Source: Escherichia phage A51.2. From it: 64,000 nucleotides of DNA. Positions 1-64,000 of the stretch are shown piece by piece. Below the pieces are notes generated by a model, which saw only the letters and a list, made by a program, of their open reading frames with translations, had not been told where the DNA came from and did no database searches. Location: the sequence record ON286973; one strand, given 5' to 3'. Every line of letters begins with the position of its first letter. Positions within the stretch are counted from its first letter, which is position 1. A program made the position numbers and the translations under genes.

Positions 1-1
1 T

Positions 2-277
2 CAGGGACTTATCGGTAAGGGTAAGTTCGGAGATGCCTCAGCATTCTACCTACTGTCTCAGTGCAGCACTCCAAAGGAGATGTGGATGGCTATTATTGAT
101 CAGTACAAGAAGTGGTTCCCGAAAGGTGTTGTTAAGTATACTGACTTCAATGATATTGATCGTAGAATTTCCGTAGGTCAATGGATGAGTATAATTTTTG
201 ACTGTTTGTATATGAAGCGAACATTCAATGATCAAACAAAACTTGTTAACGTTCTTAGAAATGTTGGAGCAATTTGA
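2..277 (+). CDS. hypothetical protein, 3' part (gene starts upstream of window)
   Basis: Frame open from window start to TGA at 275-277; ORF-track fragment 80..277 is its C-terminus. Confidence 0.35.
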   Translation, partial: QGLIGKGKFGDASAFYLLSQCSTPKEMWMAIIDQYKKWFPKGVVKYTDFNDIDRRISVGQWMSIIFDCLYMKRTFNDQTKLVNVLRNVGAI

Positions 278-609
278 TGACTAAAAATTCTGTAGATAAC
301 GCAATTATGGAAGCTGTTTTTGAGGATGATCACACAACAGGGACACTTAAAACAAAAAATACATTCGTTGTTGCCACAGGTATGTGGCGGTTGTATGAAG
401 ATGACACCATTTCATACATCCTGTACACGGATGATTACGCAGATGACCGTGTATGGTCTGCTGTTTTAAAAGAGGATTGTGAGCTGATTGAGGGCGAGCG
501 GTTATGCATGTTCACCAGTGTGGAAACAGATGTTAAGCTTTGCTCTCTCGTATTGTTCAAAGATAAGGCTTATGCTCCTGATGAAGGAGAGGAGGATGAG
601 GAAGCATGA
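277..609 (+). CDS. hypothetical acidic protein
   Basis: ORF with ATG at 277 overlapping upstream stop (TTGATGA); C-terminus EGEEDEEA. Confidence 0.45.
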   Translation: MTKNSVDNAIMEAVFEDDHTTGTLKTKNTFVVATGMWRLYEDDTISYILYTDDYADDRVWSAVLKEDCELIEGERLCMFTSVETDVKLCSLVLFKDKAYAPDEGEEDEEA

Positions 610-1235
610 GAGAGCGTCTATTATCCATAGACCAGTCGTTGACACACACAGCTTGCGTTGTATGGGACGATGGAAAGCCTGTTCATAAGGTTGTGTTACG
701 AACTCAAAGCTCATCTGCAAAAGAGAAGAAACCAGGGACGGTTTCTTTTGCAACAGCTGCTGAGCGTATTGACTGGATCTGCAAACAGGTCAGATATTAT
801 ATCCACACGCACGGCGTTGACACCGTAGTTATGGAAGGGCTTTCCTTTGGATCACGCGGGGATGCCACACGTGAACTGGCTGGGTTGTTTTACGGTCTTG
901 AAGTTATGCTTTGGGATGCCTTAGCTGATTGTGAAAATGACGGCCTGTTTAAGGTCCACACAGTGACACCAACAACTGTCAAAAAGTTTGCTCGTAGTCA
1001 TCTTCCTGAGGAACTTGCTTTCGAGGAGAAGAAAAAGCTTGACAAAAAGACAGGTAAAGAGCATACTGTGAAGAAACCTGTTACGATGGATAAAAAGTTG
1101 ATGGTTAAGGCCTGCGAAGTATCTGAACCTGGGTTCCTAGATGGGGTCAATTTGGTACAAGGTAAGGCCGATCTCGCAGATGCTTATTGGATAGGCAGGG
1201 CGCATCTGGAGGGATTATCGCAAAGCGTAAAATAA
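606..1235 (+). CDS. putative nuclease, RNase H-like fold (RuvC/YqgF-like resolvase?)
   Basis: 209 aa; N-terminal LSIDQS...TACVV and later acidic residues loosely resemble RuvC-type resolvases; weak. Confidence 0.3.
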   Translation: MRERLLSIDQSLTHTACVVWDDGKPVHKVVLRTQSSSAKEKKPGTVSFATAAERIDWICKQVRYYIHTHGVDTVVMEGLSFGSRGDATRELAGLFYGLEVMLWDALADCENDGLFKVHTVTPTTVKKFARSHLPEELAFEEKKKLDKKTGKEHTVKKPVTMDKKLMVKACEVSEPGFLDGVNLVQGKADLADAYWIGRAHLEGLSQSVK

Positions 1236-1792
1236 GAAAGAAAGCTGTCAAAGCCCCCGTTCATAACGGGTGGTTAAAAGATTCTAAGGACATAGCCAAC
1301 TTTCGAAAAGAATTGTCAGAGGAGCAGGATGGTCTTGATCCGATCTTGTGCGAGCCACTTCGTAAGCCTTGTTTGGATCATGACCATCTGACTGGTCGTT
1401 GCAGGGGTGTTTTGTCACAATGCACTAATACCTTTGAGGGGTATGTGCTTAAATACTGGATGAAATACTGTAACGAGTATACAGATTGCAGTTTATCAGA
1501 GGCGTTGCGCCGGATGGCTGACTATCTGGAGAAAGACTACAGCGACTTCCCGCTCCACAAAAACTACAGAGATGATATGACAAAGTTCTTGAGGAGATGC
1601 TCTAAAGCTACGGTTATTGCACGAGCAGAATCAGATCTCAATCTTGTCATTAATCCAGAGTGCACCAAGCATGAGGCTATTGAGTCCTACATGCAGGAGT
1701 TTATAAAGAAAACTGAGGAGAGAGACTTCTATGAGGATGAAAAAGGTATTCAATCCTTGCGACTCAGTCCTGATCAGGATGAAATACCGTAA
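1187..1792 (+). CDS. endonuclease VII family recombination endonuclease (T4 gp49-like)
   Basis: Motif C..C-LDHDH-LTG-RG-L-CN...EG matches T4 endo VII zinc/catalytic region; start uncertain (TTG at 1187, no in-frame ATG). Confidence 0.8.
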   Translation: MDRQGASGGIIAKRKIRKKAVKAPVHNGWLKDSKDIANFRKELSEEQDGLDPILCEPLRKPCLDHDHLTGRCRGVLSQCTNTFEGYVLKYWMKYCNEYTDCSLSEALRRMADYLEKDYSDFPLHKNYRDDMTKFLRRCSKATVIARAESDLNLVINPECTKHEAIESYMQEFIKKTEERDFYEDEKGIQSLRLSPDQDEIP

Positions 1793-1952
1793 CTGGAAAG
1801 GTGTTGTTGCAGATCGCTGCGTTACTGAGCCTAATTTATGGTTTGGATCTACAGAGTATCATAAAGAAGAGCAGTGGTTGATGCGTGCCTTCGATGTAGA
1901 CAAGGGCGAATATCGTGACTTCGCTTTAAAAGACATTCTTCAGTTTTACTAA
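1779..1952 (+). CDS. hypothetical small protein
   Basis: Internal ATG of ORF 1731..1952; overlaps end of endo VII gene; weak RBS. Confidence 0.25.
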   Translation: MKYRNWKGVVADRCVTEPNLWFGSTEYHKEEQWLMRAFDVDKGEYRDFALKDILQFY

Positions 1953-1964
1953 GGAATCTTGACG

Positions 1965-2948
1965 ATGATGACAAAGTTAACTCTTGAGCAAATTTTAACA
2001 CTAAAGCAGCAGGGATACACTAATAGACAAATTGCTCGTGAATTTTTAGGCCGTGAGTCACGTGAGAGCTGGATCCGACTACAGCTTAAACGTGCACAAG
2101 AGAATATGTCAGAGATTGTAGGAGAAGCAACGGAGCGCTTCCTTGAAGAACACAAAGGTGCTAAAGTTTGGGTGTATGATACAGAGACATCACCAACAAA
2201 CGGCTGGTTCTTTGGGCACTATAAGACCAACATTCAAACCTGCGGTATTGAAATTATGCCCTATATGCTAACTTTCGCAGGTAAGTGGTTAGACAGTCCT
2301 AGTGTGGTTGACTGCGCTCTTCCCGATTACAAAATGTGGGATGAGGATATTCACAATGACCTCGAATTGATTCAGGACTTGTGGTATTATCTGGATAAAT
2401 GTGATGTCGCAGTAGCCCACAATTCAGGTTTTGACTGTGGGTGGGCAAACCAACGATTTGCATTTCACGGGTTGCCGCCAACAAGCCCATACAAAGAGGT
2501 TGACACCCTTAAAATGATCAAGAAGGCATTCCGTTTGAATGCAAACACTTTGGAGTATGCATGCAAATACTTCCAACTTGCCCGACAGAAACTGATTGAC
2601 CACACATTTGAAATGTGGATCAAGTGTGTTCATGGTGATCTTGAGGCGTTTAAACAGATGCGGGAGTACAATGTTGGTGATATCCTATCTCTGGAAGGCC
2701 TGTATTTGCTGGCACGCCCGTTTGCTAAGCAGCACCCCAACATGTCATTGTACTACCAGGATGAGGAGCCAAAAGTTCGTTGCCCACGCTGTGGTGGAGA
2801 ACACCTTCACGAGGAAGAAGCTTTGGCGTATACTCAACTGAGTGCATTTAAAACATATCGCTGCGAAGGTTGTGGATCTGTTGTTCGTGACCGTAACAAC
2901 ATCCGTACCAGAGAAGAAATGAAAAACACCCTGATTCAGATAATCTAA
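1965..2948 (+). CDS. DEDD-type 3'-5' exonuclease-like protein with N-terminal HTH and C-terminal zinc ribbon
   Basis: VYDTETS (Exo I-like), HNSGFDCGW (Exo II-like), C-terminal CPRCGG...CEGCGS; ATG 1965 preceded by AAGGAA. Confidence 0.45.
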   Translation: MMTKLTLEQILTLKQQGYTNRQIAREFLGRESRESWIRLQLKRAQENMSEIVGEATERFLEEHKGAKVWVYDTETSPTNGWFFGHYKTNIQTCGIEIMPYMLTFAGKWLDSPSVVDCALPDYKMWDEDIHNDLELIQDLWYYLDKCDVAVAHNSGFDCGWANQRFAFHGLPPTSPYKEVDTLKMIKKAFRLNANTLEYACKYFQLARQKLIDHTFEMWIKCVHGDLEAFKQMREYNVGDILSLEGLYLLARPFAKQHPNMSLYYQDEEPKVRCPRCGGEHLHEEEALAYTQLSAFKTYRCEGCGSVVRDRNNIRTREEMKNTLIQII

Positions 2949-2957
2949 TCAAGTATA

Positions 2958-2986
2958 GGGAGGCTTGCGCCTCCCTTTTCCTTTTG
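2958..2986 (+). terminator. intrinsic terminator (GGGAGGC-TTGC-GCCTCCC hairpin plus T tract)
   Basis: Perfect 7-bp stem followed by TTTTCCTTTT directly after exonuclease stop. Confidence 0.6.
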
Positions 2987-2994
2987 GAGGCACT

Positions 2995-3813
2995 TTGAGC
3001 AAGAAAGAGTCCAACGACAAATATTACACAAACCCTGAGTATGCAGAATATCTTGTTGGTAAAGTAAAAGATAAGTATGGAAATTGTGCATACGTTGAGC
3101 CTTCTGCTGGAAGGGGTTCTTTTTCAAAACTATTTTCAGAGATACTGTCTTACGATCTGGTACCAGATCCTGAATTTGAAGGACCAACACCGTGCATTCA
3201 GGCAAACTTCTTGGAGGTGCATCCCAAGGCAGATGTCTTCATAGGTAACCCACCATTTGGCAAGAATTCATCTTTAGCTTGCAAATTCTTTAACCATTGT
3301 GCATCATTGCTAGAGCTTGGAGGGGCTATAGCCTTCATCTTGCCACGGACATTTGAAAAAATATTTTTTGCAAACAAACTGGACATGTCTATGCACCTTG
3401 TCTACAGTGAAAGGTGCCCTAAGAACTCGTTTCTACTTAATGGCAAACCTTATGACGTGCCATGTGTTTTCCAAATTTGGGAGAAAAAGGCGTGCAACAG
3501 GGATCCTGTAGAGATTGGAGAGAATAAGTTATTTTCTTTTAGCACACCAGATGACTACGACTTCTGTGTAAGACGTGTTGGGTATAATGCTGGAAAAGTA
3601 TTGGGGGATGATGACCCAAAATCTGAAGAATCAACATATTTCATAAAATCTTTAGTTGACGGTGTTGACAGAGTGTTTGCTGAATGCTATTCTTCTTTTC
3701 AAGAAGAAGCAGGTAAGACTGCTGGAATGAAGAGTATAGGTAAGAAAGAACTACAATACATTTTGGAGACCAGGTATGATCAAAAGCATAGACTTGACCA
3801 AAGAACTTACTGA
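2995..3813 (+). CDS. DNA N6-adenine methyltransferase
   Basis: Motif I-like EPSAGRGSF and motif IV NPPF; probable TTG start after GGAGG (ORF-track start 2965 lies inside the terminator hairpin). Confidence 0.65.
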   Translation: MSKKESNDKYYTNPEYAEYLVGKVKDKYGNCAYVEPSAGRGSFSKLFSEILSYDLVPDPEFEGPTPCIQANFLEVHPKADVFIGNPPFGKNSSLACKFFNHCASLLELGGAIAFILPRTFEKIFFANKLDMSMHLVYSERCPKNSFLLNGKPYDVPCVFQIWEKKACNRDPVEIGENKLFSFSTPDDYDFCVRRVGYNAGKVLGDDDPKSEESTYFIKSLVDGVDRVFAECYSSFQEEAGKTAGMKSIGKKELQYILETRYDQKHRLDQRTY

Positions 3814-4234
3814 TGCAAAAGCTTTTGGTGAGACAGCGGTACAAAGGGGGCAGGCGATGGGACTGGCACTACCTTTCGTATTAAAAGAGCACTTTACAGA
3901 TTTTCAACTTATCAAGGGTGATAAGGGAATGCTTATCCTGGAGCATAAGTTGAGTAAGAAACGCTATAAAGTTGTTTTTAATTCTAAAGCTCCAACAAAA
4001 CTGGGATTCAGAACTTACAATCTTAACCCATCCTACACTAAGGGTGTTGGAAGGGTAGAACAACAGCATTTCAGTGCCAGAGCTTCTTTAGCCCCTTTGA
4101 TGCTAAATTTCTCAGGGGTGGCTTTAGGATACCTTGATAAGAAAAGAGTTCTTCATGTCCGTTTCACAGACTTTGTAACGCTTCTAGCCAACAACGAGGT
4201 TGATGAAAAGGGACGTGTAAAAACAAACTTCTAA
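3776..4234 (+). CDS. hypothetical protein
   Basis: 152-aa ORF, ATG after GGAGAC. Confidence 0.4.
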   Translation: MIKSIDLTKELTDAKAFGETAVQRGQAMGLALPFVLKEHFTDFQLIKGDKGMLILEHKLSKKRYKVVFNSKAPTKLGFRTYNLNPSYTKGVGRVEQQHFSARASLAPLMLNFSGVALGYLDKKRVLHVRFTDFVTLLANNEVDEKGRVKTNF

Positions 4235-4261
4235 TAACGCATAGTATGATTGGAGAACGCA

Positions 4262-4453
4262 ATGACACTAAAGTTAACAATTCCAGACAGCTTTTCAGAA
4301 GACTTTATCCCAGAAATGATGGATAAGATGCGATCATTGCTTGATCAGATCGAGGAAGCTGTTTGGGAAGACGATGCTGTAGTGGCTAACGAGCTGGTAG
4401 ATAAGTGTAAAAGTATTATTGATGCAGTTGAAGAATACCACGGAGGTTTTTGA
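4262..4453 (+). CDS. hypothetical small acidic protein
   Basis: ATG 4262; stop overlaps next start (TGATG). Confidence 0.35.
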   Translation: MTLKLTIPDSFSEDFIPEMMDKMRSLLDQIEEAVWEDDAVVANELVDKCKSIIDAVEEYHGGF

Positions 4454-5067
4454 TGGATATTATTGTTCTTAACGCCCCACCCAGCAGTGGTAAGGATCAC
4501 ATTGCAGATCTCTTGTTGGAAGCTATTCCTAACTCACACCACCGTGAGGTTAAGGAGATGCTCTTCAGTGTGGCAATTAAGGCAGCTGGTGTAACTCCTC
4601 AACTCTGGAATGCACTTTATGACCGCCACTACAAAGAAGAGCCTTGCCCTTTCTTAATGATAGACGGTAAGCATGTTTCTCCGCGAGAATGGATGATCCA
4701 TTGTAGTGAAAATCTGATTAAACCTATCTTTGGTGAAGATGCTTTCGGTAAAGCCGCAGTCGCATCTTTGAAGAAAGATTTCCCTAAAGGTAAAGGGGTT
4801 GTTGTTTACTCCGATGGTGGATTCAAAGAGGAGCTGGCATGCCTTAGCGAGTACGCGTACAGCACAGGTGGAGATCTGTTGTTGTTCCGTATTCACCGTG
4901 TCGGATATGACTGGGGAAATGATTCCAGAACCTATCTAAGTCTGGAAAAGAACGGAATAAAAGGAATTGAGTTCGATGTTGTAAACCCTGAAGGTGCACC
5001 TTGGGAATGTGCATCGGAGATTGTGTGCAAGTATATTGATGCTAAAGAGGCCCAAGAAGAATGTTAA
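4453..5067 (+). CDS. P-loop nucleotide kinase, dNMP kinase-like (T4 gp1-like)
   Basis: N-terminal Walker A LNAPPSSGKDHIADL resembles T4 deoxynucleoside monophosphate kinase. Confidence 0.5.
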   Translation: MDIIVLNAPPSSGKDHIADLLLEAIPNSHHREVKEMLFSVAIKAAGVTPQLWNALYDRHYKEEPCPFLMIDGKHVSPREWMIHCSENLIKPIFGEDAFGKAAVASLKKDFPKGKGVVVYSDGGFKEELACLSEYAYSTGGDLLLFRIHRVGYDWGNDSRTYLSLEKNGIKGIEFDVVNPEGAPWECASEIVCKYIDAKEAQEEC

Positions 5068-5654
5068 TCGGTATTGATGTAGATTTGACACTGGTAGATT
5101 CAGGAACAGCATGGTGGGAGTGGTTGGAGCGTTTATATGGTCCAGCCAGTAAGACAGTCACTAAACCCTCTAATGGGTTAATGTATTACGATCTGTCAAA
5201 GTATTGGCCTGATCGCCCCAAAGAAAACATCATAGGGCCTTTTGATTTCTGGAGTGACCCGTTCCTCTACGACTTTCTTAAGCCTGAAGATGGGGCTATT
5301 GAGGTTATGAAAGATTTGGTGGCTCGTGGTCACAAGCTTGCATTTATCTCGGTATGCAAGAAAGGTCACCTTGCATCTAAATCAAGGTTCTTAAAGCGTT
5401 GGACTAGTGATTTTATGGATCTGGACGATCACACCCAGGGTCACGGCTTCTACGCCACGCATTTCAAGGGAAATGTGGCTGTAGATGTTATAATTGACGA
5501 CAGGCATGAATACCTGAACCAATTCGCTTCACGCCCTGAAGTTATTAAAATCCTAAAAGATACGCCTTATGAGCAATTTGAGGAGTTAAAGGTCAGTGTT
5601 GACTATACCGCTAATAGCTGGTATAAAATAGGAAAGTTTTTAGAAGGTATTTGA
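5061..5654 (+). CDS. HAD-superfamily 5'(3')-deoxyribonucleotidase-like phosphatase
   Basis: HAD motif I IGIDVDLTLVDS (DxD) and late DD motif VIIDDRHE. Confidence 0.6.
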   Translation: MLIGIDVDLTLVDSGTAWWEWLERLYGPASKTVTKPSNGLMYYDLSKYWPDRPKENIIGPFDFWSDPFLYDFLKPEDGAIEVMKDLVARGHKLAFISVCKKGHLASKSRFLKRWTSDFMDLDDHTQGHGFYATHFKGNVAVDVIIDDRHEYLNQFASRPEVIKILKDTPYEQFEELKVSVDYTANSWYKIGKFLEGI

Positions 5655-5655
5655 A

Positions 5656-5856
5656 ATGGGCAGATGTTCTAAAGGTGGCGATCCTGTAGTCAGATACGGT
5701 GACTGGCTAGAGGTGTATGATCTGGGAGGTAAGCTGGTGTATGCCTCCAGGATCACCCAAGACATGTGCTCCGATATGTTCAACAGATACCTTGCATTTA
5801 AGGCCAACATAAACCCAGACGAAATTTCCAAAATTAAAACAAGGAGAGCTAAATAA
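5656..5856 (+). CDS. hypothetical protein
   Basis: 66-aa ORF between nucleotidase and ThyX-like gene. Confidence 0.35.
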   Translation: MGRCSKGGDPVVRYGDWLEVYDLGGKLVYASRITQDMCSDMFNRYLAFKANINPDEISKIKTRRAK

Positions 5857-6839
5857 TGCTAAAACTGTGCACTGCAAAGATCATTGCTGACAGCATTTCC
5901 GAGAAAGGTAAGCGCATCACCACTTTTGAGCTAGAGTATCCTCGAATTATTCACTCAGAGCTTATGACGCACCGAGTGTTCAGCCGAAACGCCATGTCTT
6001 CCCGTGCAGTGCCTGTCGGAAAGATGCTGCAACAGATTGTGGAGAATCCGGCAATGCCAGTTCGCTTCGGTGTAAATAAGCGAGGAATGGAAGATGGTGG
6101 GGAACACGATCAAAAGATCCGTGTAGAGTACACTGATATGGAGCTAACTCCGGAAGAGTTTTGGAAAGAAGCTGCAAAAAACGCCGCTTGGCATGCAGAG
6201 AAGTTTGCCCTTGCTGGTTACCATAAGCAAGTATGTAACCGCTTAGTGGAGCCTTTTCAGCGCATGAAAACAGTTGTAACAAGCACCGAGTGGAATAATT
6301 TTTTCCACCTCCGTTGCTGGCACGATGCGGATCCTACGATTCAGATGTTAGCTAATTGTATGTGGGAGGCTCTTGTGAATAGCACTCCTGAAATCCTTAA
6401 ACCGGGTCAATGGCACACTCCATATGTAGAGCACGTTTATTTGGACGGGGAGTTTAACTACGCTGTACGTGACACAGAAGGAAAGCTCTGCATTCTCGAT
6501 ACTAAAGAAGCTCTGTCTATCAGTGCTAGTTGCTGTGCACAAGTATCTTATCGAAATATTGACAGCACGTTTGAAAAGGCAGACAGTGTGGCTAAAAAAT
6601 TGATTGGTGGGGATCGTATTCATGCAAGCCCTTACGAGCACCAGGCAACACCTATGGATCACGATAACGCAATGGAACGTTTAAACTACTACCTGTCTTC
6701 ATGTGAAATCACACAAGACATCAGTACTTGGCAGGAAGGTGTAACCCATCAAGACCGTGATGGTAAATTCTGGTCTGCCAACTTTTGTGGGTGGGTTCAG
6801 CACAGACAACTGCTTAATAACCACTTCGTGAAAGGTTAA
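5856..6839 (+). CDS. thyX: ThyX-like (flavin-dependent thymidylate synthase family) protein, divergent signature
   Basis: RBS AAGGAGAG; THRVFSRNAMSSRA aligns to ThyX signature RHRxxSxNExSxRY with 3 consensus positions changed; 327 aa is longer than typical. Confidence 0.6.
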   Translation: MLKLCTAKIIADSISEKGKRITTFELEYPRIIHSELMTHRVFSRNAMSSRAVPVGKMLQQIVENPAMPVRFGVNKRGMEDGGEHDQKIRVEYTDMELTPEEFWKEAAKNAAWHAEKFALAGYHKQVCNRLVEPFQRMKTVVTSTEWNNFFHLRCWHDADPTIQMLANCMWEALVNSTPEILKPGQWHTPYVEHVYLDGEFNYAVRDTEGKLCILDTKEALSISASCCAQVSYRNIDSTFEKADSVAKKLIGGDRIHASPYEHQATPMDHDNAMERLNYYLSSCEITQDISTWQEGVTHQDRDGKFWSANFCGWVQHRQLLNNHFVKG

Positions 6840-6868
6840 TCCTATCACAGCGATAGGTAACTTTTGTG

Positions 6869-6897
6869 TTGACTAATAGTATTAGATAATCTATAAT
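6869..6897 (+). promoter_or_regulatory. sigma70-like promoter (TTGACT-17-TATAAT)
   Basis: Consensus hexamers with 17-bp spacer upstream of 6926 gene. Confidence 0.55.
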
Positions 6898-6925
6898 AAT
6901 GGCTCACTTTGTTGGTGAGCCAGAA

Positions 6926-7399
6926 ATGGAGACAGATATGAGTAATGTTATGATTCCTAAAAAGACATTTATTTCAGTTACTTTGGATTTCCTATCTACC
7001 GTTCCCGGGTTTAACGTTCGCACACGAAACGGTCTCCGAGCTGCACTCTTTGCCGTAGGGTTTGATTTAAAAAGTATTGATGTTCTTCGTGGAAAAAACG
7101 TTCGATGCAAAAATAAGCCAACACATTATCGAAAGGCAGATGTATTTGCTGGTGTCATGCGTGCAGACTTTAGATACCCGCAAATGTATAACGGTGTAGA
7201 TATTTTAGATGTGGATAAAGCACCTGGTGAGGCAATGCTTGTTCAAGATCTTCCGTATGATATTCCTGTAGAGGATCGTGTTAATGTAAGAAAGTATACA
7301 AAACAATCTGAAAAGGCTGAAGATATTCATATTGTTGATGAACCTTTCAATTTTGAAGATCTGCATCGCCTGGAAAAATTATTCGGTATTGAAAGCTAA
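6926..7399 (+). CDS. hypothetical protein
   Basis: ORF 6899..7399 trimmed to first ATG downstream of the promoter -10. Confidence 0.4.
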   Translation: METDMSNVMIPKKTFISVTLDFLSTVPGFNVRTRNGLRAALFAVGFDLKSIDVLRGKNVRCKNKPTHYRKADVFAGVMRADFRYPQMYNGVDILDVDKAPGEAMLVQDLPYDIPVEDRVNVRKYTKQSEKAEDIHIVDEPFNFEDLHRLEKLFGIES

Positions 7400-7409
7400 G
7401 GTGGTGAAG

Positions 7410-7640
7410 ATGAGTCATAACTCCAAGTGGAAGGATCTTGGTTTTGCAAGTCGGTCAGAGTATGTTGGTTGGCTTTGGTTCAACGGCCTGACAAACGATA
7501 TTAAAATGTATGATGATGTTTATTATGACGAGTATACAGGCAAAATTATAAATATCTCTGTAGAAGAGGATACCTTTATCCAGCAAGATACTGATACCTG
7601 CCTTGATAAATACGTTGATGAAGTGGAGGAAGCAAATTGA
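7410..7640 (+). CDS. hypothetical protein
   Basis: ATG 7410 after AAGGTGG; ORF-track 7332 start overlaps upstream gene. Confidence 0.4.
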   Translation: MSHNSKWKDLGFASRSEYVGWLWFNGLTNDIKMYDDVYYDEYTGKIINISVEEDTFIQQDTDTCLDKYVDEVEEAN

Positions 7641-9952
7641 TCACCAAGGTAATTAAAAGCAACGGATGTGAAGTGGCATTCGATCCAGAACGTTTAAATA
7701 AGGCAGCTATTTTCGGTGACGACGGTAACGGCAATTGGTCACATATTGCACTGGATGCATACAAACGACTGTATGATGGATGTACAACCAAAGAAGTTAA
7801 CCAAGCTATCATAGACTCCTGTGTTAGCCGTAAAGACGAAGCACATTCCCGTATGGCTGGTCGTGTTCTTATTGGTCAGATTTATAAAGAGGCTTTTGGA
7901 GGGTTTACAAAGATCCCTTCCTTACCATCATTTTACAACGACATGGTTGAGAAAGGGTATTGGGAGGATATGGGATATAGCTTTACCGAGCTAAACACTT
8001 TAGACGCTGTTATTGACCACAGTAAAGATCTCGGTTATGGCTATGCAGTCCTTAAACAGTTTCGCGACAAATACGGGATCAAGGATACTCTTAAAGACAC
8101 CTTGTTTGAATCTCCCCAGATGATGTTTATGGGGATAGCAATGGCTGTCATGAAGAATATGCCGAAAGAACGTCGTATCAACGATGTTGTAAAATTATAC
8201 ACTTATCTGTCCGACTTAAAGATCAATGCCCCGACACCGTACTTAAACGGGCTGCGCACAGGTAAGACAGGGTATGCATCTTGTTGTGTAATAAAAGCTG
8301 ACGATACAGCAAAATCTATTGGTGTGGCACGTGAAGTTGCGTACACAATGACGGTTAACCAAGCAGGTATCGGCTACTATTTATCATCAAGATCTGCAGG
8401 TGATGGTGTTCGCGGTAACACTATTAAACACATGGGTAAGATTCCATATTATCGAGGTATTGATGCTGGTGTTAAGGAGAACAGACAACAATCACGTGGC
8501 GGTTCTGCAACAGTATCATTCCTTGCACTGGACCCGCAGATTGATGAGCTAATCCGTTTGAGAAACCCTATGACTGTTGCTTCAAAAAGAATCAACACCA
8601 TGGACTACTCCATCGGTATTAATAGGTCGTTTATCAACCGTGTGGCTAAGAATTTAGATTGGATGCTTGTTTCTTATAAGCACGCTCCTCAACTGCATGA
8701 GGGTATCTTCACCATGTCTATGGAGGAGTTCGATGCAGAGGTTGAGCGTATTGCTAAAGATGACAGTATTCCTAAGACATGGATCCGGGCTAGAGATCTT
8801 GCTGTTGAGCTGATCACGCAGCGTACTGAGGTGGGAAGGCTGTACGTATACTGGACAGATGAGATGAATAGACATACACCTTTTAAAGATGTGATCTATT
8901 CAAGCAACCTGTGTGCAGAAATAGCCCTCCCGACAAAAGGCTATTCAGATATGCGTAATATCTTCAAGTACGATGTTGATGATGGTGAGGTTGCATTGTG
9001 CTTCCTGTCATCTCTTGTAGCTGGAAGGGTTACCCCAGAGGAGTATGAGGATGTTGCATACTACACGGTACTTATGATTGACAATGTTATGGAAATCATG
9101 ACATATCCGTATGAAAACATGGAGAGTACTGTTAAAAAACGCAGATCCATCGGGGTTGGCCTTACCAATGTTGCACATTTTATTGCCAGCCACAAGGTTA
9201 CTTACGGATCTCCTGAAAGTAAACAGCTTGTTCACGATCTTGCAGAACTTCACAGCTACAGCTTGCATAAGGCAAGTTTACGGTTGGCAAAAGAGCGTGG
9301 TGTCTGCGAGTGGATGTATAAAACAAAATATCCAGAAGGTTGGTTACCAATCGACACTTATAACAAAGAGGTCGATAGTGTGGTGAAAGATCCTTCTCTT
9401 AAACAGGATTGGGAAGGGTTACGTAAAGAAATCATTGAAAATGGTGGGCTACGTAATAGCGTTCTTGAAGCATATATGCCTAATGAAAGCTCTTCGCTGG
9501 CAACAAACACCACTAACGGGGTTTATCCTGTCCGTGAGCACATTATCTTTAAAAAGTCGCCACAAGGGCAGGTGCTGTTTATCGTTCCTGAATACGATGA
9601 GTTGAAAGAGTATTACACTTCGGCTTGGGACGTTGATACTAACGACATGATCGATATGTATGCTGTGATTCAAAAATTCACAGGTCAGGCAATCAGCGCG
9701 GATTTATACATAGACTACACCAAGTTGAAAGATGGTAAAATTTCAATGAAGGAGCAGCTAGGGTACCTTATCCGTGCCACTAAATTCGGGATGAAGACAT
9801 GGTATTATTTAAACTCTAGGGTTGGTGCTGGTGACTCCTTGGCAGAGGAACTTCATGCCAAGAAACAGGCTGAAGATGAAACCAGAAAGAACTATCCTTT
9901 GATTGCAGATAGTTCAGTTGAAGATCCGTATTGCGAAAGCTGTGCACTATAA
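7637..9952 (+). CDS. nrdA: ribonucleotide reductase class Ia large subunit
   Basis: N-terminal ATP-cone (VIKSNG..E.F), catalytic NLCAEIALP motif, 771 aa; TTG start after GGAGGA. Confidence 0.9.
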   Translation: MITKVIKSNGCEVAFDPERLNKAAIFGDDGNGNWSHIALDAYKRLYDGCTTKEVNQAIIDSCVSRKDEAHSRMAGRVLIGQIYKEAFGGFTKIPSLPSFYNDMVEKGYWEDMGYSFTELNTLDAVIDHSKDLGYGYAVLKQFRDKYGIKDTLKDTLFESPQMMFMGIAMAVMKNMPKERRINDVVKLYTYLSDLKINAPTPYLNGLRTGKTGYASCCVIKADDTAKSIGVAREVAYTMTVNQAGIGYYLSSRSAGDGVRGNTIKHMGKIPYYRGIDAGVKENRQQSRGGSATVSFLALDPQIDELIRLRNPMTVASKRINTMDYSIGINRSFINRVAKNLDWMLVSYKHAPQLHEGIFTMSMEEFDAEVERIAKDDSIPKTWIRARDLAVELITQRTEVGRLYVYWTDEMNRHTPFKDVIYSSNLCAEIALPTKGYSDMRNIFKYDVDDGEVALCFLSSLVAGRVTPEEYEDVAYYTVLMIDNVMEIMTYPYENMESTVKKRRSIGVGLTNVAHFIASHKVTYGSPESKQLVHDLAELHSYSLHKASLRLAKERGVCEWMYKTKYPEGWLPIDTYNKEVDSVVKDPSLKQDWEGLRKEIIENGGLRNSVLEAYMPNESSSLATNTTNGVYPVREHIIFKKSPQGQVLFIVPEYDELKEYYTSAWDVDTNDMIDMYAVIQKFTGQAISADLYIDYTKLKDGKISMKEQLGYLIRATKFGMKTWYYLNSRVGAGDSLAEELHAKKQAEDETRKNYPLIADSSVEDPYCESCAL

Positions 9953-9959
9953 TTTTAAA

Positions 9960-9978
9960 GGGGCTTCGGCCCCATTTT
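9960..9978 (+). terminator. hairpin GGGGC-TTCG-GCCCC plus T tract between nrdA and nrdB (terminator/attenuator)
   Basis: Perfect stem with TTCG loop followed by ATTTT, 8 nt after nrdA stop. Confidence 0.5.
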
Positions 9979-9990
9979 AGAGGTAGAATA

Positions 9991-11079
9991 ATGGCTGTAT
10001 TTAATGCTGAGAACACCGCTCATAAAACTGGTGACTATCCGCTGTTTCTGGGACAGCAAATGGGTATGTACGACTCTATCAACAAAAAATATCCACAACT
10101 GTTTGAACTATACAAAAAACAAAAAGAGCAAGATTGGGCAGAGGATGAAGTGGATTTGTCGCAATCTATTTCAGATTTTGTAACATGCTCAAAGTCAACT
10201 TATGACGTGATGGTGCAGACCTTGATGTGGCAATGGGAGGCTGATAGCGTTGCGGCAAGATCGATCATCTGCCTCTTTTCACCATTCATCACTAATAGTG
10301 AGCTTTTCACTCTATTGATGAAACAGTCAGAGATTGAAGTTCTTCACGCACTAACTTACTCAGAGATTGTTAGACAATGCCTCCCCAATGCCCGTGAGAT
10401 TATAGAAGAGATTCAGGAAAACCAAAACGTTCTGAGCAGATCCGGCGTTATTGTCAAATACATGCAAGAGCTTGAGGTTATTGGTGCAAAATACCGCCTG
10501 GATCCTTCTAGTGTTGAAGAAGATATTGTGCGGAAATGCATTCTTAGAGCGCTTTTTGCGCTTTTAGCTCTGGAAAGTATTGAGTTTATTGCAAGTTTTG
10601 CATGCACTTTCGCAGTAGCTGAACAGGGTATCTTTGTTCAGGTGGCGCAGCTTGTTCAAAAAATCATGCTTGACGAAATGCTACATTCGAAAGGTGATTT
10701 TGCCATCATTGATATCTTGCTTAATGATCCCGCATGGGAGAAAAGCTTCCTTGAGATAAAGGGGGAGTTAAAAGAGATTCTTGATGAAGTACGAACCAAA
10801 GAGTACGGTTGGAGTGACTATATTTTCAGCGAAGGAAGAGCGATTATAGGTCTTAACTCACCGTTGCTTAAAGAGTGGGTTGACTATAACTGCTCACCGA
10901 TTTATGATTACTACGACATCGACAAAGACTTTGTGCCGCCAACAAAGGACCCGCTACCGTTTATGCAGGTGTGGATGAAACCTTCATTACAACAGACGGC
11001 GAACCAAGAAATGTCGAACACTGACTACCGCGTCAACACAACTGTTAACGACGCTGAAGAAGAAATTTGGGAGTTTTAA
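9991..11079 (+). CDS. nrdB: ribonucleotide reductase class Ia small subunit
   Basis: Iron-ligand region EVLHALTYSEIV and FACTFA; ATG 9991 downstream of the hairpin (ORF-track start 9931 runs through it). Confidence 0.85.
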   Translation: MAVFNAENTAHKTGDYPLFLGQQMGMYDSINKKYPQLFELYKKQKEQDWAEDEVDLSQSISDFVTCSKSTYDVMVQTLMWQWEADSVAARSIICLFSPFITNSELFTLLMKQSEIEVLHALTYSEIVRQCLPNAREIIEEIQENQNVLSRSGVIVKYMQELEVIGAKYRLDPSSVEEDIVRKCILRALFALLALESIEFIASFACTFAVAEQGIFVQVAQLVQKIMLDEMLHSKGDFAIIDILLNDPAWEKSFLEIKGELKEILDEVRTKEYGWSDYIFSEGRAIIGLNSPLLKEWVDYNCSPIYDYYDIDKDFVPPTKDPLPFMQVWMKPSLQQTANQEMSNTDYRVNTTVNDAEEEIWEF

Positions 11080-11082
11080 TAT

Positions 11083-11361
11083 ATGAGCTGCGAAAAATCT
11101 TTTTTCATCATCATTTACGGTAAGGATAACTGCCCACATTGTGTCAGAGCAAAAGAATTTGCAATCAGCAAAGGTCTGCCTTTTGTATATAAGACACTTG
11201 GCGAGGGCTACACAAAAGAAGAGCTTATTGAGAAGTGCAGTCCAATTGTCCCCAGAACGTTGCCGCAGATCTTCTTAGAAAGCGATCTTGACAGTGTCCA
11301 TATAGGCGGTGCCGACGATTTCATCTCTTTTGTTAAGAATGGTTTTGGAGAGAAAAAGTGA
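11083..11361 (+). CDS. glutaredoxin/NrdH-like redoxin
   Basis: 92 aa with CPHC active-site motif, between nrdB and nrdD. Confidence 0.65.
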   Translation: MSCEKSFFIIIYGKDNCPHCVRAKEFAISKGLPFVYKTLGEGYTKEELIEKCSPIVPRTLPQIFLESDLDSVHIGGADDFISFVKNGFGEKK

Positions 11362-13496
11362 AAGTTGTAAAACGGGACGGTAGAGAAGAGTTCTATAACG
11401 GAATTAAGGTGATCAAGGCGGCAGAGTCCGCCTTACTTGAGTCTGGACATACTGAAGAAGAAGCTTACCGGATCGCCTGCGCGGTTAATGAAGTTGTTGC
11501 TAACAATCTACCAACCGACCAGTGCACGATCTCTGTAAAAAATATCCATATCCTTGTTGAAGATGCTCTTATGGATATGGGTTTAAAATGTGCAGCCAGA
11601 GAATACATCCAGTATAGACAGACAAGAGATAATAACAGAGAGGCAGGTGGAAAACTGCTTGCAGATATTAGTGGCTTCTTGGATCGAACTTGTGATGAAT
11701 TTACAAAAGAAAACGCAAATAAGCCTACTAATCATGTACACACTCATCGCGACCTGCTTGCAGGTATTCTTAGCAAACACCTTGCATCAACACAGATCCT
11801 GCCAGACCGTGTCTCCGAAGAGCACAATAAAGGATTCATCCATGTGCATGATCTTGACTACTTGATCAGTCCGTTAACAAACTGTTGTTTGGTAAATTAT
11901 CCAGATATGTTGGAAAACGGATTCAACATTGGTAACGCCCATGTCAGTAAGCCGAAGTCAATAGGGGTTGCAACAACAATCCTTAGCCAAATCTCTAGTG
12001 CGGTAGCTAGTGCTCAATATGGTGGTCAGACTATGAGCCATATTGATCATTATCTGGCACAGTATGCTGAAGCAACCTATGAGAAGAACCTTAAATTTTG
12101 CCAGGAACATTGGTTGCCGGATGCTGAAACTGTTGCAATGCAAATGACAGATAAAGACGTATTTGACAGCATGCAGACTTTGCTCTATCAAATCAACACG
12201 TTAACTTCTGTCAACGGGCAAACTCCATTCATCACATTGAGTTTAGGACTGGATACCTCGGTCTTTGGTAGAATGATTACCAAAAACTACCTGAAAGTCC
12301 ACAAAATGGGTCTTGGTGAAGAACGTATCACACCTGTGTTCCCTAAAGTGCTGTTCTTCCTGGAAGAGGGTGTCAACATGAACCCTGGGGATCCTAACTA
12401 TGATTTGAAACGATTAGCTCTGGAATGCTGTGCAGAACGTATCTATCCTGACTTCGTATCTGTACCACTAAATAGAAAAGTGACAGGCTCGACAGATGGC
12501 AAAGTAACTAGCATGGGTTGCAGGAGTTTTCTTAGCAAATACAATGACTTGGAAACAGGCGAGGAGAAATACCTTGGCAGATTTAACTTAGGCGTTGTTA
12601 GCCTTAACCTGCCAATGATTGCGGCAAAAGCTAAGACGGAAGGTGTTGATTTCTTTGCAGTTCTTGACGAATACTTGGATCTTGCATACGAGGCTCACCT
12701 TGTAAGGGTTAACCGTCTAAAAGGAACAAAGGCAGGGCAGAACCCCATCATGTGGTGTGAAGGCGCTCTTGCTCGCCTGGATCCTGAAGAAAGTATTGAT
12801 AAACTCTTCTATGACGGGTACGCTTCCATCAGCATTGGGTACATTGGTGTGTATGAAACCTGTCAGATTTTGGGCAGAGAAGGTGACAAGGCTTTAGCTC
12901 TTGGAATCCTTCAGCACATGAGAGATGCTTGTGAGCGATACAAGAAGGAAAGTAGACTAGCATTTAGCTTGTACGGCACTCCTTCTGAGAGTCTATGCTA
13001 TAAAGCTGCAACCTGTCTGGATCGTGAATATCCAGAAGTGTTAAAGCACGAGCATGAATATCTCACCAACAGTTTCCATCAGCCAGTATGGATCAATAGC
13101 TCTCCTTTTGATAAGTGGGAGTATGAGGAAGGTTTTGCTATGATCTCCTCCGGTGGCAACATCGGATACGTAGAGACACCTAACCTGAAAAACAACCTTG
13201 ATGCTTTAGAGGCTCTTGTTGACTTCGGGTATAAACACATTATGTATTTTGGTATTAACCAACCTGTGGATAAATGTCTCAAGTGTGGTTTCTCTGGTGA
13301 GTTCAGTGCAACAGCTAAAGGGTTCTGCTGCCCTGCGTGCGGATGCCACGATGAACAATATATCTCAGTGATCCGAAGAGTGTCTGGCTATCTCTCCAGC
13401 CCGAACAGTAGGCCGTATAACACAGGTAAACAAGCAGAGGTTATCGAACGTGTTAAACATGTTGGGAATGTAGACTGTTGTCCGTTGAGTAAATAA
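11358..13496 (+). CDS. nrdD: anaerobic ribonucleotide reductase (class III)
   Basis: N-terminal ATP-cone, 712 aa, C-terminal glycyl-radical motif RRVSGYL plus Cys cluster; GTG start. Confidence 0.9.
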   Translation: MKVVKRDGREEFYNGIKVIKAAESALLESGHTEEEAYRIACAVNEVVANNLPTDQCTISVKNIHILVEDALMDMGLKCAAREYIQYRQTRDNNREAGGKLLADISGFLDRTCDEFTKENANKPTNHVHTHRDLLAGILSKHLASTQILPDRVSEEHNKGFIHVHDLDYLISPLTNCCLVNYPDMLENGFNIGNAHVSKPKSIGVATTILSQISSAVASAQYGGQTMSHIDHYLAQYAEATYEKNLKFCQEHWLPDAETVAMQMTDKDVFDSMQTLLYQINTLTSVNGQTPFITLSLGLDTSVFGRMITKNYLKVHKMGLGEERITPVFPKVLFFLEEGVNMNPGDPNYDLKRLALECCAERIYPDFVSVPLNRKVTGSTDGKVTSMGCRSFLSKYNDLETGEEKYLGRFNLGVVSLNLPMIAAKAKTEGVDFFAVLDEYLDLAYEAHLVRVNRLKGTKAGQNPIMWCEGALARLDPEESIDKLFYDGYASISIGYIGVYETCQILGREGDKALALGILQHMRDACERYKKESRLAFSLYGTPSESLCYKAATCLDREYPEVLKHEHEYLTNSFHQPVWINSSPFDKWEYEEGFAMISSGGNIGYVETPNLKNNLDALEALVDFGYKHIMYFGINQPVDKCLKCGFSGEFSATAKGFCCPACGCHDEQYISVIRRVSGYLSSPNSRPYNTGKQAEVIERVKHVGNVDCCPLSK

Positions 13497-13506
13497 GGAA
13501 AGAGGT

Positions 13507-13537
13507 GGAGAGCAAGGATGCTCTCATTTTTTTTTTT
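13507..13537 (+). terminator. intrinsic terminator (GGAGAGCA-AGGA-TGCTCTC plus T11)
   Basis: Stem-loop followed by 11 T residues right after nrdD. Confidence 0.7.
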
Positions 13538-13544
13538 GTTTTTA

Positions 13545-13573
13545 TTGACTTCTATTCCTCTTTTCTATAGTAT
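13545..13573 (+). promoter_or_regulatory. sigma70-like promoter (TTGACT-17-TAGTAT)
   Basis: Hexamers with 17-bp spacer, 39 nt upstream of 13612 ATG. Confidence 0.5.
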
Positions 13574-13611
13574 GCAATATAAAGTGAATAGCGGAAGGGT
13601 CTGGTCTGGTA

Positions 13612-14544
13612 ATGAGAAGACTAACAACCGAAGAGTTTATAGAAAAAGCTCAGACTATACATGGTGACAAATATGATTACTTCAAAGTGGAGTATAAAAA
13701 CAACAAGACACCTGTGTGTATAATTTGTCCTGAGCACGGTGAGTTCTGGCAAACCCCTGTGGCACATGCTTTCAAGAATCATGGTTGTCCAAGGTGTGGT
13801 GGGTCAGCGAAAAAGAACACTGAAGAGTTCATAAAAGAGGCTATGGCTGTTCATGGGGACAAGTACGATTACTCATTAGTCAAATATGCGAACATGAGAA
13901 CGCCTGTAAAAATTGTTTGCCCTGAACACGGTGTGTTTGAACAATACCCTGAAAACCACTTATACCAAAGAAACGGCTGCCCAGAGTGCTATGACTTAAG
14001 ACGTGGGCAAAGTCAAGCGTTAACCCATAAGGAGCACGCTGCAATTATCCACAAAGCCAACCCAGACATAGAAATATTAGAGAAAATTGCCAATGATAAC
14101 ACAAAAGTGCAATGTAGGTGCAAAATTTGTGGGTATAAGTGGTCTGCTAAACCTAATAACCTAAAAAGTGGTCGTGGCTGCTGTAAATGCGCACAAAATG
14201 GATTCTTATCTCATGAGTACGGTAAACTCTACATTATGGTTGATGACTTAGAAGTGCCAACACTTATGAAAATCGGTGTATGCGTTAAAATGCACAGGAG
14301 GAAAAATGAGGTGCTTAACAGTGCTCGTAAATCTGGCGCAGGTGTCCACACTCTTCACGTAGTAAAAACATGGAGCGGATCAACTCAAAACATGGTAGAT
14401 TTAGAAAAATCTGTGCATAAGGCCTTGAGCAAGTATAAAATAAACTTTCCTGTAAAATTTGACGGTAGCACTGAGTTTTTCTACTACAGGCCTGAAGTGT
14501 TTGACACGGTAGAAGAGGTATACAAGAAGATTTGTGGTAAATGA
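13612..14544 (+). CDS. homing-endonuclease-like protein: three zinc-ribbon repeats plus C-terminal T5orf172/GIY-YIG-like domain
   Basis: Repeats HGDKYDY...CPEHG...GCP.C x3; C-terminal LYIM...KIG...TEFF pattern; sits between nrdD and nrdG with its own promoter. Confidence 0.5.
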   Translation: MRRLTTEEFIEKAQTIHGDKYDYFKVEYKNNKTPVCIICPEHGEFWQTPVAHAFKNHGCPRCGGSAKKNTEEFIKEAMAVHGDKYDYSLVKYANMRTPVKIVCPEHGVFEQYPENHLYQRNGCPECYDLRRGQSQALTHKEHAAIIHKANPDIEILEKIANDNTKVQCRCKICGYKWSAKPNNLKSGRGCCKCAQNGFLSHEYGKLYIMVDDLEVPTLMKIGVCVKMHRRKNEVLNSARKSGAGVHTLHVVKTWSGSTQNMVDLEKSVHKALSKYKINFPVKFDGSTEFFYYRPEVFDTVEEVYKKICGK

Positions 14545-14596
14545 TTGTAGAAAGATATGCATATCTTAAACATGCTATTAACTAAGGAGGTGCAGT

Positions 14597-14713
14597 ATGT
14601 CATCAGGTATTTATAAAATTTGCAAGTGTGGTTGTCGTTGCAATCTTCGTTGGTGCAAGGCACTGGACGATTTTATTTGGCATTGCCCTGAATGCGATGC
14701 GGAGTACTTATAA
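14597..14713 (+). CDS. small Cys-rich protein (38 aa, zinc-ribbon-like)
   Basis: Strong RBS AAGGAGGTG; MSSGIYKICKCGCRCNLRWCKALDDFIWHCPECDAEYL; below ORF-track cutoff. Confidence 0.35.
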   Translation: MSSGIYKICKCGCRCNLRWCKALDDFIWHCPECDAEYL

Positions 14714-14864
14714 GCATAAGGGGTCGAAATGCGGAAATCTATCAAGAAAATCAAGATAAAATTGTTAGCACTGAAGCGTAAGTATAAAAAGTTATACGGC
14801 TTCATCAAATGGACTTTTATAGGTTTATCTTGAATAGAAGCACATCACAGAAGAGAGGTTCCTT

Positions 14865-15101
14865 ATGATAGGTGTCTGTGTAAAAGCTAACAGATGGTTT
14901 ACATTCGGTAAGGATTACGAAATTATCTTTCATTCGGACAGAGCCACAACAGTAGAAAGCGATGATGGGTGCCACTGGTTCGTTAGTTACCATGGTGATG
15001 GGTATTATAGATCTACTGATTCCAGAGGGGAAGAAGCTGTTTTCTTGGATAGAGCTTATTGTGGGCCTGAATATCCTTACCTAAAAGAGGATAAGGAATG
15101 A
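14865..15101 (+). CDS. hypothetical protein
   Basis: 78-aa ORF, RBS AGAGAGG; stop overlaps nrdG start. Confidence 0.4.
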   Translation: MIGVCVKANRWFTFGKDYEIIFHSDRATTVESDDGCHWFVSYHGDGYYRSTDSRGEEAVFLDRAYCGPEYPYLKEDKE

Positions 15102-15571
15102 ATGTTGTTAATATTATAGAGTGTAGCATGGTTGACGGCCCAGGCATTAGGACAACGGTGTTCTGTTCTGGTTGCCCACATCACTGCGTCGGTTGCCAAA
15201 ACAAAAGTGTTTGGTCACCAGCTAAAGGGGAACCGTTAACAAATGACACTATTGAGAGTATACTTCACTCTATAGAGCCGAAACACATTACTGGCGTTAC
15301 ATTATGCGGTGGCGAACCTTTAGCGCCTTACAATATTGATGGTATGTACTCGATCATTCGCGCTATCCGTGAACACTTCGGCAACACAAAAACTATCTGG
15401 GTGTACACAGGGTATTTGTTTGAAGAAGTCCCCGATTACATTAAAGATAGTGTTGATTACATTATGGACGGTAAGTACGAAAAAGATAACCCCACCAAAA
15501 AACCCTTTAGAGGCAGTGATAACCAAAGAATGTTTAAAAAGGTAGCAGATGGTTGGGTTCAGGTTGACTAA
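15098..15571 (+). CDS. nrdG: anaerobic ribonucleotide reductase activating protein (radical SAM)
   Basis: CSGCPHHCVGC cluster (CxxxCxxC) near N-terminus, 157 aa. Confidence 0.85.
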   Translation: MNVVNIIECSMVDGPGIRTTVFCSGCPHHCVGCQNKSVWSPAKGEPLTNDTIESILHSIEPKHITGVTLCGGEPLAPYNIDGMYSIIRAIREHFGNTKTIWVYTGYLFEEVPDYIKDSVDYIMDGKYEKDNPTKKPFRGSDNQRMFKKVADGWVQVD

Positions 15572-15574
15572 TCG

Positions 15575-15604
15575 TTGACAAAGCTTTGTTAAGTCGGTTA
15601 TAAT
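15575..15604 (+). promoter_or_regulatory. sigma70-like promoter (TTGACA-18-TATAAT)
   Basis: Consensus hexamers immediately after nrdG stop. Confidence 0.55.
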
Positions 15605-15633
15605 TGTCGTAATGAAAGCAGAGGAGGTGCCAA

Positions 15634-15747
15634 ATGGCTAAAAAAGCCTTGAAGAAGGCGTACAAGAAAGAGATTGCGCTTGAGCTTAAGAAAAAACACA
15701 AGCGTGAAAAGAAACATCATGAAGATGAAGAGGGGGTGCAACAGTGA
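15634..15747 (+). CDS. small lysine-rich protein (37 aa)
   Basis: RBS GAGGAGG; MAKKALKKAYKKEIALELKKKHKREKKHHEDEEGVQQ; stop overlaps next start (GTGA). Confidence 0.3.
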   Translation: MAKKALKKAYKKEIALELKKKHKREKKHHEDEEGVQQ

Positions 15748-16094
15748 CACAAGAACGTATCGATTTGGCTAATAAGTTTGTAGATCTCATTTTGCCACGG
15801 TTAGTTACTCAACATGCAGATGCTATTTCTACTAATCTTGATGGCTTACGCCTAATGCTGAATCGCACAGATGACCCTCGTATTCGGGCTGATTTAGAAG
15901 CCTCTGCCAACAAACTGGAAAAGTTCTTGCAAGTAGACACGCAAGAAGCCTTGCACAAGATTATGGTGGAAGGTTTCTCTAAAGAATTTACCATTAAAGA
16001 GCTTAAGGAGCTGATCCACCAAGAAGAGATGAATATCCGAGTTCAGGCTGTTGCAAGCAGCATGGAAGCGGTTATTGAAAAACTGTTGCAGTAA
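15744..16094 (+). CDS. hypothetical protein
   Basis: 116-aa ORF, GTG start coupled to upstream small ORF. Confidence 0.4.
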   Translation: MTQERIDLANKFVDLILPRLVTQHADAISTNLDGLRLMLNRTDDPRIRADLEASANKLEKFLQVDTQEALHKIMVEGFSKEFTIKELKELIHQEEMNIRVQAVASSMEAVIEKLLQ

Positions 16095-16132
16095 AAGTAC
16101 TTGGCACATCTCAATCTGAAAGGAGTCCCAAC

Positions 16133-16921
16133 ATGGGTCGAGCTAAAGAAACAAAACGCATGCGTGATGAAGCTAGAGAGGCTCGCAAATCTGATCGCCT
16201 GCGTAAGGCTGCTGAGAAATTTGCTGACGAAAGAGAGCACACCGCTCCAGCTCTCCGACCAATGAATAAGAAGCAGCAAAAGTATCTTGATTATCTAGGG
16301 TCACGTAAGATTATTATTGTAAACGGTGTGTTTGGATCCGGTAAGACATTTATGGCATCTGCATATGCAGGTGATCTTCTGCGTAAGAACGAGATTGATA
16401 AGATCATTGTTGCACGTCCTTACGTCCAGACAGGAAAGACTTCAGGATTTAAACCCGGAAATGCAATGCAGAAACTGTGGCCCTATCTTCGAAGCATGAT
16501 GGACACGATTTGTCGTCGTGTTGGCAAAGGTGCTTTTACCGCAATGCTGGGAGACGGTCAGAACAGTCGTATCGAGATTTGTGAAGTTGAAAGCATTCGT
16601 GGTCGTAGTTTCGATGAGCGATGCTTTGTCCTGATTGACGAGGCACAGCAAACTAACCCTGAAGAAATGTTGTCAATTATCACAAGGATCTCTGATCAAG
16701 CCACCCTTGTAATTATGGGTGATAATAGCCAACGTGACATCCCTGGTAAATCTGGCCTCGCATGGGTGACGGATTTCTTTACTCGTCATCCAGATCCTGA
16801 GGTTGGAATGATTAGCTTTGATAGTCCAGACGATGTCGTTCGTTCCGGGTTGGGTCGTCAGATTGCACTCAATCTTATTGAAGATCGTGCAAATCATATT
16901 TGGACCCCTGTTTCCGAGTAA
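16133..16921 (+). CDS. phoH: PhoH-like ATPase
   Basis: Walker A GVFGSGKTFMA, Walker B FVLIDEAQQ, PhoH-like overall pattern; RBS AGGAG. Confidence 0.85.
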   Translation: MGRAKETKRMRDEAREARKSDRLRKAAEKFADEREHTAPALRPMNKKQQKYLDYLGSRKIIIVNGVFGSGKTFMASAYAGDLLRKNEIDKIIVARPYVQTGKTSGFKPGNAMQKLWPYLRSMMDTICRRVGKGAFTAMLGDGQNSRIEICEVESIRGRSFDERCFVLIDEAQQTNPEEMLSIITRISDQATLVIMGDNSQRDIPGKSGLAWVTDFFTRHPDPEVGMISFDSPDDVVRSGLGRQIALNLIEDRANHIWTPVSE

Positions 16922-16966
16922 TACAGAAGGGTGGTTATTCCACCCTTAAAATATCTAAAACAGTTG

Positions 16967-16995
16967 TTGACAAACAGGTAAGCTTTAGATATTAT
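16967..16995 (+). promoter_or_regulatory. sigma70-like promoter (TTGACA-17-TATTAT)
   Basis: Hexamers with 17-bp spacer after PhoH; preceded by hairpin GGGTGG..CCACCC. Confidence 0.55.
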
Positions 16996-17025
16996 CATCG
17001 GACAAAACAAGGAGAAGGAGATAGT

Positions 17026-17337
17026 ATGGCTACAATACAAGAGAGACTGAATAAAATATACTGCCTGTTCGTCTACAACGGTGAGACAATTTTGGCAAAT
17101 AAAGGATCCAAGAATGTGTGGATCAAGGACAGTGGTGGTAATATAATCAACTTAGCGTTGCTACGTGAGCGCCGACACAGATTCTTTATCGAGTCTCGAA
17201 TTATTGAAAGCAGCACCTGCTACAGAACAGGCGATAAAGTAATTGTTGACAATGATACGTGGTATGTGGTAGACTGGCAATCATTGAGTTGTGATGCTTC
17301 TGACAATCGTAAGTATTCCATAGTGATTGCTAAATAA
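17026..17337 (+). CDS. hypothetical protein
   Basis: ATG 17026 after AAGGAGAAGGAG, downstream of promoter. Confidence 0.45.
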   Translation: MATIQERLNKIYCLFVYNGETILANKGSKNVWIKDSGGNIINLALLRERRHRFFIESRIIESSTCYRTGDKVIVDNDTWYVVDWQSLSCDASDNRKYSIVIAK

Positions 17338-17397
17338 AGGTAAATGTGAATCAGGTTTAAATAAATAGCTTTCAACTTCCAATATTAAGGATTTCTC

Positions 17398-18444
17398 ATG
17401 AATTTAACACCTCGCAGCACCATGGTACACGGCATGAAAGAAAAACAGAACGGTTTCGAACCTATGAGTAATAAAATGTTTGGTATGCCGGGCGGTATCA
17501 TGGAAACATACAGCTACCCAACACCTGTTGTTGACCACGTTCTTTATATCGACGATTTGGAAGACCTGCAGGATCATATGTCTCGTCTGCAGACGATCCG
17601 TATGGCTCAGCCGGAAGAAAGCATTCGGGTGATCATCAATAGCCCTGGTGGTTGCGTGCACATTGCAATGGCTTATCTACAGGCATTCCGCGAGTCTCAG
17701 GCAAGCGTTGTTGCACATGCTGAAGGGATGTGCTGCTCTGCGGGAACAATCTTATGGCTGGGTTGTAAAGAACGCACTGTGGCTCCGGACACAGAATTTA
17801 TGTTCCACTACTATCAAGGTGGCACTTATGGTAACGGTGTGAACATGAATACTCAGGTCAGCTACTGGAAAAAACGTTTTGAACGCCTGATCGAAAAATA
17901 CTACGGTGGGGTGCTGACAGAAGATGAGATCGCATCCATCACAGCTGGTGGTGAAGTGTGGTTGGACGGAGAGGAGCTGGCAGCTCGAACTGGAGCCATC
18001 ATTCTGGATGAAGGTAACATACAGCGCATCCAGAACGGACAAAAACCTAAAAAGCTTCTGGCAAAAGGTGATGAAGGCGTGTTAGGTGAAGCAGGTCTTC
18101 CTGAGATTCACCAGTGCACCTCTTTAGATGAGCTAGTTCATGCTGTTGAATCTGCGAAAGCGGTTGGTTCGAAAGGTGATGTTCACACTGTGTTCCTAAA
18201 TCTGCAGATGGAAAGTGGTGAGACCATTAAGATTGCCTTAGGTGAGATTACCTCAGAAGATCTGCAGCGATTCTCTGTCGTTGAACTTCAAGACATTCTG
18301 TCCCAATTGAAGACAACCCTGAACGGCGGTGAAGAGGTTAAGGTAAAAGATAAGACTCGCAAGCGTCTGGTGGACAATATTATTAAAACAGCAAAAGAGC
18401 TCAATGAAAAAATCCTGGGTGCAGGAATTGTCGAAGAAGCTTAA
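17398..18444 (+). CDS. ClpP-family serine peptidase with about 170-aa C-terminal extension
   Basis: VIINSPGG...CSAGT...MFHY matches ClpP/S14 signature with Ser and His positions; 348 aa. Confidence 0.6.
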   Translation: MNLTPRSTMVHGMKEKQNGFEPMSNKMFGMPGGIMETYSYPTPVVDHVLYIDDLEDLQDHMSRLQTIRMAQPEESIRVIINSPGGCVHIAMAYLQAFRESQASVVAHAEGMCCSAGTILWLGCKERTVAPDTEFMFHYYQGGTYGNGVNMNTQVSYWKKRFERLIEKYYGGVLTEDEIASITAGGEVWLDGEELAARTGAIILDEGNIQRIQNGQKPKKLLAKGDEGVLGEAGLPEIHQCTSLDELVHAVESAKAVGSKGDVHTVFLNLQMESGETIKIALGEITSEDLQRFSVVELQDILSQLKTTLNGGEEVKVKDKTRKRLVDNIIKTAKELNEKILGAGIVEEA

Positions 18445-18456
18445 ACATTAATTCTA

Positions 18457-18479
18457 AAGCCCTCTTCGGAGGGCTTTTA
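18457..18479 (+). terminator. intrinsic terminator (AAGCCCTC-TTCG-GAGGGCTT plus T tract)
   Basis: Perfect 8-bp stem, TTCG loop, TTTT. Confidence 0.7.
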
Positions 18480-18495
18480 TGATCTGGAGATTTGC

Positions 18496-19029
18496 ATGAC
18501 TTGTGCTAGAAAACCTGATGAACAACGTAACGCTTACGATGAGTATGTGACACCGGAGTGGTGTGCAGAAGGGCTGTATGACCTTATTCCGTTCCCAGAA
18601 GACTGGACCTATTTAGAGCCTTGCAGGAATAGTGCCTCAGGTGTGTTCTACTCACGTATGCCGTTAGGATCTGCATGGGGAGAAATCCAAGAAGGTGTTG
18701 ACTATCTGAATACAGAATACAACCATGTTGACTGTATTATCACCAACCCACCATACAGTTTGGCTCGTGAGTTTGTAGACAAGGCGTTGAAAGATGCTGA
18801 CGTAGTTATTATGCTTTTGCGTCTTAATTTTCTGGAAAGCAAAGCCAGATTTGAATGGTGGCTTGATAATGCACCTACCACTGTGATCACAATATCTAAG
18901 CGTCCATCTTTTCAATCAAATGGCAGAACTGACGGGCAAGCATATGCATATTTTGTCTGGGATAAGAAAAACCGTTTAGACTTGCCGCCATTTATGTGGT
19001 TGGCACCTCCAGAGGTAGACCTGAAATGA
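18496..19029 (+). CDS. small DNA N6-adenine methyltransferase-like protein (phage Dam-like)
   Basis: ITNPPYS motif (NPPY) in 177-aa protein; RBS GGAGA. Confidence 0.55.
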   Translation: MTCARKPDEQRNAYDEYVTPEWCAEGLYDLIPFPEDWTYLEPCRNSASGVFYSRMPLGSAWGEIQEGVDYLNTEYNHVDCIITNPPYSLAREFVDKALKDADVVIMLLRLNFLESKARFEWWLDNAPTTVITISKRPSFQSNGRTDGQAYAYFVWDKKNRLDLPPFMWLAPPEVDLK

Positions 19030-19310
19030 AAATGAGTGCTAAGGACAAATTACACCAGTTAGCGCTAAAACGTCCTGTAACGCTTCCTGACGAGCTTAAC
19101 TCTATTTATGATGCGATTGTAGGGGAGATACAAAATAAAGCGTTAGCAGGCTTTCTGGGGTGCGGATTTTCGATAAATCTACCATCGCATCTCTCAGATT
19201 ACTTCCCGCACATTGTTGGAGATTTAAGGGCAGGAGGTCTGCAGGTAGATGTTGTTGGCATCTCCCCAGAGAAAAATAATACGGTTGCCTACTTGACAGT
19301 AACCTGGTAG
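19026..19310 (+). CDS. hypothetical protein
   Basis: ATG overlapping upstream stop (ATGA). Confidence 0.4.
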   Translation: MKMSAKDKLHQLALKRPVTLPDELNSIYDAIVGEIQNKALAGFLGCGFSINLPSHLSDYFPHIVGDLRAGGLQVDVVGISPEKNNTVAYLTVTW

Positions 19311-19346
19311 TTGTGTATTGTTGTTTTCAACAAGAGGGGGTCATTT

Positions 19347-19586
19347 ATGTACAAGTCATTTTCAATCTACTCAAGACAGTCGAAACACTACACAGAGATC
19401 CTGATCACTCAGAAAAAATCTGTGGAAGGTGAGTGGGAATATCACCATAAAATGTTGCGTCCAGACTGGGTTTTTGATAGACTTATTGCTATGATCCCTC
19501 TCGGAGAAGTATACCCTCTGACAGCCCATCGCGATGCTTGGGATTTAATTGATTACATAGATTCATTTAAGGAGCCTAGATTATGA
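19347..19586 (+). CDS. hypothetical protein
   Basis: ATG 19347 after AGAGGGGG. Confidence 0.4.
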   Translation: MYKSFSIYSRQSKHYTEILITQKKSVEGEWEYHHKMLRPDWVFDRLIAMIPLGEVYPLTAHRDAWDLIDYIDSFKEPRL

Positions 19587-19981
19587 AGATTGAGATTACT
19601 AAAGAAGGTAAGAAAGTGTCCGGCAACTATGCAACAGTAATTCGGGATTTAATGTTTGAAGCCACCAAGATCGGTACATCTAAAGTTGGTCAAACTGTTA
19701 GTGTGCAAAGTAATATCTCCACAGGAGAGAAGGTATTCATTGTGGTCAAAGGGCAGGATCCCGTGGAAGGAACAGTGGGCCGAGGTGGCTACCTGTGCAT
19801 TTCTGAAGAGCCGCGTATGTTAGTGGCTGACGCTACTATGGGTGGGAAACGTGTGTGCGAGGCGGATGAGGTAATGATTATCCAACCTGTTGATCCAGAT
19901 GACCCAGCAACTTGGGTGGTAGGAAATGAAATCTTCTCTTTAGAAGAGTTATCCTTCCCAGCACCGCGCTCTGTTCAGTAA
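19583..19981 (+). CDS. hypothetical protein (MKIEIT N-terminus)
   Basis: RBS AAGGAG; 132 aa. Confidence 0.45.
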   Translation: MKIEITKEGKKVSGNYATVIRDLMFEATKIGTSKVGQTVSVQSNISTGEKVFIVVKGQDPVEGTVGRGGYLCISEEPRMLVADATMGGKRVCEADEVMIIQPVDPDDPATWVVGNEIFSLEELSFPAPRSVQ

Positions 19982-20018
19982 TAATTTATCTTACCAGGGA
20001 CGGTAGGTAGGAGGTAGC

Positions 20019-20252
20019 ATGAAAGTTAAATTTCTTACAGATTTAGGGTACCCTTCCTTGGTTGACTGTGTTGGTAAAATTGTGGAAGCAAAACGGCTAT
20101 CTGCAAACGAGAATGTTGTCCTGGTTAAAGGGAAGGATTTACTAGCTGCAGGTGCAGAGTCTGGCAGGATCTCTCCTGATTATATGTATTACCTATCTTT
20201 AAGTAATCTGCCAGAGCGAGGCGGTAAAGGCCTTGAAGTTGTGGAGGAGTGA
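20019..20252 (+). CDS. small acidic protein, VEVVEE-tail family member A
   Basis: RBS AGGAGG; MKVKFL...KGKDLLAAGA...LEVVEE. Confidence 0.5.
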   Translation: MKVKFLTDLGYPSLVDCVGKIVEAKRLSANENVVLVKGKDLLAAGAESGRISPDYMYYLSLSNLPERGGKGLEVVEE

Positions 20253-20257
20253 CAGGT

Positions 20258-20782
20258 ATGCTTCTGATTAACTGGGAAGACCTCTATGGGGACAAAGACC
20301 CTGTTGCGTTTGTTGATCGTAGGTGGAGATACACTGAAGAACAACTGGCGGCAAAAAATTTAACTGCAAAACGCAGAAAGATCATCCAGTGCAAGTACAA
20401 ATACGCACAGTTTGCTGCAAAAGTGTCTCCACAAATCGAGAGCTTTGTGCTTAAATTGTATGACGAGTACCTCAAATTCAAATTGGATTTTGTGCAGGTG
20501 TACCGTGCACAGGTACGACCAGATACCAACATATGTAGATGGAAGGTTGTTTGTGAAGGTAAAGATTTGCCGCTCAGCTTGACAATTGAGTGGCGTTATG
20601 GGTATCATGAGTGTGGTCTGTATGATATTTGGGATGTCATTGTAGATCCTGCTAAGCATCTGAACACAGAGGAGCTGGAATATATCAATAAGGTTATTCT
20701 CGATATGTTTTTCAGCTACACACATGAAAACTCTGAGAAAGAACGGGATAATTTTCTTGACACCCTCAGCGACCATTTGTAG
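20258..20782 (+). CDS. hypothetical protein
   Basis: ATG 20258 after GGAGGAG. Confidence 0.45.
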   Translation: MLLINWEDLYGDKDPVAFVDRRWRYTEEQLAAKNLTAKRRKIIQCKYKYAQFAAKVSPQIESFVLKLYDEYLKFKLDFVQVYRAQVRPDTNICRWKVVCEGKDLPLSLTIEWRYGYHECGLYDIWDVIVDPAKHLNTEELEYINKVILDMFFSYTHENSEKERDNFLDTLSDHL

Positions 20783-20812
20783 TATACAATTTAACCTACA
20801 AAGGGAGGACCA

Positions 20813-21040
20813 ATGAGTATAAATGTTGTGCTAATAGGTTACCTGGTAATGTCCGTTATAACAGCGGTATTCTTGACAGGTGTATGCATCGTGTCCAGAC
20901 GAAGGGTGAAGTTTGATGATTTTATCACCATCATCACTGCTGCACCTTTTTGGCCTGTTGTTATCTTCATCGTAATAATGTGCCTAGTTGATTACTACAA
21001 GAATATCAGGAAGGAGAGTAGGGATGGAGACTGCACCTAA
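20813..21040 (+). CDS. small membrane protein (two predicted TM segments)
   Basis: RBS AAGGGAGG; hydrophobic stretches VVLIGYLVMSVITAVFL and FWPVVIFIVIMCLV. Confidence 0.45.
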   Translation: MSINVVLIGYLVMSVITAVFLTGVCIVSRRRVKFDDFITIITAAPFWPVVIFIVIMCLVDYYKNIRKESRDGDCT

Positions 21041-21176
21041 AACTATCTATACTGTTCTTAAAGAGATTGCGTTCTACGCAGATCTTAGCCAGGCACCTTT
21101 ATGGGAAAAGAGCATGTATTTAAAATGGTGCGTTAATTTAGGGAGACCTTCCAGTGTTTCAAGCCATGTTTATTGA
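21024..21176 (+). CDS. hypothetical small protein
   Basis: Internal ATG of ORF 20988..21176. Confidence 0.3.
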   Translation: METAPKTIYTVLKEIAFYADLSQAPLWEKSMYLKWCVNLGRPSSVSSHVY

Positions 21177-21259
21177 GATGCTATCTGGGATATTGTTACT
21201 GGTAGCCATCTTAGGTGGTGCAGTTCTGATGTATAACTATCTTGAAAAAGGAGACAGCA

Positions 21260-21445
21260 ATGGTAAAAAATAAATCTTTAGAGCAGGCTGAAAACCTTCT
21301 CCACGAGCTGGTAAAGGAGTGGAAAGTTGAATACTCAGATTTTAATGCACGAGAGGGTGAAGAATATTGGCCTACGGAGCGCTCAGAGGGCGAATGGTAT
21401 CAAGATTTTATAGAGTGGTTATATCAGACGTGCGATGAGGGGTGA
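21260..21445 (+). CDS. hypothetical protein
   Basis: ATG 21260 after AAGGAG. Confidence 0.4.
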   Translation: MVKNKSLEQAENLLHELVKEWKVEYSDFNAREGEEYWPTERSEGEWYQDFIEWLYQTCDEG

Positions 21446-21447
21446 CG

Positions 21448-21912
21448 ATGTTTGTTAAATATGTAAAAACGTGCCTCAACAGTCTTGGCAGAGAGCATTG
21501 GTACACCTTGCTTGAAAAAGGGGAAATTTTAACAAAATCTGGAAAGATAACTTTGATACCTCTTGATAGTAAAGGTAAAGACCCGTCACGACTTGTTATA
21601 GATGATTACGTTACAGGTGTGACGTTCGAGGTCTCTGTGGAGAGGTTAATACGCAGAGCTGGCGGCCCTTATGACCGAAGAGAGTATGTTTTCGATTCCG
21701 TTACAGAGATGGGGGAGCATCCGTCTTTAATGTTCAGGATGGTAATCAGAGATATGAGGTCATCTATAGATAGGATCGTAAAGGACATTAAGGAACCTTT
21801 TAGAGTAAAAGTTAAGAAGTTTTTCGATTCTAAGATTAACATACTCGCCGTTGCACTAGGTGTAGTTCAACTTCTGTTAATTTTGCACTATTTTGAACTA
21901 CTATTTAAGTAG
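21448..21912 (+). CDS. hypothetical protein with C-terminal hydrophobic segment
   Basis: ATG 21448 after GAGGGG. Confidence 0.4.
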   Translation: MFVKYVKTCLNSLGREHWYTLLEKGEILTKSGKITLIPLDSKGKDPSRLVIDDYVTGVTFEVSVERLIRRAGGPYDRREYVFDSVTEMGEHPSLMFRMVIRDMRSSIDRIVKDIKEPFRVKVKKFFDSKINILAVALGVVQLLLILHYFELLFK

Positions 21913-21974
21913 TAGTTGAGATATGGCACAAAGGATGTGCCATAGTGAAATAAACTAAGAAAGAGGTAGAGAGA

Positions 21975-22322
21975 ATGCCAAAGATTAAAACGTTATTACT
22001 GTGGGTAGCTGTTTTAGCTTTTATAGGGTACTGGACTTGGGAAACTGAATTAAAAGATATCGGATATACCAGTCTTGAGAGCAAGGCGTGCATTGGCATA
22101 ACCGATGCGTTCAGGCAAAATGCTATGGATCACGAATGTGTTGATGCAGATATAGATGAGAAACTGTCTAAGGACAAAGATTTTTACCATGGGCATGCTT
22201 TACTTGATAGTGGTGACACTGTAGAGTTCTGGTCGTGGTTTCGTGAAGATGGAACAATAAAAACAGCAGTAAAGATCTCTAACAAAGAGTTAATGCTGTT
22301 GCAGCAAAAGGAGGCTCAATGA
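21975..22322 (+). CDS. hypothetical protein with N-terminal TM/signal-like segment
   Basis: RBS AAGAGG; LLLWVAVLAFIGYW near N-terminus. Confidence 0.45.
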   Translation: MPKIKTLLLWVAVLAFIGYWTWETELKDIGYTSLESKACIGITDAFRQNAMDHECVDADIDEKLSKDKDFYHGHALLDSGDTVEFWSWFREDGTIKTAVKISNKELMLLQQKEAQ

Positions 22323-22606
22323 TCTGGATATCCTATGCTGATGGCACCATGCTGTATACTGCAGGTACCAGATATGAAGTTCAGGAGAACGATAAAAAAT
22401 TTATCGTAAAAACATTTGACAAGGACGACAACCTTTTGCTAGAATTGACTTACAAAGTTGGAGAGGTATCCAATATCCAGTTGGATTGTGGTCATAAAGA
22501 TAATCCACTCAAAAAACCTGGAGTAGGTAAGGCTTCAGAAGAACGTCTGTCTCGTATTGCAGAAAGCGTTTCTCCCCAAAAATCTAAGAAGAGGACTAGA
22601 AAATGA
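22319..22606 (+). CDS. hypothetical protein
   Basis: RBS AAAGGAGG, overlapping start/stop. Confidence 0.4.
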   Translation: MIWISYADGTMLYTAGTRYEVQENDKKFIVKTFDKDDNLLLELTYKVGEVSNIQLDCGHKDNPLKKPGVGKASEERLSRIAESVSPQKSKKRTRK

Positions 22607-22797
22607 AAAACTTACGTTTTAACACTTATTACTACAACACATTGAATGATTTGTATTATATTGTTCGAAGTAAAAGTCCTGAAACAGTCCTATTCTGCCG
22701 CGAACCTTTCAAAGGGGAGGAAGTAGAGTCTGAGATGAATGTTAGCCAGATCACCTCTTTGTTGCTCTCAGGCGCAATGGAAGAAGCAATATTCTAA
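22603..22797 (+). CDS. hypothetical protein
   Basis: RBS AAGAGGA. Confidence 0.4.
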   Translation: MKNLRFNTYYYNTLNDLYYIVRSKSPETVLFCREPFKGEEVESEMNVSQITSLLLSGAMEEAIF

Positions 22798-22815
22798 ACC
22801 AGGCAGGAGGGTTTT

Positions 22816-23001
22816 ATGAAGCACTATTGCCTGTCTGGTAGAATGGGTGCAGATTGTGATTGGGTTTTCTTAAAACTTGTCAGCATTCGAGAGTTCATCC
22901 CAGAGGAAGAGCAAGAAAGCGAGCTGATGTCATGGATCAACCATTACGGTAACACTTTTCGGCATGTTAAGGTAGAAGAGTTGCCAAGCGAGGCTGATTG
23001 A
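22816..23001 (+). CDS. hypothetical protein
   Basis: RBS AGGAGG. Confidence 0.4.
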   Translation: MKHYCLSGRMGADCDWVFLKLVSIREFIPEEEQESELMSWINHYGNTFRHVKVEELPSEAD

Positions 23002-23096
23002 CTATGATTGCATCAATATTAACGTTTATGGGTGGCGTGGCATTCGGATTCATTGTTTGCCTGTTTATAGTGATTATGTCTATGCGAGGCTGAATT

Positions 23097-23393
23097 ATGA
23101 AACTTTTTGAGTGGTTTAAAAAGTTTAAATATAAAGCTGTAGCCATCGTGCCGTGGTCCATTCAGTGGGTTGATGAAGGTGGTCTACCGATACCTGGTGA
23201 CAAAGATACTGGGTACTGGATTATGATGGAGAACGGGTTTGGAAAGCGAAAGTATACGTGCACAAACTCTACTCGATCTGCACTTAATAGAGTGCCTGGT
23301 TACAAACTTATGGTTGTGTGGAAAATGTCAGGCGTGCCTCCAGCCAATGCTCAATTTCTTACTGACAATCCGACCACGGTAGAGGGAGATTGA
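23097..23393 (+). CDS. hypothetical protein
   Basis: 98-aa ORF. Confidence 0.4.
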   Translation: MKLFEWFKKFKYKAVAIVPWSIQWVDEGGLPIPGDKDTGYWIMMENGFGKRKYTCTNSTRSALNRVPGYKLMVVWKMSGVPPANAQFLTDNPTTVEGD

Positions 23394-23395
23394 TA

Positions 23396-23677
23396 ATGAA
23401 AAAGATTAACAGTAGTGAAGTAGAGTTTAAACTTGTCGGAAAAGGCACTTACTGGGAAGTTCGTCAAAAGGTATATTTGTTCGGTCTTATTCCCTACTGG
23501 TCTAAATTCTACTGGGGAGCTAACGAGTTGGGAAGATACGCCACCAAATCAATGGCACTTATTGGTATAGCAGAGTACATTGCAGCCCGAGACAGGGTTG
23601 GAACCACTTATTACTACACTGCTGACGATATTCGTAACAGTGTTTACGTCCCACAACCACCTGATGGAGACCGTTGA
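23396..23677 (+). CDS. hypothetical protein
   Basis: ATG 23396 after AGAGGGAG. Confidence 0.4.
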   Translation: MKKINSSEVEFKLVGKGTYWEVRQKVYLFGLIPYWSKFYWGANELGRYATKSMALIGIAEYIAARDRVGTTYYYTADDIRNSVYVPQPPDGDR

Positions 23678-23901
23678 TGAAAGTTAAAGTTTTAGATTCA
23701 AGCTTCTATATTGGTCAGGAGCCTTTAGTAGGAAAAGTGTTTACTGCTGTCCCTAACGAAGATTACCCTGACCTTTTAAAAATAAAAGGAGCAGATCTTA
23801 TTGCCGCTGGTGCATCTCAGGAATGCTTTGACAGTCAGTGGACCTATAACTTTGCCCTAGGTGAGGATGTAGAGGTAGTGGAGGACGATCATGAAGGTTA
23901 A
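23677..23901 (+). CDS. small acidic protein, VEVVEE-tail family member B
   Basis: MKVKVLDS...KGADLIAAGA...DVEVVEDD. Confidence 0.5.
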   Translation: MKVKVLDSSFYIGQEPLVGKVFTAVPNEDYPDLLKIKGADLIAAGASQECFDSQWTYNFALGEDVEVVEDDHEG

Positions 23902-24145
23902 AATTCTTGATTCTAACGTCTACTTGGGACAATCCTTCCTGAATGGAAAGGTCGTTCCTGCGGTATACTTTGAAGGGTTGCCGTGGGATGATCCTGTGCG
24001 GCAACATCACAGTTATGTAGGCCACAACGTGGTGTTTATCTTGGGATCAGACCTGATCACCGCTGGTGCACCTGAATATTATTTCGGGGAAGAGTCCTAC
24101 TATGCCTTTGGGGTAGGGTCAGATGCAGATATTGTAGAGCTGTGA
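23891..24145 (+). CDS. small acidic protein, VEVVEE-tail family member C
   Basis: MKVKILDS...GSDLITAGA...DADIVEL; similar to B. Confidence 0.5.
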   Translation: MKVKILDSNVYLGQSFLNGKVVPAVYFEGLPWDDPVRQHHSYVGHNVVFILGSDLITAGAPEYYFGEESYYAFGVGSDADIVEL

Positions 24146-24157
24146 TGGGTAACCGTT

Positions 24158-24556
24158 GTGAAAAATAAACTGTTTAAAGTTACAATGAAAATTCGCGGGG
24201 CTTGGAGCGTAAAGCAAGGGCGTATTCCAGAATTTGAGAAAGACTTCTACGTAGTCTCCACCTCGGAGGAGGCTGCATGCTGGCAGGCTGGCTATGCCTA
24301 TGCAAGAACCTGGTACGAAGGATACCAGACTGGGGGCTATGACGGAGAAATTATCAGCAAGGGTGTAGAAGAAATTAATGTGTTGACAAGTGAAAAAGTT
24401 TTTGTTATAGTGCATCCAGATTCCAGAGTGAAGCATTACTGGAATGCCAGAACAAAAACTTGGACACCGTTTGCAGATTCTGCTACGCCACTTTTAAACC
24501 AGAAAGCTCTTGACTCTGCCCCAAGTTATGGGGTTGTTGAAGAAAAGCTAAACTGA
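24158..24556 (+). CDS. hypothetical protein, paralogue of 26368..26763
   Basis: Shares HP[DH]S..YW..K.WTP motif with the 26368 gene; GTG start. Confidence 0.45.
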   Translation: MKNKLFKVTMKIRGAWSVKQGRIPEFEKDFYVVSTSEEAACWQAGYAYARTWYEGYQTGGYDGEIISKGVEEINVLTSEKVFVIVHPDSRVKHYWNARTKTWTPFADSATPLLNQKALDSAPSYGVVEEKLN

Positions 24557-24573
24557 AACAGTGAGGTGTCACC

Positions 24574-24864
24574 ATGATGGATTTAATTCTAAATATTGAT
24601 AACGCAGGAGAGTTTAAAGACGATGGTGTAACAAGCATGGACAAACCCTGCTCTGCTAAGGTTGACTCAAAATGGACCTACAAGTTTGACGGAGAGATCT
24701 TCGCAAATGATGAGAAGGTTGTAGATGCTGCAGCCATTTTAAACGCTCTAGGGTACGACCCTGTGAATTCTTTGATCAAGGATCCTGTTGAGTTTGCAGA
24801 GTATGTTCGAAAAATGGCAGATCTTGCTGTGGATATTTTAAAAACTATCGACAACAAGCTGTAA
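24574..24864 (+). CDS. hypothetical protein
   Basis: RBS GTGAGGTG. Confidence 0.45.
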   Translation: MMDLILNIDNAGEFKDDGVTSMDKPCSAKVDSKWTYKFDGEIFANDEKVVDAAAILNALGYDPVNSLIKDPVEFAEYVRKMADLAVDILKTIDNKL

Positions 24865-24870
24865 AAACTG

Positions 24871-24899
24871 TTGACACAACGCTTCAGATTTAGTATCAT
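24871..24899 (+). promoter_or_regulatory. sigma70-like promoter (TTGACA-17-TATCAT) upstream of hpf homologue
   Basis: Consensus -35 with 17-bp spacer. Confidence 0.55.
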
Positions 24900-24948
24900 T
24901 GTTTTCAAAGAGAGATAGTTATTCCCTCTTCCTTAAAAGGAACACGTT

Positions 24949-25269
24949 ATGCAAATTGAAATCACTGGCAACAATGTAGAAATCACAGAAGGTATGGTAT
25001 CTTTTATTTCCCGCAAAATGTCCAAGCTGGAGCGTTTACATCCCTCTGTTAACTATGCACGTGTGAGTGTAAAAGTTGAAAATGATCACCAGGAAGTTAT
25101 GGCGTTCATTTTTGACAATTCTGGAAAAGAAGTTATTGCCAAGGCTAAAGGCAGTGATGCTTACGAGGCAACTGACCGTATGGTAGATGTTGCAGCACGT
25201 CAGCTGGCTAAATGCGGTGGAAAGAAAGGTAAGGGGAAAGGCAAAGTAAAGATTGACTTTGGAGAATGA
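24949..25269 (+). CDS. hpf: ribosome hibernation promoting factor / RaiA (YfiA) family protein
   Basis: MQIEITGNNVEITEGM...KLE...VKVE...DAYEATDRMVDVAARQLAK aligns closely with E. coli HPF/YfiA; basic Lys/Gly C-tail. Confidence 0.85.
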   Translation: MQIEITGNNVEITEGMVSFISRKMSKLERLHPSVNYARVSVKVENDHQEVMAFIFDNSGKEVIAKAKGSDAYEATDRMVDVAARQLAKCGGKKGKGKGKVKIDFGE

Positions 25270-25406
25270 GGTGCTACAATGGGTGTGATTAAGAAATTAG
25301 TCCCAAATGTAGAGATTGCATGCTTTGAAATTATGTTTGCAATCGCAGTTGTAGTTAATGTGTTAGGTTACGGCTATTAATATCAAATAATTGAGGAGAC
25401 CTCTAA

Positions 25407-25676
25407 ATGAAAATTAAATTATTCCAAACTGAGCTGGCAGACAAAAATTGTGGACTGGTTGAAGGCATGATTGTTGAAGCACAACCAGTGGACTATATGA
25501 AGGTGGTTCGTGATGCCCTAGGTGAAGGTTTTGATCTGATGGAGCCAGCTCTGCGAGAAGATGTTATCGAGATGGCTAAAAAGCACACACCTGAAGGTTT
25601 GGTGGTGTTTGTTGCACCGGGTAACGGAGAAGAGTTGATTGTAACTCCTGATGTGTATGAGATTGTAGAGGAATAA
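25407..25676 (+). CDS. small acidic protein, VEVVEE-tail family member D
   Basis: RBS GAGGAG; MKIKLF...C-terminus VYEIVEE. Confidence 0.5.
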   Translation: MKIKLFQTELADKNCGLVEGMIVEAQPVDYMKVVRDALGEGFDLMEPALREDVIEMAKKHTPEGLVVFVAPGNGEELIVTPDVYEIVEE

Positions 25677-25767
25677 TCCTGCTTGGATTAGCATACTTCC
25701 TCGCTAAGGAAGATTTGTAATTATTTGTGGGAAAGGAGTCCCAATCTCTTACCAGAGGTGATACTAT

Positions 25768-26031
25768 ATGATTGTTTATTTTAAAACTTCAGGTGGATAC
25801 CCTGATTCTCAAAGCTTGATCGGAAAAACGTGCACAGCATACTCACCTCTTGATGAGGAGGTAAGCGATATTTTACGAAATATGTATCGGATTGACCCCC
25901 AAGAAGCCTTTGATCAAAACCTTGTATTTGTCAAGGGCTCAGATATGAAGTCTTTGGGAGCATTCCCTGAAGCAGATGATGATGCCGTTTATTCGTTCAT
26001 GACTCCTTTTGAAGCTATGGTTGTTGGGTGA
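25768..26031 (+). CDS. small acidic protein, VEVVEE-tail family member E
   Basis: RBS AGAGGTG; KGSDMKSLGA core; C-terminus FEAMVVG. Confidence 0.5.
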   Translation: MIVYFKTSGGYPDSQSLIGKTCTAYSPLDEEVSDILRNMYRIDPQEAFDQNLVFVKGSDMKSLGAFPEADDDAVYSFMTPFEAMVVG

Positions 26032-26035
26032 TAAT

Positions 26036-26368
26036 ATGAAAGTACGCTTTATTGGTGAAACAATTCCTGTGCATCTCCGGTCGCCTGAGGATTCTGCAGA
26101 TCTTGCATCTCAAAAGGCGAGAGGTTATGATAAGAAAGTAACCTCAACCGATGTAGTGCTTGAGGCTACTAGTCTACCTGACCCTGCTGCATTCTTTAAT
26201 CATTATGGGTACTATTTCAGCAATCTGATGAATATCGGTGAGCTTGTGTTTATTAGTGGTGGAGAAATTGTTAGCAAGCTTGGCGGCGATCCGGATGTCT
26301 TTCATGAAACCTGTCCTTTTGCATTTGTGGTGGGTTCAGATGTGGAAGTTATTGAGGAGGTGCGGTAA
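26036..26368 (+). CDS. small acidic protein, VEVVEE-tail family member F
   Basis: MKVRFIGE...C-terminus SDVEVIEEVR; ATG 26036. Confidence 0.5.
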   Translation: MKVRFIGETIPVHLRSPEDSADLASQKARGYDKKVTSTDVVLEATSLPDPAAFFNHYGYYFSNLMNIGELVFISGGEIVSKLGGDPDVFHETCPFAFVVGSDVEVIEEVR

Positions 26369-26763
26369 TGGTAAGCCTATACCGTGTTGAGTATAGCTCA
26401 GATACTGTATACAACGTAAGAAGCAAAGATCGCAGCGACAGAGTGCAAGAAATGTATGTTCTTGCCGACAGTCCGTTATCTGCAGCGTTCAAGGCAGGGG
26501 CTCTTGCATCTCGTTGGAAATTTGAAGGCGGATCTTTCTATGAAGAAACCCTTGAAGATTCTGTTGTTATTTCTTCTGTAGAGGTTTCAGATGACTACGA
26601 AGGGAAAAAGTTCGTAATGCGGCACCCACACAGCAACATTGCGTACTACTGGGATGTTCTGAACAACGAGTGGACCCCAGATCTTCAGAAGGCTACTGTG
26701 CTAACACCGTTTTTGGCAGATAAGTTCCCACCAGAAGGTAATTTATCCGCACTGTTTCAGTAA
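26368..26763 (+). CDS. hypothetical protein, paralogue of 24158..24556
   Basis: RBS GGAGGTG; shares HPHS..YW..WTP motif. Confidence 0.5.
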   Translation: MVSLYRVEYSSDTVYNVRSKDRSDRVQEMYVLADSPLSAAFKAGALASRWKFEGGSFYEETLEDSVVISSVEVSDDYEGKKFVMRHPHSNIAYYWDVLNNEWTPDLQKATVLTPFLADKFPPEGNLSALFQ

Positions 26764-26781
26764 TTTTCTTGCACACAGGTG

Positions 26782-26812
26782 TTGACAACACCAACCCTGT
26801 GTGAAATAATAC
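26782..26812 (+). promoter_or_regulatory. possible promoter (TTGACA inside CACACAGG/CCTGTGTG inverted repeat)
   Basis: -35 consensus flanked by 8-bp inverted repeat; -10 ambiguous. Confidence 0.35.
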
Positions 26813-26842
26813 CTTCATCTTAACAAGACGGGAGACTGATTG

Positions 26843-27100
26843 ATGAAGATTAAACTGAAAAACCTTGAAATGGCAGAGATTCAGGATGGTGTTGATTTCC
26901 GCTCTAAAGATGGTGACATCTTGGAGGTAAATCTTCCAACCTACGAGCTGATTAAAGGTTTTGGCAACGTTCAGGAAGAGGATATTCCAGAAACTCTTAT
27001 GATGTTGATTCTTGACGGAACTGTGTTTGTAGGTGAAGGTGAGAACGCTATTGCAATCCCCGGCCATTTTTATGAAGTAGTTGACGAAGAGGTGCTGTAA
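26843..27100 (+). CDS. small acidic protein, VEVVEE-tail family member G
   Basis: MKIKLKNL...C-terminus YEVVDEEVL. Confidence 0.5.
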   Translation: MKIKLKNLEMAEIQDGVDFRSKDGDILEVNLPTYELIKGFGNVQEEDIPETLMMLILDGTVFVGEGENAIAIPGHFYEVVDEEVL

Positions 27101-27451
27101 ATGAAAGTAGAAATTACTGGTTTTGATGTTAGTGTGGTTCCGGAAGATATTTTAGCTAACTTACCGGAAGGTTTTGGTAACGGTGTTGTGGTGGATGCTG
27201 TTCCTCCTACCAAAGACATTCTGCTGCAGTATGGTGTAGCAGAGGAAGATGTCGATAAAGTTCTTACAATGATGGCAATCGATCGTGTTGTCGTTGTTAA
27301 AGGTCTCGATAATTTTGAGAGTGATCCTCTGATTATTCGCGGAGATGACTACAAAATCATCGATAATGAAGGCCAAGAGTTCTATGAGCCTTGTGCAGAA
27401 GATATTCTTAACTTATTACTGGAAGCAGGCACCGAAGAGGAGGACGAATAA
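27101..27451 (+). CDS. hypothetical acidic protein (MKVEITG N-terminus)
   Basis: 116-aa ORF, C-terminus EEEDE. Confidence 0.45.
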   Translation: MKVEITGFDVSVVPEDILANLPEGFGNGVVVDAVPPTKDILLQYGVAEEDVDKVLTMMAIDRVVVVKGLDNFESDPLIIRGDDYKIIDNEGQEFYEPCAEDILNLLLEAGTEEEDE

Positions 27452-27780
27452 TGAAGATTGACCCGTTACTGAAGGCTCGTGCAGAAAAAGCGTACACCAT
27501 TAAGCTGACCAACCTGGTTCCTACTTGTCATCCAGATGTAGGTTGGCCCGAAGGTTTGGTGGAGGGAACTGTAACAGCTGCATACCTTCCTAACATCAAA
27601 TACCTTATGGAAATCTTGGAGCTGGATGAGGAAACGGCAGAAGAGTTACAGTTGGACATGAAACAAAGTGGGACTCTGGTTATTCACGGGTGGTATAATA
27701 CTAAAGATGCAGAAGACCCTCTGGTAACTTCTAATCTGGCATATGAAATCTTAGGACCTTTGAACCTGGAGGAAGACTAA
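27451..27780 (+). CDS. hypothetical acidic protein
   Basis: 109-aa ORF, overlapping start/stop. Confidence 0.45.
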   Translation: MKIDPLLKARAEKAYTIKLTNLVPTCHPDVGWPEGLVEGTVTAAYLPNIKYLMEILELDEETAEELQLDMKQSGTLVIHGWYNTKDAEDPLVTSNLAYEILGPLNLEED

Positions 27781-28067
27781 TGAAAGATTTGGTTAAGATT
27801 AAGATTAAAGATACCAATGGAGAACTCAGCCATTTTGGAATTAAGGATGGTGACGAGCTGATCGCACACTTGCCTACTAAGGAGGTTGTAAGCAAAGCAG
27901 TTGCCGGAGAAGAAGCTGCAATGCAGGCTGCAGGTGTGGATGAAAACTATGTAGCTATGTGCATGTGCCGAGATCAGGTTGTTCTGTATAAAGCGTATCG
28001 ACCAAACGGAGCCACGGAGTGGCTTGTATTCCGACCCGAAGGATATGAAATCTTAGAGGCACTATGA
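27780..28067 (+). CDS. hypothetical protein
   Basis: 95-aa ORF. Confidence 0.45.
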   Translation: MKDLVKIKIKDTNGELSHFGIKDGDELIAHLPTKEVVSKAVAGEEAAMQAAGVDENYVAMCMCRDQVVLYKAYRPNGATEWLVFRPEGYEILEAL

Positions 28068-28156
28068 TAAATCTTGCCAAGGTTGCAACGGCACTGTTAA
28101 TTATTTGCTGGTCTGTAACCTTAACACTGTGTCTTGTATTTCAGTGAGGTGCTTGT

Positions 28157-28420
28157 ATGAACATCCTGATGTGGGTTATAGCAGTGGCGTTTGTTGCATG
28201 TTTTTGCTGCTGGGTTGCGGTGAGGATTTCTGTAGCTACCCTTCGGAAGTTGGGGTTCTCAGAATGGGATATTAATATCCTTTCTTTTCGCAATGAAACA
28301 ATCTCAGCCGCCCTGCTTTGTAAGAAATTCAAGTGGGAACCTTGTGAGGTCATGAGCTATCTAAGAACAGGCGATATCCCTGAAAGATTTAAAAAAGTTC
28401 TTGACGGCAAGGATAAATGA
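28157..28420 (+). CDS. small membrane protein (N-terminal TM)
   Basis: RBS GTGAGGTG; MNILMWVIAVAFVACFCCWVAV. Confidence 0.45.
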   Translation: MNILMWVIAVAFVACFCCWVAVRISVATLRKLGFSEWDINILSFRNETISAALLCKKFKWEPCEVMSYLRTGDIPERFKKVLDGKDK

Positions 28421-28575
28421 CAGTATAGTGACTAACAAGAGGTGAGGAGTGACTGATTTTACTGAAGCTTTAATGATGGCCTTGTCTGTTTTAGCGCTAT
28501 CGGTGTGTTTTGGGGCGTTATTCACATCTCTGGTTAAAGTTTTACATACAGTATTATTACCCAAGGAGCGCAGTA

Positions 28576-28827
28576 ATGACGAAGATTGACTTGAATGCTG
28601 GTGATCATGTTGTTGTCAAATGCATTGGAGATTATCTTGGATTCACAATCGGCAATACTTACGAGGCGGTAGTGGCGAAGGTTTATCATGATAAAGTCCT
28701 CAGTCTTGTATTTGACTGCGATGATGATGGGGATGACCGATACGTCTGTGAGGTGCTGGCACGAGACGATAGTGAAGACCAGAAATTCCTGGTTATTGAA
28801 CTGAACGGTATTTTTGTAGAACGTTAA
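28576..28827 (+). CDS. hypothetical acidic protein
   Basis: RBS AAGGAG; ATG 28576. Confidence 0.45.
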   Translation: MTKIDLNAGDHVVVKCIGDYLGFTIGNTYEAVVAKVYHDKVLSLVFDCDDDGDDRYVCEVLARDDSEDQKFLVIELNGIFVER

Positions 28828-28855
28828 TTTAAAACAACATAAGGAGACTCTTACT

Positions 28856-29161
28856 ATGGCTAAATCTAAAGTTGAACTGTTCACCTCTCTTCCTTCTGAC
28901 ACTGCAGAACGTGATCGCCTTCGCAAAACAATTGAAGAACTGGTGGAACTCCAGCTTCAGATTAAAGATTTGAAAGATGCCATCAAGGATATCATTCTTG
29001 TTGAGAAGCAGGATCATCTGTATTCTCCTAAATTCATCAAATCTCTGGTGGCTACCGAGTTCGATATTCGATATGAGGCTGAAAAACGTCGAGCTAAAAT
29101 CGAAGAAGAGGTTGAGCACATGTCTGAGGCAGACATTCTGTTCAAACGCTCTGTAGAATAA
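28856..29161 (+). CDS. hypothetical coiled-coil-like protein
   Basis: RBS AAGGAGA; charged heptad-like sequence. Confidence 0.45.
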   Translation: MAKSKVELFTSLPSDTAERDRLRKTIEELVELQLQIKDLKDAIKDIILVEKQDHLYSPKFIKSLVATEFDIRYEAEKRRAKIEEEVEHMSEADILFKRSVE

Positions 29162-29166
29162 TGACA

Positions 29167-29193
29167 AAGAGGGGGGCTTAGGCCCCTCTTTTT
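29167..29193 (+). terminator. intrinsic terminator (AAGAGGGG...CCCCTCTT plus T tract)
   Basis: 8-bp stem followed by TTT. Confidence 0.7.
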
Positions 29194-29216
29194 ACTATCC
29201 ATGAAGGAGACTTGAG

Positions 29217-29549
29217 ATGGGTATACCGATCACTGTAAAAGAATTGAATGAACGTGATGCAGGTGGTCTATGGCCTGCACGAAAAATACACTGCATCCGT
29301 ATGAAAGAGAACCTTCAGCATCTTGAGCAACAGAAACGGATTGAGGTTGGTGATATTTTCGAAGTATTTTATTCTGATCGCCGTAACTGGGAAACCATTC
29401 AACCTTCCGGTTTTGTTCTTGCTAAGCTTGACACTGGAGAAGTGATTGTTCCTGGGTTGGATATTGTCTTCGAAATTATACAGGAGTGGGATCCGGACAA
29501 GATTAGATACGAAGAGCTATTCGGTGAAGGTATTATCAAACCTGTGTGA
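29217..29549 (+). CDS. hypothetical protein
   Basis: RBS AAGGAGA 6 nt upstream. Confidence 0.45.
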   Translation: MGIPITVKELNERDAGGLWPARKIHCIRMKENLQHLEQQKRIEVGDIFEVFYSDRRNWETIQPSGFVLAKLDTGEVIVPGLDIVFEIIQEWDPDKIRYEELFGEGIIKPV

Positions 29550-29557
29550 GGTGGATT

Positions 29558-29857
29558 ATGTCTACAAAGGCGGCTAAATACTCCTATATGCCATCAACCT
29601 CTGCAGAGGTAGACTTTAGTTTCGATGTGTTTCCACTGTTTGAGGTGGTTCTGGCATACCCAACAATACTATCTACTCCTGAATCACTTGTGCCTGTTAA
29701 GTTGCAGAACGCTATGCATTCCATGCACTACAACAACAAATGTAGGCACAGATGGTGTCAGGACGAGGAAAAAGATTTGGATAGTTTGAGAGATTTTGAC
29801 AGTCACCTTTTGACACCTTTCAGCTACTCCAACCTTGATAAGCCCTCGTGGGTATAG
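29558..29857 (+). CDS. hypothetical protein
   Basis: ATG 29558 after GTGAGGTGG. Confidence 0.4.
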   Translation: MSTKAAKYSYMPSTSAEVDFSFDVFPLFEVVLAYPTILSTPESLVPVKLQNAMHSMHYNNKCRHRWCQDEEKDLDSLRDFDSHLLTPFSYSNLDKPSWV

Positions 29858-30070
29858 CAAAATATCAAATTTAAGACACCTAGAACGCTCTGTGGCGTCC
29901 TTTTCTTTATCTGGTGCACGATTGCATACCTTGGGTAGTTAATTTCATTACAGAGCGTTTAAGAGCTCCCTACAAACAACCCCATATTTCGAGCGTAGCG
30001 AGAACGCACGTCCGTTTTGACCCAAATCACCATACGCTCGGATTTTAACCAAACCCTCGCGGCGTTTCTG

Positions 30071-30099
30071 TTGACACATTACCGATCCAGTGATAGTAT
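30071..30099 (+). promoter_or_regulatory. sigma70-like promoter (TTGACA-17-TAGTAT)
   Basis: Consensus hexamers; overlaps 8/9 DnaA-box-like TATCCACAC. Confidence 0.55.
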
Positions 30100-30131
30100 C
30101 CACACATCGTTTGGAGAATATGGGATACACA

Positions 30132-30221
30132 ATGAAAACATTGTCAGAGGTTTTGGTGGTGATCCTGATGATCATTACGTCCATAGTGGCTGTTGCCGGA
30201 ATACTCACGGGTGGAACATGA
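30132..30221 (+). CDS. small hydrophobic peptide (29 aa)
   Basis: MKTLSEVLVVILMIITSIVAVAGILTGGT downstream of promoter; below ORF cutoff. Confidence 0.3.
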   Translation: MKTLSEVLVVILMIITSIVAVAGILTGGT

Positions 30222-30430
30222 TAAACACACATGCATCTGAAGAGACATCCAAAGGAGTGACTATATGTCCCTTGACTGAGCCAGTGCAAGAGGAAAACTT
30301 CGATTCTGAAGATTCTTCATCTTCGCTCCAGGTAGATCCTGAGGCTGATGACCTGACGTGGGAAGACATCGTAGATATCTGGTTCTCTATTATGCCTGAG
30401 CACGAAGAGTTCAGGGGTGGTAGACTATGA
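30218..30430 (+). CDS. hypothetical acidic protein
   Basis: ATG overlapping upstream stop (ATGA); part of ORF-track 30017..30430. Confidence 0.3.
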   Translation: MINTHASEETSKGVTICPLTEPVQEENFDSEDSSSSLQVDPEADDLTWEDIVDIWFSIMPEHEEFRGGRL

Positions 30431-30551
30431 AGCACCGAGCCCACACAGGTTCCTCATGCTGAAGCATGGCCTGAAGAGGCAAACGTGCATAATTCCTGTG
30501 CATCGGAACGTATAAAACCCTGTTCACACTCTCATTTCCAGAGGAGATTTC

Positions 30552-30767
30552 ATGAAGATAGAAATATTTGGTGGAGCTGACAACACTCGTGGCCTGATTT
30601 ACCTTGAATTCGATGAATCATACCTGCCAGAGGTGTTAAATATAGACTCTGTTGCTGATGCTTTGGGAGTAAGTCCTAAAGATCTCTACTCTGGTGCTGA
30701 GATTGATGGTTGGGAGGAGACCATGAACATTGATTTCAGTGAAGTAGAGGATGAACCGCTGGACTGA
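30552..30767 (+). CDS. small acidic protein (MKIEIFG..., C-terminus EVEDEPLD)
   Basis: RBS AGAGGAGA; last plus-strand gene before the non-coding region. Confidence 0.45.
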   Translation: MKIEIFGGADNTRGLIYLEFDESYLPEVLNIDSVADALGVSPKDLYSGAEIDGWEETMNIDFSEVEDEPLD

Positions 30768-32183
30768 CGCACAATTAGCTGCCCGGCCAAAGTGCTGGAA
30801 GCACCTATAACACATCTTTCAACTAAATTTCCCACCACCACAATCACTTACCTTCCACACATGACTGTTTGCTTGTTTAGTGAGCAGTCATGCCTTGACA
30901 TTCTTGCCTATCCTGATAAAATTAAGTTCTTCTCTTTTCTTTTACCGAGTAATTCGGGTTTTCTGTTCTCTTCGGTTTGAAGGGGTATAGAGATACACCT
31001 GAGTGAACAGGGTGAACAACCGAACCATTAGCTATGGCATTAGCATGGCGAAGCGGACGGGTGACGAAAGAGGGGCCGGAGGACACCAGTCACTGCCATA
31101 TGATATATGGGTGATAACCTGAAGAGTCTGAATAAGTGTTTAAGTACCAGTCAGAGGAAAAGGTGAATGGTAGCCGAAGGGGGGAGGGGGGTTTCTTGTA
31201 TCTTTAATTTGTATATTATGTATACACTTGTAAACCAATCTAATCTGAATCTGTTTACCACACAAAGCGGATAGAGACAAATATTGCCTATTAAACTTGA
31301 ATTATTTATAGAAAATACCACAACACCCCTTAAGTCTTTGATTTTACACACAAATCCTACAGATATTCAACCTCCATATTTAACATACTTGTAACATATT
31401 CCATACTCTACCTGCCTGATCAATTTCCCCAACTACATTCTCATATTTCCCCTGTCTGTACTACCCTGCCCCACCGGGAGTCCCGTCATATCTGGCTTTC
31501 CAGCAAATATCACACCCACAAATATCATGCCTGAAGAGGGTTTCATCCCATAATACCTGCCTTGCCTGAAGAGCGCTTCATACACCACGTAAATTTTTTA
31601 ATTGACCTCCCCTGCCCCGCCGGAGAGGTTGGCTTTTCCCACACAGACCTGGAGAGTCAGCCAGAAATATCTGAATAGGCCCAGTTCTACCACGATTTTG
31701 ACCTGACCTACAGGAGCGCTGCCAGGCGGACGAAATGGGAATACTTCTCATTCTTATAACAATTCTCAAATATCGAGGCAGTGAGGCAAATTAATAGGCC
31801 AGGCCGTTCACACAGTGGCACAACATTTGCAACCTATCTTGTGGGGTGAATGAGAATACCTATCATTGTGAGAACCATTATCATTACGGGCAATTTAACA
31901 TAATACCCATTATGCGCACCACTGGCGATCCATACAGGGATTGATAACACGAGTTACAGTTTACGCATATAACAATCATATTTCTTACTATTTGTGTGGG
32001 ATATAGTTAGCAGCCGATAGATTAGATATTGACCTGTGGACTTCCAACCGTCTAGACGTCTAAGCGCCCACACAACAAGGCTTATACATACATTACTGAA
32101 TGTAAACAGGGCCGCAAAAATGCTACCATACCAGTTTGTAAATTTTTCATGCAGCACTTGACAAAGAGGAGGAAAACTTGTCT

Positions 32184-32277
32184 GACACAATGTCACACAA
32201 TATGACACAATAACGGCTGTTACCATTCCATATCTCACTGTTTACGCATAGACTGTTTACGCCTGGATAGTTTACAC
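32184..32277. repeat. short direct repeats: GACACAAT x3 (32184-32211) and TGTTTACGC x2 plus GTTTACAC (32239-32277)
   Basis: Read directly from sequence; non-coding. Confidence 0.8.
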
Positions 32278-32395
32278 AGATATGATAAGCCATGCCATTC
32301 GTTTGCATGAAAACAATTAACAAGATAACAATCGACAAGTTAATAATCTTTCGCTGGCTATGCCAGGTGACTAGGTCACCCCTTCGGGCGTTCCT

Positions 32396-32550
32396 ATGAC
32401 ATAATATAAAAGCAGGGCAACTATTAGCAGATCTATAGTTGCCTTGCTTGTTATGTCATGATTAACTAAATACAAGGCAACTATGATCTGATTAATAGTT
32501 TGCAGACAAACTATCACGGGGGTGATGGTTACTGCTTTTATATTATGTCG
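32396..32550. repeat. inverted-repeat-bounded cassette with GGCAACTAT iterons in alternating orientation
   Basis: ATGACATAATATAAAAGCAG (32396-32415) vs its reverse complement 32532-32550 (19/20); GGCAACTAT at 32416, 32476; ATAGTTGCC at 32435; ATAGTTTGC at 32495. Confidence 0.75.
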
Positions 32551-33195
32551 CGACTCCGTCGCGCCATGCCATTCGTTTGCATAGTTGCCTTATTGTTATG
32601 AATAAAACAATTGCATTGTTAATGATTTCTTATCTTTCTATTAGTCATCTAATGATTTCAGTCAGGATAGTAATGTACAGTAAACATTAGACGACTAAAG
32701 ATTTCTCTGTTTATGATAACCTATCGTGACAATTTCGGACTGTTTACGAAAAATGTTGACACCTGAGCTGATTTATGTTATGCAGTTTACACGAATAATT
32801 ATTTTATACAGGTATTGACTATTCTGTTATTCTATGGTTGGAATAAATACTTAGCAGACTATAGAATGGTGAGCGTACGTAAATTCTGAGATCTGGCGGC
32901 TATAGTTATACTCGATTTTTCACGTAGAACGCGCTTTTGTGGTTATGTAAGTGTATGACTTATAAGAATTTTTATTTGTTGACAAGATATTGAAGATGTG
33001 CATCAGGTTAAAATTTGTGCAATAGCGGCATTACGTGCAATTTTGAGGGAGAAAACGGGTAAAAATGGCCCTGCTACCACACAATGAAAAATTATGCAAT
33101 AGTTATTTTATATGTATGTTTGTACAGTGTGTGGGATTGATGGCTAGTCAATTATTCCACTTGCCAGGCTGGGCCGTTTGTGGTAGGGGGAAGAG

Positions 33196-33225
33196 CAGAC
33201 AAAAAGAAAGGGGCCTAAGCCCCTT
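33196..33225 (-). terminator. intrinsic terminator for minus-strand small-gene cluster
   Basis: Hairpin AAGGGGC-TTAG-GCCCCTT followed by U-run on minus strand, just 3' of gene 33244..33663. Confidence 0.6.
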
Positions 33226-33243
33226 GATAATTCAGTTAAAAAA

Positions 33244-33663
33244 TTATAATGATTCGTATATTTCATAGATTCGATTTGCCAGGTCGTTACGATAACGAAA
33301 TTTTTCATCACGTTTGATCATCAGATCCTTAAATCCATATTCTTTAAGCACTTCATTAACTTTATAGCGGCATACCTTCATATTATCCTGAGCGTCACCG
33401 ATAAACTTGTTGCTATGATGCATGGCTTTGATCTCTTCCTCCAGGACCAGGGCAACTATGCGGACCGGATCAAGCTGATAGGCGGTAACATCCATGCGGC
33501 ATTGCAAACGGCTTTTTACGTCTGCCACCGGATATACTGCAACCTCTTCCCCGTCAACATTGACAATAATTAGTTTACCATCAATTTCAAAACCTTTCGC
33601 CGCCGGACCGTGACAAAAAGCGTTATCAAAGCTATATGCCGGATTATTAGATTTAATGTTCAT
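33244..33663 (-). CDS. hypothetical protein
   Basis: 139-aa ORF, RBS GAGGT. Confidence 0.5.
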   Translation of the reverse strand: MNIKSNNPAYSFDNAFCHGPAAKGFEIDGKLIIVNVDGEEVAVYPVADVKSRLQCRMDVTAYQLDPVRIVALVLEEEIKAMHHSNKFIGDAQDNMKVCRYKVNEVLKEYGFKDLMIKRDEKFRYRNDLANRIYEIYESL

Positions 33664-33712
33664 GGTGTTTTTACCTCTTAGTTAATTTTCTTACAACTTC
33701 CCTTCAAAAAAG

Positions 33713-33741
33713 AATATAGCAAAACTGCCGATCCTTGTCAA
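33713..33741 (-). promoter_or_regulatory. sigma70-like promoter (TTGACA-17-TATATT)
   Basis: Consensus hexamers on minus strand upstream of 33663 start. Confidence 0.55.
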
Positions 33742-33809
33742 CCAAGGATAGCATAATTTTTTATGTGATCAAGGGGCTTTATTGCCCCCCTGATCGTGCA
33801 ACTTGTTTA

Positions 33810-34073
33810 TTATTTGTTGCTCATCCAGTTTTCCCAGGCTGCCTGATAATCTGCCTCACTGCGGCGGATCTCTTCTTGTTCTTCAAGGCGGATCTCTTCT
33901 TCCAGGTACCCCAGTATATCGGCTTTTTTGGTCTGGCGTAGCATCCAGTCATCTTTTTTGCGGGTAAAGATCTTATAAGCTTTCTCGCAAACCTCTTTTT
34001 TGCTACCTTTCTGGACTTCAAGAACACGATAAGCCATATATTGAACTAGTTTGAGCTGGTCAAGACGTTTCAT
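33810..34073 (-). CDS. hypothetical basic protein
   Basis: Internal ATG with RBS AAGAGG chosen; ORF-track start 34157 would overlap next gene. Confidence 0.4.
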   Translation of the reverse strand: MKRLDQLKLVQYMAYRVLEVQKGSKKEVCEKAYKIFTRKKDDWMLRQTKKADILGYLEEEIRLEEQEEIRRSEADYQAAWENWMSNK

Positions 34074-34134
34074 GATGTTTACCTCTTTATGCGGTTCTGG
34101 TTTGGTGGGCCTTTTGGCCCGTGTCATTATCTTA

Positions 34135-34407
34135 TTACTTATGGCGGCAGAATTCAAGCGTTTTTAATTGATAATCTTCCTCAGCCTGGAGTACTACCGC
34201 CTCGATCATTTCGTTGGCATTGTTAAAGCCATAACCTTTAGCGAACTCATCCGCGCCACCTTCGTGATCATGTTCTGCGTTCATCGCTTCCACAAAATGG
34301 AATTCCAAATTGTTGAGGTAGGGGCTTGATGTTCCGTCCTCTTTTTCGATGAGATCCCAAATAGCATTAAAACGTGATTCGACTTCTTGATTAATCCAGC
34401 TTGACAT
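34135..34407 (-). CDS. hypothetical acidic protein
   Basis: 90-aa ORF, RBS AGGAGAGAGG. Confidence 0.45.
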   Translation of the reverse strand: MSSWINQEVESRFNAIWDLIEKEDGTSSPYLNNLEFHFVEAMNAEHDHEGGADEFAKGYGFNNANEMIEAVVLQAEEDYQLKTLEFCRHK

Positions 34408-34461
34408 AGTGTTTTCCTCTCTCCTGGTTGTTGTGTGGGCACCTTTGCCCCTTCAAGATAA

Positions 34462-34491
34462 ATGTTACCTCACCCCCATGGCAGATGTCAA
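34462..34491 (-). promoter_or_regulatory. promoter (TTGACA-18-TAACAT) followed by GC hairpin and CA-rich leader
   Basis: Hexamers on minus strand; hairpin GGGGCAAAGGTGCCC at 34437-34451. Confidence 0.5.
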
Positions 34492-34516
34492 CGGTTTTTA
34501 TAGTTCTTATATGACA

Positions 34517-34539
34517 GGCAGGCCCGGTGATTGTCTCCC
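34517..34539. repeat. 23-bp repeat GGGAGACAATCACCGGGCCTGCC (minus orientation), identical to 44142-44164
   Basis: Perfect 23/23 inverted match about 9.6 kb apart. Confidence 0.85.
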
Positions 34540-34628
34540 CCCTGTTCCCAAGTGCCGCCCGTTTAATAAGAATAACAAAAGGGGCCGAACAAGTCAACCC
34601 CAAAATCAGTACCAAAAACACTTTTTAT

Positions 34629-34940
34629 TTATACGGTCCGATCATTGGCCTTTGTCCAGGACCTGGCGATCCGTTTCCCGGTCACCTGGAACGGAGACTG
34701 CATTGTGTGTAATGAGTCCAGCGTAAGGGAGGACCGTTTACGGCGTATCTTCAGGATCGCTAACGTATTGTCCATCTCACGGCCAGGCCCTGGGCGGTAT
34801 GGTGTGCCTCCAGCGTTAAGGTTGATGATCTCATGTATTGAGATCCGGCGTTGTTTTGCTTCCGCATCTTTGAAGATAGCCAGCGGAGGCGCTATGCGTT
34901 GCCGATACCAATCTAAAACGGTTGGCGTAATAGCGATCAT
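34629..34940 (-). CDS. hypothetical protein
   Basis: 103-aa ORF. Confidence 0.45.
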   Translation of the reverse strand: MIAITPTVLDWYRQRIAPPLAIFKDAEAKQRRISIHEIINLNAGGTPYRPGPGREMDNTLAILKIRRKRSSLTLDSLHTMQSPFQVTGKRIARSWTKANDRTV

Positions 34941-35128
34941 ATTTTACCCCCTATGTAGTCCGGTCGGTTTTTCTCTGTCATGCGCTTTAGCAATTCTTGC
35001 ATGTTACTTATGGCTTGTAGTGTATCCCCTTCCAGGCTTGAATCAACATAATCAGGATCGTCTATGACCTTTCTATGATTATGATAACGCAGTACTGCTA
35101 ATACCTTTCTAACTTGTTCGATATTCAT
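34937..35128 (-). CDS. hypothetical protein
   Basis: 63-aa ORF, overlapping start/stop with neighbour. Confidence 0.4.
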   Translation of the reverse strand: MNIEQVRKVLAVLRYHNHRKVIDDPDYVDSSLEGDTLQAISNMQELLKRMTEKNRPDYIGGKI

Positions 35129-35140
35129 TTTTACCGCTCT

Positions 35141-35275
35141 TTAAAACAAGGTGCCAACCGTTTCCAATAGATCACTGACCATCAGGACAATACTGATCAG
35201 CACATGCCTAACCATAAGGGGAAAGAGCGCCAGCGATCCCGCCACAATCCCCAAGGTGATGATTATCTTTCTCAT
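35141..35275 (-). CDS. small hydrophobic membrane peptide (44 aa)
   Basis: MRKIIITLGIVAGSLALFPLMV...; below ORF cutoff. Confidence 0.3.
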   Translation of the reverse strand: MRKIIITLGIVAGSLALFPLMVRHVLISIVLMVSDLLETVGTLF

Positions 35276-35277
35276 GG

Positions 35278-35562
35278 TTAACGGTTTACGTAAGCTTTAC
35301 CGTTTACGGTGATGGGCAGATCTTCCAGGTCTGGATCTTCCTTAAGGTCGCGAGCAAGCTCACCGCACCGGATACCCTCGAATCCGTAGTACTCTGTTGT
35401 GCCGTCATTAAAAGTTTTAGCGGCAAGGCATAAGCGATAAGTAACCCCGATTTGATTGACGGCATGAATATCCGTTAGATTAACCTCTTTTGCCAGCTCT
35501 TTAGCCATTACAGGCGCATTAAGTCCAACAACCAGGGCAACCACTGCGATCATCTTTTTCAT
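35278..35562 (-). CDS. secreted/periplasmic small protein with signal peptide
   Basis: MKKMIAVVALVVGLNAPVMA followed by KELAKE (AxA-type cleavage site). Confidence 0.55.
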   Translation of the reverse strand: MKKMIAVVALVVGLNAPVMAKELAKEVNLTDIHAVNQIGVTYRLCLAAKTFNDGTTEYYGFEGIRCGELARDLKEDPDLEDLPITVNGKAYVNR

Positions 35563-35653
35563 TGTGTCTATCCTCTTTCTGCTACGTTTAAGGCGGCGGT
35601 AACCGCCTGTTTATGCTTTGTTGGTTAATTTTCGGGTATCGGTATAAATTAAA

Positions 35654-35878
35654 CTATGCTGTACGCTCAACTATAACAACGGTTTGAGGGATCTCACCTT
35701 CCACCACTATCAAGGCCTTTTTCTGCGTGATGGATATCTTTACCCGTTGCAGCGTGGCGGTGAAGTCTTTCATTTCGTCACGTGGTGTTTTAGTGCAATA
35801 CCAGATCTCAGGCTTGCCGACCTGCAAGCCGCGCAAGAATTCCGTTTTACCTGTTTTATTCGTGATCATTTGATTCAC
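35654..35878 (-). CDS. hypothetical protein
   Basis: 74-aa ORF. Confidence 0.45.
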   Translation of the reverse strand: MNQMITNKTGKTEFLRGLQVGKPEIWYCTKTPRDEMKDFTATLQRVKISITQKKALIVVEGEIPQTVVIVERTA

Positions 35879-35879
35879 C

Positions 35880-35984
35880 TTAACCGATACCGTGGGAAGA
35901 TAGGATCATGTTAGCCATAGTTGCAACCCATCCAACCGATAATGCCAGGCCAACTACTACAACCGTGAAAATTTTCTCTAACAT
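35880..35984 (-). CDS. small hydrophobic membrane peptide (34 aa)
   Basis: RBS GAGGGTAG; MLEKIFTVVVVGLALSVGWVATMANMILSSHGIG. Confidence 0.3.
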   Translation of the reverse strand: MLEKIFTVVVVGLALSVGWVATMANMILSSHGIG

Positions 35985-36061
35985 GATTCTACCCTCATTA
36001 ATGGCGGGAAGTATTCCCGCGCTATGTAGTACACTTTACCAGATTGTTGACTGTTGTCAAA

Positions 36062-36289
36062 CTAATTTTTACAAGGGATCAGTAAACTTCTTGCTACTGC
36101 TTCGCGTAGTCCTTGACTTTTTATCAGATCTATTGTTGCAGGATGGCAAGTAAAAGCCTTTGACCATTTTTGATCCCCTGGTTTACGGGCAAAAATGTAA
36201 ACTTCCCCGTCGATTTCATCCCAACGAGTATTGCTTGTTAGTTTTTTAAGCGCCATGATGATCTCTCTTTTAGTTGTGAGCGGCATCAT
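36062..36289 (-). CDS. hypothetical protein
   Basis: 75-aa ORF. Confidence 0.45.
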   Translation of the reverse strand: MMPLTTKREIIMALKKLTSNTRWDEIDGEVYIFARKPGDQKWSKAFTCHPATIDLIKSQGLREAVARSLLIPCKN

Positions 36290-36307
36290 TGCCGCCCTAC
36301 GAAATAC

Positions 36308-36335
36308 ATTCTACCCGATTTACAATTGTTGTCAA
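36308..36335 (-). promoter_or_regulatory. sigma70-like promoter (TTGACA-16-TAGAAT)
   Basis: Hexamers on minus strand upstream of 36289. Confidence 0.5.
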
Positions 36336-36341
36336 ACTATT

Positions 36342-36521
36342 TTAACGATAATCATCATATGCTTTATTGACCTGGCGAATATAACATTCAAAAGCTAGAT
36401 CAATAGATTTATATTCACGGATATATTCACCATAGGAAACCACATACATTTCTATAGCTTCCTCATATGCGAGGAGAATAGAATCTAAGCCTACGATCTC
36501 AGTCTTTGCAATAATAGCCAT
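36342..36521 (-). CDS. hypothetical protein (59 aa)
   Basis: RBS AAGAGGA; below ORF cutoff. Confidence 0.35.
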   Translation of the reverse strand: MAIIAKTEIVGLDSILLAYEEAIEMYVVSYGEYIREYKSIDLAFECYIRQVNKAYDDYR

Positions 36522-36571
36522 GATTTTTATCCTCTTTGTGGTTGGTGGGGCTTGTTGCCCCTTTGATTTAT

Positions 36572-36600
36572 ATTCTACAGTCTTATAAGGTCATGTCAAC
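36572..36600 (-). promoter_or_regulatory. sigma70-like promoter (TTGACA-17-TAGAAT) plus leader hairpin GGGGCAACAAGCCCC
   Basis: Hexamers on minus strand; hairpin at 36547-36561 then CA-rich leader and RBS. Confidence 0.5.
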
Positions 36601-36829
36601 TATTTTCAAAAAATTTTTCTGCTGTAATATTTTTCCCGGTAGGGTTCGCTACTTTCAAAATTTTATCATGCACTGGACGCCCAAAAGAATAAGCGCCGTA
36701 CACAGTGCACCAATAATCGCCGTCAGGCTGTACTATTACAGCCGCATAGGGTACGCCTTTTTCGTTTTTGCTGACAAAATAGATCACGTTGCCATTAATA
36801 GCCTCGGCGCGTTTAATTTGTTCCATCAT
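36596..36829 (-). CDS. hypothetical protein
   Basis: 77-aa ORF. Confidence 0.45.
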   Translation of the reverse strand: MMEQIKRAEAINGNVIYFVSKNEKGVPYAAVIVQPDGDYWCTVYGAYSFGRPVHDKILKVANPTGKNITAEKFFENS

Positions 36830-36885
36830 GATGATTTGCCTCTCTTTATTTTCATAATTGGGGGGCCTTTTCGGCCCCGCCAGGT

Positions 36886-37170
36886 TTATTTATTGATAGC
36901 GTGCAGCGGGAAAGGTACGCCAGGTTGATAGATAACTTTTACAACCTCATCAGAGCAAAAGAAATTACAGAATTCGCCCTGATAAGCCTCATCCTCTTTT
37001 AATTCTTCATCAACATACTCAAAAAAGTAGTCAACACTTGGATAATCTTGCCCTGGGTTATAGTCAACCATTGTCAGGACCAGTTCAAGATCGTTGCGTA
37101 GGATATGCATACCCGCTTTTAAGTATTTTGCTTCCATTTCTACTACATCGCCAGCGGTAACAATAGCCAT
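36886..37170 (-). CDS. hypothetical acidic protein
   Basis: 94-aa ORF, RBS AGGAG. Confidence 0.45.
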   Translation of the reverse strand: MAIVTAGDVVEMEAKYLKAGMHILRNDLELVLTMVDYNPGQDYPSVDYFFEYVDEELKEDEAYQGEFCNFFCSDEVVKVIYQPGVPFPLHAINK

Positions 37171-37224
37171 GGTTTTAACTCCTATCTATCCGGTTAATGA
37201 TTGGGGGCCGCCCCCCGACACGTC

Positions 37225-37254
37225 CTATTATCCATATTGTAGGGCTTGATGCAA
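37225..37254 (-). promoter_or_regulatory. promoter (TTGCAT-18-TAATAG) with CAATATGGATAATA motif and leader hairpin
   Basis: Minus-strand hexamers; hairpin GGGGGCGGCCCCC at 37203-37215. Confidence 0.45.
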
Positions 37255-37372
37255 GTACTTCTTTAAAAAATTTTTTAAGCGCCTTGGGGGTAGCTGTAAC
37301 GCTAAAATAATAAAGGCCATGCAACCGCATAGCCTTTATGTGATTATATCGCTGCAGGCCCTGCTAGGGGCC

Positions 37373-37723
37373 TTATTTTGCATTCTTGCTTGTATTGCCG
37401 CCACGGTACCAACGTTTGCGGTGAAAATGGTAATAATCACCCTCGGCATTGAACATCAGATGATTTTCAATAACCAGCTTACGAAGGTGGGCCGGATCTT
37501 GTTCCATTCTTGCCAGATTCCGGCTGTTGTTACGTAAGCGGATAAATTCCATATTCAGGCCGTTGATTGCAGCATGGATGTCAAAGTAACCACCTTTGAG
37601 ACGTTCACGCATGGCGTTAAGCTCAACACAATATACAGATTTCTCACAAATCAAGGTATTAGCCAGGGCGCGGACCTGGGCAAGGGGGTTAAGCTCATTA
37701 AGGTAATATAGTTTTACTTTCAT
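37373..37723 (-). CDS. hypothetical protein
   Basis: 116-aa ORF. Confidence 0.45.
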   Translation of the reverse strand: MKVKLYYLNELNPLAQVRALANTLICEKSVYCVELNAMRERLKGGYFDIHAAINGLNMEFIRLRNNSRNLARMEQDPAHLRKLVIENHLMFNAEGDYYHFHRKRWYRGGNTSKNAK

Positions 37724-37740
37724 AAAATCACCTGCTGAAA

Positions 37741-38049
37741 TTAGTTTGAGAAAACATCGTTCACAATAGCGATCACAATGCCGCCCACCTTGTCACGGTC
37801 AACAATGCACAAATCACCATAGATCATGTGGTAGTCTGGATGATCTTTCACAGAATAGTCAATAAGTGTTTTCTTGTCGTCCAGCTTCGTAACTTCCATT
37901 CTCATAACGATATGAGAATCATCAAAGGCATTATTCCGGAAAGTCATAGCCTGACCACCAGGGCACCCGGTGATCTCCACTTCCACACCATCTACGATCT
38001 GACCATCAAAGAAATAAAGATTATTAGCCTGGATAAACATGTCTATCAC
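37741..38049 (-). CDS. hypothetical protein
   Basis: 102-aa ORF, RBS AAGGAG. Confidence 0.45.
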   Translation of the reverse strand: MIDMFIQANNLYFFDGQIVDGVEVEITGCPGGQAMTFRNNAFDDSHIVMRMEVTKLDDKKTLIDYSVKDHPDYHMIYGDLCIVDRDKVGGIVIAIVNDVFSN

Positions 38050-38086
38050 TCCTTGTTAACTGCGTGGTATTTTAACAGGGTTTAAA

Positions 38087-38130
38087 TTTACTTTATCGAT
38101 GGCCCTGAAGTCAAGGCCATCTAAAAATAA
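38087..38130. repeat. 44-bp intergenic repeat copy 1 (contains hairpin GATGGCC..GGCCATC and TTGACT)
   Basis: Near-identical to 41826-41869 and 42448-42491; lies directly 3' of gene 38134..38334. Confidence 0.85.
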
Positions 38131-38133
38131 ATT

Positions 38134-38334
38134 TTACAGGCCTACAATCTCTTTGATTCGTTTAACTGCTGCCTCAGCGCCTTGGGGGTAGAAATTATGA
38201 TAACCAATCACGCGAGTGATACTAATCGCCGTTTGATGATCTTCATAGTCGCCCTTGAAGATTTCTTGACCGTCAATCAGCACGGCAATTTTTTCTTCTT
38301 TTTTGAAGTTAATAACGCGGATATTGTTGCTCAT
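38134..38334 (-). CDS. hypothetical protein
   Basis: 66-aa ORF, RBS GAGGAG. Confidence 0.45.
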   Translation of the reverse strand: MSNNIRVINFKKEEKIAVLIDGQEIFKGDYEDHQTAISITRVIGYHNFYPQGAEAAVKRIKEIVGL

Positions 38335-38391
38335 CTTCTTTCTCCTCTTCGGGCTTTTGTTTGTGTGGTGGGGATGTTTCCCCGTTGATTG

Positions 38392-38421
38392 TTATTATCC
38401 ATATTGCGGACCGGATTGCAA
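38392..38421 (-). promoter_or_regulatory. promoter (TTGCAA-18-TAATAA) with CAATATGGATAATA motif and leader hairpin GGGGAAACATCCCC
   Basis: Same architecture as the 37225 promoter. Confidence 0.45.
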
Positions 38422-38439
38422 CACCCTGAAAGGGAAATT

Positions 38440-38472
38440 TTTTAAAAAGATAGGCCCCCATGATCGGGGGCC
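38440..38472 (-). terminator. intrinsic terminator (GGCCCCCGATCATGGGGGCC plus U-run)
   Basis: Hairpin followed on minus strand by TCTTTTTAAAAA. Confidence 0.55.
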
Positions 38473-38476
38473 GTTC

Positions 38477-38596
38477 TTAGTTACTTACAGCGATAAAGTA
38501 CATCCCTACGCCTAGCAATATTTCAAGGGCGATGATCTCAAGCCATACCATAACCCGGCGCGCCTTATCGGTACGGGGCTTATCCTTGGTTGTCAT
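38477..38596 (-). CDS. small membrane peptide (39 aa)
   Basis: RBS AAGGGGGAG; MTTKDKPRTDKARRVMVWLEIIALEILLGVGMYFIAVSN; speculative. Confidence 0.25.
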   Translation of the reverse strand: MTTKDKPRTDKARRVMVWLEIIALEILLGVGMYFIAVSN

Positions 38597-38838
38597 CGTC
38601 TCCCCCTTTCTTCCTGGTAGTAGTGACGTGGTTTACAATGGCCCCCAGGAGTACCATCACCACGCACATCCCAAGAAAAATTATCTCCGCTGTTGTTCGG
38701 TCCATTGTTATAAAATTCCTCAAGATCAGGCTTGAAAATAAAGCGTTCGTTATTGAATCCATCACGCCAGGCGGCTGGATTCAAATCTTCACTAAAGGGA
38801 TTAATTAACGTGGCATTATTTAAACGGTTGGCCCACAT
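38593..38838 (-). CDS. hypothetical protein
   Basis: Internal ATG with RBS AGAGGA; region has competing ORFs. Confidence 0.3.
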   Translation of the reverse strand: MWANRLNNATLINPFSEDLNPAAWRDGFNNERFIFKPDLEEFYNNGPNNSGDNFSWDVRGDGTPGGHCKPRHYYQEERGRR

Positions 38839-39187
38839 ATTTTCTATTCCTCTCAAATAGGCGATCCGCCTCAGTTAAACATATCTCATGGGCTTGATCT
38901 CTGGTTTTAGCCTCATCGAAAACTTGTTGTGCCAGGCTGCAGCGTAGGGAGACTGGAAGATCACTATAATAGGCGTTGACAAACGTTTGAGCGTCGTACA
39001 GGTCTGAAAATACTTTACCCTTTCTATTATTCCCCTTGTCAACAATTGCAAGGATAACCAATACAATAGTTGCAACCACTCCCAGGAAAATAGATATAAC
39101 AAACCATAGAAAAGCGGATCTACCCATCTTGCCAGCGATCCAGGCGTTGAACAAGGCAACTACTACAGCCAAAATAATAAATTCCAT
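38816..39187 (-). CDS. membrane protein (two TM segments)
   Basis: MEFIILAVVVALFNAWIAG and FLWFVISIFLGVVATIVLVILAIV; RBS AAGAGGT. Confidence 0.5.
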   Translation of the reverse strand: MEFIILAVVVALFNAWIAGKMGRSAFLWFVISIFLGVVATIVLVILAIVDKGNNRKGKVFSDLYDAQTFVNAYYSDLPVSLRCSLAQQVFDEAKTRDQAHEICLTEADRLFERNRKYVGQPFK

Positions 39188-39251
39188 TCTATGTACCTCT
39201 TTTGCAGTTCTGTTTAACAATAAGGCGGCAAATATGCCGCCTGTTACCTGA

Positions 39252-39632
39252 TTAAAAATTATCGCCGTAAATCTTTCCGCTTTCTGCCCACACCACCACG
39301 CGGGGCATGTTATCCCATACGTCTTGTTTTAGATTTAACGCGTGCAATTCTTCTGTGGTGCTCATACCAGGCACGGGCTGATTGTATACTGCAAAACGAC
39401 CACCTGCATAATCATAAGCTAAAGTCAAATCGCACTGAATCATTTTCTTGATCATGGCGTTGAGCATAGCATTAGCCGCATATTGATCACGTTTTAAAGG
39501 CAACTCTTTGATTAGTTTGCGATAGTTTTCAATGTGATCGCACACTGTTTCACGTGGAAGATCTTTCATATCCTCGCGAAAGGTAACCAGGTTAAACATA
39601 ACGGTGTCAATAGCTTTAGTAGTGTTTTTCAT
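39252..39632 (-). CDS. hypothetical protein
   Basis: ATG 39632 after leader hairpin and RBS AAAGAGGA; ORF-track start 39668 reads through the hairpin. Confidence 0.45.
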   Translation of the reverse strand: MKNTTKAIDTVMFNLVTFREDMKDLPRETVCDHIENYRKLIKELPLKRDQYAANAMLNAMIKKMIQCDLTLAYDYAGGRFAVYNQPVPGMSTTEELHALNLKQDVWDNMPRVVVWAESGKIYGDNF

Positions 39633-39683
39633 GATGTTTTCCTCTTTGTTTTGTGTGGGGCAAGTCATCTCGCCCCTTGAGTT

Positions 39684-39713
39684 TTAATATAGCAGGTTTT
39701 TAAATTATTGCAA
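39684..39713 (-). promoter_or_regulatory. promoter (TTGCAA-18-TATTAA) plus leader hairpin GGGGCGAGATGACTTGCCCC
   Basis: Minus-strand hexamers; hairpin 39657-39676. Confidence 0.45.
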
Positions 39714-39721
39714 CACTTTAT

Positions 39722-40345
39722 TTATGAAAAACTCATCTCACCATATTCATCTACATCAAACCGCCAATCATTGGCTTCAATAAGGCCGATCAGGTTTTCG
39801 GTAGTAAACTGTTCAAGATAGGCCTCCTCAAGGTCTACATAAACCTTGCGGGATAGCTCCCGTACCGTCTCGGTGATCAGCTCTTCCAGATCTTCCACTT
39901 TATTTTCTTGTTTTGCGGTCAGATCTAGCCAGGTAGTATCAATATATCCGCTTACAGTGTTTTCATGGCTGTAATGGCTGTACTTGTCGCGTTCAACACT
40001 GGCTGATAGTTCGCCATCGTGCATTGTGCCGAACAAGTGACGAATTGATCGGAACTTGGTCAGGGCCTTGACTTTACGCAAGAATTTCTCTAAGTCTACA
40101 TTTTCAGCACTAATTGACGCGCCATCGCCTTGACACCAAAAGCCGGACCAATGTACATCGGTATCTTCAAGGCCGTACTCTGGAAAAACCTGTTCTTTAT
40201 AGTATTCAATTACACTTTCTGCAAAAAAGTTATCCCCGCTGTGTTCTTCTCTTTCGCGGACCATTTCAATAGCTTTTTCTTTTTGTTCGTCGGTCAGCAC
40301 GTCGAAAGATAAATTGTAACCTGTGGTAATGTTAACGGTGGTCAT
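39722..40345 (-). CDS. hypothetical acidic protein (207 aa)
   Basis: Largest ORF of the small-gene cluster; no recognised motif. Confidence 0.5.
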   Translation of the reverse strand: MTTVNITTGYNLSFDVLTDEQKEKAIEMVREREEHSGDNFFAESVIEYYKEQVFPEYGLEDTDVHWSGFWCQGDGASISAENVDLEKFLRKVKALTKFRSIRHLFGTMHDGELSASVERDKYSHYSHENTVSGYIDTTWLDLTAKQENKVEDLEELITETVRELSRKVYVDLEEAYLEQFTTENLIGLIEANDWRFDVDEYGEMSFS

Positions 40346-40373
40346 GATATTTTCTCCTATTTTCTTTGTTAGT

Positions 40374-40430
40374 GGCGGGAAAACTTCCCGCCTGTGTGTT
40401 TAAGTATACTTATTGAGATTTACTTGTCAA
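40374..40430 (-). promoter_or_regulatory. promoter-hairpin module: TTGACA-16-TATACT-TAAACAC then GGCGGGAAGTTTTCCCGCC
   Basis: One of three near-identical modules (with 42239-42292 and 42918-42974). Confidence 0.55.
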
Positions 40431-40680
40431 CACTATTTTTTAAATTATTGTGGCGTAAAATGTTCAAGATCTCTTCAACGTCATCAACACGGCGGCAATT
40501 TTTAAACGCTACCAGTTGCCCCAGTATTTTAATCACTGGACGGCCTTGCCAGTGCCCTTGGAGAAAGCGAGCTTTAACTTTATCGGTGGAACTATCACGC
40601 CACCAAATGGCCTTGTTGTTGCAGTAGTAAAAATTATTCAGGACAACATCAACTTTATCAAAATTTTTTAATTTACGCAT
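40420..40680 (-). CDS. hypothetical protein
   Basis: 86-aa ORF. Confidence 0.45.
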   Translation of the reverse strand: MRKLKNFDKVDVVLNNFYYCNNKAIWWRDSSTDKVKARFLQGHWQGRPVIKILGQLVAFKNCRRVDDVEEILNILRHNNLKNSVDK

Positions 40681-40880
40681 GGCGTTTACTCCTTTCTCTC
40701 TTTGATGTGGTTAGTATAGCTAACCTGTTTAAGATGTCAAGCTTTAAATAAAATCACTATCAATGATATTTTTAACGCCATAAAACGGCCCTAAGCGATG
40801 TTTTCAGGTTAAAGGGGGCGATTGCATAGGTGGGGCCTTTTTGGCGCTTACAGGGCCAACCGGGGGCGCTATTCGTAGGA

Positions 40881-40912
40881 TAGAAATAAAAAGCCCCGCA
40901 CAATGGCGGGGC
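40881..40912 (-). terminator. intrinsic terminator (GCCCCGCCATTGTGCGGGGC plus U-run)
   Basis: Hairpin followed on minus strand by TTTTTATTTC. Confidence 0.6.
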
Positions 40913-40920
40913 GTTGGTTG

Positions 40921-41118
40921 TTATTTGCCTTTGTGGCGGTATCGTTCCGCCTGTCGTTCACGTTCCAAAAGCAGGCCCGGTAATTTGCGATCATAATGAT
41001 TCCGCCAGATCTTCCCAAATCTTTTTGGCTTATTCAGTTTATTGTTGCGCTGGCGGCGTTCCGGCAGCTCTTCGGAAGCATGAGATCGCTTTACAATCTT
41101 CTCAAAATTAATCTTCAT
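40921..41118 (-). CDS. hypothetical basic protein
   Basis: ATG 41118 after AAGGGGGG; Arg/Lys-rich. Confidence 0.4.
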   Translation of the reverse strand: MKINFEKIVKRSHASEELPERRQRNNKLNKPKRFGKIWRNHYDRKLPGLLLERERQAERYRHKGK

Positions 41119-41461
41119 ATATTCCCCCCTTGCTAACTTCAATATTGGCCTGAATAGCCCGGATACGGCGCTTTATAACTTCCTGATCTGTGTGATCGTA
41201 TCCCCAAAAGTCTACGATTTTTGCGCCTCCAGCCTTTAGGCGGTATAGTGTTTCTTGCATCTTGTAAGCCGGGATCGGTCGCGGTGTTACCTGGTCGCCC
41301 TTCTCATTCTTGTACTTGATAATATAGTCTTCATTGTCGTTGAATACCCAAAACGGGTATTCTGTAAGGGCGTTGCTATCTTTTTCGTTTTTAGATTGGA
41401 TCTTGTTTACAATTAAAGCCGTAGCAATAGCGCCAATAATAAAACTTGCCCCGCTGATCAT
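41108..41461 (-). CDS. membrane-anchored protein (N-terminal TM)
   Basis: ATG 41461 after AAAGGAGA; MISGASFIIGAIATALIV. Confidence 0.45.
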   Translation of the reverse strand: MISGASFIIGAIATALIVNKIQSKNEKDSNALTEYPFWVFNDNEDYIIKYKNEKGDQVTPRPIPAYKMQETLYRLKAGGAKIVDFWGYDHTDQEVIKRRIRAIQANIEVSKGGIYED

Positions 41462-41536
41462 GTACTTTCTCCTTTCATTGTATTGATAAACTATCTTTAT
41501 AGATGGCCCTGCTACCAGGACCACCGAAAAAACAGC

Positions 41537-41782
41537 TTATTTGACGATACCGACAAAACAGATCCCGCCTTCCCCTATATAGGCAATATCGGTAATTTTA
41601 TAATTTGTCAAGATCCGCGTGTTCAGATCATTAATAAAATCGGTCATCGCGTTGGTGTAGTTGTCTTCCGTGTCTAAGGCATAATCCCAGGTGTAAACCT
41701 TTTTACGTCCGAAGCCTTTTACCATGATACGGGCGCTTTTGGTGTTGGTAGGGGCATAATATTTGGTGATTAGTGCTGCCAT
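41537..41782 (-). CDS. hypothetical protein
   Basis: 81-aa ORF, RBS AGAGGAG. Confidence 0.45.
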   Translation of the reverse strand: MAALITKYYAPTNTKSARIMVKGFGRKKVYTWDYALDTEDNYTNAMTDFINDLNTRILTNYKITDIAYIGEGGICFVGIVK

Positions 41783-41825
41783 GGTTTTAACTCCTCTGAA
41801 TTAGTTCAGTGTTAACAGTATAAAG

Positions 41826-41869
41826 TTTACTTTATTGATGGCCCTGGAGTCAAGGCCATCTAAAAATAA
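41826..41869. repeat. 44-bp intergenic repeat copy 2
   Basis: TTTACTTTATTGATGGCCCTGGAGTCAAGGCCATCTAAAAATAA, directly 3' of gene 41872..42213. Confidence 0.85.
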
Positions 41870-41871
41870 TC

Positions 41872-42213
41872 TTACTCGTTTTCTTCCAGCTCCGCAAGCT
41901 CTTCTTTTGCTTCTTCTAACTCTGTCTGTAGTTCCTGGTATTCTTCATCTTCCTCAATATCCAGGCTGTCGATGTAGTCGCTAAATCCGCAGCGGTAAGC
42001 GATAGGATCTAGCTCCTTGAGGATACGCGACGGAAGAAAAGAAATGTTTCCGATCATAATTTCGCCGTAGATCTCGTCTAACCATTCATCATAGTTTTCG
42101 TCGTACTTGTCCTCGTCGATTTCAAAGTTATCGATCTTGTTCTCAAGGTCTGCGATCTGTTTTTTCAGCGCGGCGATCTGCATAGCTTTTTCTGCGGCGG
42201 TCATAGTAGTCAT
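41872..42213 (-). CDS. hypothetical acidic coiled-coil protein
   Basis: 113-aa ORF. Confidence 0.45.
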   Translation of the reverse strand: MTTMTAAEKAMQIAALKKQIADLENKIDNFEIDEDKYDENYDEWLDEIYGEIMIGNISFLPSRILKELDPIAYRCGFSDYIDSLDIEEDEEYQELQTELEEAKEELAELEENE

Positions 42214-42238
42214 GGTGTTTTCTCCTTTTGTGTGCTCT

Positions 42239-42292
42239 GGGAAGTTTTCCCGTTTACGTGTTTAAGTATATCGATCTAAGTTAGTTTGTCAA
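42239..42292 (-). promoter_or_regulatory. promoter-hairpin module: TTGACA-16-TATACT-TAAACAC then GGGAAAACTTCCC
   Basis: Same architecture as 40374-40430. Confidence 0.55.
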
Positions 42293-42447
42293 TTAAAAAT
42301 TTAAGAAAAATTTTGCAAAACTGTTAGCGCTACTCATTAACATTTGCGCCAGGATGTAACCGACAACGCAAACGATAATAGTTACCTTTGTGTATTGGCG
42401 TGTAGTGCTCATCTTAAAGCCCCCTTTTTTCGCTTAGTTGAGATTAG

Positions 42448-42491
42448 TTTACTTTATTGATGGCCCTGAAGTCAAGGCCATCTAAAAATAA
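42448..42491. repeat. 44-bp intergenic repeat copy 3
   Basis: TTTACTTTATTGATGGCCCTGAAGTCAAGGCCATCTAAAAATAA, directly 3' of gene 42494..42898. Confidence 0.85.
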
Positions 42492-42493
42492 AC

Positions 42494-42898
42494 TTAGTAA
42501 GTTTTCAGTACTTTACCGTCCAACCTGTCAAGCTGGATCTCGATAGCTGCAGAAAACCTATTGTAAACCACATCGCCCATAGAATCCAACCAGTCTATGA
42601 TATTATACACTTGCTCTTTGTTCTTGCAGGTCCGGATCCGTTTCATGATGTAAGCCGGATCAATATTGGTACTCTCGTTGGTGTTCCCCTGTACCTGGTT
42701 TGCCGTATTAGTTACATCTTTAATGGCCTTTACCACCACCTGGAATGGCTTTAAGGTGCCTTTTGCGTTCATCTCACGCGCTTTTGCGGCGCGGTTGTTA
42801 TATGTTACACAACGGCGGCAAATGTTGATCAAATGCATGTCAATAATTTTTTCATCGTTTGCCAACTCGTTCATGATGCGGCGTACGTTCTTATTCAT
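42494..42898 (-). CDS. hypothetical protein
   Basis: 134-aa ORF downstream of promoter-hairpin module. Confidence 0.45.
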   Translation of the reverse strand: MNKNVRRIMNELANDEKIIDMHLINICRRCVTYNNRAAKAREMNAKGTLKPFQVVVKAIKDVTNTANQVQGNTNESTNIDPAYIMKRIRTCKNKEQVYNIIDWLDSMGDVVYNRFSAAIEIQLDRLDGKVLKTY

Positions 42899-42917
42899 GA
42901 TCTTTTTCCTTTGTGCT

Positions 42918-42974
42918 GGCGGGAAACATTCCCGCCTTTTGTGTCTAGTTTACTTGAATTTTGCAGCGTGTCAA
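42918..42974 (-). promoter_or_regulatory. promoter-hairpin module: TTGACA-16-TAAACT then GGCGGGAATGTTTCCCGCC
   Basis: Same architecture as 40374-40430. Confidence 0.55.
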
Positions 42975-42986
42975 TAATTTTTTTTT

Positions 42987-43385
42987 TTATTCGTGGGCAC
43001 ATGTTACAATGTGCTTTTTATAGCCTAGGTGGTCAGCAAGTGCTGACAAAAACTCTTCTTCGTAGATCCAGCCGTTGGCAGTGATCCCCATAGCATTTAA
43101 TGCGCTCTCAAGTGCTGCGTTAGCTTTATCATAACCGTGACCGCTCGCCTTGCCGCCAGTATAGCCGTACTTATTGTTCTTGTTGTCGTGTATCCAAAAA
43201 ACGCAGTAGTAAGTGTTCCCGCTGTCGGCGGCATAATACCGGATCTCAGCTACTTCGTGCAAATTATTGTCATCGTCCAGGCCCACCAGATTATAAGCCT
43301 TGTAAAATCCACGATCACGGCGGCAGTTCTTGACATCAGAAAAAGAAAAGTCTGCATTATCAAAATTAAAGGTAGTGGTTTTCAT
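42987..43385 (-). CDS. hypothetical protein
   Basis: 132-aa ORF. Confidence 0.45.
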   Translation of the reverse strand: MKTTTFNFDNADFSFSDVKNCRRDRGFYKAYNLVGLDDDNNLHEVAEIRYYAADSGNTYYCVFWIHDNKNNKYGYTGGKASGHGYDKANAALESALNAMGITANGWIYEEEFLSALADHLGYKKHIVTCAHE

Positions 43386-43449
43386 GATTTTATCCTCTTA
43401 GTGTCTTTTGTGCTTTTAGTGTATTTGGTGTCGGACTATATGTCAATAC

Positions 43450-43647
43450 TTATTTTTTATTAAACCAGTGGTTGATCTGACCTTTTGTCAGGGCGCAACG
43501 ATTAAGCTGTTGCAGGGTATAGCTATGACCGCGACGAAATTTATAAAGGCCTTGCCCGTTGTTGATGGTTACATCCACCCGGCAAATCACTTGATTGGTG
43601 ACCACCTGGCGAGTGTTGCGACGTACTTTGATCCCGTATGCGTTCAT
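43450..43647 (-). CDS. hypothetical basic protein
   Basis: ATG 43647 after AAGAGGA; ORF-track start 43725 probably an extension. Confidence 0.4.
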   Translation of the reverse strand: MNAYGIKVRRNTRQVVTNQVICRVDVTINNGQGLYKFRRGHSYTLQQLNRCALTKGQINHWFNKK

Positions 43648-43943
43648 AAATTTATCCTCTTTACTGGTTAGTGCGGTGTTGTTCACCTTGTAGGGTAATA
43701 ATACCATGATTAACCTTGTTGTCAACGACTATTTTAAATTATTTTTATGATAGAATCCACCTGCCGCCGCCCTGCCAGGTTAACCATCATTTTTTCGTAC
43801 TCTTCTTTATGTTCCAACGCTCCCGCCATGGCCTTTTCAACCAGGGCGATAGCCTCAGCGTCATTAATAGCTACATTTTCCAGGCTGGCCCCGCCAGGTT
43901 GCAGCGGTTAGCGCATCAGGTTAGAAAAATTTTTTGAAAAGTG

Positions 43944-43972
43944 TTGACAGCGGCCCCGCCAGGTGGCACAAT
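43944..43972 (+). promoter_or_regulatory. possible promoter (TTGACA-17-CACAAT) reading into GC-rich element
   Basis: Good -35, moderate -10; no ORF downstream. Confidence 0.3.
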
Positions 43973-44141
43973 ATACCTATCGAAAGGACGGCAGGCACCG
44001 GTGACGGGGGAGACAACCACCGGGGATGGGCGCTGCATAAAATGAGAACGGTTATCATTATCATTTAAAAATTTATGCAAAAAATCCTTGCTTTCTTTGT
44101 CCTGTGTGATACTATAATAACAAGCCGGGGCAACAGGGGCC

Positions 44142-44164
44142 GGGAGACAATCACCGGGCCTGCC
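44142..44164. repeat. 23-bp repeat GGGAGACAATCACCGGGCCTGCC (plus orientation); variant copy at 44008-44025
   Basis: Identical to reverse complement of 34517-34539; preceded by TATAAT at 44114. Confidence 0.85.
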
Positions 44165-44397
44165 CGTTATTCTGCAAACGAGAATGATTATCATTCAAAA
44201 TTCTAAATGAGAACTCCTCGCATTTAATAAATTTAATTAGCACGCTAATTACCCTCCGTAACAATTTCCTATAAAACAGTATCCCATAAAATATTCCCGT
44301 ATAGAAATTTTAAAAATCCATTTCTGAAAACGAAAAATCGATTTCGTCCCCAAAAATTTTAGGCCAAGAGCCGGAGCGATTTCCAGAAAATCCGATT

Positions 44398-44488
44398 CAG
44401 AAAACGAAAAACAGATCGAGTACTGAGAAATTTATCGAGAAAAATTTTCAGAAAATTCAATCTTTGAAACGAAAAACAGATCGAGTAC
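44398..44488. repeat. direct repeats: ACGAAAAACAGATCGAGTAC x2 at 65-bp period, degenerate third copy at 44326
   Basis: Perfect 20-bp copies at 44404-44423 and 44469-44488 in AT-rich non-coding DNA. Confidence 0.8.
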
Positions 44489-44799
44489 CTGGAAAGCTGC
44501 ACCGCAACTTCAAGATAGTGGTTGGATTATTGCTATAAAAGGTCAAGGGTAAGTGGAGGAAGTTCTAGTAGCGAGATGTAAGCATGTGCGGGAAATCTAT
44601 AATGGTGGTCTGGAATATGGTGCAAACGGTAGGATGAGTGATTCAGCTTGTCGCGCCTACTCTGAAAAATCCATTTTAGTTTTCGATCCATTTTCTGATT
44701 TTCTAAGGATTTTAAAATATCCTGGCAGGTAAAATATCAAAAGGAGGAAATCCATTTTAGAAATCCTCCTGATCTCTGGCAACCTGATAACTTAAAATA

Positions 44800-45132
44800 T
44801 CAGGCTCCCAGTGTGTTCTTTCCTTTGTACAACCTTAAGGGTATAGTTTTTGTAACAGTCCATCTCCCCAGCCCTTCCCAGTTCCAGTTGTAGGCATGGT
44901 ACCCGGTTACGCATGCACTGCTAGAGTGGTCATAGGCATAAGAGAACGCTATACGCACCAAATGGAACCAGTCTTTCCACGGTTGTGGTCCGTAAGCTTT
45001 TCTCCAACACCGACACAAACTAAATGTCTCAAGAATAGGCAGGATAACAAATCCATACACCGCCACCAGAATAGCCAGCGCAATGATTGTCAGGAATACA
45101 TACCCTGCAGTTGAAACGATGATCTCTGTCAT
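44800..45132 (-). CDS. membrane protein (N-terminal TM segments)
   Basis: VFLTIIALAILVAVYGFVILPIL. Confidence 0.45.
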   Translation of the reverse strand: MTEIIVSTAGYVFLTIIALAILVAVYGFVILPILETFSLCRCWRKAYGPQPWKDWFHLVRIAFSYAYDHSSSACVTGYHAYNWNWEGLGRWTVTKTIPLRLYKGKNTLGA

Positions 45133-45332
45133 TTGTCGTCCCCTTTCTTACGGATATAGATGTGAGAACCTGCCTGTATATAAATTTCTCGACCATCTTC
45201 TGCGAAGATGTGGAATACACGGTCACCTTCGTACTCAATACGAGATATCTTCATAATGGTCTTTCCACCTGGGATACGGATCTCGTCCCCCACAGCGATG
45301 TTCCATGCAGATTTAAGCTTAAACATCTGCAC
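45129..45332 (-). CDS. hypothetical protein
   Basis: 67-aa ORF. Confidence 0.4.
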   Translation of the reverse strand: MQMFKLKSAWNIAVGDEIRIPGGKTIMKISRIEYEGDRVFHIFAEDGREIYIQAGSHIYIRKKGDDK

Positions 45333-45564
45333 CCTCCTTTGGGAACTTGAACTCTGGCATAGCCATATACGCTACAACAGGGTTGTGATCAAAGTAGAAC
45401 TGACCGTTAATTATCCCGGTTTTGTCCACATAGTTACCAGATCCTGCAAGAACAACCTCGCAAGCTCCGAAATCTACATTGCCATCCTCATCAGCCATGG
45501 CTACGATATACTTTCCAAGAGGCATGTTTTTAACGCCGTCTACAAATGTCCACCCTTTGCTCAT
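45319..45564 (-). CDS. hypothetical protein
   Basis: 81-aa ORF. Confidence 0.4.
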   Translation of the reverse strand: MSKGWTFVDGVKNMPLGKYIVAMADEDGNVDFGACEVVLAGSGNYVDKTGIINGQFYFDHNPVVAYMAMPEFKFPKEGADV

Positions 45565-45584
45565 ACTTTATCTCCTGCGCTTTC

Positions 45585-45917
45585 TTAAGGTAACCAGTAA
45601 ACAATCTCGCCTTTCAGCTTCATGTCGTTTCCAACATAAATTTCCCAGCCATCCATCTTAGCAACTGTAGGCCCAAAGTCATCCGCACCCCTTACCTCTT
45701 TCCAGGCTCCGTAGTCAGGTTGCCAGATATAGAATCCACCTTCTTTGTCCCATGCTCCGTACACTACGTTTAACAGGTTTCCCATTGCAACAATGGTGGG
45801 CCGTGGGAATAATACATCTACAGATGCGCCACAATTTCGAGTATCTTTTAAGTTGCAATCCCAAAAGATGTCTGCCAGTGTGGCGGCGATAGCTTTACGT
45901 CTTTCCAATGTTACCAT
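45585..45917 (-). CDS. hypothetical protein
   Basis: 110-aa ORF. Confidence 0.45.
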   Translation of the reverse strand: MVTLERRKAIAATLADIFWDCNLKDTRNCGASVDVLFPRPTIVAMGNLLNVVYGAWDKEGGFYIWQPDYGAWKEVRGADDFGPTVAKMDGWEIYVGNDMKLKGEIVYWLP

Positions 45918-45927
45918 GGCACGATAC

Positions 45928-46119
45928 TCACTTGTTGTTAATAAGTTCTAAAACTTTCTGTCTTACTTTGTCAAGGTCTGTTGATTCAAAAACTGTGCGA
46001 TATCCCCAACTTTGCCCATAAGAGTGACTGCAATCCCCGTAGCACCATTGCTCAATTTGATAGTATTCAAGGAACGGGTGCTGTCTAACTATGATACCAT
46101 CCCGGTTAAAAATTACCAT
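45928..46119 (-). CDS. hypothetical protein
   Basis: 63-aa ORF. Confidence 0.4.
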   Translation of the reverse strand: MVIFNRDGIIVRQHPFLEYYQIEQWCYGDCSHSYGQSWGYRTVFESTDLDKVRQKVLELINNK

Positions 46120-46182
46120 AATACATCACTCTCTGTTAGTTTATGCATATATTATACACTGCAGTTTTCAGATGTCAATCTT

Positions 46183-46377
46183 TTACAGGTTACTCCAGTA
46201 TAATCGGCATTTACATTTTGGGCAATGAGGTTCTTTTATGTAATAACCATCAGTCTTTGGAACACTTTTTGGTGCAGTTTTAAGATTGTACCTGGTAAAA
46301 CATCGGAAGCAGGTTACCTCTCCAACCTGTTGATCGTTGATCCACTCACCAGAGTAAAGCTCTTTCTTGTTTCTCAT
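46183..46377 (-). CDS. small zinc-ribbon protein
   Basis: ATG 46377 after GGGAGAG; CFRC...CPKCKC. Confidence 0.4.
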   Translation of the reverse strand: MRNKKELYSGEWINDQQVGEVTCFRCFTRYNLKTAPKSVPKTDGYYIKEPHCPKCKCRLYWSNL

Positions 46378-46628
46378 AATTCTCTCCCAAATCCTCTGCA
46401 ATCTTATACCAAAATCTCCAGCCAGAAAGCACACGGGAACACTTTGAGGATTGAATCTTTACTTGGCTCGGAAGTTCTTTTTCCGTATGGTAGGTAGAAA
46501 TACCCTCCTGCAGATTCGAATATAGCTCCTTCGGTTGTATCTACCACAGCAAGAATTAAGATTTTAGTCTCCACAGTGCTCTCCTCTCTTAGTTGTTGTG
46601 GAGACTATATCACCTCAGAAGATGGTCG

Positions 46629-47087
46629 TCAACACTTTTTGTACTCTACTACAACCACATCAATATCTGTGGTTGCAAGATTAATTACATCTTCTACATG
46701 TTCCCACTTTAGACCGCCAATACCGCATCCAATTTTAGGAATGTAGAACGGCAATGACACACCTTTGAATACCTCGTTGACTCGCTCAAAACCTTTCATG
46801 ATTGAGAAGTATTCAGCATTGGGCCCTGGGTAGAACTGGGTATACAGGTTGATTCCATATACGACCCTGTTCTTGGCAAAATGCTCCCAACAAGAAAACA
46901 TACCCAGCTTGTCTAGATTACCATAAGCAGTTTCTTTGTCGGCTGCCAGTGCTTGAGGGAACTCACGGGCAATATCTTTCGCTATACCTGCACCCATTGT
47001 GTGAAAGCAGTTACAACCGTGGATCATGTGGCCTGACCCTTTCTTGAAAATGGAGATTAGATCTCCACCTACAGTATCAATAATCAC
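46629..47087 (-). CDS. macrodomain protein, TARG1/DarG-like (ADP-ribose hydrolase family)
   Basis: IHGCNCFHTMGAGIAKDI resembles TARG1-type AHCISEDCRMGAGIA motif; probable GTG start at 47087 after GGAAGAGGAG. Confidence 0.6.
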   Translation of the reverse strand: MIIDTVGGDLISIFKKGSGHMIHGCNCFHTMGAGIAKDIAREFPQALAADKETAYGNLDKLGMFSCWEHFAKNRVVYGINLYTQFYPGPNAEYFSIMKGFERVNEVFKGVSLPFYIPKIGCGIGGLKWEHVEDVINLATTDIDVVVVEYKKC

Positions 47088-47502
47088 GGTATGCCAGCTC
47101 CTCTTCCGCAATTTCAAAAAACTCAGTCCAGCACTGTGGCATATTGGAGTTGCCGAAGTGGCTTTCATAGTAAAGGTTCTCACCACTTGGAAGATAGAAA
47201 TCTGTTACCTCATAGAATCCACAATCGTCGCACTCACCTTCTTCAAACTTGGCCTCAACCTTAATACCGAGGAAGGTGAAAAGTTTATGGATATCTTCAG
47301 TTTCGAACTCCCAGTGAATGTTGTTTTCCGCATCGGTGTAGAACTGGATCAGCAGACCCTTGTCCAGTTTACCAAAATACTCTGTGAAGTAACTTCCTTC
47401 CCAGAAATCTTTATGACAAATAATATCCATGCGTTTGCCCATAATAATGGTGTGAGCGTTTTGGGCATCGTCACGAATCAGTTTTGGCATTTCATAGATC
47501 AT
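47077..47502 (-). CDS. hypothetical protein
   Basis: 141-aa ORF. Confidence 0.45.
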   Translation of the reverse strand: MIYEMPKLIRDDAQNAHTIIMGKRMDIICHKDFWEGSYFTEYFGKLDKGLLIQFYTDAENNIHWEFETEDIHKLFTFLGIKVEAKFEEGECDDCGFYEVTDFYLPSGENLYYESHFGNSNMPQCWTEFFEIAEEELAYRDY

Positions 47503-47570
47503 CTTAGTTCTCCTGGTTCAACAGGTGGTGGCGCTACAGGAAGATCATAAAACATAGCTATCACAGTCTC

Positions 47571-47768
47571 TTACACAGGAATTGCTTCAAACAGGCCGTT
47601 ATCTATACCGTCCTTCAGATAGAGATTATATTCTATGTCGGTATCTGTGTAAAGGGCAGCATCCAGCATTCTATCTGTGAGTCCATCCATTGGGTGGATA
47701 AACCACCACCCACGCCAGTCAAAGTAACAGCCTGGTGCATCTTCTCTTACACGGATTCGATAAATCAT
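47571..47768 (-). CDS. hypothetical protein
   Basis: 65-aa ORF. Confidence 0.4.
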   Translation of the reverse strand: MIYRIRVREDAPGCYFDWRGWWFIHPMDGLTDRMLDAALYTDTDIEYNLYLKDGIDNGLFEAIPV

Positions 47769-47864
47769 GGGCAGTGGCCTCCTGTTAGTTATACATCCCA
47801 GTTTTCTTCGTTCATCACGTCCTCCCGTTCTATGAAGTTATAATTGCACACCTTTCAATCTGTG

Positions 47865-48281
47865 TCAACAGAAAACTTCAACAAATTCTTCCACAGTTTT
47901 AATGTCGTGGGAAAAAGGTTTACGGCTATAACGGGCAATAGCACTATCAACCACCGCCCGGTACTCCAAATCTTCAGAATATTTCATGAAGCATTGTAGC
48001 GTCTCTGGACAGATAGCTAAATAGCTCCACCACCCCTCTTCAGATTGGTAGTCGAATCCCATACTATCCAACCATGAAGCATATACGCCTGCACCCTCAA
48101 GCCAGTGAGTATTTTCATCCAGAAACTTGTTAATAGACATGTGAGCTTCTAAGCATTTATCCAGCTCTTTTCCGTTAACCAGCCACGCACTGACCGTGGC
48201 GCATCCAAGGTCTACAGATTGAGTTGACAGGTTGTATTGGTCATAGTTCTCAGGCTTAACAATGATATCTTCTAATGTCAT
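47865..48281 (-). CDS. hypothetical protein
   Basis: 138-aa ORF. Confidence 0.45.
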   Translation of the reverse strand: MTLEDIIVKPENYDQYNLSTQSVDLGCATVSAWLVNGKELDKCLEAHMSINKFLDENTHWLEGAGVYASWLDSMGFDYQSEEGWWSYLAICPETLQCFMKYSEDLEYRAVVDSAIARYSRKPFSHDIKTVEEFVEVFC

Positions 48282-48343
48282 TTTTCAGATCTCCTTATAC
48301 AAAAATGCCCCACCCTTTCGGGCAGGGCTATGTTAACTAGATG

Positions 48344-49570
48344 TTAAAAAGGGATGTCATCATCAAAGGTATACTGTGCTGGATTCTGATCCATTGGGTC
48401 ATCTTCCTCATCATTTACAGGAGGAGCGTCTACAGTGTTTTGCTGTGGAGCTGCTTCCTGTTTGGCAGCCTGGGGTTCTTGATAGTCAGTTGACCCAGCA
48501 CCGTTCTTGATCCAATCGTACAACGGTTCAGCCAGATTAGTCAAGACATCTTTTGCTTCTGCAGTAATTGCCGCTGCAAAATCATCAACTTTCGTTTTCT
48601 TGTCAATACGGCGACAAGCGTTCAACACCGCATTACCGACACTGGCACCTACTTCATCTTCAGTTCGGTTGGTGGCTTGAGCATACTCTTTCTTAAGCTC
48701 AATGGTGACTACGTGCAGTGTTTTAGCCACGCCCAGTGGGTCGTCTACCTTAAACCCGCGATCCAGGATGATCTGCAACGCATTGATGCTATGCCCCGTT
48801 TCCACACCGATAGGGTCGTAAGAGGATTTACGCTTGCCACCGGAGCCTTGAGTGCCGTTCTCTGCCTTAGGGGGATAGGCTTTGAAACCGCTGATAATGT
48901 TTCCGGTGTCTTTGTCAACAATGGCTGCAACACGACCACCTACCACCAGGTCTTTAAGCTGCTCATCAGTTACAACCATAGCACCTTCGCCAATCTTGTG
49001 GTCATTAACAGTAACCACGTTGCCAACAATCTGAGTCACATCGCCATAGATGCGTAAAACGTCCTGATTGGCATTCTGCTGAGGTTTCTGCTTCTGGCCT
49101 TGTGATTGTGCACCTTGTTGCTGTTTTTGCTGCTGAGTCGCTGCTGGAGCCTCTCCTGCACCCAGCTTGACCATCTTAGCCAGTGAGCCTTTGTAATAGG
49201 TCTTACCGTTATGCTCGTTTGCCTTCAAAGGGATATTTACGATCCATCCCGGCGTTACGGTTTCCCACTTGTCATCAATTTTAACAGAGACAGAGTCTTG
49301 ATGACCAGGTTTAAGCAGCTTATCACCCATGCTGATCCAAACTTCTTCACCACCTTGAAGCAGGTTATCAGAGGAATCCAGTTCAGAAATCAGTAAAGAG
49401 ATGGTGTGGCTGGATTCAATTTTCTTACCTTGCCACACAGTGGTTTTAATACCTGTTGTAGGATCAGCACCTTTGATAGGCTTGATGCTGACACGTTTAA
49501 TCATGCCGTGAGCCAGTAAAACAGTTTCACGCGGATTCATCGGGTTAGCGAATTGTTGAATAACGCTCAT
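48344..49570 (-). CDS. putative ssDNA-binding-type replication protein with host-SSB-like C-terminal tail
   Basis: 408 aa; Gln-rich linker; C-terminus ends DDDIPF (E. coli SSB ends DFDDDIPF); N-terminal fold not recognised. Confidence 0.55.
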   Translation of the reverse strand: MSVIQQFANPMNPRETVLLAHGMIKRVSIKPIKGADPTTGIKTTVWQGKKIESSHTISLLISELDSSDNLLQGGEEVWISMGDKLLKPGHQDSVSVKIDDKWETVTPGWIVNIPLKANEHNGKTYYKGSLAKMVKLGAGEAPAATQQQKQQQGAQSQGQKQKPQQNANQDVLRIYGDVTQIVGNVVTVNDHKIGEGAMVVTDEQLKDLVVGGRVAAIVDKDTGNIISGFKAYPPKAENGTQGSGGKRKSSYDPIGVETGHSINALQIILDRGFKVDDPLGVAKTLHVVTIELKKEYAQATNRTEDEVGASVGNAVLNACRRIDKKTKVDDFAAAITAEAKDVLTNLAEPLYDWIKNGAGSTDYQEPQAAKQEAAPQQNTVDAPPVNDEEDDPMDQNPAQYTFDDDIPF

Positions 49571-49935
49571 TATTTGTCTCCTTGTTCTTCGTTAGTGTTT
49601 GCCGTGTGTGCAAACCCTGCTTGAATTAATTTGTCCTGAACTTGAGCCAACAGCCCCATTGCAAAACTTGTGGTCCCAGAGAGGGCCATCAGCATATCTC
49701 GTTGTTGAGCTACCCAACCTAAGGCATAGTCCAAACGACGATATTTTTCTTCTTCACGCAGAGCTTGAAATAATTGTTCAGCCTCTGGTTGTTGTGTGAG
49801 CTCCTGAAGTCTTCCCATGAAAGAAGAAAGCACTAGCAGAAGAGACACTTGATCTTTACTTAACCCTAAGAAAAATTCTTGAGGTTGTTCTTGCTCGTTC
49901 ATCGCAACCGACGCTTGATCGTTCATTTGTTCCAT
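49570..49935 (-). CDS. hypothetical protein
   Basis: 121-aa ORF abutting the SSB-tail gene. Confidence 0.45.
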   Translation of the reverse strand: MEQMNDQASVAMNEQEQPQEFFLGLSKDQVSLLLVLSSFMGRLQELTQQPEAEQLFQALREEEKYRRLDYALGWVAQQRDMLMALSGTTSFAMGLLAQVQDKLIQAGFAHTANTNEEQGDK

Positions 49936-50018
49936 TATGGAATCTCCGATTTTATTTGAACAACATAGAAGGAGACACTATTTTAGCATCCCCTTCTGCA
50001 AATTACAATAGGTATTTG

Positions 50019-50264
50019 TTAGCCAATCACTTCGAAAGTTCCCCAATTCCCGTCCAGCAGGCAGGTGATCGGATCCCCATCGTCGTCAAAGATTTCAAAG
50101 TTTTCAGCATCCAGGATGTGGCCCTCAAACACAATACTTTCGTCGCCACCACCAGAAATAACAGCGTATTCCTTACCTTGAGTCAAGTTTTGACACCCTT
50201 TGCCACCAAAACCTACTTCAACACAACGTACTTTCTGTCCTGCGCGAGCAACTACTTCAGTCAT
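50019..50264 (-). CDS. hypothetical protein
   Basis: 81-aa ORF. Confidence 0.4.
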   Translation of the reverse strand: MTEVVARAGQKVRCVEVGFGGKGCQNLTQGKEYAVISGGGDESIVFEGHILDAENFEIFDDDGDPITCLLDGNWGTFEVIG

Positions 50265-50281
50265 CTTAAGGTCTCCTGATA

Positions 50282-50602
50282 TTAATCGTCAAGTTCAAAA
50301 TAGATTTTAACAGCTTCATCAAAGATTGGAATCCCGATGTTGTTAATAAGCTGCCAAACTACCATATCTTTACCTGGGTCGGGGAGAATGTCAACCTTTC
50401 TCCATGCGCTGTATATCCAGTTCGGACCACCTTCTGCACTAACTGGCAGATTTTCACCAGCCTCCTGCAGATACTTATACAGCAAAAGATATTCTGGATA
50501 CTCTAGAACACTGTCCTCTGTAGTATATAGCAGTTCACGGTATACTTTTAAGAACCCTGCGGGGGTGATGTTTTCAGTCTTCATTTGCTGCTTCTCCTGC
50601 AT
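50282..50602 (-). CDS. hypothetical protein
   Basis: 106-aa ORF, start uncertain. Confidence 0.4.
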   Translation of the reverse strand: MQEKQQMKTENITPAGFLKVYRELLYTTEDSVLEYPEYLLLYKYLQEAGENLPVSAEGGPNWIYSAWRKVDILPDPGKDMVVWQLINNIGIPIFDEAVKIYFELDD

Positions 50603-50966
50603 TCATCAGATCTGCCATAGCGTCACCCACGAAGAGAACAACCACATCGTTGACAGCGTCAGCATCATCTTTGTTGACGTTGCTGAATTTAGGACACACA
50701 GCAATGATCATATAGACACCGTTACCAACTTGAACTGTCCGTGTGGTGCACATCATGGCGGTATTTGTGCCTTCTTTGAAGGCGAAGCCTTGAAGACGCT
50801 CCTCTAAAGTGTTACCGGTAGATTTCAGAAGCGCCAGCTCGTCCAAGGCATAGATGATATCTCCGGAAGTTAGTGTTGCCTTGCCATCAGACACCATAAT
50901 CACTCCATCAGCACCATCAAGCTTAGAGGCTTCAAAGATATCGATATCCCAAATATTTTTCATCAC
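50574..50966 (-). CDS. hypothetical acidic protein
   Basis: 130-aa ORF. Confidence 0.4.
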   Translation of the reverse strand: MMKNIWDIDIFEASKLDGADGVIMVSDGKATLTSGDIIYALDELALLKSTGNTLEERLQGFAFKEGTNTAMMCTTRTVQVGNGVYMIIAVCPKFSNVNKDDADAVNDVVVLFVGDAMADLMNAGEAANED

Positions 50967-51235
50967 GCTTCCTCATCATCTAAGTAATCATCAAGAGAGG
51001 TGAAGATTTCACCGAAGTATTCTAAGATTTCTAGCTCACGTGTGGTGCAGCAAACATAATCGCCTTGGTCGTCCTTAATAGTGGCCTCTTTACCCAGAAT
51101 ATCTACTTCAAGTTCATCGTTCAACAGGACGGCCCCTGTGTAAACTTTGTCAGCTGTGCAGTCCCGAAAAGCAGAGTCCTTCTCCAGATAGTCTGGCTTA
51201 ACCTTGGCTTTAATTCGTTGATATTGTTTGGTCAT
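50963..51235 (-). CDS. hypothetical protein, paralogue of 51299..51553
   Basis: ATG 51235 after AAAGGGGA; shares KP.Y.E.D.AF.DCT and KDD.GD...CT motifs. Confidence 0.4.
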   Translation of the reverse strand: MTKQYQRIKAKVKPDYLEKDSAFRDCTADKVYTGAVLLNDELEVDILGKEATIKDDQGDYVCCTTRELEILEYFGEIFTSLDDYLDDEEA

Positions 51236-51298
51236 TGCTGTGGTCCCCTTTCGTTTTGATAGGGCCATTATAGTAGGCCCTATGACTGTTGTCAAGCA

Positions 51299-51553
51299 TT
51301 AATGTTCAGGTTTTACAAAAACTACTTCATTAACAGTGCACCAGACAGAGTCTCCTTCATCATCTTTAAAGGTAAGGCACTGTGCTGAGTTTTCCAACTC
51401 ATCAAGCTCTTCCTGTGATAGAGGAGCTCCTTCTTCCAGAAGGGCTTTTACCAAAGGGTTCTCACAAAACTCTGCTTCATAAATTGCACCGATTGTGCAA
51501 TCTTTAAAAGCTCGGTCATTTTCAACGCATTCTGGCTTCAGAGTAATTTTCAT
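51299..51553 (-). CDS. hypothetical protein, paralogue of 50963..51235
   Basis: 84-aa ORF, RBS AAGGAGA. Confidence 0.45.
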   Translation of the reverse strand: MKITLKPECVENDRAFKDCTIGAIYEAEFCENPLVKALLEEGAPLSQEELDELENSAQCLTFKDDEGDSVWCTVNEVVFVKPEH

Positions 51554-51629
51554 CTTAGCGGTCTCCTTAAGTGTTAAACAATCAACGCTCTGTTTGTGTG
51601 AAGCATCTTATATCTAATCTTACTTCCTG

Positions 51630-52028
51630 TCAACGACTATTTTCGATCATCCACCAAGGATCAAGATAAGTTTGTTGACTTTTTGCCCACTGACAAACTT
51701 CATTGTACATCTGAACCTCGTTGTCCGTCAATTCACGAATAGGTTCATCTATACCCTCATTTTTATGGTAATCCCATTCTGCGTCTATCTCCCACAGCCA
51801 TGACTTGTTGTCACCACGCTTACGCACACAAAAATCACCAGGGCGGCCTGCCAGTGCATTTAAGAACTCGTTCTCCGCTCGCTCCTGGAGAATACTAAGG
51901 AGCAAAACGTTGGAGCATGACCGTAAAATATGCTTCAGCTCACAATCATCAATCTCAACTTCAATACGTTGTTTGACTGTGTGGGTACCTTTTACTAACA
52001 TCCTGCCTCCTCTAAACGAACTCTGCAA
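51630..52028 (-). CDS. hypothetical protein
   Basis: 132-aa ORF. Confidence 0.45.
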   Translation of the reverse strand: MQSSFRGGRMLVKGTHTVKQRIEVEIDDCELKHILRSCSNVLLLSILQERAENEFLNALAGRPGDFCVRKRGDNKSWLWEIDAEWDYHKNEGIDEPIRELTDNEVQMYNEVCQWAKSQQTYLDPWWMIENSR

Positions 52029-52206
52029 GAGTTGTGTTGTTCACTGCACCGCAGTAAATGGAGTATCCCAGCCCATTAGAGTGCAGAAACCACGGCGTGC
52101 CGAAATTATCTTTCACGTAGACATCACCGTTGTTTGTAAAGGGCCAATATTCTTCACCAAGGGTAAAATACCTATTCATACCTTCAGCAAGATACTTTAC
52201 TTTCAT
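52012..52206 (-). CDS. hypothetical protein, three-member paralogue family
   Basis: Shares (F/Y)F..G..Y......KD..G..W(Y/F)...... pattern with next two genes. Confidence 0.4.
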   Translation of the reverse strand: MKVKYLAEGMNRYFTLGEEYWPFTNNGDVYVKDNFGTPWFLHSNGLGYSIYCGAVNNTTLAEFV

Positions 52207-52430
52207 AGGTCCTCTTCAACAACTACAAACTTGGCAAGCAAAGTGGTTCCGTAGATATGATACTCACCGTTTGCCAGGTGAGAGATATACCAGGCAACCC
52301 CTTCCTCGTCTTTAATCATTTTGTTTGCACGAGCTTTATCGTAATAAACCTCGTAGGTCTTTCCTTCTTTAAAGAATGACAGGTCTGTCATCTTTTCTTC
52401 TACAAAGGTAGCTTTAACCAAAGTCGTCAT
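52203..52430 (-). CDS. hypothetical protein, three-member paralogue family
   Basis: FFKEGKTYEV...IKDEEGVAWYI. Confidence 0.4.
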   Translation of the reverse strand: MTTLVKATFVEEKMTDLSFFKEGKTYEVYYDKARANKMIKDEEGVAWYISHLANGEYHIYGTTLLAKFVVVEEDL

Positions 52431-52711
52431 TGATCGGTCTCCTTCTTGTTAAGTCTGAATACTGCAATAATAGCATTCCCAAGGTGCAGTGTCAAGTCAT
52501 TTCCAAGATACCACAGCATCCCACGGTCATCTTTAATGAAAGGGTAACAATCTGGTGCCTTCCAGACATTGTACACTTTCCCAACCTGAAAGAAATCAGG
52601 CCCTGTTGGGATTTTGGTGCCAGGCCACACTTGAGATACCTGAACACACTCCACCTGCATAATAACAGGAATGGTCATGGATGTAAATGTTTTTGTTGGC
52701 TCTACTACCAT
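52427..52711 (-). CDS. hypothetical protein, three-member paralogue family
   Basis: ATG 52711 after AAGAGGAG; FFQVGKVYNV...IKDDRGMLWYL. Confidence 0.45.
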   Translation of the reverse strand: MVVEPTKTFTSMTIPVIMQVECVQVSQVWPGTKIPTGPDFFQVGKVYNVWKAPDCYPFIKDDRGMLWYLGNDLTLHLGNAIIAVFRLNKKETDQ

Positions 52712-52760
52712 AAAAGTCTCCTCTTTGCTCAACAGCACCTCCCTGTGCTGATAGTTTACA

Positions 52761-55538
52761 TTAGTGACAATCACCCCAGTTACGACCGCACAAGTATTCA
52801 CCTGTGATCTGGAATGGAACGCCCATCATTTTAGAAGCTTGCCAGAAGCAATGCACCACCATTTCACCCACAGGGCTCCAGATAAGTTCAAGCTTTCCGT
52901 CATCGTTCAGGATAGGATCGTACACCGTGTTTCCGTCTCTGTCAACCACTTCGTTTCCGTTTTCATCCTTGCGTGCCTTTTTGTACTTATGACCGTCGAA
53001 CACATGAAGTTTGGCTTCCTGCTCTGCCTTAAATGCTTCCAATTCTTCAATTGTGTCGAAGGTGTACACAGTCTTATACTTAGGTGTGTCAGGGACCTGA
53101 AGTTGGTACTCATCATGGTAATAAATAATACGACGGACACCTTCATCGTACCACCCACGCTTCACCATTTGGTGGTGCATGAGTATCCCAACTAAGTCAC
53201 ACAGCGATGCACCACCATTTTGTTGGTATGCATTAAGTAAAGAGTGTTTAGATCGGGTCCAGATAGCATGACCATCAAAAGAGTAGATAAACTTCTTACC
53301 TGTTGCTTCCCAGAATTTCTCCAGATCCTCTTTGCGCCCCTTAAGACCGGGGTTGGCATCCCAAAGTGCATCGATCACCCTTTGCCCCAACTCTGGGGAG
53401 ATATCCAGCATATCTGCGACTTTATCTTTTTGTGCCCCGTACATAACCCCATACGTGATAGGTTTACCGTCGTTACGAGACACCTCTCTGCCTGCTACTT
53501 TTGTATATGCCTCAGCATTGTTTTGGTGTGCGTCTCCGTTACTTACAACATCATAGTACAAGCCGTTGTCGAACTCAAAGGCACCCCAAGCCCCGATAAG
53601 CTGCTCTAAGTTGGACCCGTCAATACCGATCTCAAAATATCCAGGAGGAACACCCCACAAGCTACGCATCTCTTTACCCATAACCACTTTAGGAGATGGT
53701 TTAGGCATGTTTGCACAAATACTGTGTTTCTGTCGGGAAGTGTTTGTTAATCCAGAGCTTTTAGCAGGAAGCTTATGGTCAATCTTCAAACGTGGGTGAT
53801 TAAGAAGACCAGTATCAACCTTATCCTCCTTGATTGGATCAAGGACCGATCTGCGGTTTCGCAATGATAACCACAAGACGATATCTTTAGCCATCTCTCC
53901 GTTCAATTTTTCAAGATTCGGACATAGGTGTCCAAACGTATCTTTCAGTTGCGGAGAAGTAATAAGTGCCCTGGCTTTTCTGCGTATTTTCCCGAACACT
54001 TCCTTTTTAATCCTTTCGGAGTTAGGAAAGCTTCGGAACTTGTGCACTGTTGTCTGAAACTTAGCATCAGTTTTGTTCCAGAAGTTGATAATTAGGTCAC
54101 AATACTCTGACTCTAAAAGCTCGTCCATGTATGCATATACTCGTGCATCAACATCTGCATCAGGTAGAGCTTTCTTCTTGCTGTCCTTAGTTACATCCTT
54201 AGTTCTCCACATTGTCGGAAGCCAACCAGCACTGATCAGGTATCGCTTAATGTCGTCCTGATTGCTGATTTTCATAGGTATCTTGCAGTCAGGCATTCGC
54301 TTCTGCTGCAGATCACTTATTGCCTGATCCATCAGCTCTTTAGGTAAAGGTTGTGGTGTGGAGGTGCCCTTAATATAACCTCTCAAGAAATCAGCCATCT
54401 TGTCGGGGTCTTTGCAGCCCATCTCTTCGCACCATTTTATCCCCATCTTGCTGACATCTCCTGTGGAGGTAAATGCTCGCTTAGGCGGGGCTTTGAATTC
54501 TAAGGCGCTCATGTCTACAGGATAGCCAAGCTTATCTTTTAACCATTTCCAACCATTATTGGAGATTGTCCCATCTTGGTTAAACGGCTTTTCAGGGAAC
54601 TTGGGCCGCTGAGACATTGACAACTCTTTTAAAGGAAGTTGAGGTTCAACACGATCAGCGATCTCTTTCATCCACGCATCGCAACGGTCACGTAAAGCAA
54701 TAGCCCCATCTATGTCGAAATACACACCCTGACGGGCCTGCAGCTCCATCAGGAAGTGCTGCAGCATGCCTCGGCGTAATGCGTTCTTCCAGGTGATTTT
54801 CTTGAACCCTTTCGGCTTCTCTTTGGCTGGATCGTACATAAAGTTCTGCATGTCAGATTTGCCGTAGAATACACCTTTTGATTCCGCTATCAGCTCTTTC
54901 CAGAGCAGCTCCTGGATGATAACGTCCTCGAATACACGATCCACATACTTCCACAACGGAAGATCGCGCCAGTCATCAATTTGAACTTTCTGGTTACCAA
55001 GGGCGTAGCCCCATGCCATAAGGCCGTGAGGACCAACAGGCTGCATTTTCTTAGTAACCGGGTTGAATACAGAGTCCGGACAACCTTTTGGTAAAGGGCG
55101 ATCAGGCCACAAGATTCTGCTCATCGCCAACGTATCAAACAGGTTAACCTGGTGGTCGTTGATAGTCCCCATGCATTTAGGATCACGGAACATATCAAAA
55201 TGAATACCGGATAATCTTTCCATCAGCATAAAGTCATAACTGTAGCAGTTATGGCAGTTCAAAGCTGTTGGTGACCAGTCGGAATTGCCTGTAAGCCAAC
55301 CTTCCAACTCCGAAAAATCTGCTATGCGAACTTCAAAATCTTTATGAAGAGTTTTCTTTGCCAGAATAAAGTTCTTAGCCTTCTCTATATCCTCTTCGGA
55401 GTAGTGTGTGCGGTCATTTAGAGGAAGGAACAGCATAAAACGGTTCTTATTCAGCTCTTTAAACAGGCCGCAGTGATAATAAAGATCTGGATCTTCCAGC
55501 AAACCGGATGACTCAAAGTCGAACGACCACATGCTCAT
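52761..55538 (-). CDS. DNA polymerase, family A, with 3'-5' exonuclease domain
   Basis: 925 aa; exo motif FDFESSG; Pol motif A-like DGSNLEQLIGAW, motif B-like KPITYGVMYGAQ, motif C YYHDEYQ. Confidence 0.85.
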   Translation of the reverse strand: MSMWSFDFESSGLLEDPDLYYHCGLFKELNKNRFMLFLPLNDRTHYSEEDIEKAKNFILAKKTLHKDFEVRIADFSELEGWLTGNSDWSPTALNCHNCYSYDFMLMERLSGIHFDMFRDPKCMGTINDHQVNLFDTLAMSRILWPDRPLPKGCPDSVFNPVTKKMQPVGPHGLMAWGYALGNQKVQIDDWRDLPLWKYVDRVFEDVIIQELLWKELIAESKGVFYGKSDMQNFMYDPAKEKPKGFKKITWKNALRRGMLQHFLMELQARQGVYFDIDGAIALRDRCDAWMKEIADRVEPQLPLKELSMSQRPKFPEKPFNQDGTISNNGWKWLKDKLGYPVDMSALEFKAPPKRAFTSTGDVSKMGIKWCEEMGCKDPDKMADFLRGYIKGTSTPQPLPKELMDQAISDLQQKRMPDCKIPMKISNQDDIKRYLISAGWLPTMWRTKDVTKDSKKKALPDADVDARVYAYMDELLESEYCDLIINFWNKTDAKFQTTVHKFRSFPNSERIKKEVFGKIRRKARALITSPQLKDTFGHLCPNLEKLNGEMAKDIVLWLSLRNRRSVLDPIKEDKVDTGLLNHPRLKIDHKLPAKSSGLTNTSRQKHSICANMPKPSPKVVMGKEMRSLWGVPPGYFEIGIDGSNLEQLIGAWGAFEFDNGLYYDVVSNGDAHQNNAEAYTKVAGREVSRNDGKPITYGVMYGAQKDKVADMLDISPELGQRVIDALWDANPGLKGRKEDLEKFWEATGKKFIYSFDGHAIWTRSKHSLLNAYQQNGGASLCDLVGILMHHQMVKRGWYDEGVRRIIYYHDEYQLQVPDTPKYKTVYTFDTIEELEAFKAEQEAKLHVFDGHKYKKARKDENGNEVVDRDGNTVYDPILNDDGKLELIWSPVGEMVVHCFWQASKMMGVPFQITGEYLCGRNWGDCH

Positions 55539-55596
55539 ATACAGTTCTCCTTAAAGGGGAGGCGGTTGTACTACCCCTCCCACTCTTTGTTAAACA

Positions 55597-57675
55597 TTAA
55601 AAAGGTGTTTCATCATCCTCAAAACCAGGGACCGGATCAGAGGATGGATCATCGTATTGGAGGTCTTCCTGCGTGTCAATAGGCTTGACAGTGGGTGTTA
55701 CAACCTTATCAGCCACAACCTTGCCCATAGGTGTTTCTACAACTGCATGCTCTTGATCCTCAAACATAGCCTGAGGTCTCCAAACAACCTCCCCACCTTC
55801 TCCGTCTGTAAACATCTGCATTTCTTTGTCCCAGTACCAATTACTGGCATCATGGAACTTACCTGTATGCGGATCCATAACTAAAGTGTCAGCAATACCT
55901 AAAGTTTTTGCTGGACGGTTTTTAAGACCTACCAGACGGACACGTCCACGAGAACGATCCACCATTTCTTCGGCCTCGACACCTATGACTACCCAACTCA
56001 ACTGTTCAAGCCCAGCCGATCCTCGCAAATTCTCTTTTCGCACAGGATACCAGAAAGGTAATGGGTTACCATCCTTGTCCTTAGGGGGCACAATCTCTGT
56101 ACGTTTGAGGTGAGCGATCACCAAGATAAACACGTTAAACTGCTTACAAAACGCAGCCAGTTGGGTCATAGCCATGTCCAGTTCTTTTCGCTCATCCTTA
56201 ACATTAAGCCCTGAAATTACCATGGACAGGTGATCCAGCACAATATAACGGCAATGGTACAGGCAAACCATTTGCTTAAGCTTGGTAATCAACTCGTCCA
56301 CCGGAATAGATCCGAAATGTTTGAACACTTTGATTTTTCCAGCTTTTGCCCATGATTGGTGGATCTCTGCGTGTTCTTGATCAGTTAAAAACTGGCTAGG
56401 ATCTTCAACAAACTCTTTAACATCAAACCCTAACTGGTTTGCATACAAGGAGTTAATTGCTTCCTCTGGGTCCTCCTCAAGATGGATCATACATAGACGA
56501 TCATCCTCTTCATAGTCATCAGCCTTCGGGCATGTCGGGTCCATTAGGTATCTTGCAATACAATGTTCCAGTTTTTTAGCTACAGTTGTTTTACCGCCCC
56601 CTGATGGCCCTGTAAGCATTACGAGTGTCCCTTTGTGCAAGCCTTTTAGCATTTTTTGCAGTTTTGGGAACTCTGCGCTGATATCTACCCCGTTGGAAGT
56701 CTTTTTCCGCAAAGACTCGATAGAGAAGTCTTCTAAATCCGACACAGCATCAGGCACATATTTAACAGGGTGCCGGAACATGTTGACAATATCTTCCAGC
56801 TTTTTAGCCTTCAGCATGTCACGGATATCTTTTACCCCGTCAGGGTCATTTACTTCACCAGGGTATTCTACGTGGTAAACGTTATCAGCCATCAAAAATG
56901 CTGCGATATTGTGCGTGGCCTCAACACCTTTAATGACGTGTTTTTGCTTCTCTACCTCGTTAGCTGCATCGTTATCCATTGCCAGCACAACTGTTCCATA
57001 GCTACGGATAAACTTCTCATTGTTTGCAAAAGTATCTACTGCGTTTGCACATCCACAGTTAATTCCAACAAAAGGCAGGCAGGGTTTTCCTGCCAGATCA
57101 CCACCGTTGATAACTGCGTCGATCCCGTCCTGGACCTCTTTAGCCCACTGCTTCACCTTTGCCGGGGCTTTAGCGTTGGTGAGAATCCCTTTTACTTGTA
57201 TCTGATATGCAGCCTGCCATGCTGCAATAACATCACCTTCTCCCTCACAAACGTTAATCTGCTTACGGTTGTTGGAAGATGCACACAGCTTTTGACCAAA
57301 CATCTGGGAGTTGGCCTTTACGATGCCAACAACGGAGAAGTGGCCCCTTTGTTCTTTAGGAATAGTCCAGTCACGCTTTTTGAAACCGGACAGATTTCCG
57401 TAGCGGTCGTAATATGGGAAATATGTTGCAGTGACTGTCACACCGTCTTCTTGTGACAATGCTGATCGCACACCAAAATATTGTGCAGCCATCAGACCGA
57501 TATTTTGTTGTGGGACAGGGACAATTTTAGTATTTTCTAAAACAGTCTCTACAGTTTCAACTTCTTTTTCATCACGATAGTCTCGTTTCACACTTCCCCC
57601 ACTTTTATACTTAGTTGCTTTCGGGTTTGGCTCACCGAAACGGTTGTATGCAGATGCCATAAATTTACTTCCCAT
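55597..57675 (-). CDS. bifunctional primase-helicase (T7 gp4-like: TOPRIM plus DnaB-type helicase)
   Basis: TOPRIM-like EGEGD and DNDAANE; Walker A LTGPSGGGKTT; Walker B IVLDHL. Confidence 0.8.
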   Translation of the reverse strand: MGSKFMASAYNRFGEPNPKATKYKSGGSVKRDYRDEKEVETVETVLENTKIVPVPQQNIGLMAAQYFGVRSALSQEDGVTVTATYFPYYDRYGNLSGFKKRDWTIPKEQRGHFSVVGIVKANSQMFGQKLCASSNNRKQINVCEGEGDVIAAWQAAYQIQVKGILTNAKAPAKVKQWAKEVQDGIDAVINGGDLAGKPCLPFVGINCGCANAVDTFANNEKFIRSYGTVVLAMDNDAANEVEKQKHVIKGVEATHNIAAFLMADNVYHVEYPGEVNDPDGVKDIRDMLKAKKLEDIVNMFRHPVKYVPDAVSDLEDFSIESLRKKTSNGVDISAEFPKLQKMLKGLHKGTLVMLTGPSGGGKTTVAKKLEHCIARYLMDPTCPKADDYEEDDRLCMIHLEEDPEEAINSLYANQLGFDVKEFVEDPSQFLTDQEHAEIHQSWAKAGKIKVFKHFGSIPVDELITKLKQMVCLYHCRYIVLDHLSMVISGLNVKDERKELDMAMTQLAAFCKQFNVFILVIAHLKRTEIVPPKDKDGNPLPFWYPVRKENLRGSAGLEQLSWVVIGVEAEEMVDRSRGRVRLVGLKNRPAKTLGIADTLVMDPHTGKFHDASNWYWDKEMQMFTDGEGGEVVWRPQAMFEDQEHAVVETPMGKVVADKVVTPTVKPIDTQEDLQYDDPSSDPVPGFEDDETPF

Positions 57676-58459
57676 TAATTCTGCTCCTTACTACAGGCTC
57701 GTTTGCTAGGAATACGGCTTTTGCCCAGCCACGTGGTGTGAGGCTTCGAATCATCTTCGTTCTTGCACTCTTTCCACCCAGCTTGGCGTGTTGCATGGAA
57801 TACCCGCTAACCGCGTCAACTATTTGCGGGACAGGTTTTGTGGCTGGGATTATAAATCCATTACCTATCCAGCCGCAAGTTATTTTTGGATAGGCATCAC
57901 GTGGAGCTATAAATTCAGGAAACCATGGGTTTACATCATCTTCCGGTAAATACCCGCCATAATCCGAAGGGTGAAAACGGTAATCAGGTTTGCGCCACAG
58001 TGTGGACATAACACCCACAGGATTCTCTACATGCCACGGGCAATCGTAAATCTCTCCCAGCTCTTCCGCAACCCGAGCATCCTTTACAGCATTAATTTGG
58101 ATCATGGGGTCCTTAGCCAGTTTTTTCTTAAAATGTGCAGCACCTGATACCGCTAAATGCGTGCACGGAGGAAATGCAAGAATAAAATCTGGAGCCGGAT
58201 ACATGCAAAAAGTTTCCTGAGGGAACCACGGGTCAATCCAATAGTCCACATAGTGAATGTTGGGATGATCGGTGATCACCTCTGCATAACTGCCGTGATC
58301 AGCGCCTTCTGCATTAAAGCACAGGCACAGGTACCCAGCTTTTGCCCAGTCAATGACTGCACCACCAGACCCGTCAAATAGACTCCACACAACACCTTTG
58401 TGGTAGTGTTCTTTGTAGATAAATTTCAATTTACTGTCTCCTAATGCAAAAAGCCCCAC
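57665..58459 (-). CDS. minimal C5-cytosine methyltransferase-like protein
   Basis: 264 aa with motif I LFDGSGG, motif IV FPPC, motif VI-like VENP in canonical order; no obvious target-recognition domain. Confidence 0.5.
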   Translation of the reverse strand: MGLFALGDSKLKFIYKEHYHKGVVWSLFDGSGGAVIDWAKAGYLCLCFNAEGADHGSYAEVITDHPNIHYVDYWIDPWFPQETFCMYPAPDFILAFPPCTHLAVSGAAHFKKKLAKDPMIQINAVKDARVAEELGEIYDCPWHVENPVGVMSTLWRKPDYRFHPSDYGGYLPEDDVNPWFPEFIAPRDAYPKITCGWIGNGFIIPATKPVPQIVDAVSGYSMQHAKLGGKSARTKMIRSLTPRGWAKAVFLANEPVVRSRINGK

Positions 58460-58480
58460 CCTTTCGGGCAGGGCCTAGTG

Positions 58481-58963
58481 TTAAACCCGGATACCTATTG
58501 TATACTCGGTGGATACCAATGTCAAATCTAAATTTAAAATTTCTTGCATCTCATAATATGCGTCCAGGGTTAGATACATTTCCCCATCCTTTTCTGCATA
58601 CTTGTCCAAGTGCTTAAGGCATTTCGGATAACTATCGAGTGCAGCTTTCAGACACTCAAATTCTGTGCTGTTAATGAATCCTTCCATCTTAGCTACCCGT
58701 TCTGGAGTAACGATAGCACTGTAGTGAGATTTAGCTTCCTGAATGCAATGGGTCCAAGCATCAACTTTCTCTTCGAAAAGCCCGAAGAACTTCTTTTTGG
58801 TGAGCTTCAGATTCTTTAAGTGCTTAAGCACTCGGTTGCCGATCACAGCCACATCACGAAACTTAAGGATCACTTTGTCGATATCCTCGCGGCCTATTTT
58901 CACAAAGCAAGCCTCGCACATTTCAGGAGTGGCATAGCCTACTTTCCACATAAAATCTGACAT
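58481..58963 (-). CDS. hypothetical protein
   Basis: 160-aa ORF. Confidence 0.45.
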   Translation of the reverse strand: MSDFMWKVGYATPEMCEACFVKIGREDIDKVILKFRDVAVIGNRVLKHLKNLKLTKKKFFGLFEEKVDAWTHCIQEAKSHYSAIVTPERVAKMEGFINSTEFECLKAALDSYPKCLKHLDKYAEKDGEMYLTLDAYYEMQEILNLDLTLVSTEYTIGIRV

Positions 58964-58975
58964 AACACCCTCTCC

Positions 58976-59371
58976 TTATTCCTGAAAAGCAACGATATCA
59001 TATGAACTTGCAGATGATCCTGGTGAAGAATGACTCCAGTCTAGGTCATCAGAGTAGTCAGCGTACTGTGCACCACTACGTAGTTTGTATTTTACCCACT
59101 TACCTGGTGCAGGGTTTTCACCACCTTCCCATACTTCCCAGCCTTCTGGCAGGCCGTCCTGGGGGTAGTCATCCACCTCACTAATAATCTTAGGGTTTGG
59201 CACCAAGATCCCTGCAGGCTCTTCCTTCCTGATAAGTGTCCACACAGCGTAGGTGTCTGAGCAGGCGCATGATAGCAAAGTATATCCACTATTCAGAACT
59301 TCTGCAAGCTCTTTCTCAGCATCTTCCAACTTGGTTAAGTGGTATTGGACAATCTTCACATCTGTAATCAT
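58976..59371 (-). CDS. hypothetical protein
   Basis: 131-aa ORF. Confidence 0.45.
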   Translation of the reverse strand: MITDVKIVQYHLTKLEDAEKELAEVLNSGYTLLSCACSDTYAVWTLIRKEEPAGILVPNPKIISEVDDYPQDGLPEGWEVWEGGENPAPGKWVKYKLRSGAQYADYSDDLDWSHSSPGSSASSYDIVAFQE

Positions 59372-59715
59372 CAGAAACCTCCCACTTCTTCGGCAAATGC
59401 AGCTGCTGTCGTCGCTGCATCAAGATAGGACTCTAGTTCACGGGCTGCACGTTTGTAAATTGAGTGGCGCATATCGTTTGGCAGTTTGTGGAAGTCCACC
59501 TCTTCACCGTTGTGGTAAGCATGCACATCAGTGATCTGTCTAAATCCATAATAGTCAACATCAGAATCACGACACTCTGGGTCTGGCAACTGGACAACTG
59601 CCTGAGCTTCCACAGTGAACATATCGTCAAGTTCAAAATCGATTTCAAAAGTGTATGGTTTATAACGTTTCATCATTTGATTGTACTCTTTATTGATCAG
59701 ACTTATCTTTCGCAA
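59371..59715 (-). CDS. hypothetical protein
   Basis: 114-aa ORF. Confidence 0.45.
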   Translation of the reverse strand: MRKISLINKEYNQMMKRYKPYTFEIDFELDDMFTVEAQAVVQLPDPECRDSDVDYYGFRQITDVHAYHNGEEVDFHKLPNDMRHSIYKRAARELESYLDAATTAAAFAEEVGGF

Positions 59716-61015
59716 CTAAGGCCGGGGCAAGTTTGTAATAACGGAAGCCACCACCACCTTGCCAGTTTACAGACTTAGAAATACCACCTTGATCTTCGCC
59801 ATCGATCACTTTTTCCAAGCGCGGAATAATATGGGTATGACAATGATCACCTAGCTCGATTGAGATCCAGCGTCTTTTCATCTTATGAGCTACAGCAGCA
59901 GTAGTTCCCGAACCACCGAATGAATCCAATACCAAATCGCCTTCTCGCGTGCACATTTCGAAAATCCGCTTCAAAAGCGCTTCTGGTTTTTTCCCATTTT
60001 TGAAACTAACGCCGCCTTCATTTGCTATTCCATTCCAACTAATGTCTGTCCAAACATCAGTTATTAGTTCCGCAGGTTGCATCTCACCGTCAATTTCCAA
60101 AAGCCTATTGGAGTAAAAGACCATTTGCCTACCATTTGCGATATAAAATCCTTCAACATCCTCATTTGGATGTACATAAACCTTATCCCTATCTTTCTTT
60201 GACTTCTCGATAGTTTCTTTTCTCTTTATTTTAGCACCACCACCAATTGCAACAGATTGAAATACACGTTCTGCATTATCAATTGCGAATTGTGCTAATT
60301 CATCATCGAATGTATCAGGCAGTTTTTTCTTGGCTTCTTTTGCATCTTTATAGCCATTGGCCTTTGCAAACGCATCGGCAATACCGCACCACGTCCAATT
60401 TTTATAATGGTCATCCGGGTTTAATAGGTATTTGTTATATCCTGTATCATACCCTTTAGGTATATAGATTTTGTTAAGCGGTTTCTGGGTGCGATCTTTT
60501 GCATATACAAGCAAAAAGTTTGCTGTGGAGAAAACTGTGGCTCCTGTTGCCTTAAATCCCGAAGGGGAATTTGTGGTCATCGATATAGTATTTAACTGAT
60601 TTGCACGACCAAAAATCTCGTCCATCAAAACTTTTAAATACGCCATTTCGCAATCATCTAAGTGAACGAATATTACCCCATCATCACTTAGAAGATTACG
60701 AATTATTTCTAACCTATCCCTCATTAAGCCCAGCCAAATGGAATGCTCCAGGCTATCATCGTAATGCTCAAAAGCCCTCCCGGTATTGAATGGTGGGTCT
60801 ATGTAAACACACTTCACTTTGCCTGCATACTCTTGCTCTAGCGCCTTCAATGCTAATAAGTTATCTCCAAAAATCAGTTTATTATCAAAAATATCGTTTT
60901 CGGTCACTTTCTGGCTGTGGTAAGATTTGCTAGAATCTTCTAACAAAATGTGTGGCTCTAACTTTTTGCGCTCGTTTTTACCTATCCAGGTAAGTTCTAA
61001 TTTGGTTTTGCTCAT
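59690..61015 (-). CDS. beta-class DNA methyltransferase (N6-adenine or N4-cytosine; Type III Mod-like)
   Basis: N-terminal LTWIGKNE, motif IV DPPF, C-terminal motif I DSFGGSGTT. Confidence 0.75.
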   Translation of the reverse strand: MSKTKLELTWIGKNERKKLEPHILLEDSSKSYHSQKVTENDIFDNKLIFGDNLLALKALEQEYAGKVKCVYIDPPFNTGRAFEHYDDSLEHSIWLGLMRDRLEIIRNLLSDDGVIFVHLDDCEMAYLKVLMDEIFGRANQLNTISMTTNSPSGFKATGATVFSTANFLLVYAKDRTQKPLNKIYIPKGYDTGYNKYLLNPDDHYKNWTWCGIADAFAKANGYKDAKEAKKKLPDTFDDELAQFAIDNAERVFQSVAIGGGAKIKRKETIEKSKKDRDKVYVHPNEDVEGFYIANGRQMVFYSNRLLEIDGEMQPAELITDVWTDISWNGIANEGGVSFKNGKKPEALLKRIFEMCTREGDLVLDSFGGSGTTAAVAHKMKRRWISIELGDHCHTHIIPRLEKVIDGEDQGGISKSVNWQGGGGFRYYKLAPALVAKDKSDQ

Positions 61016-61076
61016 CGTTTGGTGCTCTCCTTAGTTTTTTGTGGGGAGGAGGCCTCCCCTTTATACTCACATCTTA

Positions 61077-61418
61077 CTACTCAAGGTCTTCAGAGTCAAG
61101 CTCAAAAAGAATCAAACTGTGCATGCCTGCAGATAGATTAACACACCCTGCAACAATAAGGGTCTGATAGTAAGGTTCAGCACCCTCAATGTCTTCGTTA
61201 AAATCCACAACAAGGTAGTCACCTTTGTTAAAGGTGTATTTGTCCGATGTAAACGCAAAACCTGCCCAGTCCCCTACTGCAGGGTCTTTATCAGTCACCT
61301 TTGTTAACAGTAGATCTTTTTCACGGGATCTTTTAGTAAAATCGTGAATCACAACATCCTTCTCTTCAGGAGTTGGATTGCCACACACGTAGTTAACTAT
61401 ATTTCTCCACAAACTCAT
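61077..61418 (-). CDS. hypothetical protein
   Basis: 113-aa ORF. Confidence 0.45.
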   Translation of the reverse strand: MSLWRNIVNYVCGNPTPEEKDVVIHDFTKRSREKDLLLTKVTDKDPAVGDWAGFAFTSDKYTFNKGDYLVVDFNEDIEGAEPYYQTLIVAGCVNLSAGMHSLILFELDSEDLE

Positions 61419-62785
61419 ACGTCCCCCTCTTCGGCTCTGGTTTCAAAATCTTTCCTGACAATTTTGTCTAAGTCAGGGAATGTTGTATTGTAAAACTCTA
61501 CGACTCGCGGGTCAACAATAATGTCAACTTCTCTTAGTGGACGCAACAAGTTTATTCCTTGTATTGTCTTAACCCGACTCAAAGCAACATACGTCATCCC
61601 AGGAGAGAAAGCTCCGTTCTTTCCAAGGTCCAGGTTGTAACAATCTAGCGTAAGTCCTTGACTTTTATGAGATGTTACGGCATACCCAGATTTCAGAGGA
61701 AGTTGCCTGTATGACCCAATCACTACCCTCTCTATAAACTTCTCCATCTTCCTTTCTGCAATGTTGTATCTCTGAGATGGCTTATACTCGTTATTCTCCC
61801 ACAACCTTTGCTCTATGTCAACCTGTGTTCCATCTTCAAGCTCTACCACCACTGCCTTGTTCTTAAATTTAACAATTGTGGCACGTGTTCCGTTAACATA
61901 ATAAGGTACTTTGTGCGTCGGGTCAACATCGTTGGCGGTTATCATAACTTTCATGCCAATTTTCAACTTCATCTCCTGCTCAACTGGCAGGGTGGAGGGA
62001 AACTTACCCTTCATTTCACCAGTGTATACCTTCTCTGGGGCGTTGATGGCATCATAGAACCTTCTGTTCACTTCCTCTGCTTGTTTGTTGGTGGCGCAAA
62101 TTGTGAGAGCATCTGTTGGTACACCACCTTTGTAACAGCGAGCATTAAGTTCTGCTACAACCTCTTTTATGCGACGACCCTCACGAACACAGTTGAGCAT
62201 TGTGGCAAATCGAATAGACTCCTGTCGGAACTGATCTATTAGGGCTATGTTGTGGAGGTCAAGCTCTTTCCAAGATTCGGTATAGCAACACAGGTCCGTA
62301 TGGTAGAAGTTGAAATAGGCCTCCTTCTCCATAGAAGAGACAACAGGGGGGGCCTGGTAAAAATCGCCAAACAATATGACCTGTATGCCTCCGAAAGGTT
62401 TGTCATTTTTTCGAAGGAAGCGGAGTTTCCTATCCATCTCTATAAACTTATCAGCACGGATCATAGAGATTTCATCGATAATTAGGATGGTAAATGCCTT
62501 GCTTTTCAAAGGCTTTGCTGTTTTTGCCCTTATTGCGGTCCAGTCTGACTCCATGCTCACACCTGCTGCAAGATCGAAGGTTCGGTGTGCTGTTGCTCCA
62601 TTAACGTTTAAAGCGGCTACCCCTGTCGGGGCAACCGTTATGCAAGAGTCTCCATACATTGACTGGATCATGTTGATGAGGTACGTCTTCCCACAACCTG
62701 CGGGTCCTGAAACGAAGACATTCTCACCACTCATGATTGCAACGAGGGCAGCATCTGTGCCTACATCATACTGCCCTTTTTCCAT
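61415..62785 (-). CDS. SF1 DNA helicase, Dda/RecD-like
   Basis: Walker A VSGPAGCGKT, Walker B ILIIDEISM, 456 aa. Confidence 0.8.
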   Translation of the reverse strand: MEKGQYDVGTDAALVAIMSGENVFVSGPAGCGKTYLINMIQSMYGDSCITVAPTGVAALNVNGATAHRTFDLAAGVSMESDWTAIRAKTAKPLKSKAFTILIIDEISMIRADKFIEMDRKLRFLRKNDKPFGGIQVILFGDFYQAPPVVSSMEKEAYFNFYHTDLCCYTESWKELDLHNIALIDQFRQESIRFATMLNCVREGRRIKEVVAELNARCYKGGVPTDALTICATNKQAEEVNRRFYDAINAPEKVYTGEMKGKFPSTLPVEQEMKLKIGMKVMITANDVDPTHKVPYYVNGTRATIVKFKNKAVVVELEDGTQVDIEQRLWENNEYKPSQRYNIAERKMEKFIERVVIGSYRQLPLKSGYAVTSHKSQGLTLDCYNLDLGKNGAFSPGMTYVALSRVKTIQGINLLRPLREVDIIVDPRVVEFYNTTFPDLDKIVRKDFETRAEEGDV

Positions 62786-63990
62786 TACGCCTCCTCGTAA
62801 AGAATGTCGATAGTGTTACCGTCACGATCAACTACATATTCAATAGGGTCTCCATCTTTGCGTGCCTCCGGAGCTACCACAATCTCATAGCGGCATGCAC
62901 GGCACTTGGCGCTATTGTGTTGGTATGGCACACTAACCACATCTGCAGGGTCAACCATGACAGTCATTACAGTGCCGTAGCTCTTTGCATACTCTTTGCT
63001 GGCGCAGTGTAAGCCATAGGAGCACGCAGCTTCCGGATCATCCTCTACAAAGTTACGAGGCATGGATACAAAAGCACCCTGGTATTGTGGAACTTTACCA
63101 CTGTGCCAATCTACCCACTTGCTGCCGTTAAACTGAACCCCTTTGTAGCAAATGATTCGACCATCTTCTGCAATCTGGATATCGTTGGCCTGCATAAAAT
63201 CGTAGAGCATGTTTACAGATTTTGCAGAAGGATTGCGTAGCAGGCGAACGAGGAATTTCACATAGCGGTCATCCAGTGTTCCGTCTGCATAGTCTTTCTC
63301 AATTTTCTTTGCAATGGTGGATCGCATCTCTACACCGTAGTAGTAGAGCTTACCATCTTTCATGATCAGGTTGTCTGCAAGTGTGGTGAACTCATTCTTG
63401 CGTTCCAGCCAGACAAGGATTTCACCAATTGCCTCATCATATTCCTGAACAGAGATATGGTCGAAGACTTTCTGGTAAACTTCCTCACTTTCGCTGCGGC
63501 GAATTTCAAAAATGCCTTCGTTGCAGGTGATCTGGAGGAGTTCCCCGCAAATAACTACCAAAGGCTCGATGCTTCGAGTCTGTTGCTGAGACACACTGCT
63601 CACCACCTCCAGCACCGGGTCTTTGACTTCTACTAAAGGTTCTTCTGACTTGATTGCCACCCCAGTGAACCCCACACCGTGAACAACACACAGTGGGTAT
63701 ACCACGCCCCAACGTTTAACGGAACCTTCGCCTAAGTCTAAGATCATGGCGTACTTACCATTATCTTCCAGCCCATATCGAAATAGACGGGCCTCTTCAC
63801 GGGTTTCAAAATCCTCACGGGTGTAGCAGACGCTGTCACGGTCAGGATCGAACAATTCTGGGGCACCCACTGCCAGTGTCCAGGTTGTGTCACCTTTCTC
63901 AATGGCACATGTGAAACCATTCTTCTCAAGTTCTGCACGGCGGTCGCGTGCTTCTTTACGAGTTTTGAAATGTTCGTAGATGAAAATCAT
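62785..63990 (-). CDS. hypothetical protein with duplicated N-terminal motif
   Basis: 401 aa; tandem F.TR.EAR..R..LE.NG repeats at N-terminus. Confidence 0.45.
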   Translation of the reverse strand: MIFIYEHFKTRKEARDRRAELEKNGFTCAIEKGDTTWTLAVGAPELFDPDRDSVCYTREDFETREEARLFRYGLEDNGKYAMILDLGEGSVKRWGVVYPLCVVHGVGFTGVAIKSEEPLVEVKDPVLEVVSSVSQQQTRSIEPLVVICGELLQITCNEGIFEIRRSESEEVYQKVFDHISVQEYDEAIGEILVWLERKNEFTTLADNLIMKDGKLYYYGVEMRSTIAKKIEKDYADGTLDDRYVKFLVRLLRNPSAKSVNMLYDFMQANDIQIAEDGRIICYKGVQFNGSKWVDWHSGKVPQYQGAFVSMPRNFVEDDPEAACSYGLHCASKEYAKSYGTVMTVMVDPADVVSVPYQHNSAKCRACRYEIVVAPEARKDGDPIEYVVDRDGNTIDILYEEA

Positions 63991-64000
63991 CTTGGTCTCC

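Follow-up and report, generated by a model that had tools for sequence, protein, structure and literature searches.

Ancient tandem duplicates of a predicted SH3-like barrel module beside the DNA polymerase gene of a Vequintavirus

The window analysed here is a continuous stretch of 64,000 nucleotides from a Vequintavirus (rV5-like coliphage) with 99.3% identity to phage MaxBurger (Bas54). Two sets of small genes, B (B3, B2 and B1) and A (A2 and A1), lie past the DNA polymerase gene on the minus strand. All five had been proposed as tandem paralogues in an original prediction made from the sequence, and all were confirmed at their coordinates, with the proposed starts being the best supported. 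The first gene past the polymerase is B3 (52427..52711; 94 aa; rV5 ORF224; phrog_12922, PHROG 1.2e-67). Its ATG at 52711 is preceded by a GAGGAG ribosome-binding site, and the module described below begins at an internal 'MQVECV'. B2 (52203..52430; 75 aa; rV5 ORF223; phrog_12623) and B1 (52012..52206; 64 aa; rV5 ORF222; phrog_12802) follow with 4-nt overlaps, the start of each gene and the stop of the preceding one sharing the sequence ATGA. The three genes are translationally coupled, 50 nt past the polymerase stop codon.

The B and A sets are separated by a gene for a 123-aa protein (51630..52001, minus strand; rV5 ORF221; phrog_6273, 2.2e-51), which belongs to neither family and which hhalign did not match significantly to any of its neighbours. 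It is followed by A2 (51299..51553; 84 aa; rV5 ORF220; phrog_12544), an A1-type core with a 16-residue acidic insert. Upstream of A2 lies a sigma-70-like promoter on the same strand (51605..51633) that agrees with the consensus at 10/12 positions; the rV5 annotation likewise has a promoter, P220, between the homologous genes ORF221 and ORF220. The 63-nt gap between A2 and A1 bears a second promoter (51267..51295, minus strand) with the perfect sigma-70 consensus TTGACA-17-TATAAT, which only two other sites in the 64 kb match perfectly. Its hexamers are kept in seven relatives (as TACAAT in two), and the spacer is variable. A1 (50963..51235; 90 aa; rV5 ORF219; phrog_11936) consists of the barrel core and then a helix whose end, ...DDYLDDEEA, is acidic, and its ATG at 51235 lies downstream of this promoter and of an AAGGGG ribosome-binding site. 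A longer A1 start, annotated in the closest relative, was rejected, as it would sit within the -10 box. A1 heads a short operon whose last gene, at 50019-50264, is a further module gene, and a terminator-like hairpin (49967..49997, minus strand) closes this transcription unit; in phage Murica a terminator is annotated at the same position, just 3' of the homologous 81-aa gene. By these motif matches, A2 and A1 each have their own predicted host-type promoter, that of A1 being perfect.

The similarity of A1 and A2 is far beyond chance, with a BLASTP E-value of 1e-11 for the single pair and 8.7e-9 against all 563 open reading frames (ORFs) of the window, and an hhalign P of 6.4e-9. Within the B set, BLASTP gave 3e-7 for B2/B3 and 6e-4 for B1/B2, and the B1/B3 pair alone is unconvincing (BLASTP 0.014, hhalign 0.003). 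This weak pair and the shortness of the proteins might favour the view that the similarities are due to chance or composition and that some of the short ORFs are not real genes. That view is refuted by the strength of the A1/A2 match, by the profile searches and by the state of the genes in other phages. A profile made solely of repeat proteins from metagenomes, unrelated to this phage, searched against the 563 ORFs, recovered every B copy (B1 3.2e-8, B2 4.2e-7, B3 1.2e-5), and the best score of the reversed-sequence controls was 0.05. Seven diverged relatives have all five ORFs intact, and dN/dS is 0.00-0.20 in every gene. Among the nine neighbouring genes, none of the 32 other pairings reached an hhalign P below 0.016. 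Because the alignments are significant, both sets are real tandem paralogues, that is, adjacent genes on the same strand: A1 and A2 are, on their sequences, clear paralogues, and B1, B2 and B3 are related. The shared motifs first described needed some correction. The Y of 'KP.Y.E' in the A motif does not hold, since A2 has C there, and the spacer of the B motif is 11-13 residues long, not 6.

A DNA-level repeat search over the locus gave nothing meaningful, so the duplications are detectable at the protein level only. With identity of at most 35% between copies, they are ancient and fixed across the genus, not recent in this genome. The suggestion that local duplication of small genes recurs in this genome was borne out, since an all-against-all BLASTP shows other paralogue sets of small genes elsewhere in the window.

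Downstream of the polymerase, the block is found in 117 Vequintavirus records, compared with 118 whose polymerase is at least 90% identical. The polymerase itself is homologous in four more distant phages, with 54-59% identity in three genera of Vequintavirinae (Mydovirus KB57, Seunavirus 4MG, Certrevirus CR8) and 43% in ICP1, and no A or B homologue was found among the ORFs around it in these four, which speaks for an accessory character. The low dN/dS of every copy points to purifying selection, with no signal of positive selection. Constraint is extreme in B3, where dN/dS is close to 0: compared with three diverged relatives, it has 27-33 differences that are synonymous and 0-1 that are not. 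This near-invariance would suit a partner with a conserved housekeeping role better than it would an arms race. Among 31 B2 orthologues, variation is concentrated in strands 2-4, with a mean entropy of 0.41 as compared to 0.14-0.20 elsewhere.

The B set is larger than the three genes originally described and has at least five members. The gene at 50019..50264 (minus strand; 81 aa; rV5 ORF216; phrog_4927, 7e-28), missed at first, was matched by the external-repeat profile with an E-value of 2.4e-5 among the 563 ORFs, and the repeats of the metagenomic proteins P0048, P0051 and P0058 match its PHROG family. Its membership follows from this profile and the shared PHROG family, direct shallow-profile comparison with B1, B2 or B3 by hhalign being not significant. 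B4 (14865..15101, plus strand; 78 aa; phrog_3249), likewise overlooked, lies just upstream of an nrdG-like gene and was matched by the B1-B3 profile in hmmsearch (5.9e-6) and by the external-repeat profile (8.8e-9 among the 563 ORFs). By tblastn, B4 occurs only in about 32 Vequintavirus-level records (at least 80% identity) and as 52-67% identical copies in T1-like phages, a distribution that marks it as dispersed, patchy and accessory within the genus. An unconfirmed candidate (28510..28827, plus strand; phrog_12851) has 'VVKCIGDYLGFTIGNTYE' and 'DDDGDDRYVC' in module order, and its E-value against the module profile (0.13-0.18) is not significant. A census of MaxBurger outside the region of the window gave a single marginal candidate, bas54_0043 (E 0.033).

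The two sets had been taken as separate families. They probably form two branches of a single SH3-like superfamily, with moderate support only. This reading is based on an hhalign comparison of the A profile with a 37-sequence module profile (P 2.4e-4, 43% probability, 41 columns in the expected strand register) and on models of both types as small SH3-like barrels with the same order of secondary structures. Both A genes are in the top 10 of the 563 ORFs for the module profile, and phrog_17459 is touched by A1, A2 and the repeat protein P0048. These points argue against an independent origin, in which A would be an invention of the genus, unrelated to the widespread module, and would have no more in common with B than the general shape of a small barrel and a frequent beta-hairpin motif (DDxG). 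The A-to-B link is weak all the same: the HMM E-values of A1 and A2 are 0.16 and 1.9 with the external-repeat profile and 0.048 and 0.15 with the module profile, and of the five A1 models two were of poor quality. Independent origin nonetheless keeps an appreciable, if lesser, chance of being correct.

The common module of the B type is about 50 residues long and reads kVkC…[FYW][FL]TxGKxYxV…[IV]xDDxGxxW[YF]. With B2 or A2 as query, word-index searches of proteins yielded no relative with less than 70% identity to the query over the aligned part, and the same kind of search with the module alignment added only four proteins. Searches of the window proteins against Pfam, NCBIfam and PDB sequences gave nothing above threshold: in Pfam, B1-B3 and B4 had no match, and the best score, that of the 81-aa protein, was 14.5 bits against a DUF7244 cut-off of 27. 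When the B1-B4 profile was searched against 1.84 billion proteins, proteins with 2-6 repeats of the module were found, which match Pfam DUF6501 and DUF7244 as well as phrog_4927. P0048 (73 bits) and P0058 (41 bits) pass the cut-off of DUF6501, and the repeat proteins also touch DUF7244; the two Pfam families have the same sequence module as the window genes, MKVKC...G..Y......I.D..G. As the window proteins themselves are below the Pfam cut-offs, their link to DUF6501 and DUF7244 is transitive only, through P0048 and P0058. The module is also found in PHROGs 4927, 3249, 3523, 16833, 10169 and their relatives, several of which are cross-matched by window proteins. With a profile of members from outside this genome, B1, B2, B3, B4 and the 81-aa protein were all significant.

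The module occurs elsewhere as single genes, fusions of 2-6 repeats and gene arrays. In one 14-kb locus of a 40.7-kb metagenomic contig (ERZ28616081 scaffold_178), there are at least 38 module genes, one of which encodes a fused protein with six repeats. The metagenomic forms (P0048 with six repeats, P0058 with four, and scaffold_178) resemble the window in having the same module in head-to-tail copies with stop/start overlaps. They differ in the far greater number of copies and in the fusion of some of them into one polypeptide, and also carry a C-terminal helix-like tail, 'LSEIRNETINKLLE', that the window proteins lack. The array consensus gave no match by tblastn against isolated phages, nor did the non-module genes of the array in a PHROG scan. 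The B-type module belongs to a widespread family of 60-95-aa phage proteins, readily amplified as separate genes or fused repeats, and tandem amplification, to judge from these arrangements, characterises this family in phages or mobile elements more widely, beyond this genome. A literature search found no paper on the paralogues of the window.

The model of B2 (pLDDT 82.5, pTM 0.71) has six strands, the first two of which are joined by a long loop. A six-stranded barrel with a prominent strand 1-2 loop is what characterizes Gp54 of Escherichia phage Bas11, and on this one model the B-type fold is predicted to be the same rare barrel (PDB 9AXB). Gp54 is known as the second direct trigger of the defence protein CapRel-SJ46. 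Its nearest structural relatives are SH3 domains, and it is non-essential with no assigned function (PMC11578894). Gp54 contacts CapRel-SJ46 directly with its strands 2-5 and with the loop joining strands 1 and 2; even its close homologues do not trigger CapRel-SJ46 (PMC11578894). Sequence homology to the Gp54 family (phrog_7421) was not significant, with hhalign P of 0.34-0.38 for the single sequence and 0.034-0.56 for a seven-sequence Gp54 profile, and the module HMM did not match bas11_0054 (Gp54). Gp54 lacks the kVkC and DDxG motifs that the window module has, and is single-copy in T1-like phages, as compared to five copies in this genome. Canonical five-stranded SH3-like barrels (eukaryotic SH3, FeoA, the C-terminal domain of DtxR/ScaR, KOW) are also among the closest known systems.

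The genes of both sets are, rather probably, ancient tandem duplicates of a standalone SH3-like barrel module that have likely diversified into protein-binding accessory modules, a role that we infer. Each paralogue would be produced alongside the replication genes and may hold on to a partner of its own, from host or phage, through the face running from strand 2 to strand 4, in the way that Gp54 clamps the sensor domain of CapRel. As the copies multiplied and diverged, a small set of different binding specificities would have arisen. The most plausible targets would be host factors or defence proteins, and CapRel-type defences could in turn sense these same proteins.

SH3-like and KOW folds are often peptide or nucleic-acid binders. 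The B proteins, B3 especially, might accordingly be replisome accessory factors that bind the polymerase, the primase-helicase or an SSB-like protein and tune replication, with no host target. The coupling of the three genes so close behind the polymerase and the extreme constraint on B3 speak for this, as does the neighbourhood: a 408-aa protein carries, like E. coli SSB, a C-terminal DDDIPF, the C-terminus of the primase-helicase is DDETPF, and such tails could be ligands, for example the acidic C-terminal tail of the SSB-like protein or its Q/P-rich linker. Such a function is unlikely all the same, given that the four distant relatives keep the polymerase without any A or B homologue beside it, that Gp54, the only characterised structural relative, is non-essential, and that B4 and the 50019-50264 copy lie away from the replisome genes.

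A link with lysis was also considered, as the module borders on DUF7244, a family placed in the SH3 clan and hypothesised to act in lysis (PMC13164509). The standalone DUF7244 'SH3' protein is encoded beside the lysis cassette in T1-like phages (KanT1, T1), and bas11_0041, which is matched by the module profile, looks like its Bas11 counterpart. That the window proteins are cell-wall-binding or lysis-associated SH3 modules of this kind is very improbable. Their context, unlike that of the T1-like gene, is one of replication and early genes with host-type promoters, and the endolysin and spanin genes of the closest relative lie at a distance of tens of kilobases. Moreover, reading the protein sequences reveals neither a signal peptide nor a membrane segment, and the lysis role of DUF7244 is itself only a hypothesis.

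If the genes are indeed SH3-like small barrels, seven genes annotated as 'hypothetical', or wrongly as 'minor capsid protein', in more than 100 rV5-like phages become describable as such, five of them in one widespread family. The Gp54 fold has been called very rare, its homologues having been sought only by BLASTP within the genomes of BASEL phages (PMC11578894). Were it common and multi-copy in unrelated coliphages, it could be asked whether CapRel-type and other sensors read a fold class instead of one individual protein, and what use the phage makes of these non-essential proteins. A bolder proposal, decidedly doubtful at present, is that the Gp54-like/DUF6501-DUF7244 barrel is a hyper-evolvable 'binder' scaffold of phages, tandem-amplified, with three copies here and dozens in other elements, to supply a varied set of inhibitors or decoys against host defences and host factors, and that CapRel-like sensors evolved for this very reason to recognise the fold. 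If it were true, B1-B3 and A1-A2 of rV5 would be a small and tractable example in a phage of the BASEL collection. Bas54 (MaxBurger), the closest relative, is available in that public collection, which makes knock-outs and co-expression assays straightforward; rV5-like phages are outside the coverage of a phage transposon-mutagenesis preprint. The 38-gene metagenomic array hints at a much larger phenomenon of amplification.

The DNA polymerase gene of phage A51.2 (52761-55538, minus strand) is accompanied by two sets of small paralogous genes, families B and A. Next to it in gene order, all on the minus strand, are B3 (52427-52711), B2 (52203-52430), B1 (52012-52206), an unrelated 123-aa gene (51630-52001), A2 (51299-51553), A1 (50963-51235), two unrelated genes (50574-50963 and 50282-50584), and finally an 81-aa gene (50019-50264). 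Over the approximately 6 kb surrounding these genes, identity is 99.3% to Escherichia phage MaxBurger (Bas54) and 97-98% to numerous other rV5-like Vequintavirus phages. The rV5 counterparts are ORF216-224, each labelled "hypothetical protein". The polymerase gene is uninterrupted here; an HNH homing-endonuclease insertion splits its counterpart in rV5, FV3, APECc02, and others.

A1 and A2 share 35% identity across 77 columns, with an E-value of 1e-11 in a single comparison and of 8.7e-9 when searched against the window's full set of 563 six-frame ORFs. In family B, the E-values are 3e-7 for B2/B3, 6e-4 for B1/B2, and only 0.014 for B1/B3. Profiles were built from orthologues in seven relatives per gene, and all 36 pairs among the nine neighbouring genes were compared. 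A1/A2 (6.4e-9), B2/B3 (8.3e-6), B1/B2 (7.5e-5), and B1/B3 (0.003) stand out, and none of the remaining pairs falls below 0.016. The PHROG cross-matches are concordant, linking the A1 and A2 families reciprocally and B2 to the B3 family. The two tandem paralogue sets of the original prediction are borne out by these comparisons; a DNA-level search detected no repeat for either duplication. The proposed motifs need slight correction in two details: the tyrosine of "KP.Y" is not common to A1 and A2, and the B spacer spans 11-13 residues. All-against-all BLASTP (E 2e-13 to 8e-3) also identifies two additional sets of small paralogous genes in the plus-strand arm, one of four genes (20019-20252, 23674-23901, 23891-24145, and 26009-26368) and one pair (24158-24556 and 26368-26763), which are probably the previously noted "acidic-tail family".

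The expression layout is read from the sequence. ATGA overlaps join B3 to B2 and B2 to B1, and only 50 nt separate the polymerase stop from the B3 start, so that B3, B2, and B1 probably share the polymerase transcript. The B3 ATG (52711) is preceded by a GAGGAG site, and the A1 ATG (51235) by a perfect TTGACA-17-TATAAT promoter (51295-51267), one of three perfect sigma-70 consensus promoters across 64 kb. The start codons originally chosen are the best supported ones; the longer A1 start annotated in MaxBurger would sit within the -10 box. The A1 promoter hexamers are kept in seven relatives (as TACAAT in two), while the spacer drifts. The A2 promoter is a 10/12 match, and the annotated rV5 promoter P220 falls between the counterpart genes. 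The A1 stop overlaps the start of the next gene, and the unit would extend to the 81-aa gene, followed by a terminator-like hairpin (49997-49967). An 8-9-bp inverted repeat (51257-51283, minus strand; ATAGGGCC...GGCCCTAT) flanks the -10 box of the A1 promoter; its rV5 version carries a compensatory change pair (ATAGGACC...GGTCCTAT), which suggests a conserved operator or hairpin.

Family B, originally described as three genes, is larger. A B1-B3 profile finds a fourth ORF of the window, B4 (14865-15101, plus strand; E 5.9e-6), immediately upstream of an nrdG-like gene. B4 occurs at ≥80% identity in only about 32 records, and T1-like phages, Rtp and Sd1 among them, carry copies 52-67% identical; it is thus an exchangeable accessory gene. 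Many records label it "putative minor capsid protein"; nothing observed supports this label, which may have spread by copying between records. Other proteins of the same fold bear labels such as "DNA methylase" and "tailspike sialidase".

When a profile of the four copies was searched against 1.84 billion representative proteins, it gave, besides orthologues, proteins with two to six head-to-tail copies of a unit of about 50 residues (P0048, P0050, P0051, P0053, P0056-58, and P0062). The unit has the pattern kVkC(i/v), 5-9 residues, [FYW][FL]TxGKxYxV, 6-13 residues, [IV]xDDxGxxW[YF], then F. An HMM trained exclusively on these foreign repeats and run on the 563 window ORFs recovers B4 (E 8.8e-9), B1 (3.2e-8), B2 (4.2e-7), B3 (1.2e-5), and the 81-aa gene (2.4e-5); no reversed-sequence control scores better than 0.05. 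The foreign repeats score above threshold for Pfam DUF6501 and also match DUF7244 and phrog_4927, the family of the 81-aa gene. The A and B genes themselves stay below the Pfam cut-offs. A scan of the remaining MaxBurger genome turns up one marginal candidate only, so that the profile census stands at five confident members per genome, all within the window. Four near-significant ORFs (E 0.02-0.18), namely, 28510-28827 (plus), which has both motif halves in the correct order, 22319-22606 (plus), 43450-43725 (minus), and MaxBurger bas54_0043, may be very diverged members.

Direct A versus B profile comparisons are not significant, and the module-HMM E-values of A2 and A1 are 0.05-1.9. The A profile aligns with a 37-sequence module profile in the expected register (P 2.4e-4, 41 columns), "KPDYLEKDSAFRDCTADKVY" matching the kVxC...FTxGKxY segment and "ATIKDDQGDYVCC" the IxDDxGxxW segment. 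Both A genes are among the top ten of the 563 ORFs, and A1, A2, and P0048 all touch phrog_17459. A single superfamily is the likelier reading, though unproven.

The metagenomic contig encoding the six-repeat P0048 (ENA ERZ28616081 scaffold_178, 40.7 kb) presents a striking amplification outside this genome. The 14 kb examined holds at least 38 module genes, in runs of 17, 10, and a further 7 genes plus the fused six-repeat gene (stretches 308-3852, 9409-10821, and 12151-14115). The genes encode about 65 aa each, the stop codon of one mostly overlapping or adjoining the start of the next, and many copies share a conserved C-terminal "LSEIRNETINKLLE" tail. No other gene of the contig matches PHROGs, and the array consensus matched no isolated phage. 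Proneness to amplification is a trait of the module family.

With the 37-sequence module alignment as input, AlphaFold2 predicts B2 to be an all-beta protein of six strands with a long strand 1-2 loop (pLDDT 82.5, pTM 0.71). A Foldseek search of predicted viral structures returns many uncharacterised coliphage proteins of 62-80 aa (TM 0.6-0.75), a B4 orthologue included. The model resembles Gp54 of Escherichia phage Bas11 (PDB 9AXB) in its six strands and long loop, but without demonstrable sequence homology. Gp54 is a non-essential 66-aa protein of unknown function that activates the toxin-antitoxin defence protein CapRel-SJ46 by binding directly to its C-terminal sensor, which is clamped by strands 2-5 and a refolded loop (PMC11578894). 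When aligned, FKKG of Gp54 falls on FxxG and GLTW on GxxW, and G24, the escape-mutation site, coincides with the B motif's invariant Gly, with a non-significant overall score. Since comparisons with the B and module profiles are non-significant even with a seven-member Gp54 family (P 0.03-0.4), the kinship is a predicted, structural one and not established homology. The A and B genes are unremarked members of the known small SH3-like/Gp54-like phage proteins, and the annotation of seven genes is improved. In unrelated coliphages, the Gp54 fold, reportedly a rare one, is probably common and present in multiple copies.

All nine ORFs of the neighbourhood are intact in 7/7 diverged relatives. Of 118 records with a polymerase at least 90% identical, 117 contain the 1.8-kb block (88-99.8% identity), so the duplications predate the genus Vequintavirus. 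The ORFs around the polymerase contain no A or B homologue in Mydovirus, Seunavirus, and Certrevirus (polymerase identity 54-59%) or in ICP1 (43%). Against phages with dS of 0.2-0.95, dN/dS ranges from 0.05 to 0.20 in A1, A2, B1, and B2; in B3, with 27-33 synonymous against 0-1 non-synonymous differences, it is about 0. The low ratios in all copies and the near-invariance of B3 speak against an arms race and suit the main rival reading, binding to a conserved partner, for example a component of the replisome. Across 31 orthologues, B2 variation centres on strands 2-4 (mean entropy 0.41 versus 0.14-0.20 elsewhere), the region of the Gp54 interface. Because of this clustering, because small standalone SH3-like barrels are concerned whose sole studied structural relative works purely by binding, and because the family is patchy, exchangeable, and amplification-prone, we infer, beyond the demonstrated paralogy, selection on the genes, family membership, and predicted fold, that the A and B proteins would be accessory protein-binding modules, with copies diverged toward different partners.

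Several A2 database variants (P0035 and P0038-P0044) are frameshifted or truncated in or beside the acidic insert, or have it deleted; this reflects either dispensability of A2 in some phages or a stretch prone to assembly errors. The B3 orthologue of phage slur12 carries an in-frame internal duplication of 11 residues (KAPDCHPFIKE/KAPNCYPFIKD) within the strand 2-3 region; apart from it, the B3 protein is almost invariant. Downstream of the A/B cluster, a 408-aa protein (48344-49570, minus strand) ends in ...YTFDDDIPF after a Q/P-rich linker, its tip being that of E. coli SSB, and the primase-helicase (55597-57675, minus strand) ends in ...FEDDETPF; these acidic PF-ending tails may be common docking peptides.

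Follow-up and report, generated by a model that had tools for sequence, protein, structure and literature searches.

A short Dcm-like DNA cytosine-C5 methyltransferase predicted beside the primase-helicase gene of Escherichia phage A51.2

Results

Organization of the methylase locus

The window, i.e. the whole 64,000-nt stretch of Escherichia phage A51.2 that was analysed, consists of rV5-like Vequintavirus DNA. The methylase gene is real and lies among a helicase gene, an N6 methyltransferase gene, three small ORFs of no assigned function, the primase-helicase gene and a polymerase gene. The features of the locus are listed below.

59690..61015, minus strand: companion N6/N4 DNA methyltransferase, 441 aa, PF01555 (E 4e-42), in the same replication module
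58497..58525, minus strand: sequence resembling a sigma70 promoter (TTGACA-17-TACAAT, 11/12), located upstream of the methylase; a consensus match only
58451..58476, minus strand: terminator-like hairpin, GC-rich, with a T-run; it lies between the methylase start and the ORF upstream of it
58437..58442, minus strand: Shine-Dalgarno AGGAGA, with 7 nt between it and the TTG, from the sequence
57665..58429, minus strand: short Dcm-like DNA cytosine-C5 methyltransferase CDS, TTG start, 254 aa; the maximal ORF extends to GTG 58459
57665..57675, minus strand: 11-nt overlap of the methylase 3' end (stop TAA 57667..57665) with the primase-helicase start (ATG at 57675)
55597..57675, minus strand: primase-helicase, 692 aa, DnaB_C/AAA_25, downstream of the methylase

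A minus-strand ORF was present at exactly 57665..58459, and resulted in 264 aa if begun at GTG. The coordinates given in the preliminary description were thereby reproduced, as were the three motifs LFDGSGG (motif I), FPPC (motif IV) and VENP (motif VI), all of which were found in the canonical m5C-MTase order. The family matches given below put this agreement far outside chance. The length of 264 aa was not retained. The true start is most likely TTG 58429, giving a protein of 254 aa, since the AGGAGA sequence at 58442..58437 lies 7 nt upstream of it, GTG 58459 falls in the stem of the terminator-like hairpin (58476..58451), and the identical protein was called as 254 aa in GenBank and in database gene calls.

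The start of the methylase had been described as overlapping the primase-helicase gene; the overlap was located instead at its stop end, as the two genes are read from the minus strand, the methylase being the upstream one. The Shine-Dalgarno sequence of the primase-helicase (AAGGAG) sits within the methylase coding sequence, and the same overlap arrangement was found in the annotation of phage WalterGehring. The three small ORFs lie between the N6/N4 methyltransferase (upstream) and the methylase. The WalterGehring counterpart of the N6/N4 enzyme is annotated as 'putative N6 adenine methyltransferase'.

Family membership

The methylase is already known and annotated; it belongs to a very large family of phage DNA cytosine-C5 methyltransferases that are unusually short. 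The 254-aa protein was 100% identical to WalterGehring bas51_0074, 'Dcm-like C5 cytosine methyltransferase', the identical sequence is named DNA cytosine methyltransferase in NCBI and UniRef, and the Vequintavirinae literature already lists an rV5-type cytosine methylase. The full-length match to PHROG 757, 'DNA methyltransferase' (E 3.4e-87, residues 10-261), and the typical size are shared with the short C5-MTases of this group, and there were no essential differences from them. In the 90%-cluster database, 3,549 homologs were detected at E<=1e-3, almost all of 220-260 aa; 2,052 clusters at 50% identity matched at E<=1e-3, and a homolog was present in 1,503 phage records. PHROG 757 is hosted by Drexlerviridae, Dhillonvirus, Kagunavirus, Krischvirus-like T4 relatives, Vequintavirinae and phiKO2-type prophages, and the rV5 clade forms its own subgroup of 79-100% identity within the family.

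When the methylase was scanned directly against Pfam and NCBIfam, no relevant match was obtained, and PF00145 did not match the methylase itself even at E<=10. With PF00145, scores of 24.7-28.5 bits, above the gathering cut-off of 22, were obtained for three relatives tested, P0055, P0071 and P0072, and these matches covered the N-terminal third only (profile positions 4-94). A PF00145 match at E<=1 was detected in 22 of 40 relatives, with the best E value of 1.3e-6. A large family is missed by the Pfam and NCBIfam models, and many of its records are still named 'hypothetical protein'. The phmmer search of the methylase against the PDB resulted in sub-significant matches only. The sole matches of the family profile among PDB sequences were DNMT3B and M.HaeIII, aligned across motifs I-IV.

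Motifs and conserved residues

The positions of the conserved elements are given in the numbering of the 254-aa protein.

58364..58378, minus strand: motif I F18-D-G-S-G22, the loop for SAM binding; its counterpart in the alignment is motif I of M.HaeIII and of DNMT3B
58163..58171, minus strand: motif IV P87-P88-C89 with the catalytic cysteine (Cys99 in the 264-aa numbering)
58019..58027, minus strand: motif VI E135-N136-P137, from conservation; E135 equals E128 of K42 Dcm
57884..57886, minus strand: K182 in the motif-VIII-like D178-x-Y180-x-K182-x-T184, preceding strand 184-189
57749..57862, minus strand: reduced target-recognition-like segment, residues 190-227, from alignment and model
57701..57748, minus strand: C-terminal block R228-S-L-T-P-R-G-W-A-K-A-V-F-L-A-N243, motif IX- or motif X-like, from conservation; it opens the C-terminal helix

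Among 46 relatives with 32-54% identity, C89, E135 and P137 were invariant and P87, N136, K182 and R228 nearly invariant. Motif I was nearly invariant in the close family and took the form FDxTG in the wider family. The QxRxR of motif VIII was absent from the methylase, the equivalent segment being D178-A-Y180-P-K182-I-T184 with Lys in place of the arginines, and a GN-type motif X was not recognisable in the sequence.

C-terminal of motif VIII, only one conserved block was found (R228-SLTPRG-x-A-x-AVF-x-AN243), so that about 38 residues (190-227) between the motif-VIII-like strand and this block are left for recognition. This agrees with the earlier remark that the length of the protein leaves too little room for a target-recognition domain (TRD) of normal size. 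The segment is composed of GNGF..P, a variable loop (196-215) of the GYSxQH type, and KLGGKSxRTK. It is the most variable region of the family and had the lowest pLDDT in the structural model (71-85). The regions flanking the variable loop were very strongly conserved across the family. The small recognition segment is not peculiar to the A51.2 gene, as the family lengths are about 200-260 aa throughout.

Predicted structure

The AF2 model of the methylase had a pLDDT of 90.5 and a pTM of 0.90. The predicted fold was that of a class I SAM-MTase, and the best structural matches were all C5-cytosine MTases. In the Foldseek search against the PDB the top matches were DNMT3A/3B (E 1.7e-6), while the top BFVD matches were phage 'DNA-cytosine methylases' with TM values up to 0.91. 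The catalytic domains of DNMT3A and DNMT3B are thus the closest solved structures, with only 12-17% identity and a TM of about 0.5; in contrast to the methylase, the DNMT3 domain has about 285 aa and an RxR motif VIII, and it acts as an oligomer on CpG. The textbook PF00145 enzymes M.HhaI and M.HaeIII have about 325 aa, a TRD of 80-90 aa, a QxRxR motif VIII and a GN motif X, whereas the methylase is below PF00145 detection, has a reduced TRD and lacks QxRxR.

Comparison with the K42 and KarlJaspers enzymes

The Dcm of phage K42 (711 bp) is the trigger of the retron Ec86 (bioRxiv 10.1101/2023.08.16.553469). With this enzyme, a high 5mC level on Ec86 msDNA was determined by LC-MS, and the level was lost in the quadruple mutant C82/E128/K175/K176, the four residues having been mutated together only; K175/K176 were taken as a substrate-binding pair (bioRxiv 10.1101/2023.08.16.553469). 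The msDNA of dcm+ MG1655 had low 5mC when the phage enzyme was not present, the defence was abolished by a mutated CCTGG motif in Ec86 msDNA, and a Dcm of this type was encoded by 34 of the 35 Ec86-sensitive phages (bioRxiv 10.1101/2023.08.16.553469).

The genome of KarlJaspers (Bas06) was 95.4% identical to K42, and its bas06_0055 shared 54% identity with the A51.2 methylase over 235 aa (E 2e-86). The K42/KarlJaspers Dcm is, like the methylase, a short protein of a lytic coliphage (236 versus 254 aa) with the same family, architecture and motifs. In the alignment, C82, E128 and K175 of K42 Dcm corresponded to C89, E135 and K182 of the methylase. The equivalent of K176 was Ile183, which is I or L across the rV5 clade and Leu in Dhillonvirus. 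The variable loop 196-215 was of the GYSxQH type in the methylase and of the DNPGW type in the K42/KarlJaspers enzyme, and the methylase had about 9 extra aa at the N terminus and a longer C-terminal helix. The phages differ as well: K42 and KarlJaspers belong to Drexlerviridae and A51.2 to Vequintavirinae, and the gene neighbours are unlike.

Discussion

Proposed function of the methylase

For the A51.2 protein itself, the homology, the predicted fold and the conserved catalytic residues point to a minimal cytosine C5-methylase. This had been one of two readings offered in the preliminary description, and it is supported by the class I C5-MTase fold of the model, by the Cys and Glu invariant in 46 relatives, and by the 54%-identical homolog that makes 5mC in vivo. 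We infer that the enzyme is a SAM-dependent DNA 5mC methylase of the short Dcm-like family (PHROG 757) which would shield the phage DNA from restriction during replication, with CCWGG as the probable site; this function is considered highly probable. The finding is an ordinary one because the gene was already annotated in GenBank and RefSeq relatives and one family member has been shown to place 5mC on DNA.

Following the conserved C5-MTase chemistry, motif I (F18-D-G-S-G22) would hold SAM and the target cytosine would be flipped out of the duplex. Cys89 (PPC) would attack C6 and Glu135 (ENP) protonate N3, after which the methyl group would be transferred to C5 and the enzyme released by beta-elimination. 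Lys182 may stand in for the usual motif VIII arginines. The target would be read via the reduced segment (about 190-227) and the strongly conserved 138-183 insert. The position in the replication module and the translational overlap with the primase-helicase gene suggest that production of the enzyme coincides with phage DNA replication. The 5mC mark may then keep restriction enzymes of the host from cutting the phage DNA, the most probable sites being CCWGG (EcoRII-type enzymes), and as a side effect in the family the methylase can be sensed by the retron Ec86. In the BASEL study, no simple link was observed between methylase genes of this kind and restriction resistance. For measured cytosine methylation in rV5/Vequintavirinae the literature search found predictions only, and for BASEL phages it turned up no 5mC data from nanopore sequencing; the EcoSal RM review does not cover the short phage Dcm-like family. 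Self-methylation of rV5-like phages may shape their escape from, or triggering of, restriction systems, type IV enzymes and retrons (Ec86/Eco1), and the same effects are of modest relevance for phage therapy.

Other activities

The other reading of the preliminary description, a C5-pyrimidine modifier acting on free dCMP/dCTP before incorporation, was rejected on the fold, the activity of the homolog and the gene context, and is regarded as exceedingly improbable. Nothing but the small size and the missing normal TRD speaks for it. To our knowledge, the known nucleotide-level C5 modifiers are folate-dependent enzymes of the thymidylate-synthase fold; the methylase gave no thymidylate-synthase-type match, and its predicted fold is that of a DNA C5-MTase. 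DNA binding would be in keeping with its conserved basic block KLGGKSxRTKxIRSLTPRG, and the substrate of the characterised homolog is polymeric, namely msDNA that is methylated in a site-dependent position. In addition, the annotation of approximately 50 kb around the gene in the near-identical relative WalterGehring shows no dCTPase gene and none for dCMP modification.

It is very improbable that a group other than methyl is transferred, e.g. carboxymethyl from Cx-SAM as a handle for hypermodification. The model for such an activity, CmoX (PDB 8yf3), is a phage DNA cytosine C5-carboxymethyltransferase with SPPC and Arg350 which co-occurs with CmoA/CmoY (PMC12783734). In contrast, the methylase has FPPC, no equivalent Arg region and no CmoA/CmoY neighbours. 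A Dnmt2-like enzyme that methylates RNA (tRNA) to m5C, or a protein without catalytic activity that binds DNA or has a regulatory role, has a similarly slight chance of being correct: DNA MTases outscored Dnmt2 in the structural comparison, the invariance of all the catalytic residues in the 46 diverse relatives of a family of about 2,000 clusters speaks against a dead enzyme, and the K42 homolog produces 5mC in DNA.

Target site

By analogy, the target of the rV5-type methylase is probably CCWGG. Circumstantial support comes from Klebsiella phage KP36: its DNA, with 155 EcoRII sites, is fully EcoRII-resistant, a result confounded by the host's own Dcm, and its gp74 is a homolog of the methylase with 48% identity. 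The CCWGG sites in the window numbered 129 (obs/exp 0.85, no strong avoidance), a count which does not discriminate between the hypotheses.

The 'Dcm-like' name originates from E. coli Dcm/M.EcoRII (CCWGG, inner C), whose product, C-5mC-WGG, and catalytic chemistry the methylase is presumed to share. Orthology with E. coli Dcm was rejected, as hhalign of the family profile resulted in a probability of 0.3% over 25 columns around the PC motif. E. coli Dcm has 472 aa with a full TRD, in contrast to the 254 aa of the methylase; if the target is the same, it would be read by an unrelated, much smaller element.

An enzyme which keeps the DNA 5mC chemistry with a target that differs from or is looser than CCWGG is unlikely, although one might expect it where the recognition segment is limited to about 38 residues. 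The CCWGG motif of the K42 study was adopted from E. coli Dcm and not mapped (bioRxiv 10.1101/2023.08.16.553469), similarity to that Dcm was detectable at motif IV only, the loop 196-215 belongs to another subtype than in the characterised enzyme, and Ile stands in place of K176. However, the strong conservation flanking the variable loop argues for a shared target, and in the Dhillonvirus enzymes the GYSxQ[HY] loop is likewise found, together with a K-L pair. The Ec86-sensitive phages, restricted via the CCTGG motif, include small siphoviruses with such Dcm genes, and the EcoRII resistance of KP36 DNA likewise speaks for CCWGG.

The GYSxQH loop, the Lys-Ile in place of Lys-Lys, and the msDNA of the dcm+ host not being already methylated hint that the rV5-type enzyme, possibly the whole family of about 200-260 aa, recognises its target with a module of a kind that no C5-MTase of known structure has, and that the target or position may differ from C-5mC-WGG; this suggestion is a tentative one and probably incorrect. 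If it is true, the family would comprise the smallest sequence-specific DNA C5-methyltransferases. For enzymology, the very small size of these C5-MTases is of modest interest.

Gene boundaries and overlap with the primase-helicase gene

The preliminary description had reported an ORF with three methyltransferase motifs at 57665..58459, and the ORF listing of the window contains it exactly there, on the minus strand, as a maximal ORF of 264 aa with a GTG start and the motif order LFDGSGG, FPPC, VENP. The GTG at 58459 falls in the stem of a terminator-like hairpin (58476..58451) that is followed by a T-run. A TTG at 58429, 30 bases downstream, is preceded at 7 nt by AGGAGA (58442..58437), and the identical protein has 254 aa in database gene calls and GenBank CDSs. 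For these reasons, 57665..58429 with the TTG start is taken as the probable coding sequence, and residues are numbered in the 254-aa form. The start of the gene had been described as overlapping the primase-helicase gene; both genes lie on the minus strand, and it is the final 11 nt of the methylase gene that overlap the primase-helicase ATG at 57675. The ORF and its motifs were thus essentially right, whereas the start codon was wrong and so was the gene end assigned to the overlap. The ribosome-binding site of the primase-helicase, AAGGAG, is located within the methylase reading frame.

Coding features around the methylase gene
57667..57665, minus strand: methylase stop codon TAA (sequence)
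55597..57675, minus strand: primase-helicase ORF, 692 aa (DnaB_C/AAA_25)
59690..61015, minus strand: second DNA methyltransferase, 441 aa, upstream of the Dcm-like gene (PF01555 N6_N4_Mtase, E 4e-42)

A sigma70-like promoter match (TTGACA-17-TACAAT, 11/12; 58525..58497, minus strand) lies inside the 3' end of the ORF upstream of the methylase. The hairpin at 58476..58451 directly follows it, just ahead of the methylase ribosome-binding site.

Superfamily membership and the characterised homolog

None of the Pfam and NCBIfam models was reached by the window protein. PF00145 was matched at E<=1 by 22 of 40 close relatives (best E 1.3e-6), and three tested relatives exceeded its 22-bit gathering score over profile positions 4 to about 94, corresponding to motifs I-IV. 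Among the PDB sequences, the family profile matched only DNMT3B and M.HaeIII, in the same region. A 40-sequence alignment gave a confident AlphaFold2 model (pLDDT 90.5, pTM 0.90). In a Foldseek search of the PDB with this model, DNMT3A/3B ranked first (E 1.7e-6, TM about 0.5), and the best BFVD matches, with TM up to 0.91, were phage proteins of the family named "DNA-cytosine methylases". The predicted fold is that of a class I SAM-MTase, and the refuting outcome named in the preliminary description, a different fold, did not occur.

A member of the family has been characterised in phage K42, the genome of which is 95.4% identical to that of KarlJaspers/Bas06; in a preprint, K42 mutants escaping retron Ec86 were selected, and all four had lesions in a 711-bp "Dcm-like" gene or immediately ahead of it (10.1101/2023.08.16.553469). 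Expression of this gene was toxic only together with the retron, and such a gene is encoded by 34 of the 35 Ec86-sensitive phages (10.1101/2023.08.16.553469). According to LC-MS, the 5mC content of msDNA was high with the wild-type gene and low with the C82A/E128A/K175A/K176A mutant or the empty vector, and the defence was lost when the CCTGG motif in msDNA was altered (10.1101/2023.08.16.553469). Over 235 residues, the product of KarlJaspers bas06_0055 (711 bp) shares 54% identity with the window protein (E 2e-86); C82, E128 and K175 correspond to C89, E135 and K182, whereas K176 is replaced by Ile183. Taken together, the LC-MS result and this alignment indicate that the family includes a member, the K42 homolog, with demonstrated DNA 5mC-forming activity dependent on motif residues that are conserved in the window protein. 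The PF00145-matching relatives, the DNMT3A/3B matches of the model and the characterised member bear out the earlier reading of a minimal C5-cytosine methylase.

Conserved residues and the putative reduced recognition segment

In an alignment of 46 relatives, each just 32-54% identical to the window protein, C89, G96, E135, P137, P154, Y180, W187 and P195 were invariant. L17, F86, P87, T90, N136, R146, D178, K182, T184, R228, S229 and P232 were nearly invariant.

Motifs of the window protein
F18-D-G-S-G22: motif I (alignment)
P87-P88-C89: motif IV (alignment)
E135-N136-P137: motif VI (alignment)
D178-x-Y-x-K182-x-T184: replacement of motif VIII (QxRxR), running into strand 184-189 (alignment, model)
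R228-SLTPRG-x-A-x-AVF-x-AN243: conserved C-terminal block beginning the last helix, candidate for motif IX or a DNMT3-type motif X

Only about 38 residues separate strand 184-189 from the C-terminal block, in comparison with the roughly 80-90 residues of the M.HhaI TRD. Within this stretch, variability is highest and model confidence lowest in the loop 196-215 (pLDDT 71-85). This loop occurs in two subtypes: GYSxQ[HY] in the window protein, most relatives and the Dhillonvirus PaulFeyerabend, and DNPGW in KarlJaspers.

Target site and alternative activities

CCWGG is a plausible candidate target for the rV5 clade. The retron study adopted the methylation motif from E. coli Dcm, the cytosine and the motif being inferred (10.1101/2023.08.16.553469). 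In the dcm+ host MG1655 without the phage enzyme, msDNA was poor in 5mC and the retron stayed silent (10.1101/2023.08.16.553469), which leaves room for another methylated position or an access effect. A different or relaxed target of the rV5-type enzyme is a less probable alternative, though one of some weight. In a 2013 paper, the DNA of Klebsiella phage KP36, for which 155 EcoRII sites are counted in silico, resisted EcoRII completely; the authors credited the host because no phage cytosine methylase was seen. KP36 gp74 (17553-18245, minus strand) is a family member, 48% identical to the window protein, with PSC instead of the PPC motif, and may explain this resistance. The resistance and the membership of gp74 are circumstantial support for CCWGG. 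Similarity between the family profile and E. coli Dcm was limited to the PC motif, thus "Dcm-like" is best understood as a functional label without a claim of orthology; if CCWGG is the shared target, the reading element would be unrelated and much smaller. The 129 CCWGG sites of the window (obs/exp 0.85) are not avoided and are uninformative on the target. In the whole window, CTAG was strongly (obs/exp 0.47) and GTAC moderately (0.67) under-represented, and GATC was not avoided (1.05).

Other activities have little probability beside DNA cytosine methylation. Carboxymethyl transfer as in CmoX is very unlikely, since the protein lacks the SPPC/Arg350 signature and the gene has no CmoA/CmoY context. 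The C5 modification of free nucleotides, offered initially as the other option, is the least probable and found no support. In roughly 50 kb around the gene in the near-identical phage WalterGehring, the annotation contains neither dCMP-modifying nor CmoA/CmoY nor glycosyltransferase-type hypermodification genes. That the protein methylates RNA (m5C), or that it is inactive, is likewise highly improbable.

Relatives and family size

More than 100 genomes of rV5-like Vequintavirus phages, slur16, inoa, nom, rV5 variants and WalterGehring among them, share 97-99.4% identity with the 3.9 kb around the gene. The protein is 100% identical to WalterGehring bas51_0074, named "Dcm-like C5 cytosine methyltransferase". 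The exact 254-aa sequence, found on at least 250 contigs, is "DNA cytosine methyltransferase" in NCBI and "Site specific DNA methylase, n=9 Vequintavirus" in UniRef, and in the Vequintavirinae literature an HHpred-detected DNA cytosine methylase is already listed beside an N6-adenine methylase. An annotation of the gene and a characterised member of its family thus already exist.

The match to PHROG 757 "DNA methyltransferase" covered the full length of the protein (E 3.4e-87). Homologs were detected by tblastn in 1,503 phage records (Escherichia, Klebsiella, Salmonella, Shigella and Vibrio phages, for example), spanning Drexlerviridae, Dhillonvirus, T4-like phages with unmodified cytosine, Vequintavirinae and phiKO2. 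A search of 5.8 billion proteins gave 3,549 matches, almost all of 220-260 aa, and an exhaustive profile search of 1.84 billion cluster representatives gave 2,052 clusters at E<=1e-3 and 211 at E<=1e-30, mostly of 200-260 aa. Judged from these lengths, the small size is the norm of a large, old family rather than a truncation. In a few relatives, the short domain is fused into far larger proteins, as in the 1,397-aa "Helicase/UvrB N-terminal" phage protein A0A6J5SE15_1 (a BFVD match) and in P0247, P0261 and P0268 (401-563 aa). Sixteen GenBank "Campylobacter phage" records (e.g. MG065658.1; host C. jejuni) share at least 95% identity with this E. coli Vequintavirus segment, probably due to host mislabelling or coliphage contamination.

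Genomic context and probable role

The replication module is ordered as Pif1-like helicase, small ORF, N6/N4 methylase, three small ORFs, Dcm-like methylase, primase-helicase and DNA polymerase. The three small ORFs between the methylases (58481..58963, 58976..59371 and 59371..59715) had no match in Pfam. The protein would most likely methylate phage DNA during its replication as a protection from restriction, and its expression would be coupled to that of the primase-helicase. In the BASEL study, such methylase genes were abundant and did not simply correlate with how well phages withstood the six RM systems used there, all of which have targets other than CCWGG.

The DNA polymerase gene (52761..55597, minus strand) is a single uninterrupted ORF of 925 aa directly after the primase-helicase. 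In WalterGehring, homing-endonuclease genes separate primase from polymerase and also interrupt the polymerase gene itself (joined CDS), and in EmilHeitz a homing-endonuclease gene is also annotated in the primase-polymerase segment.
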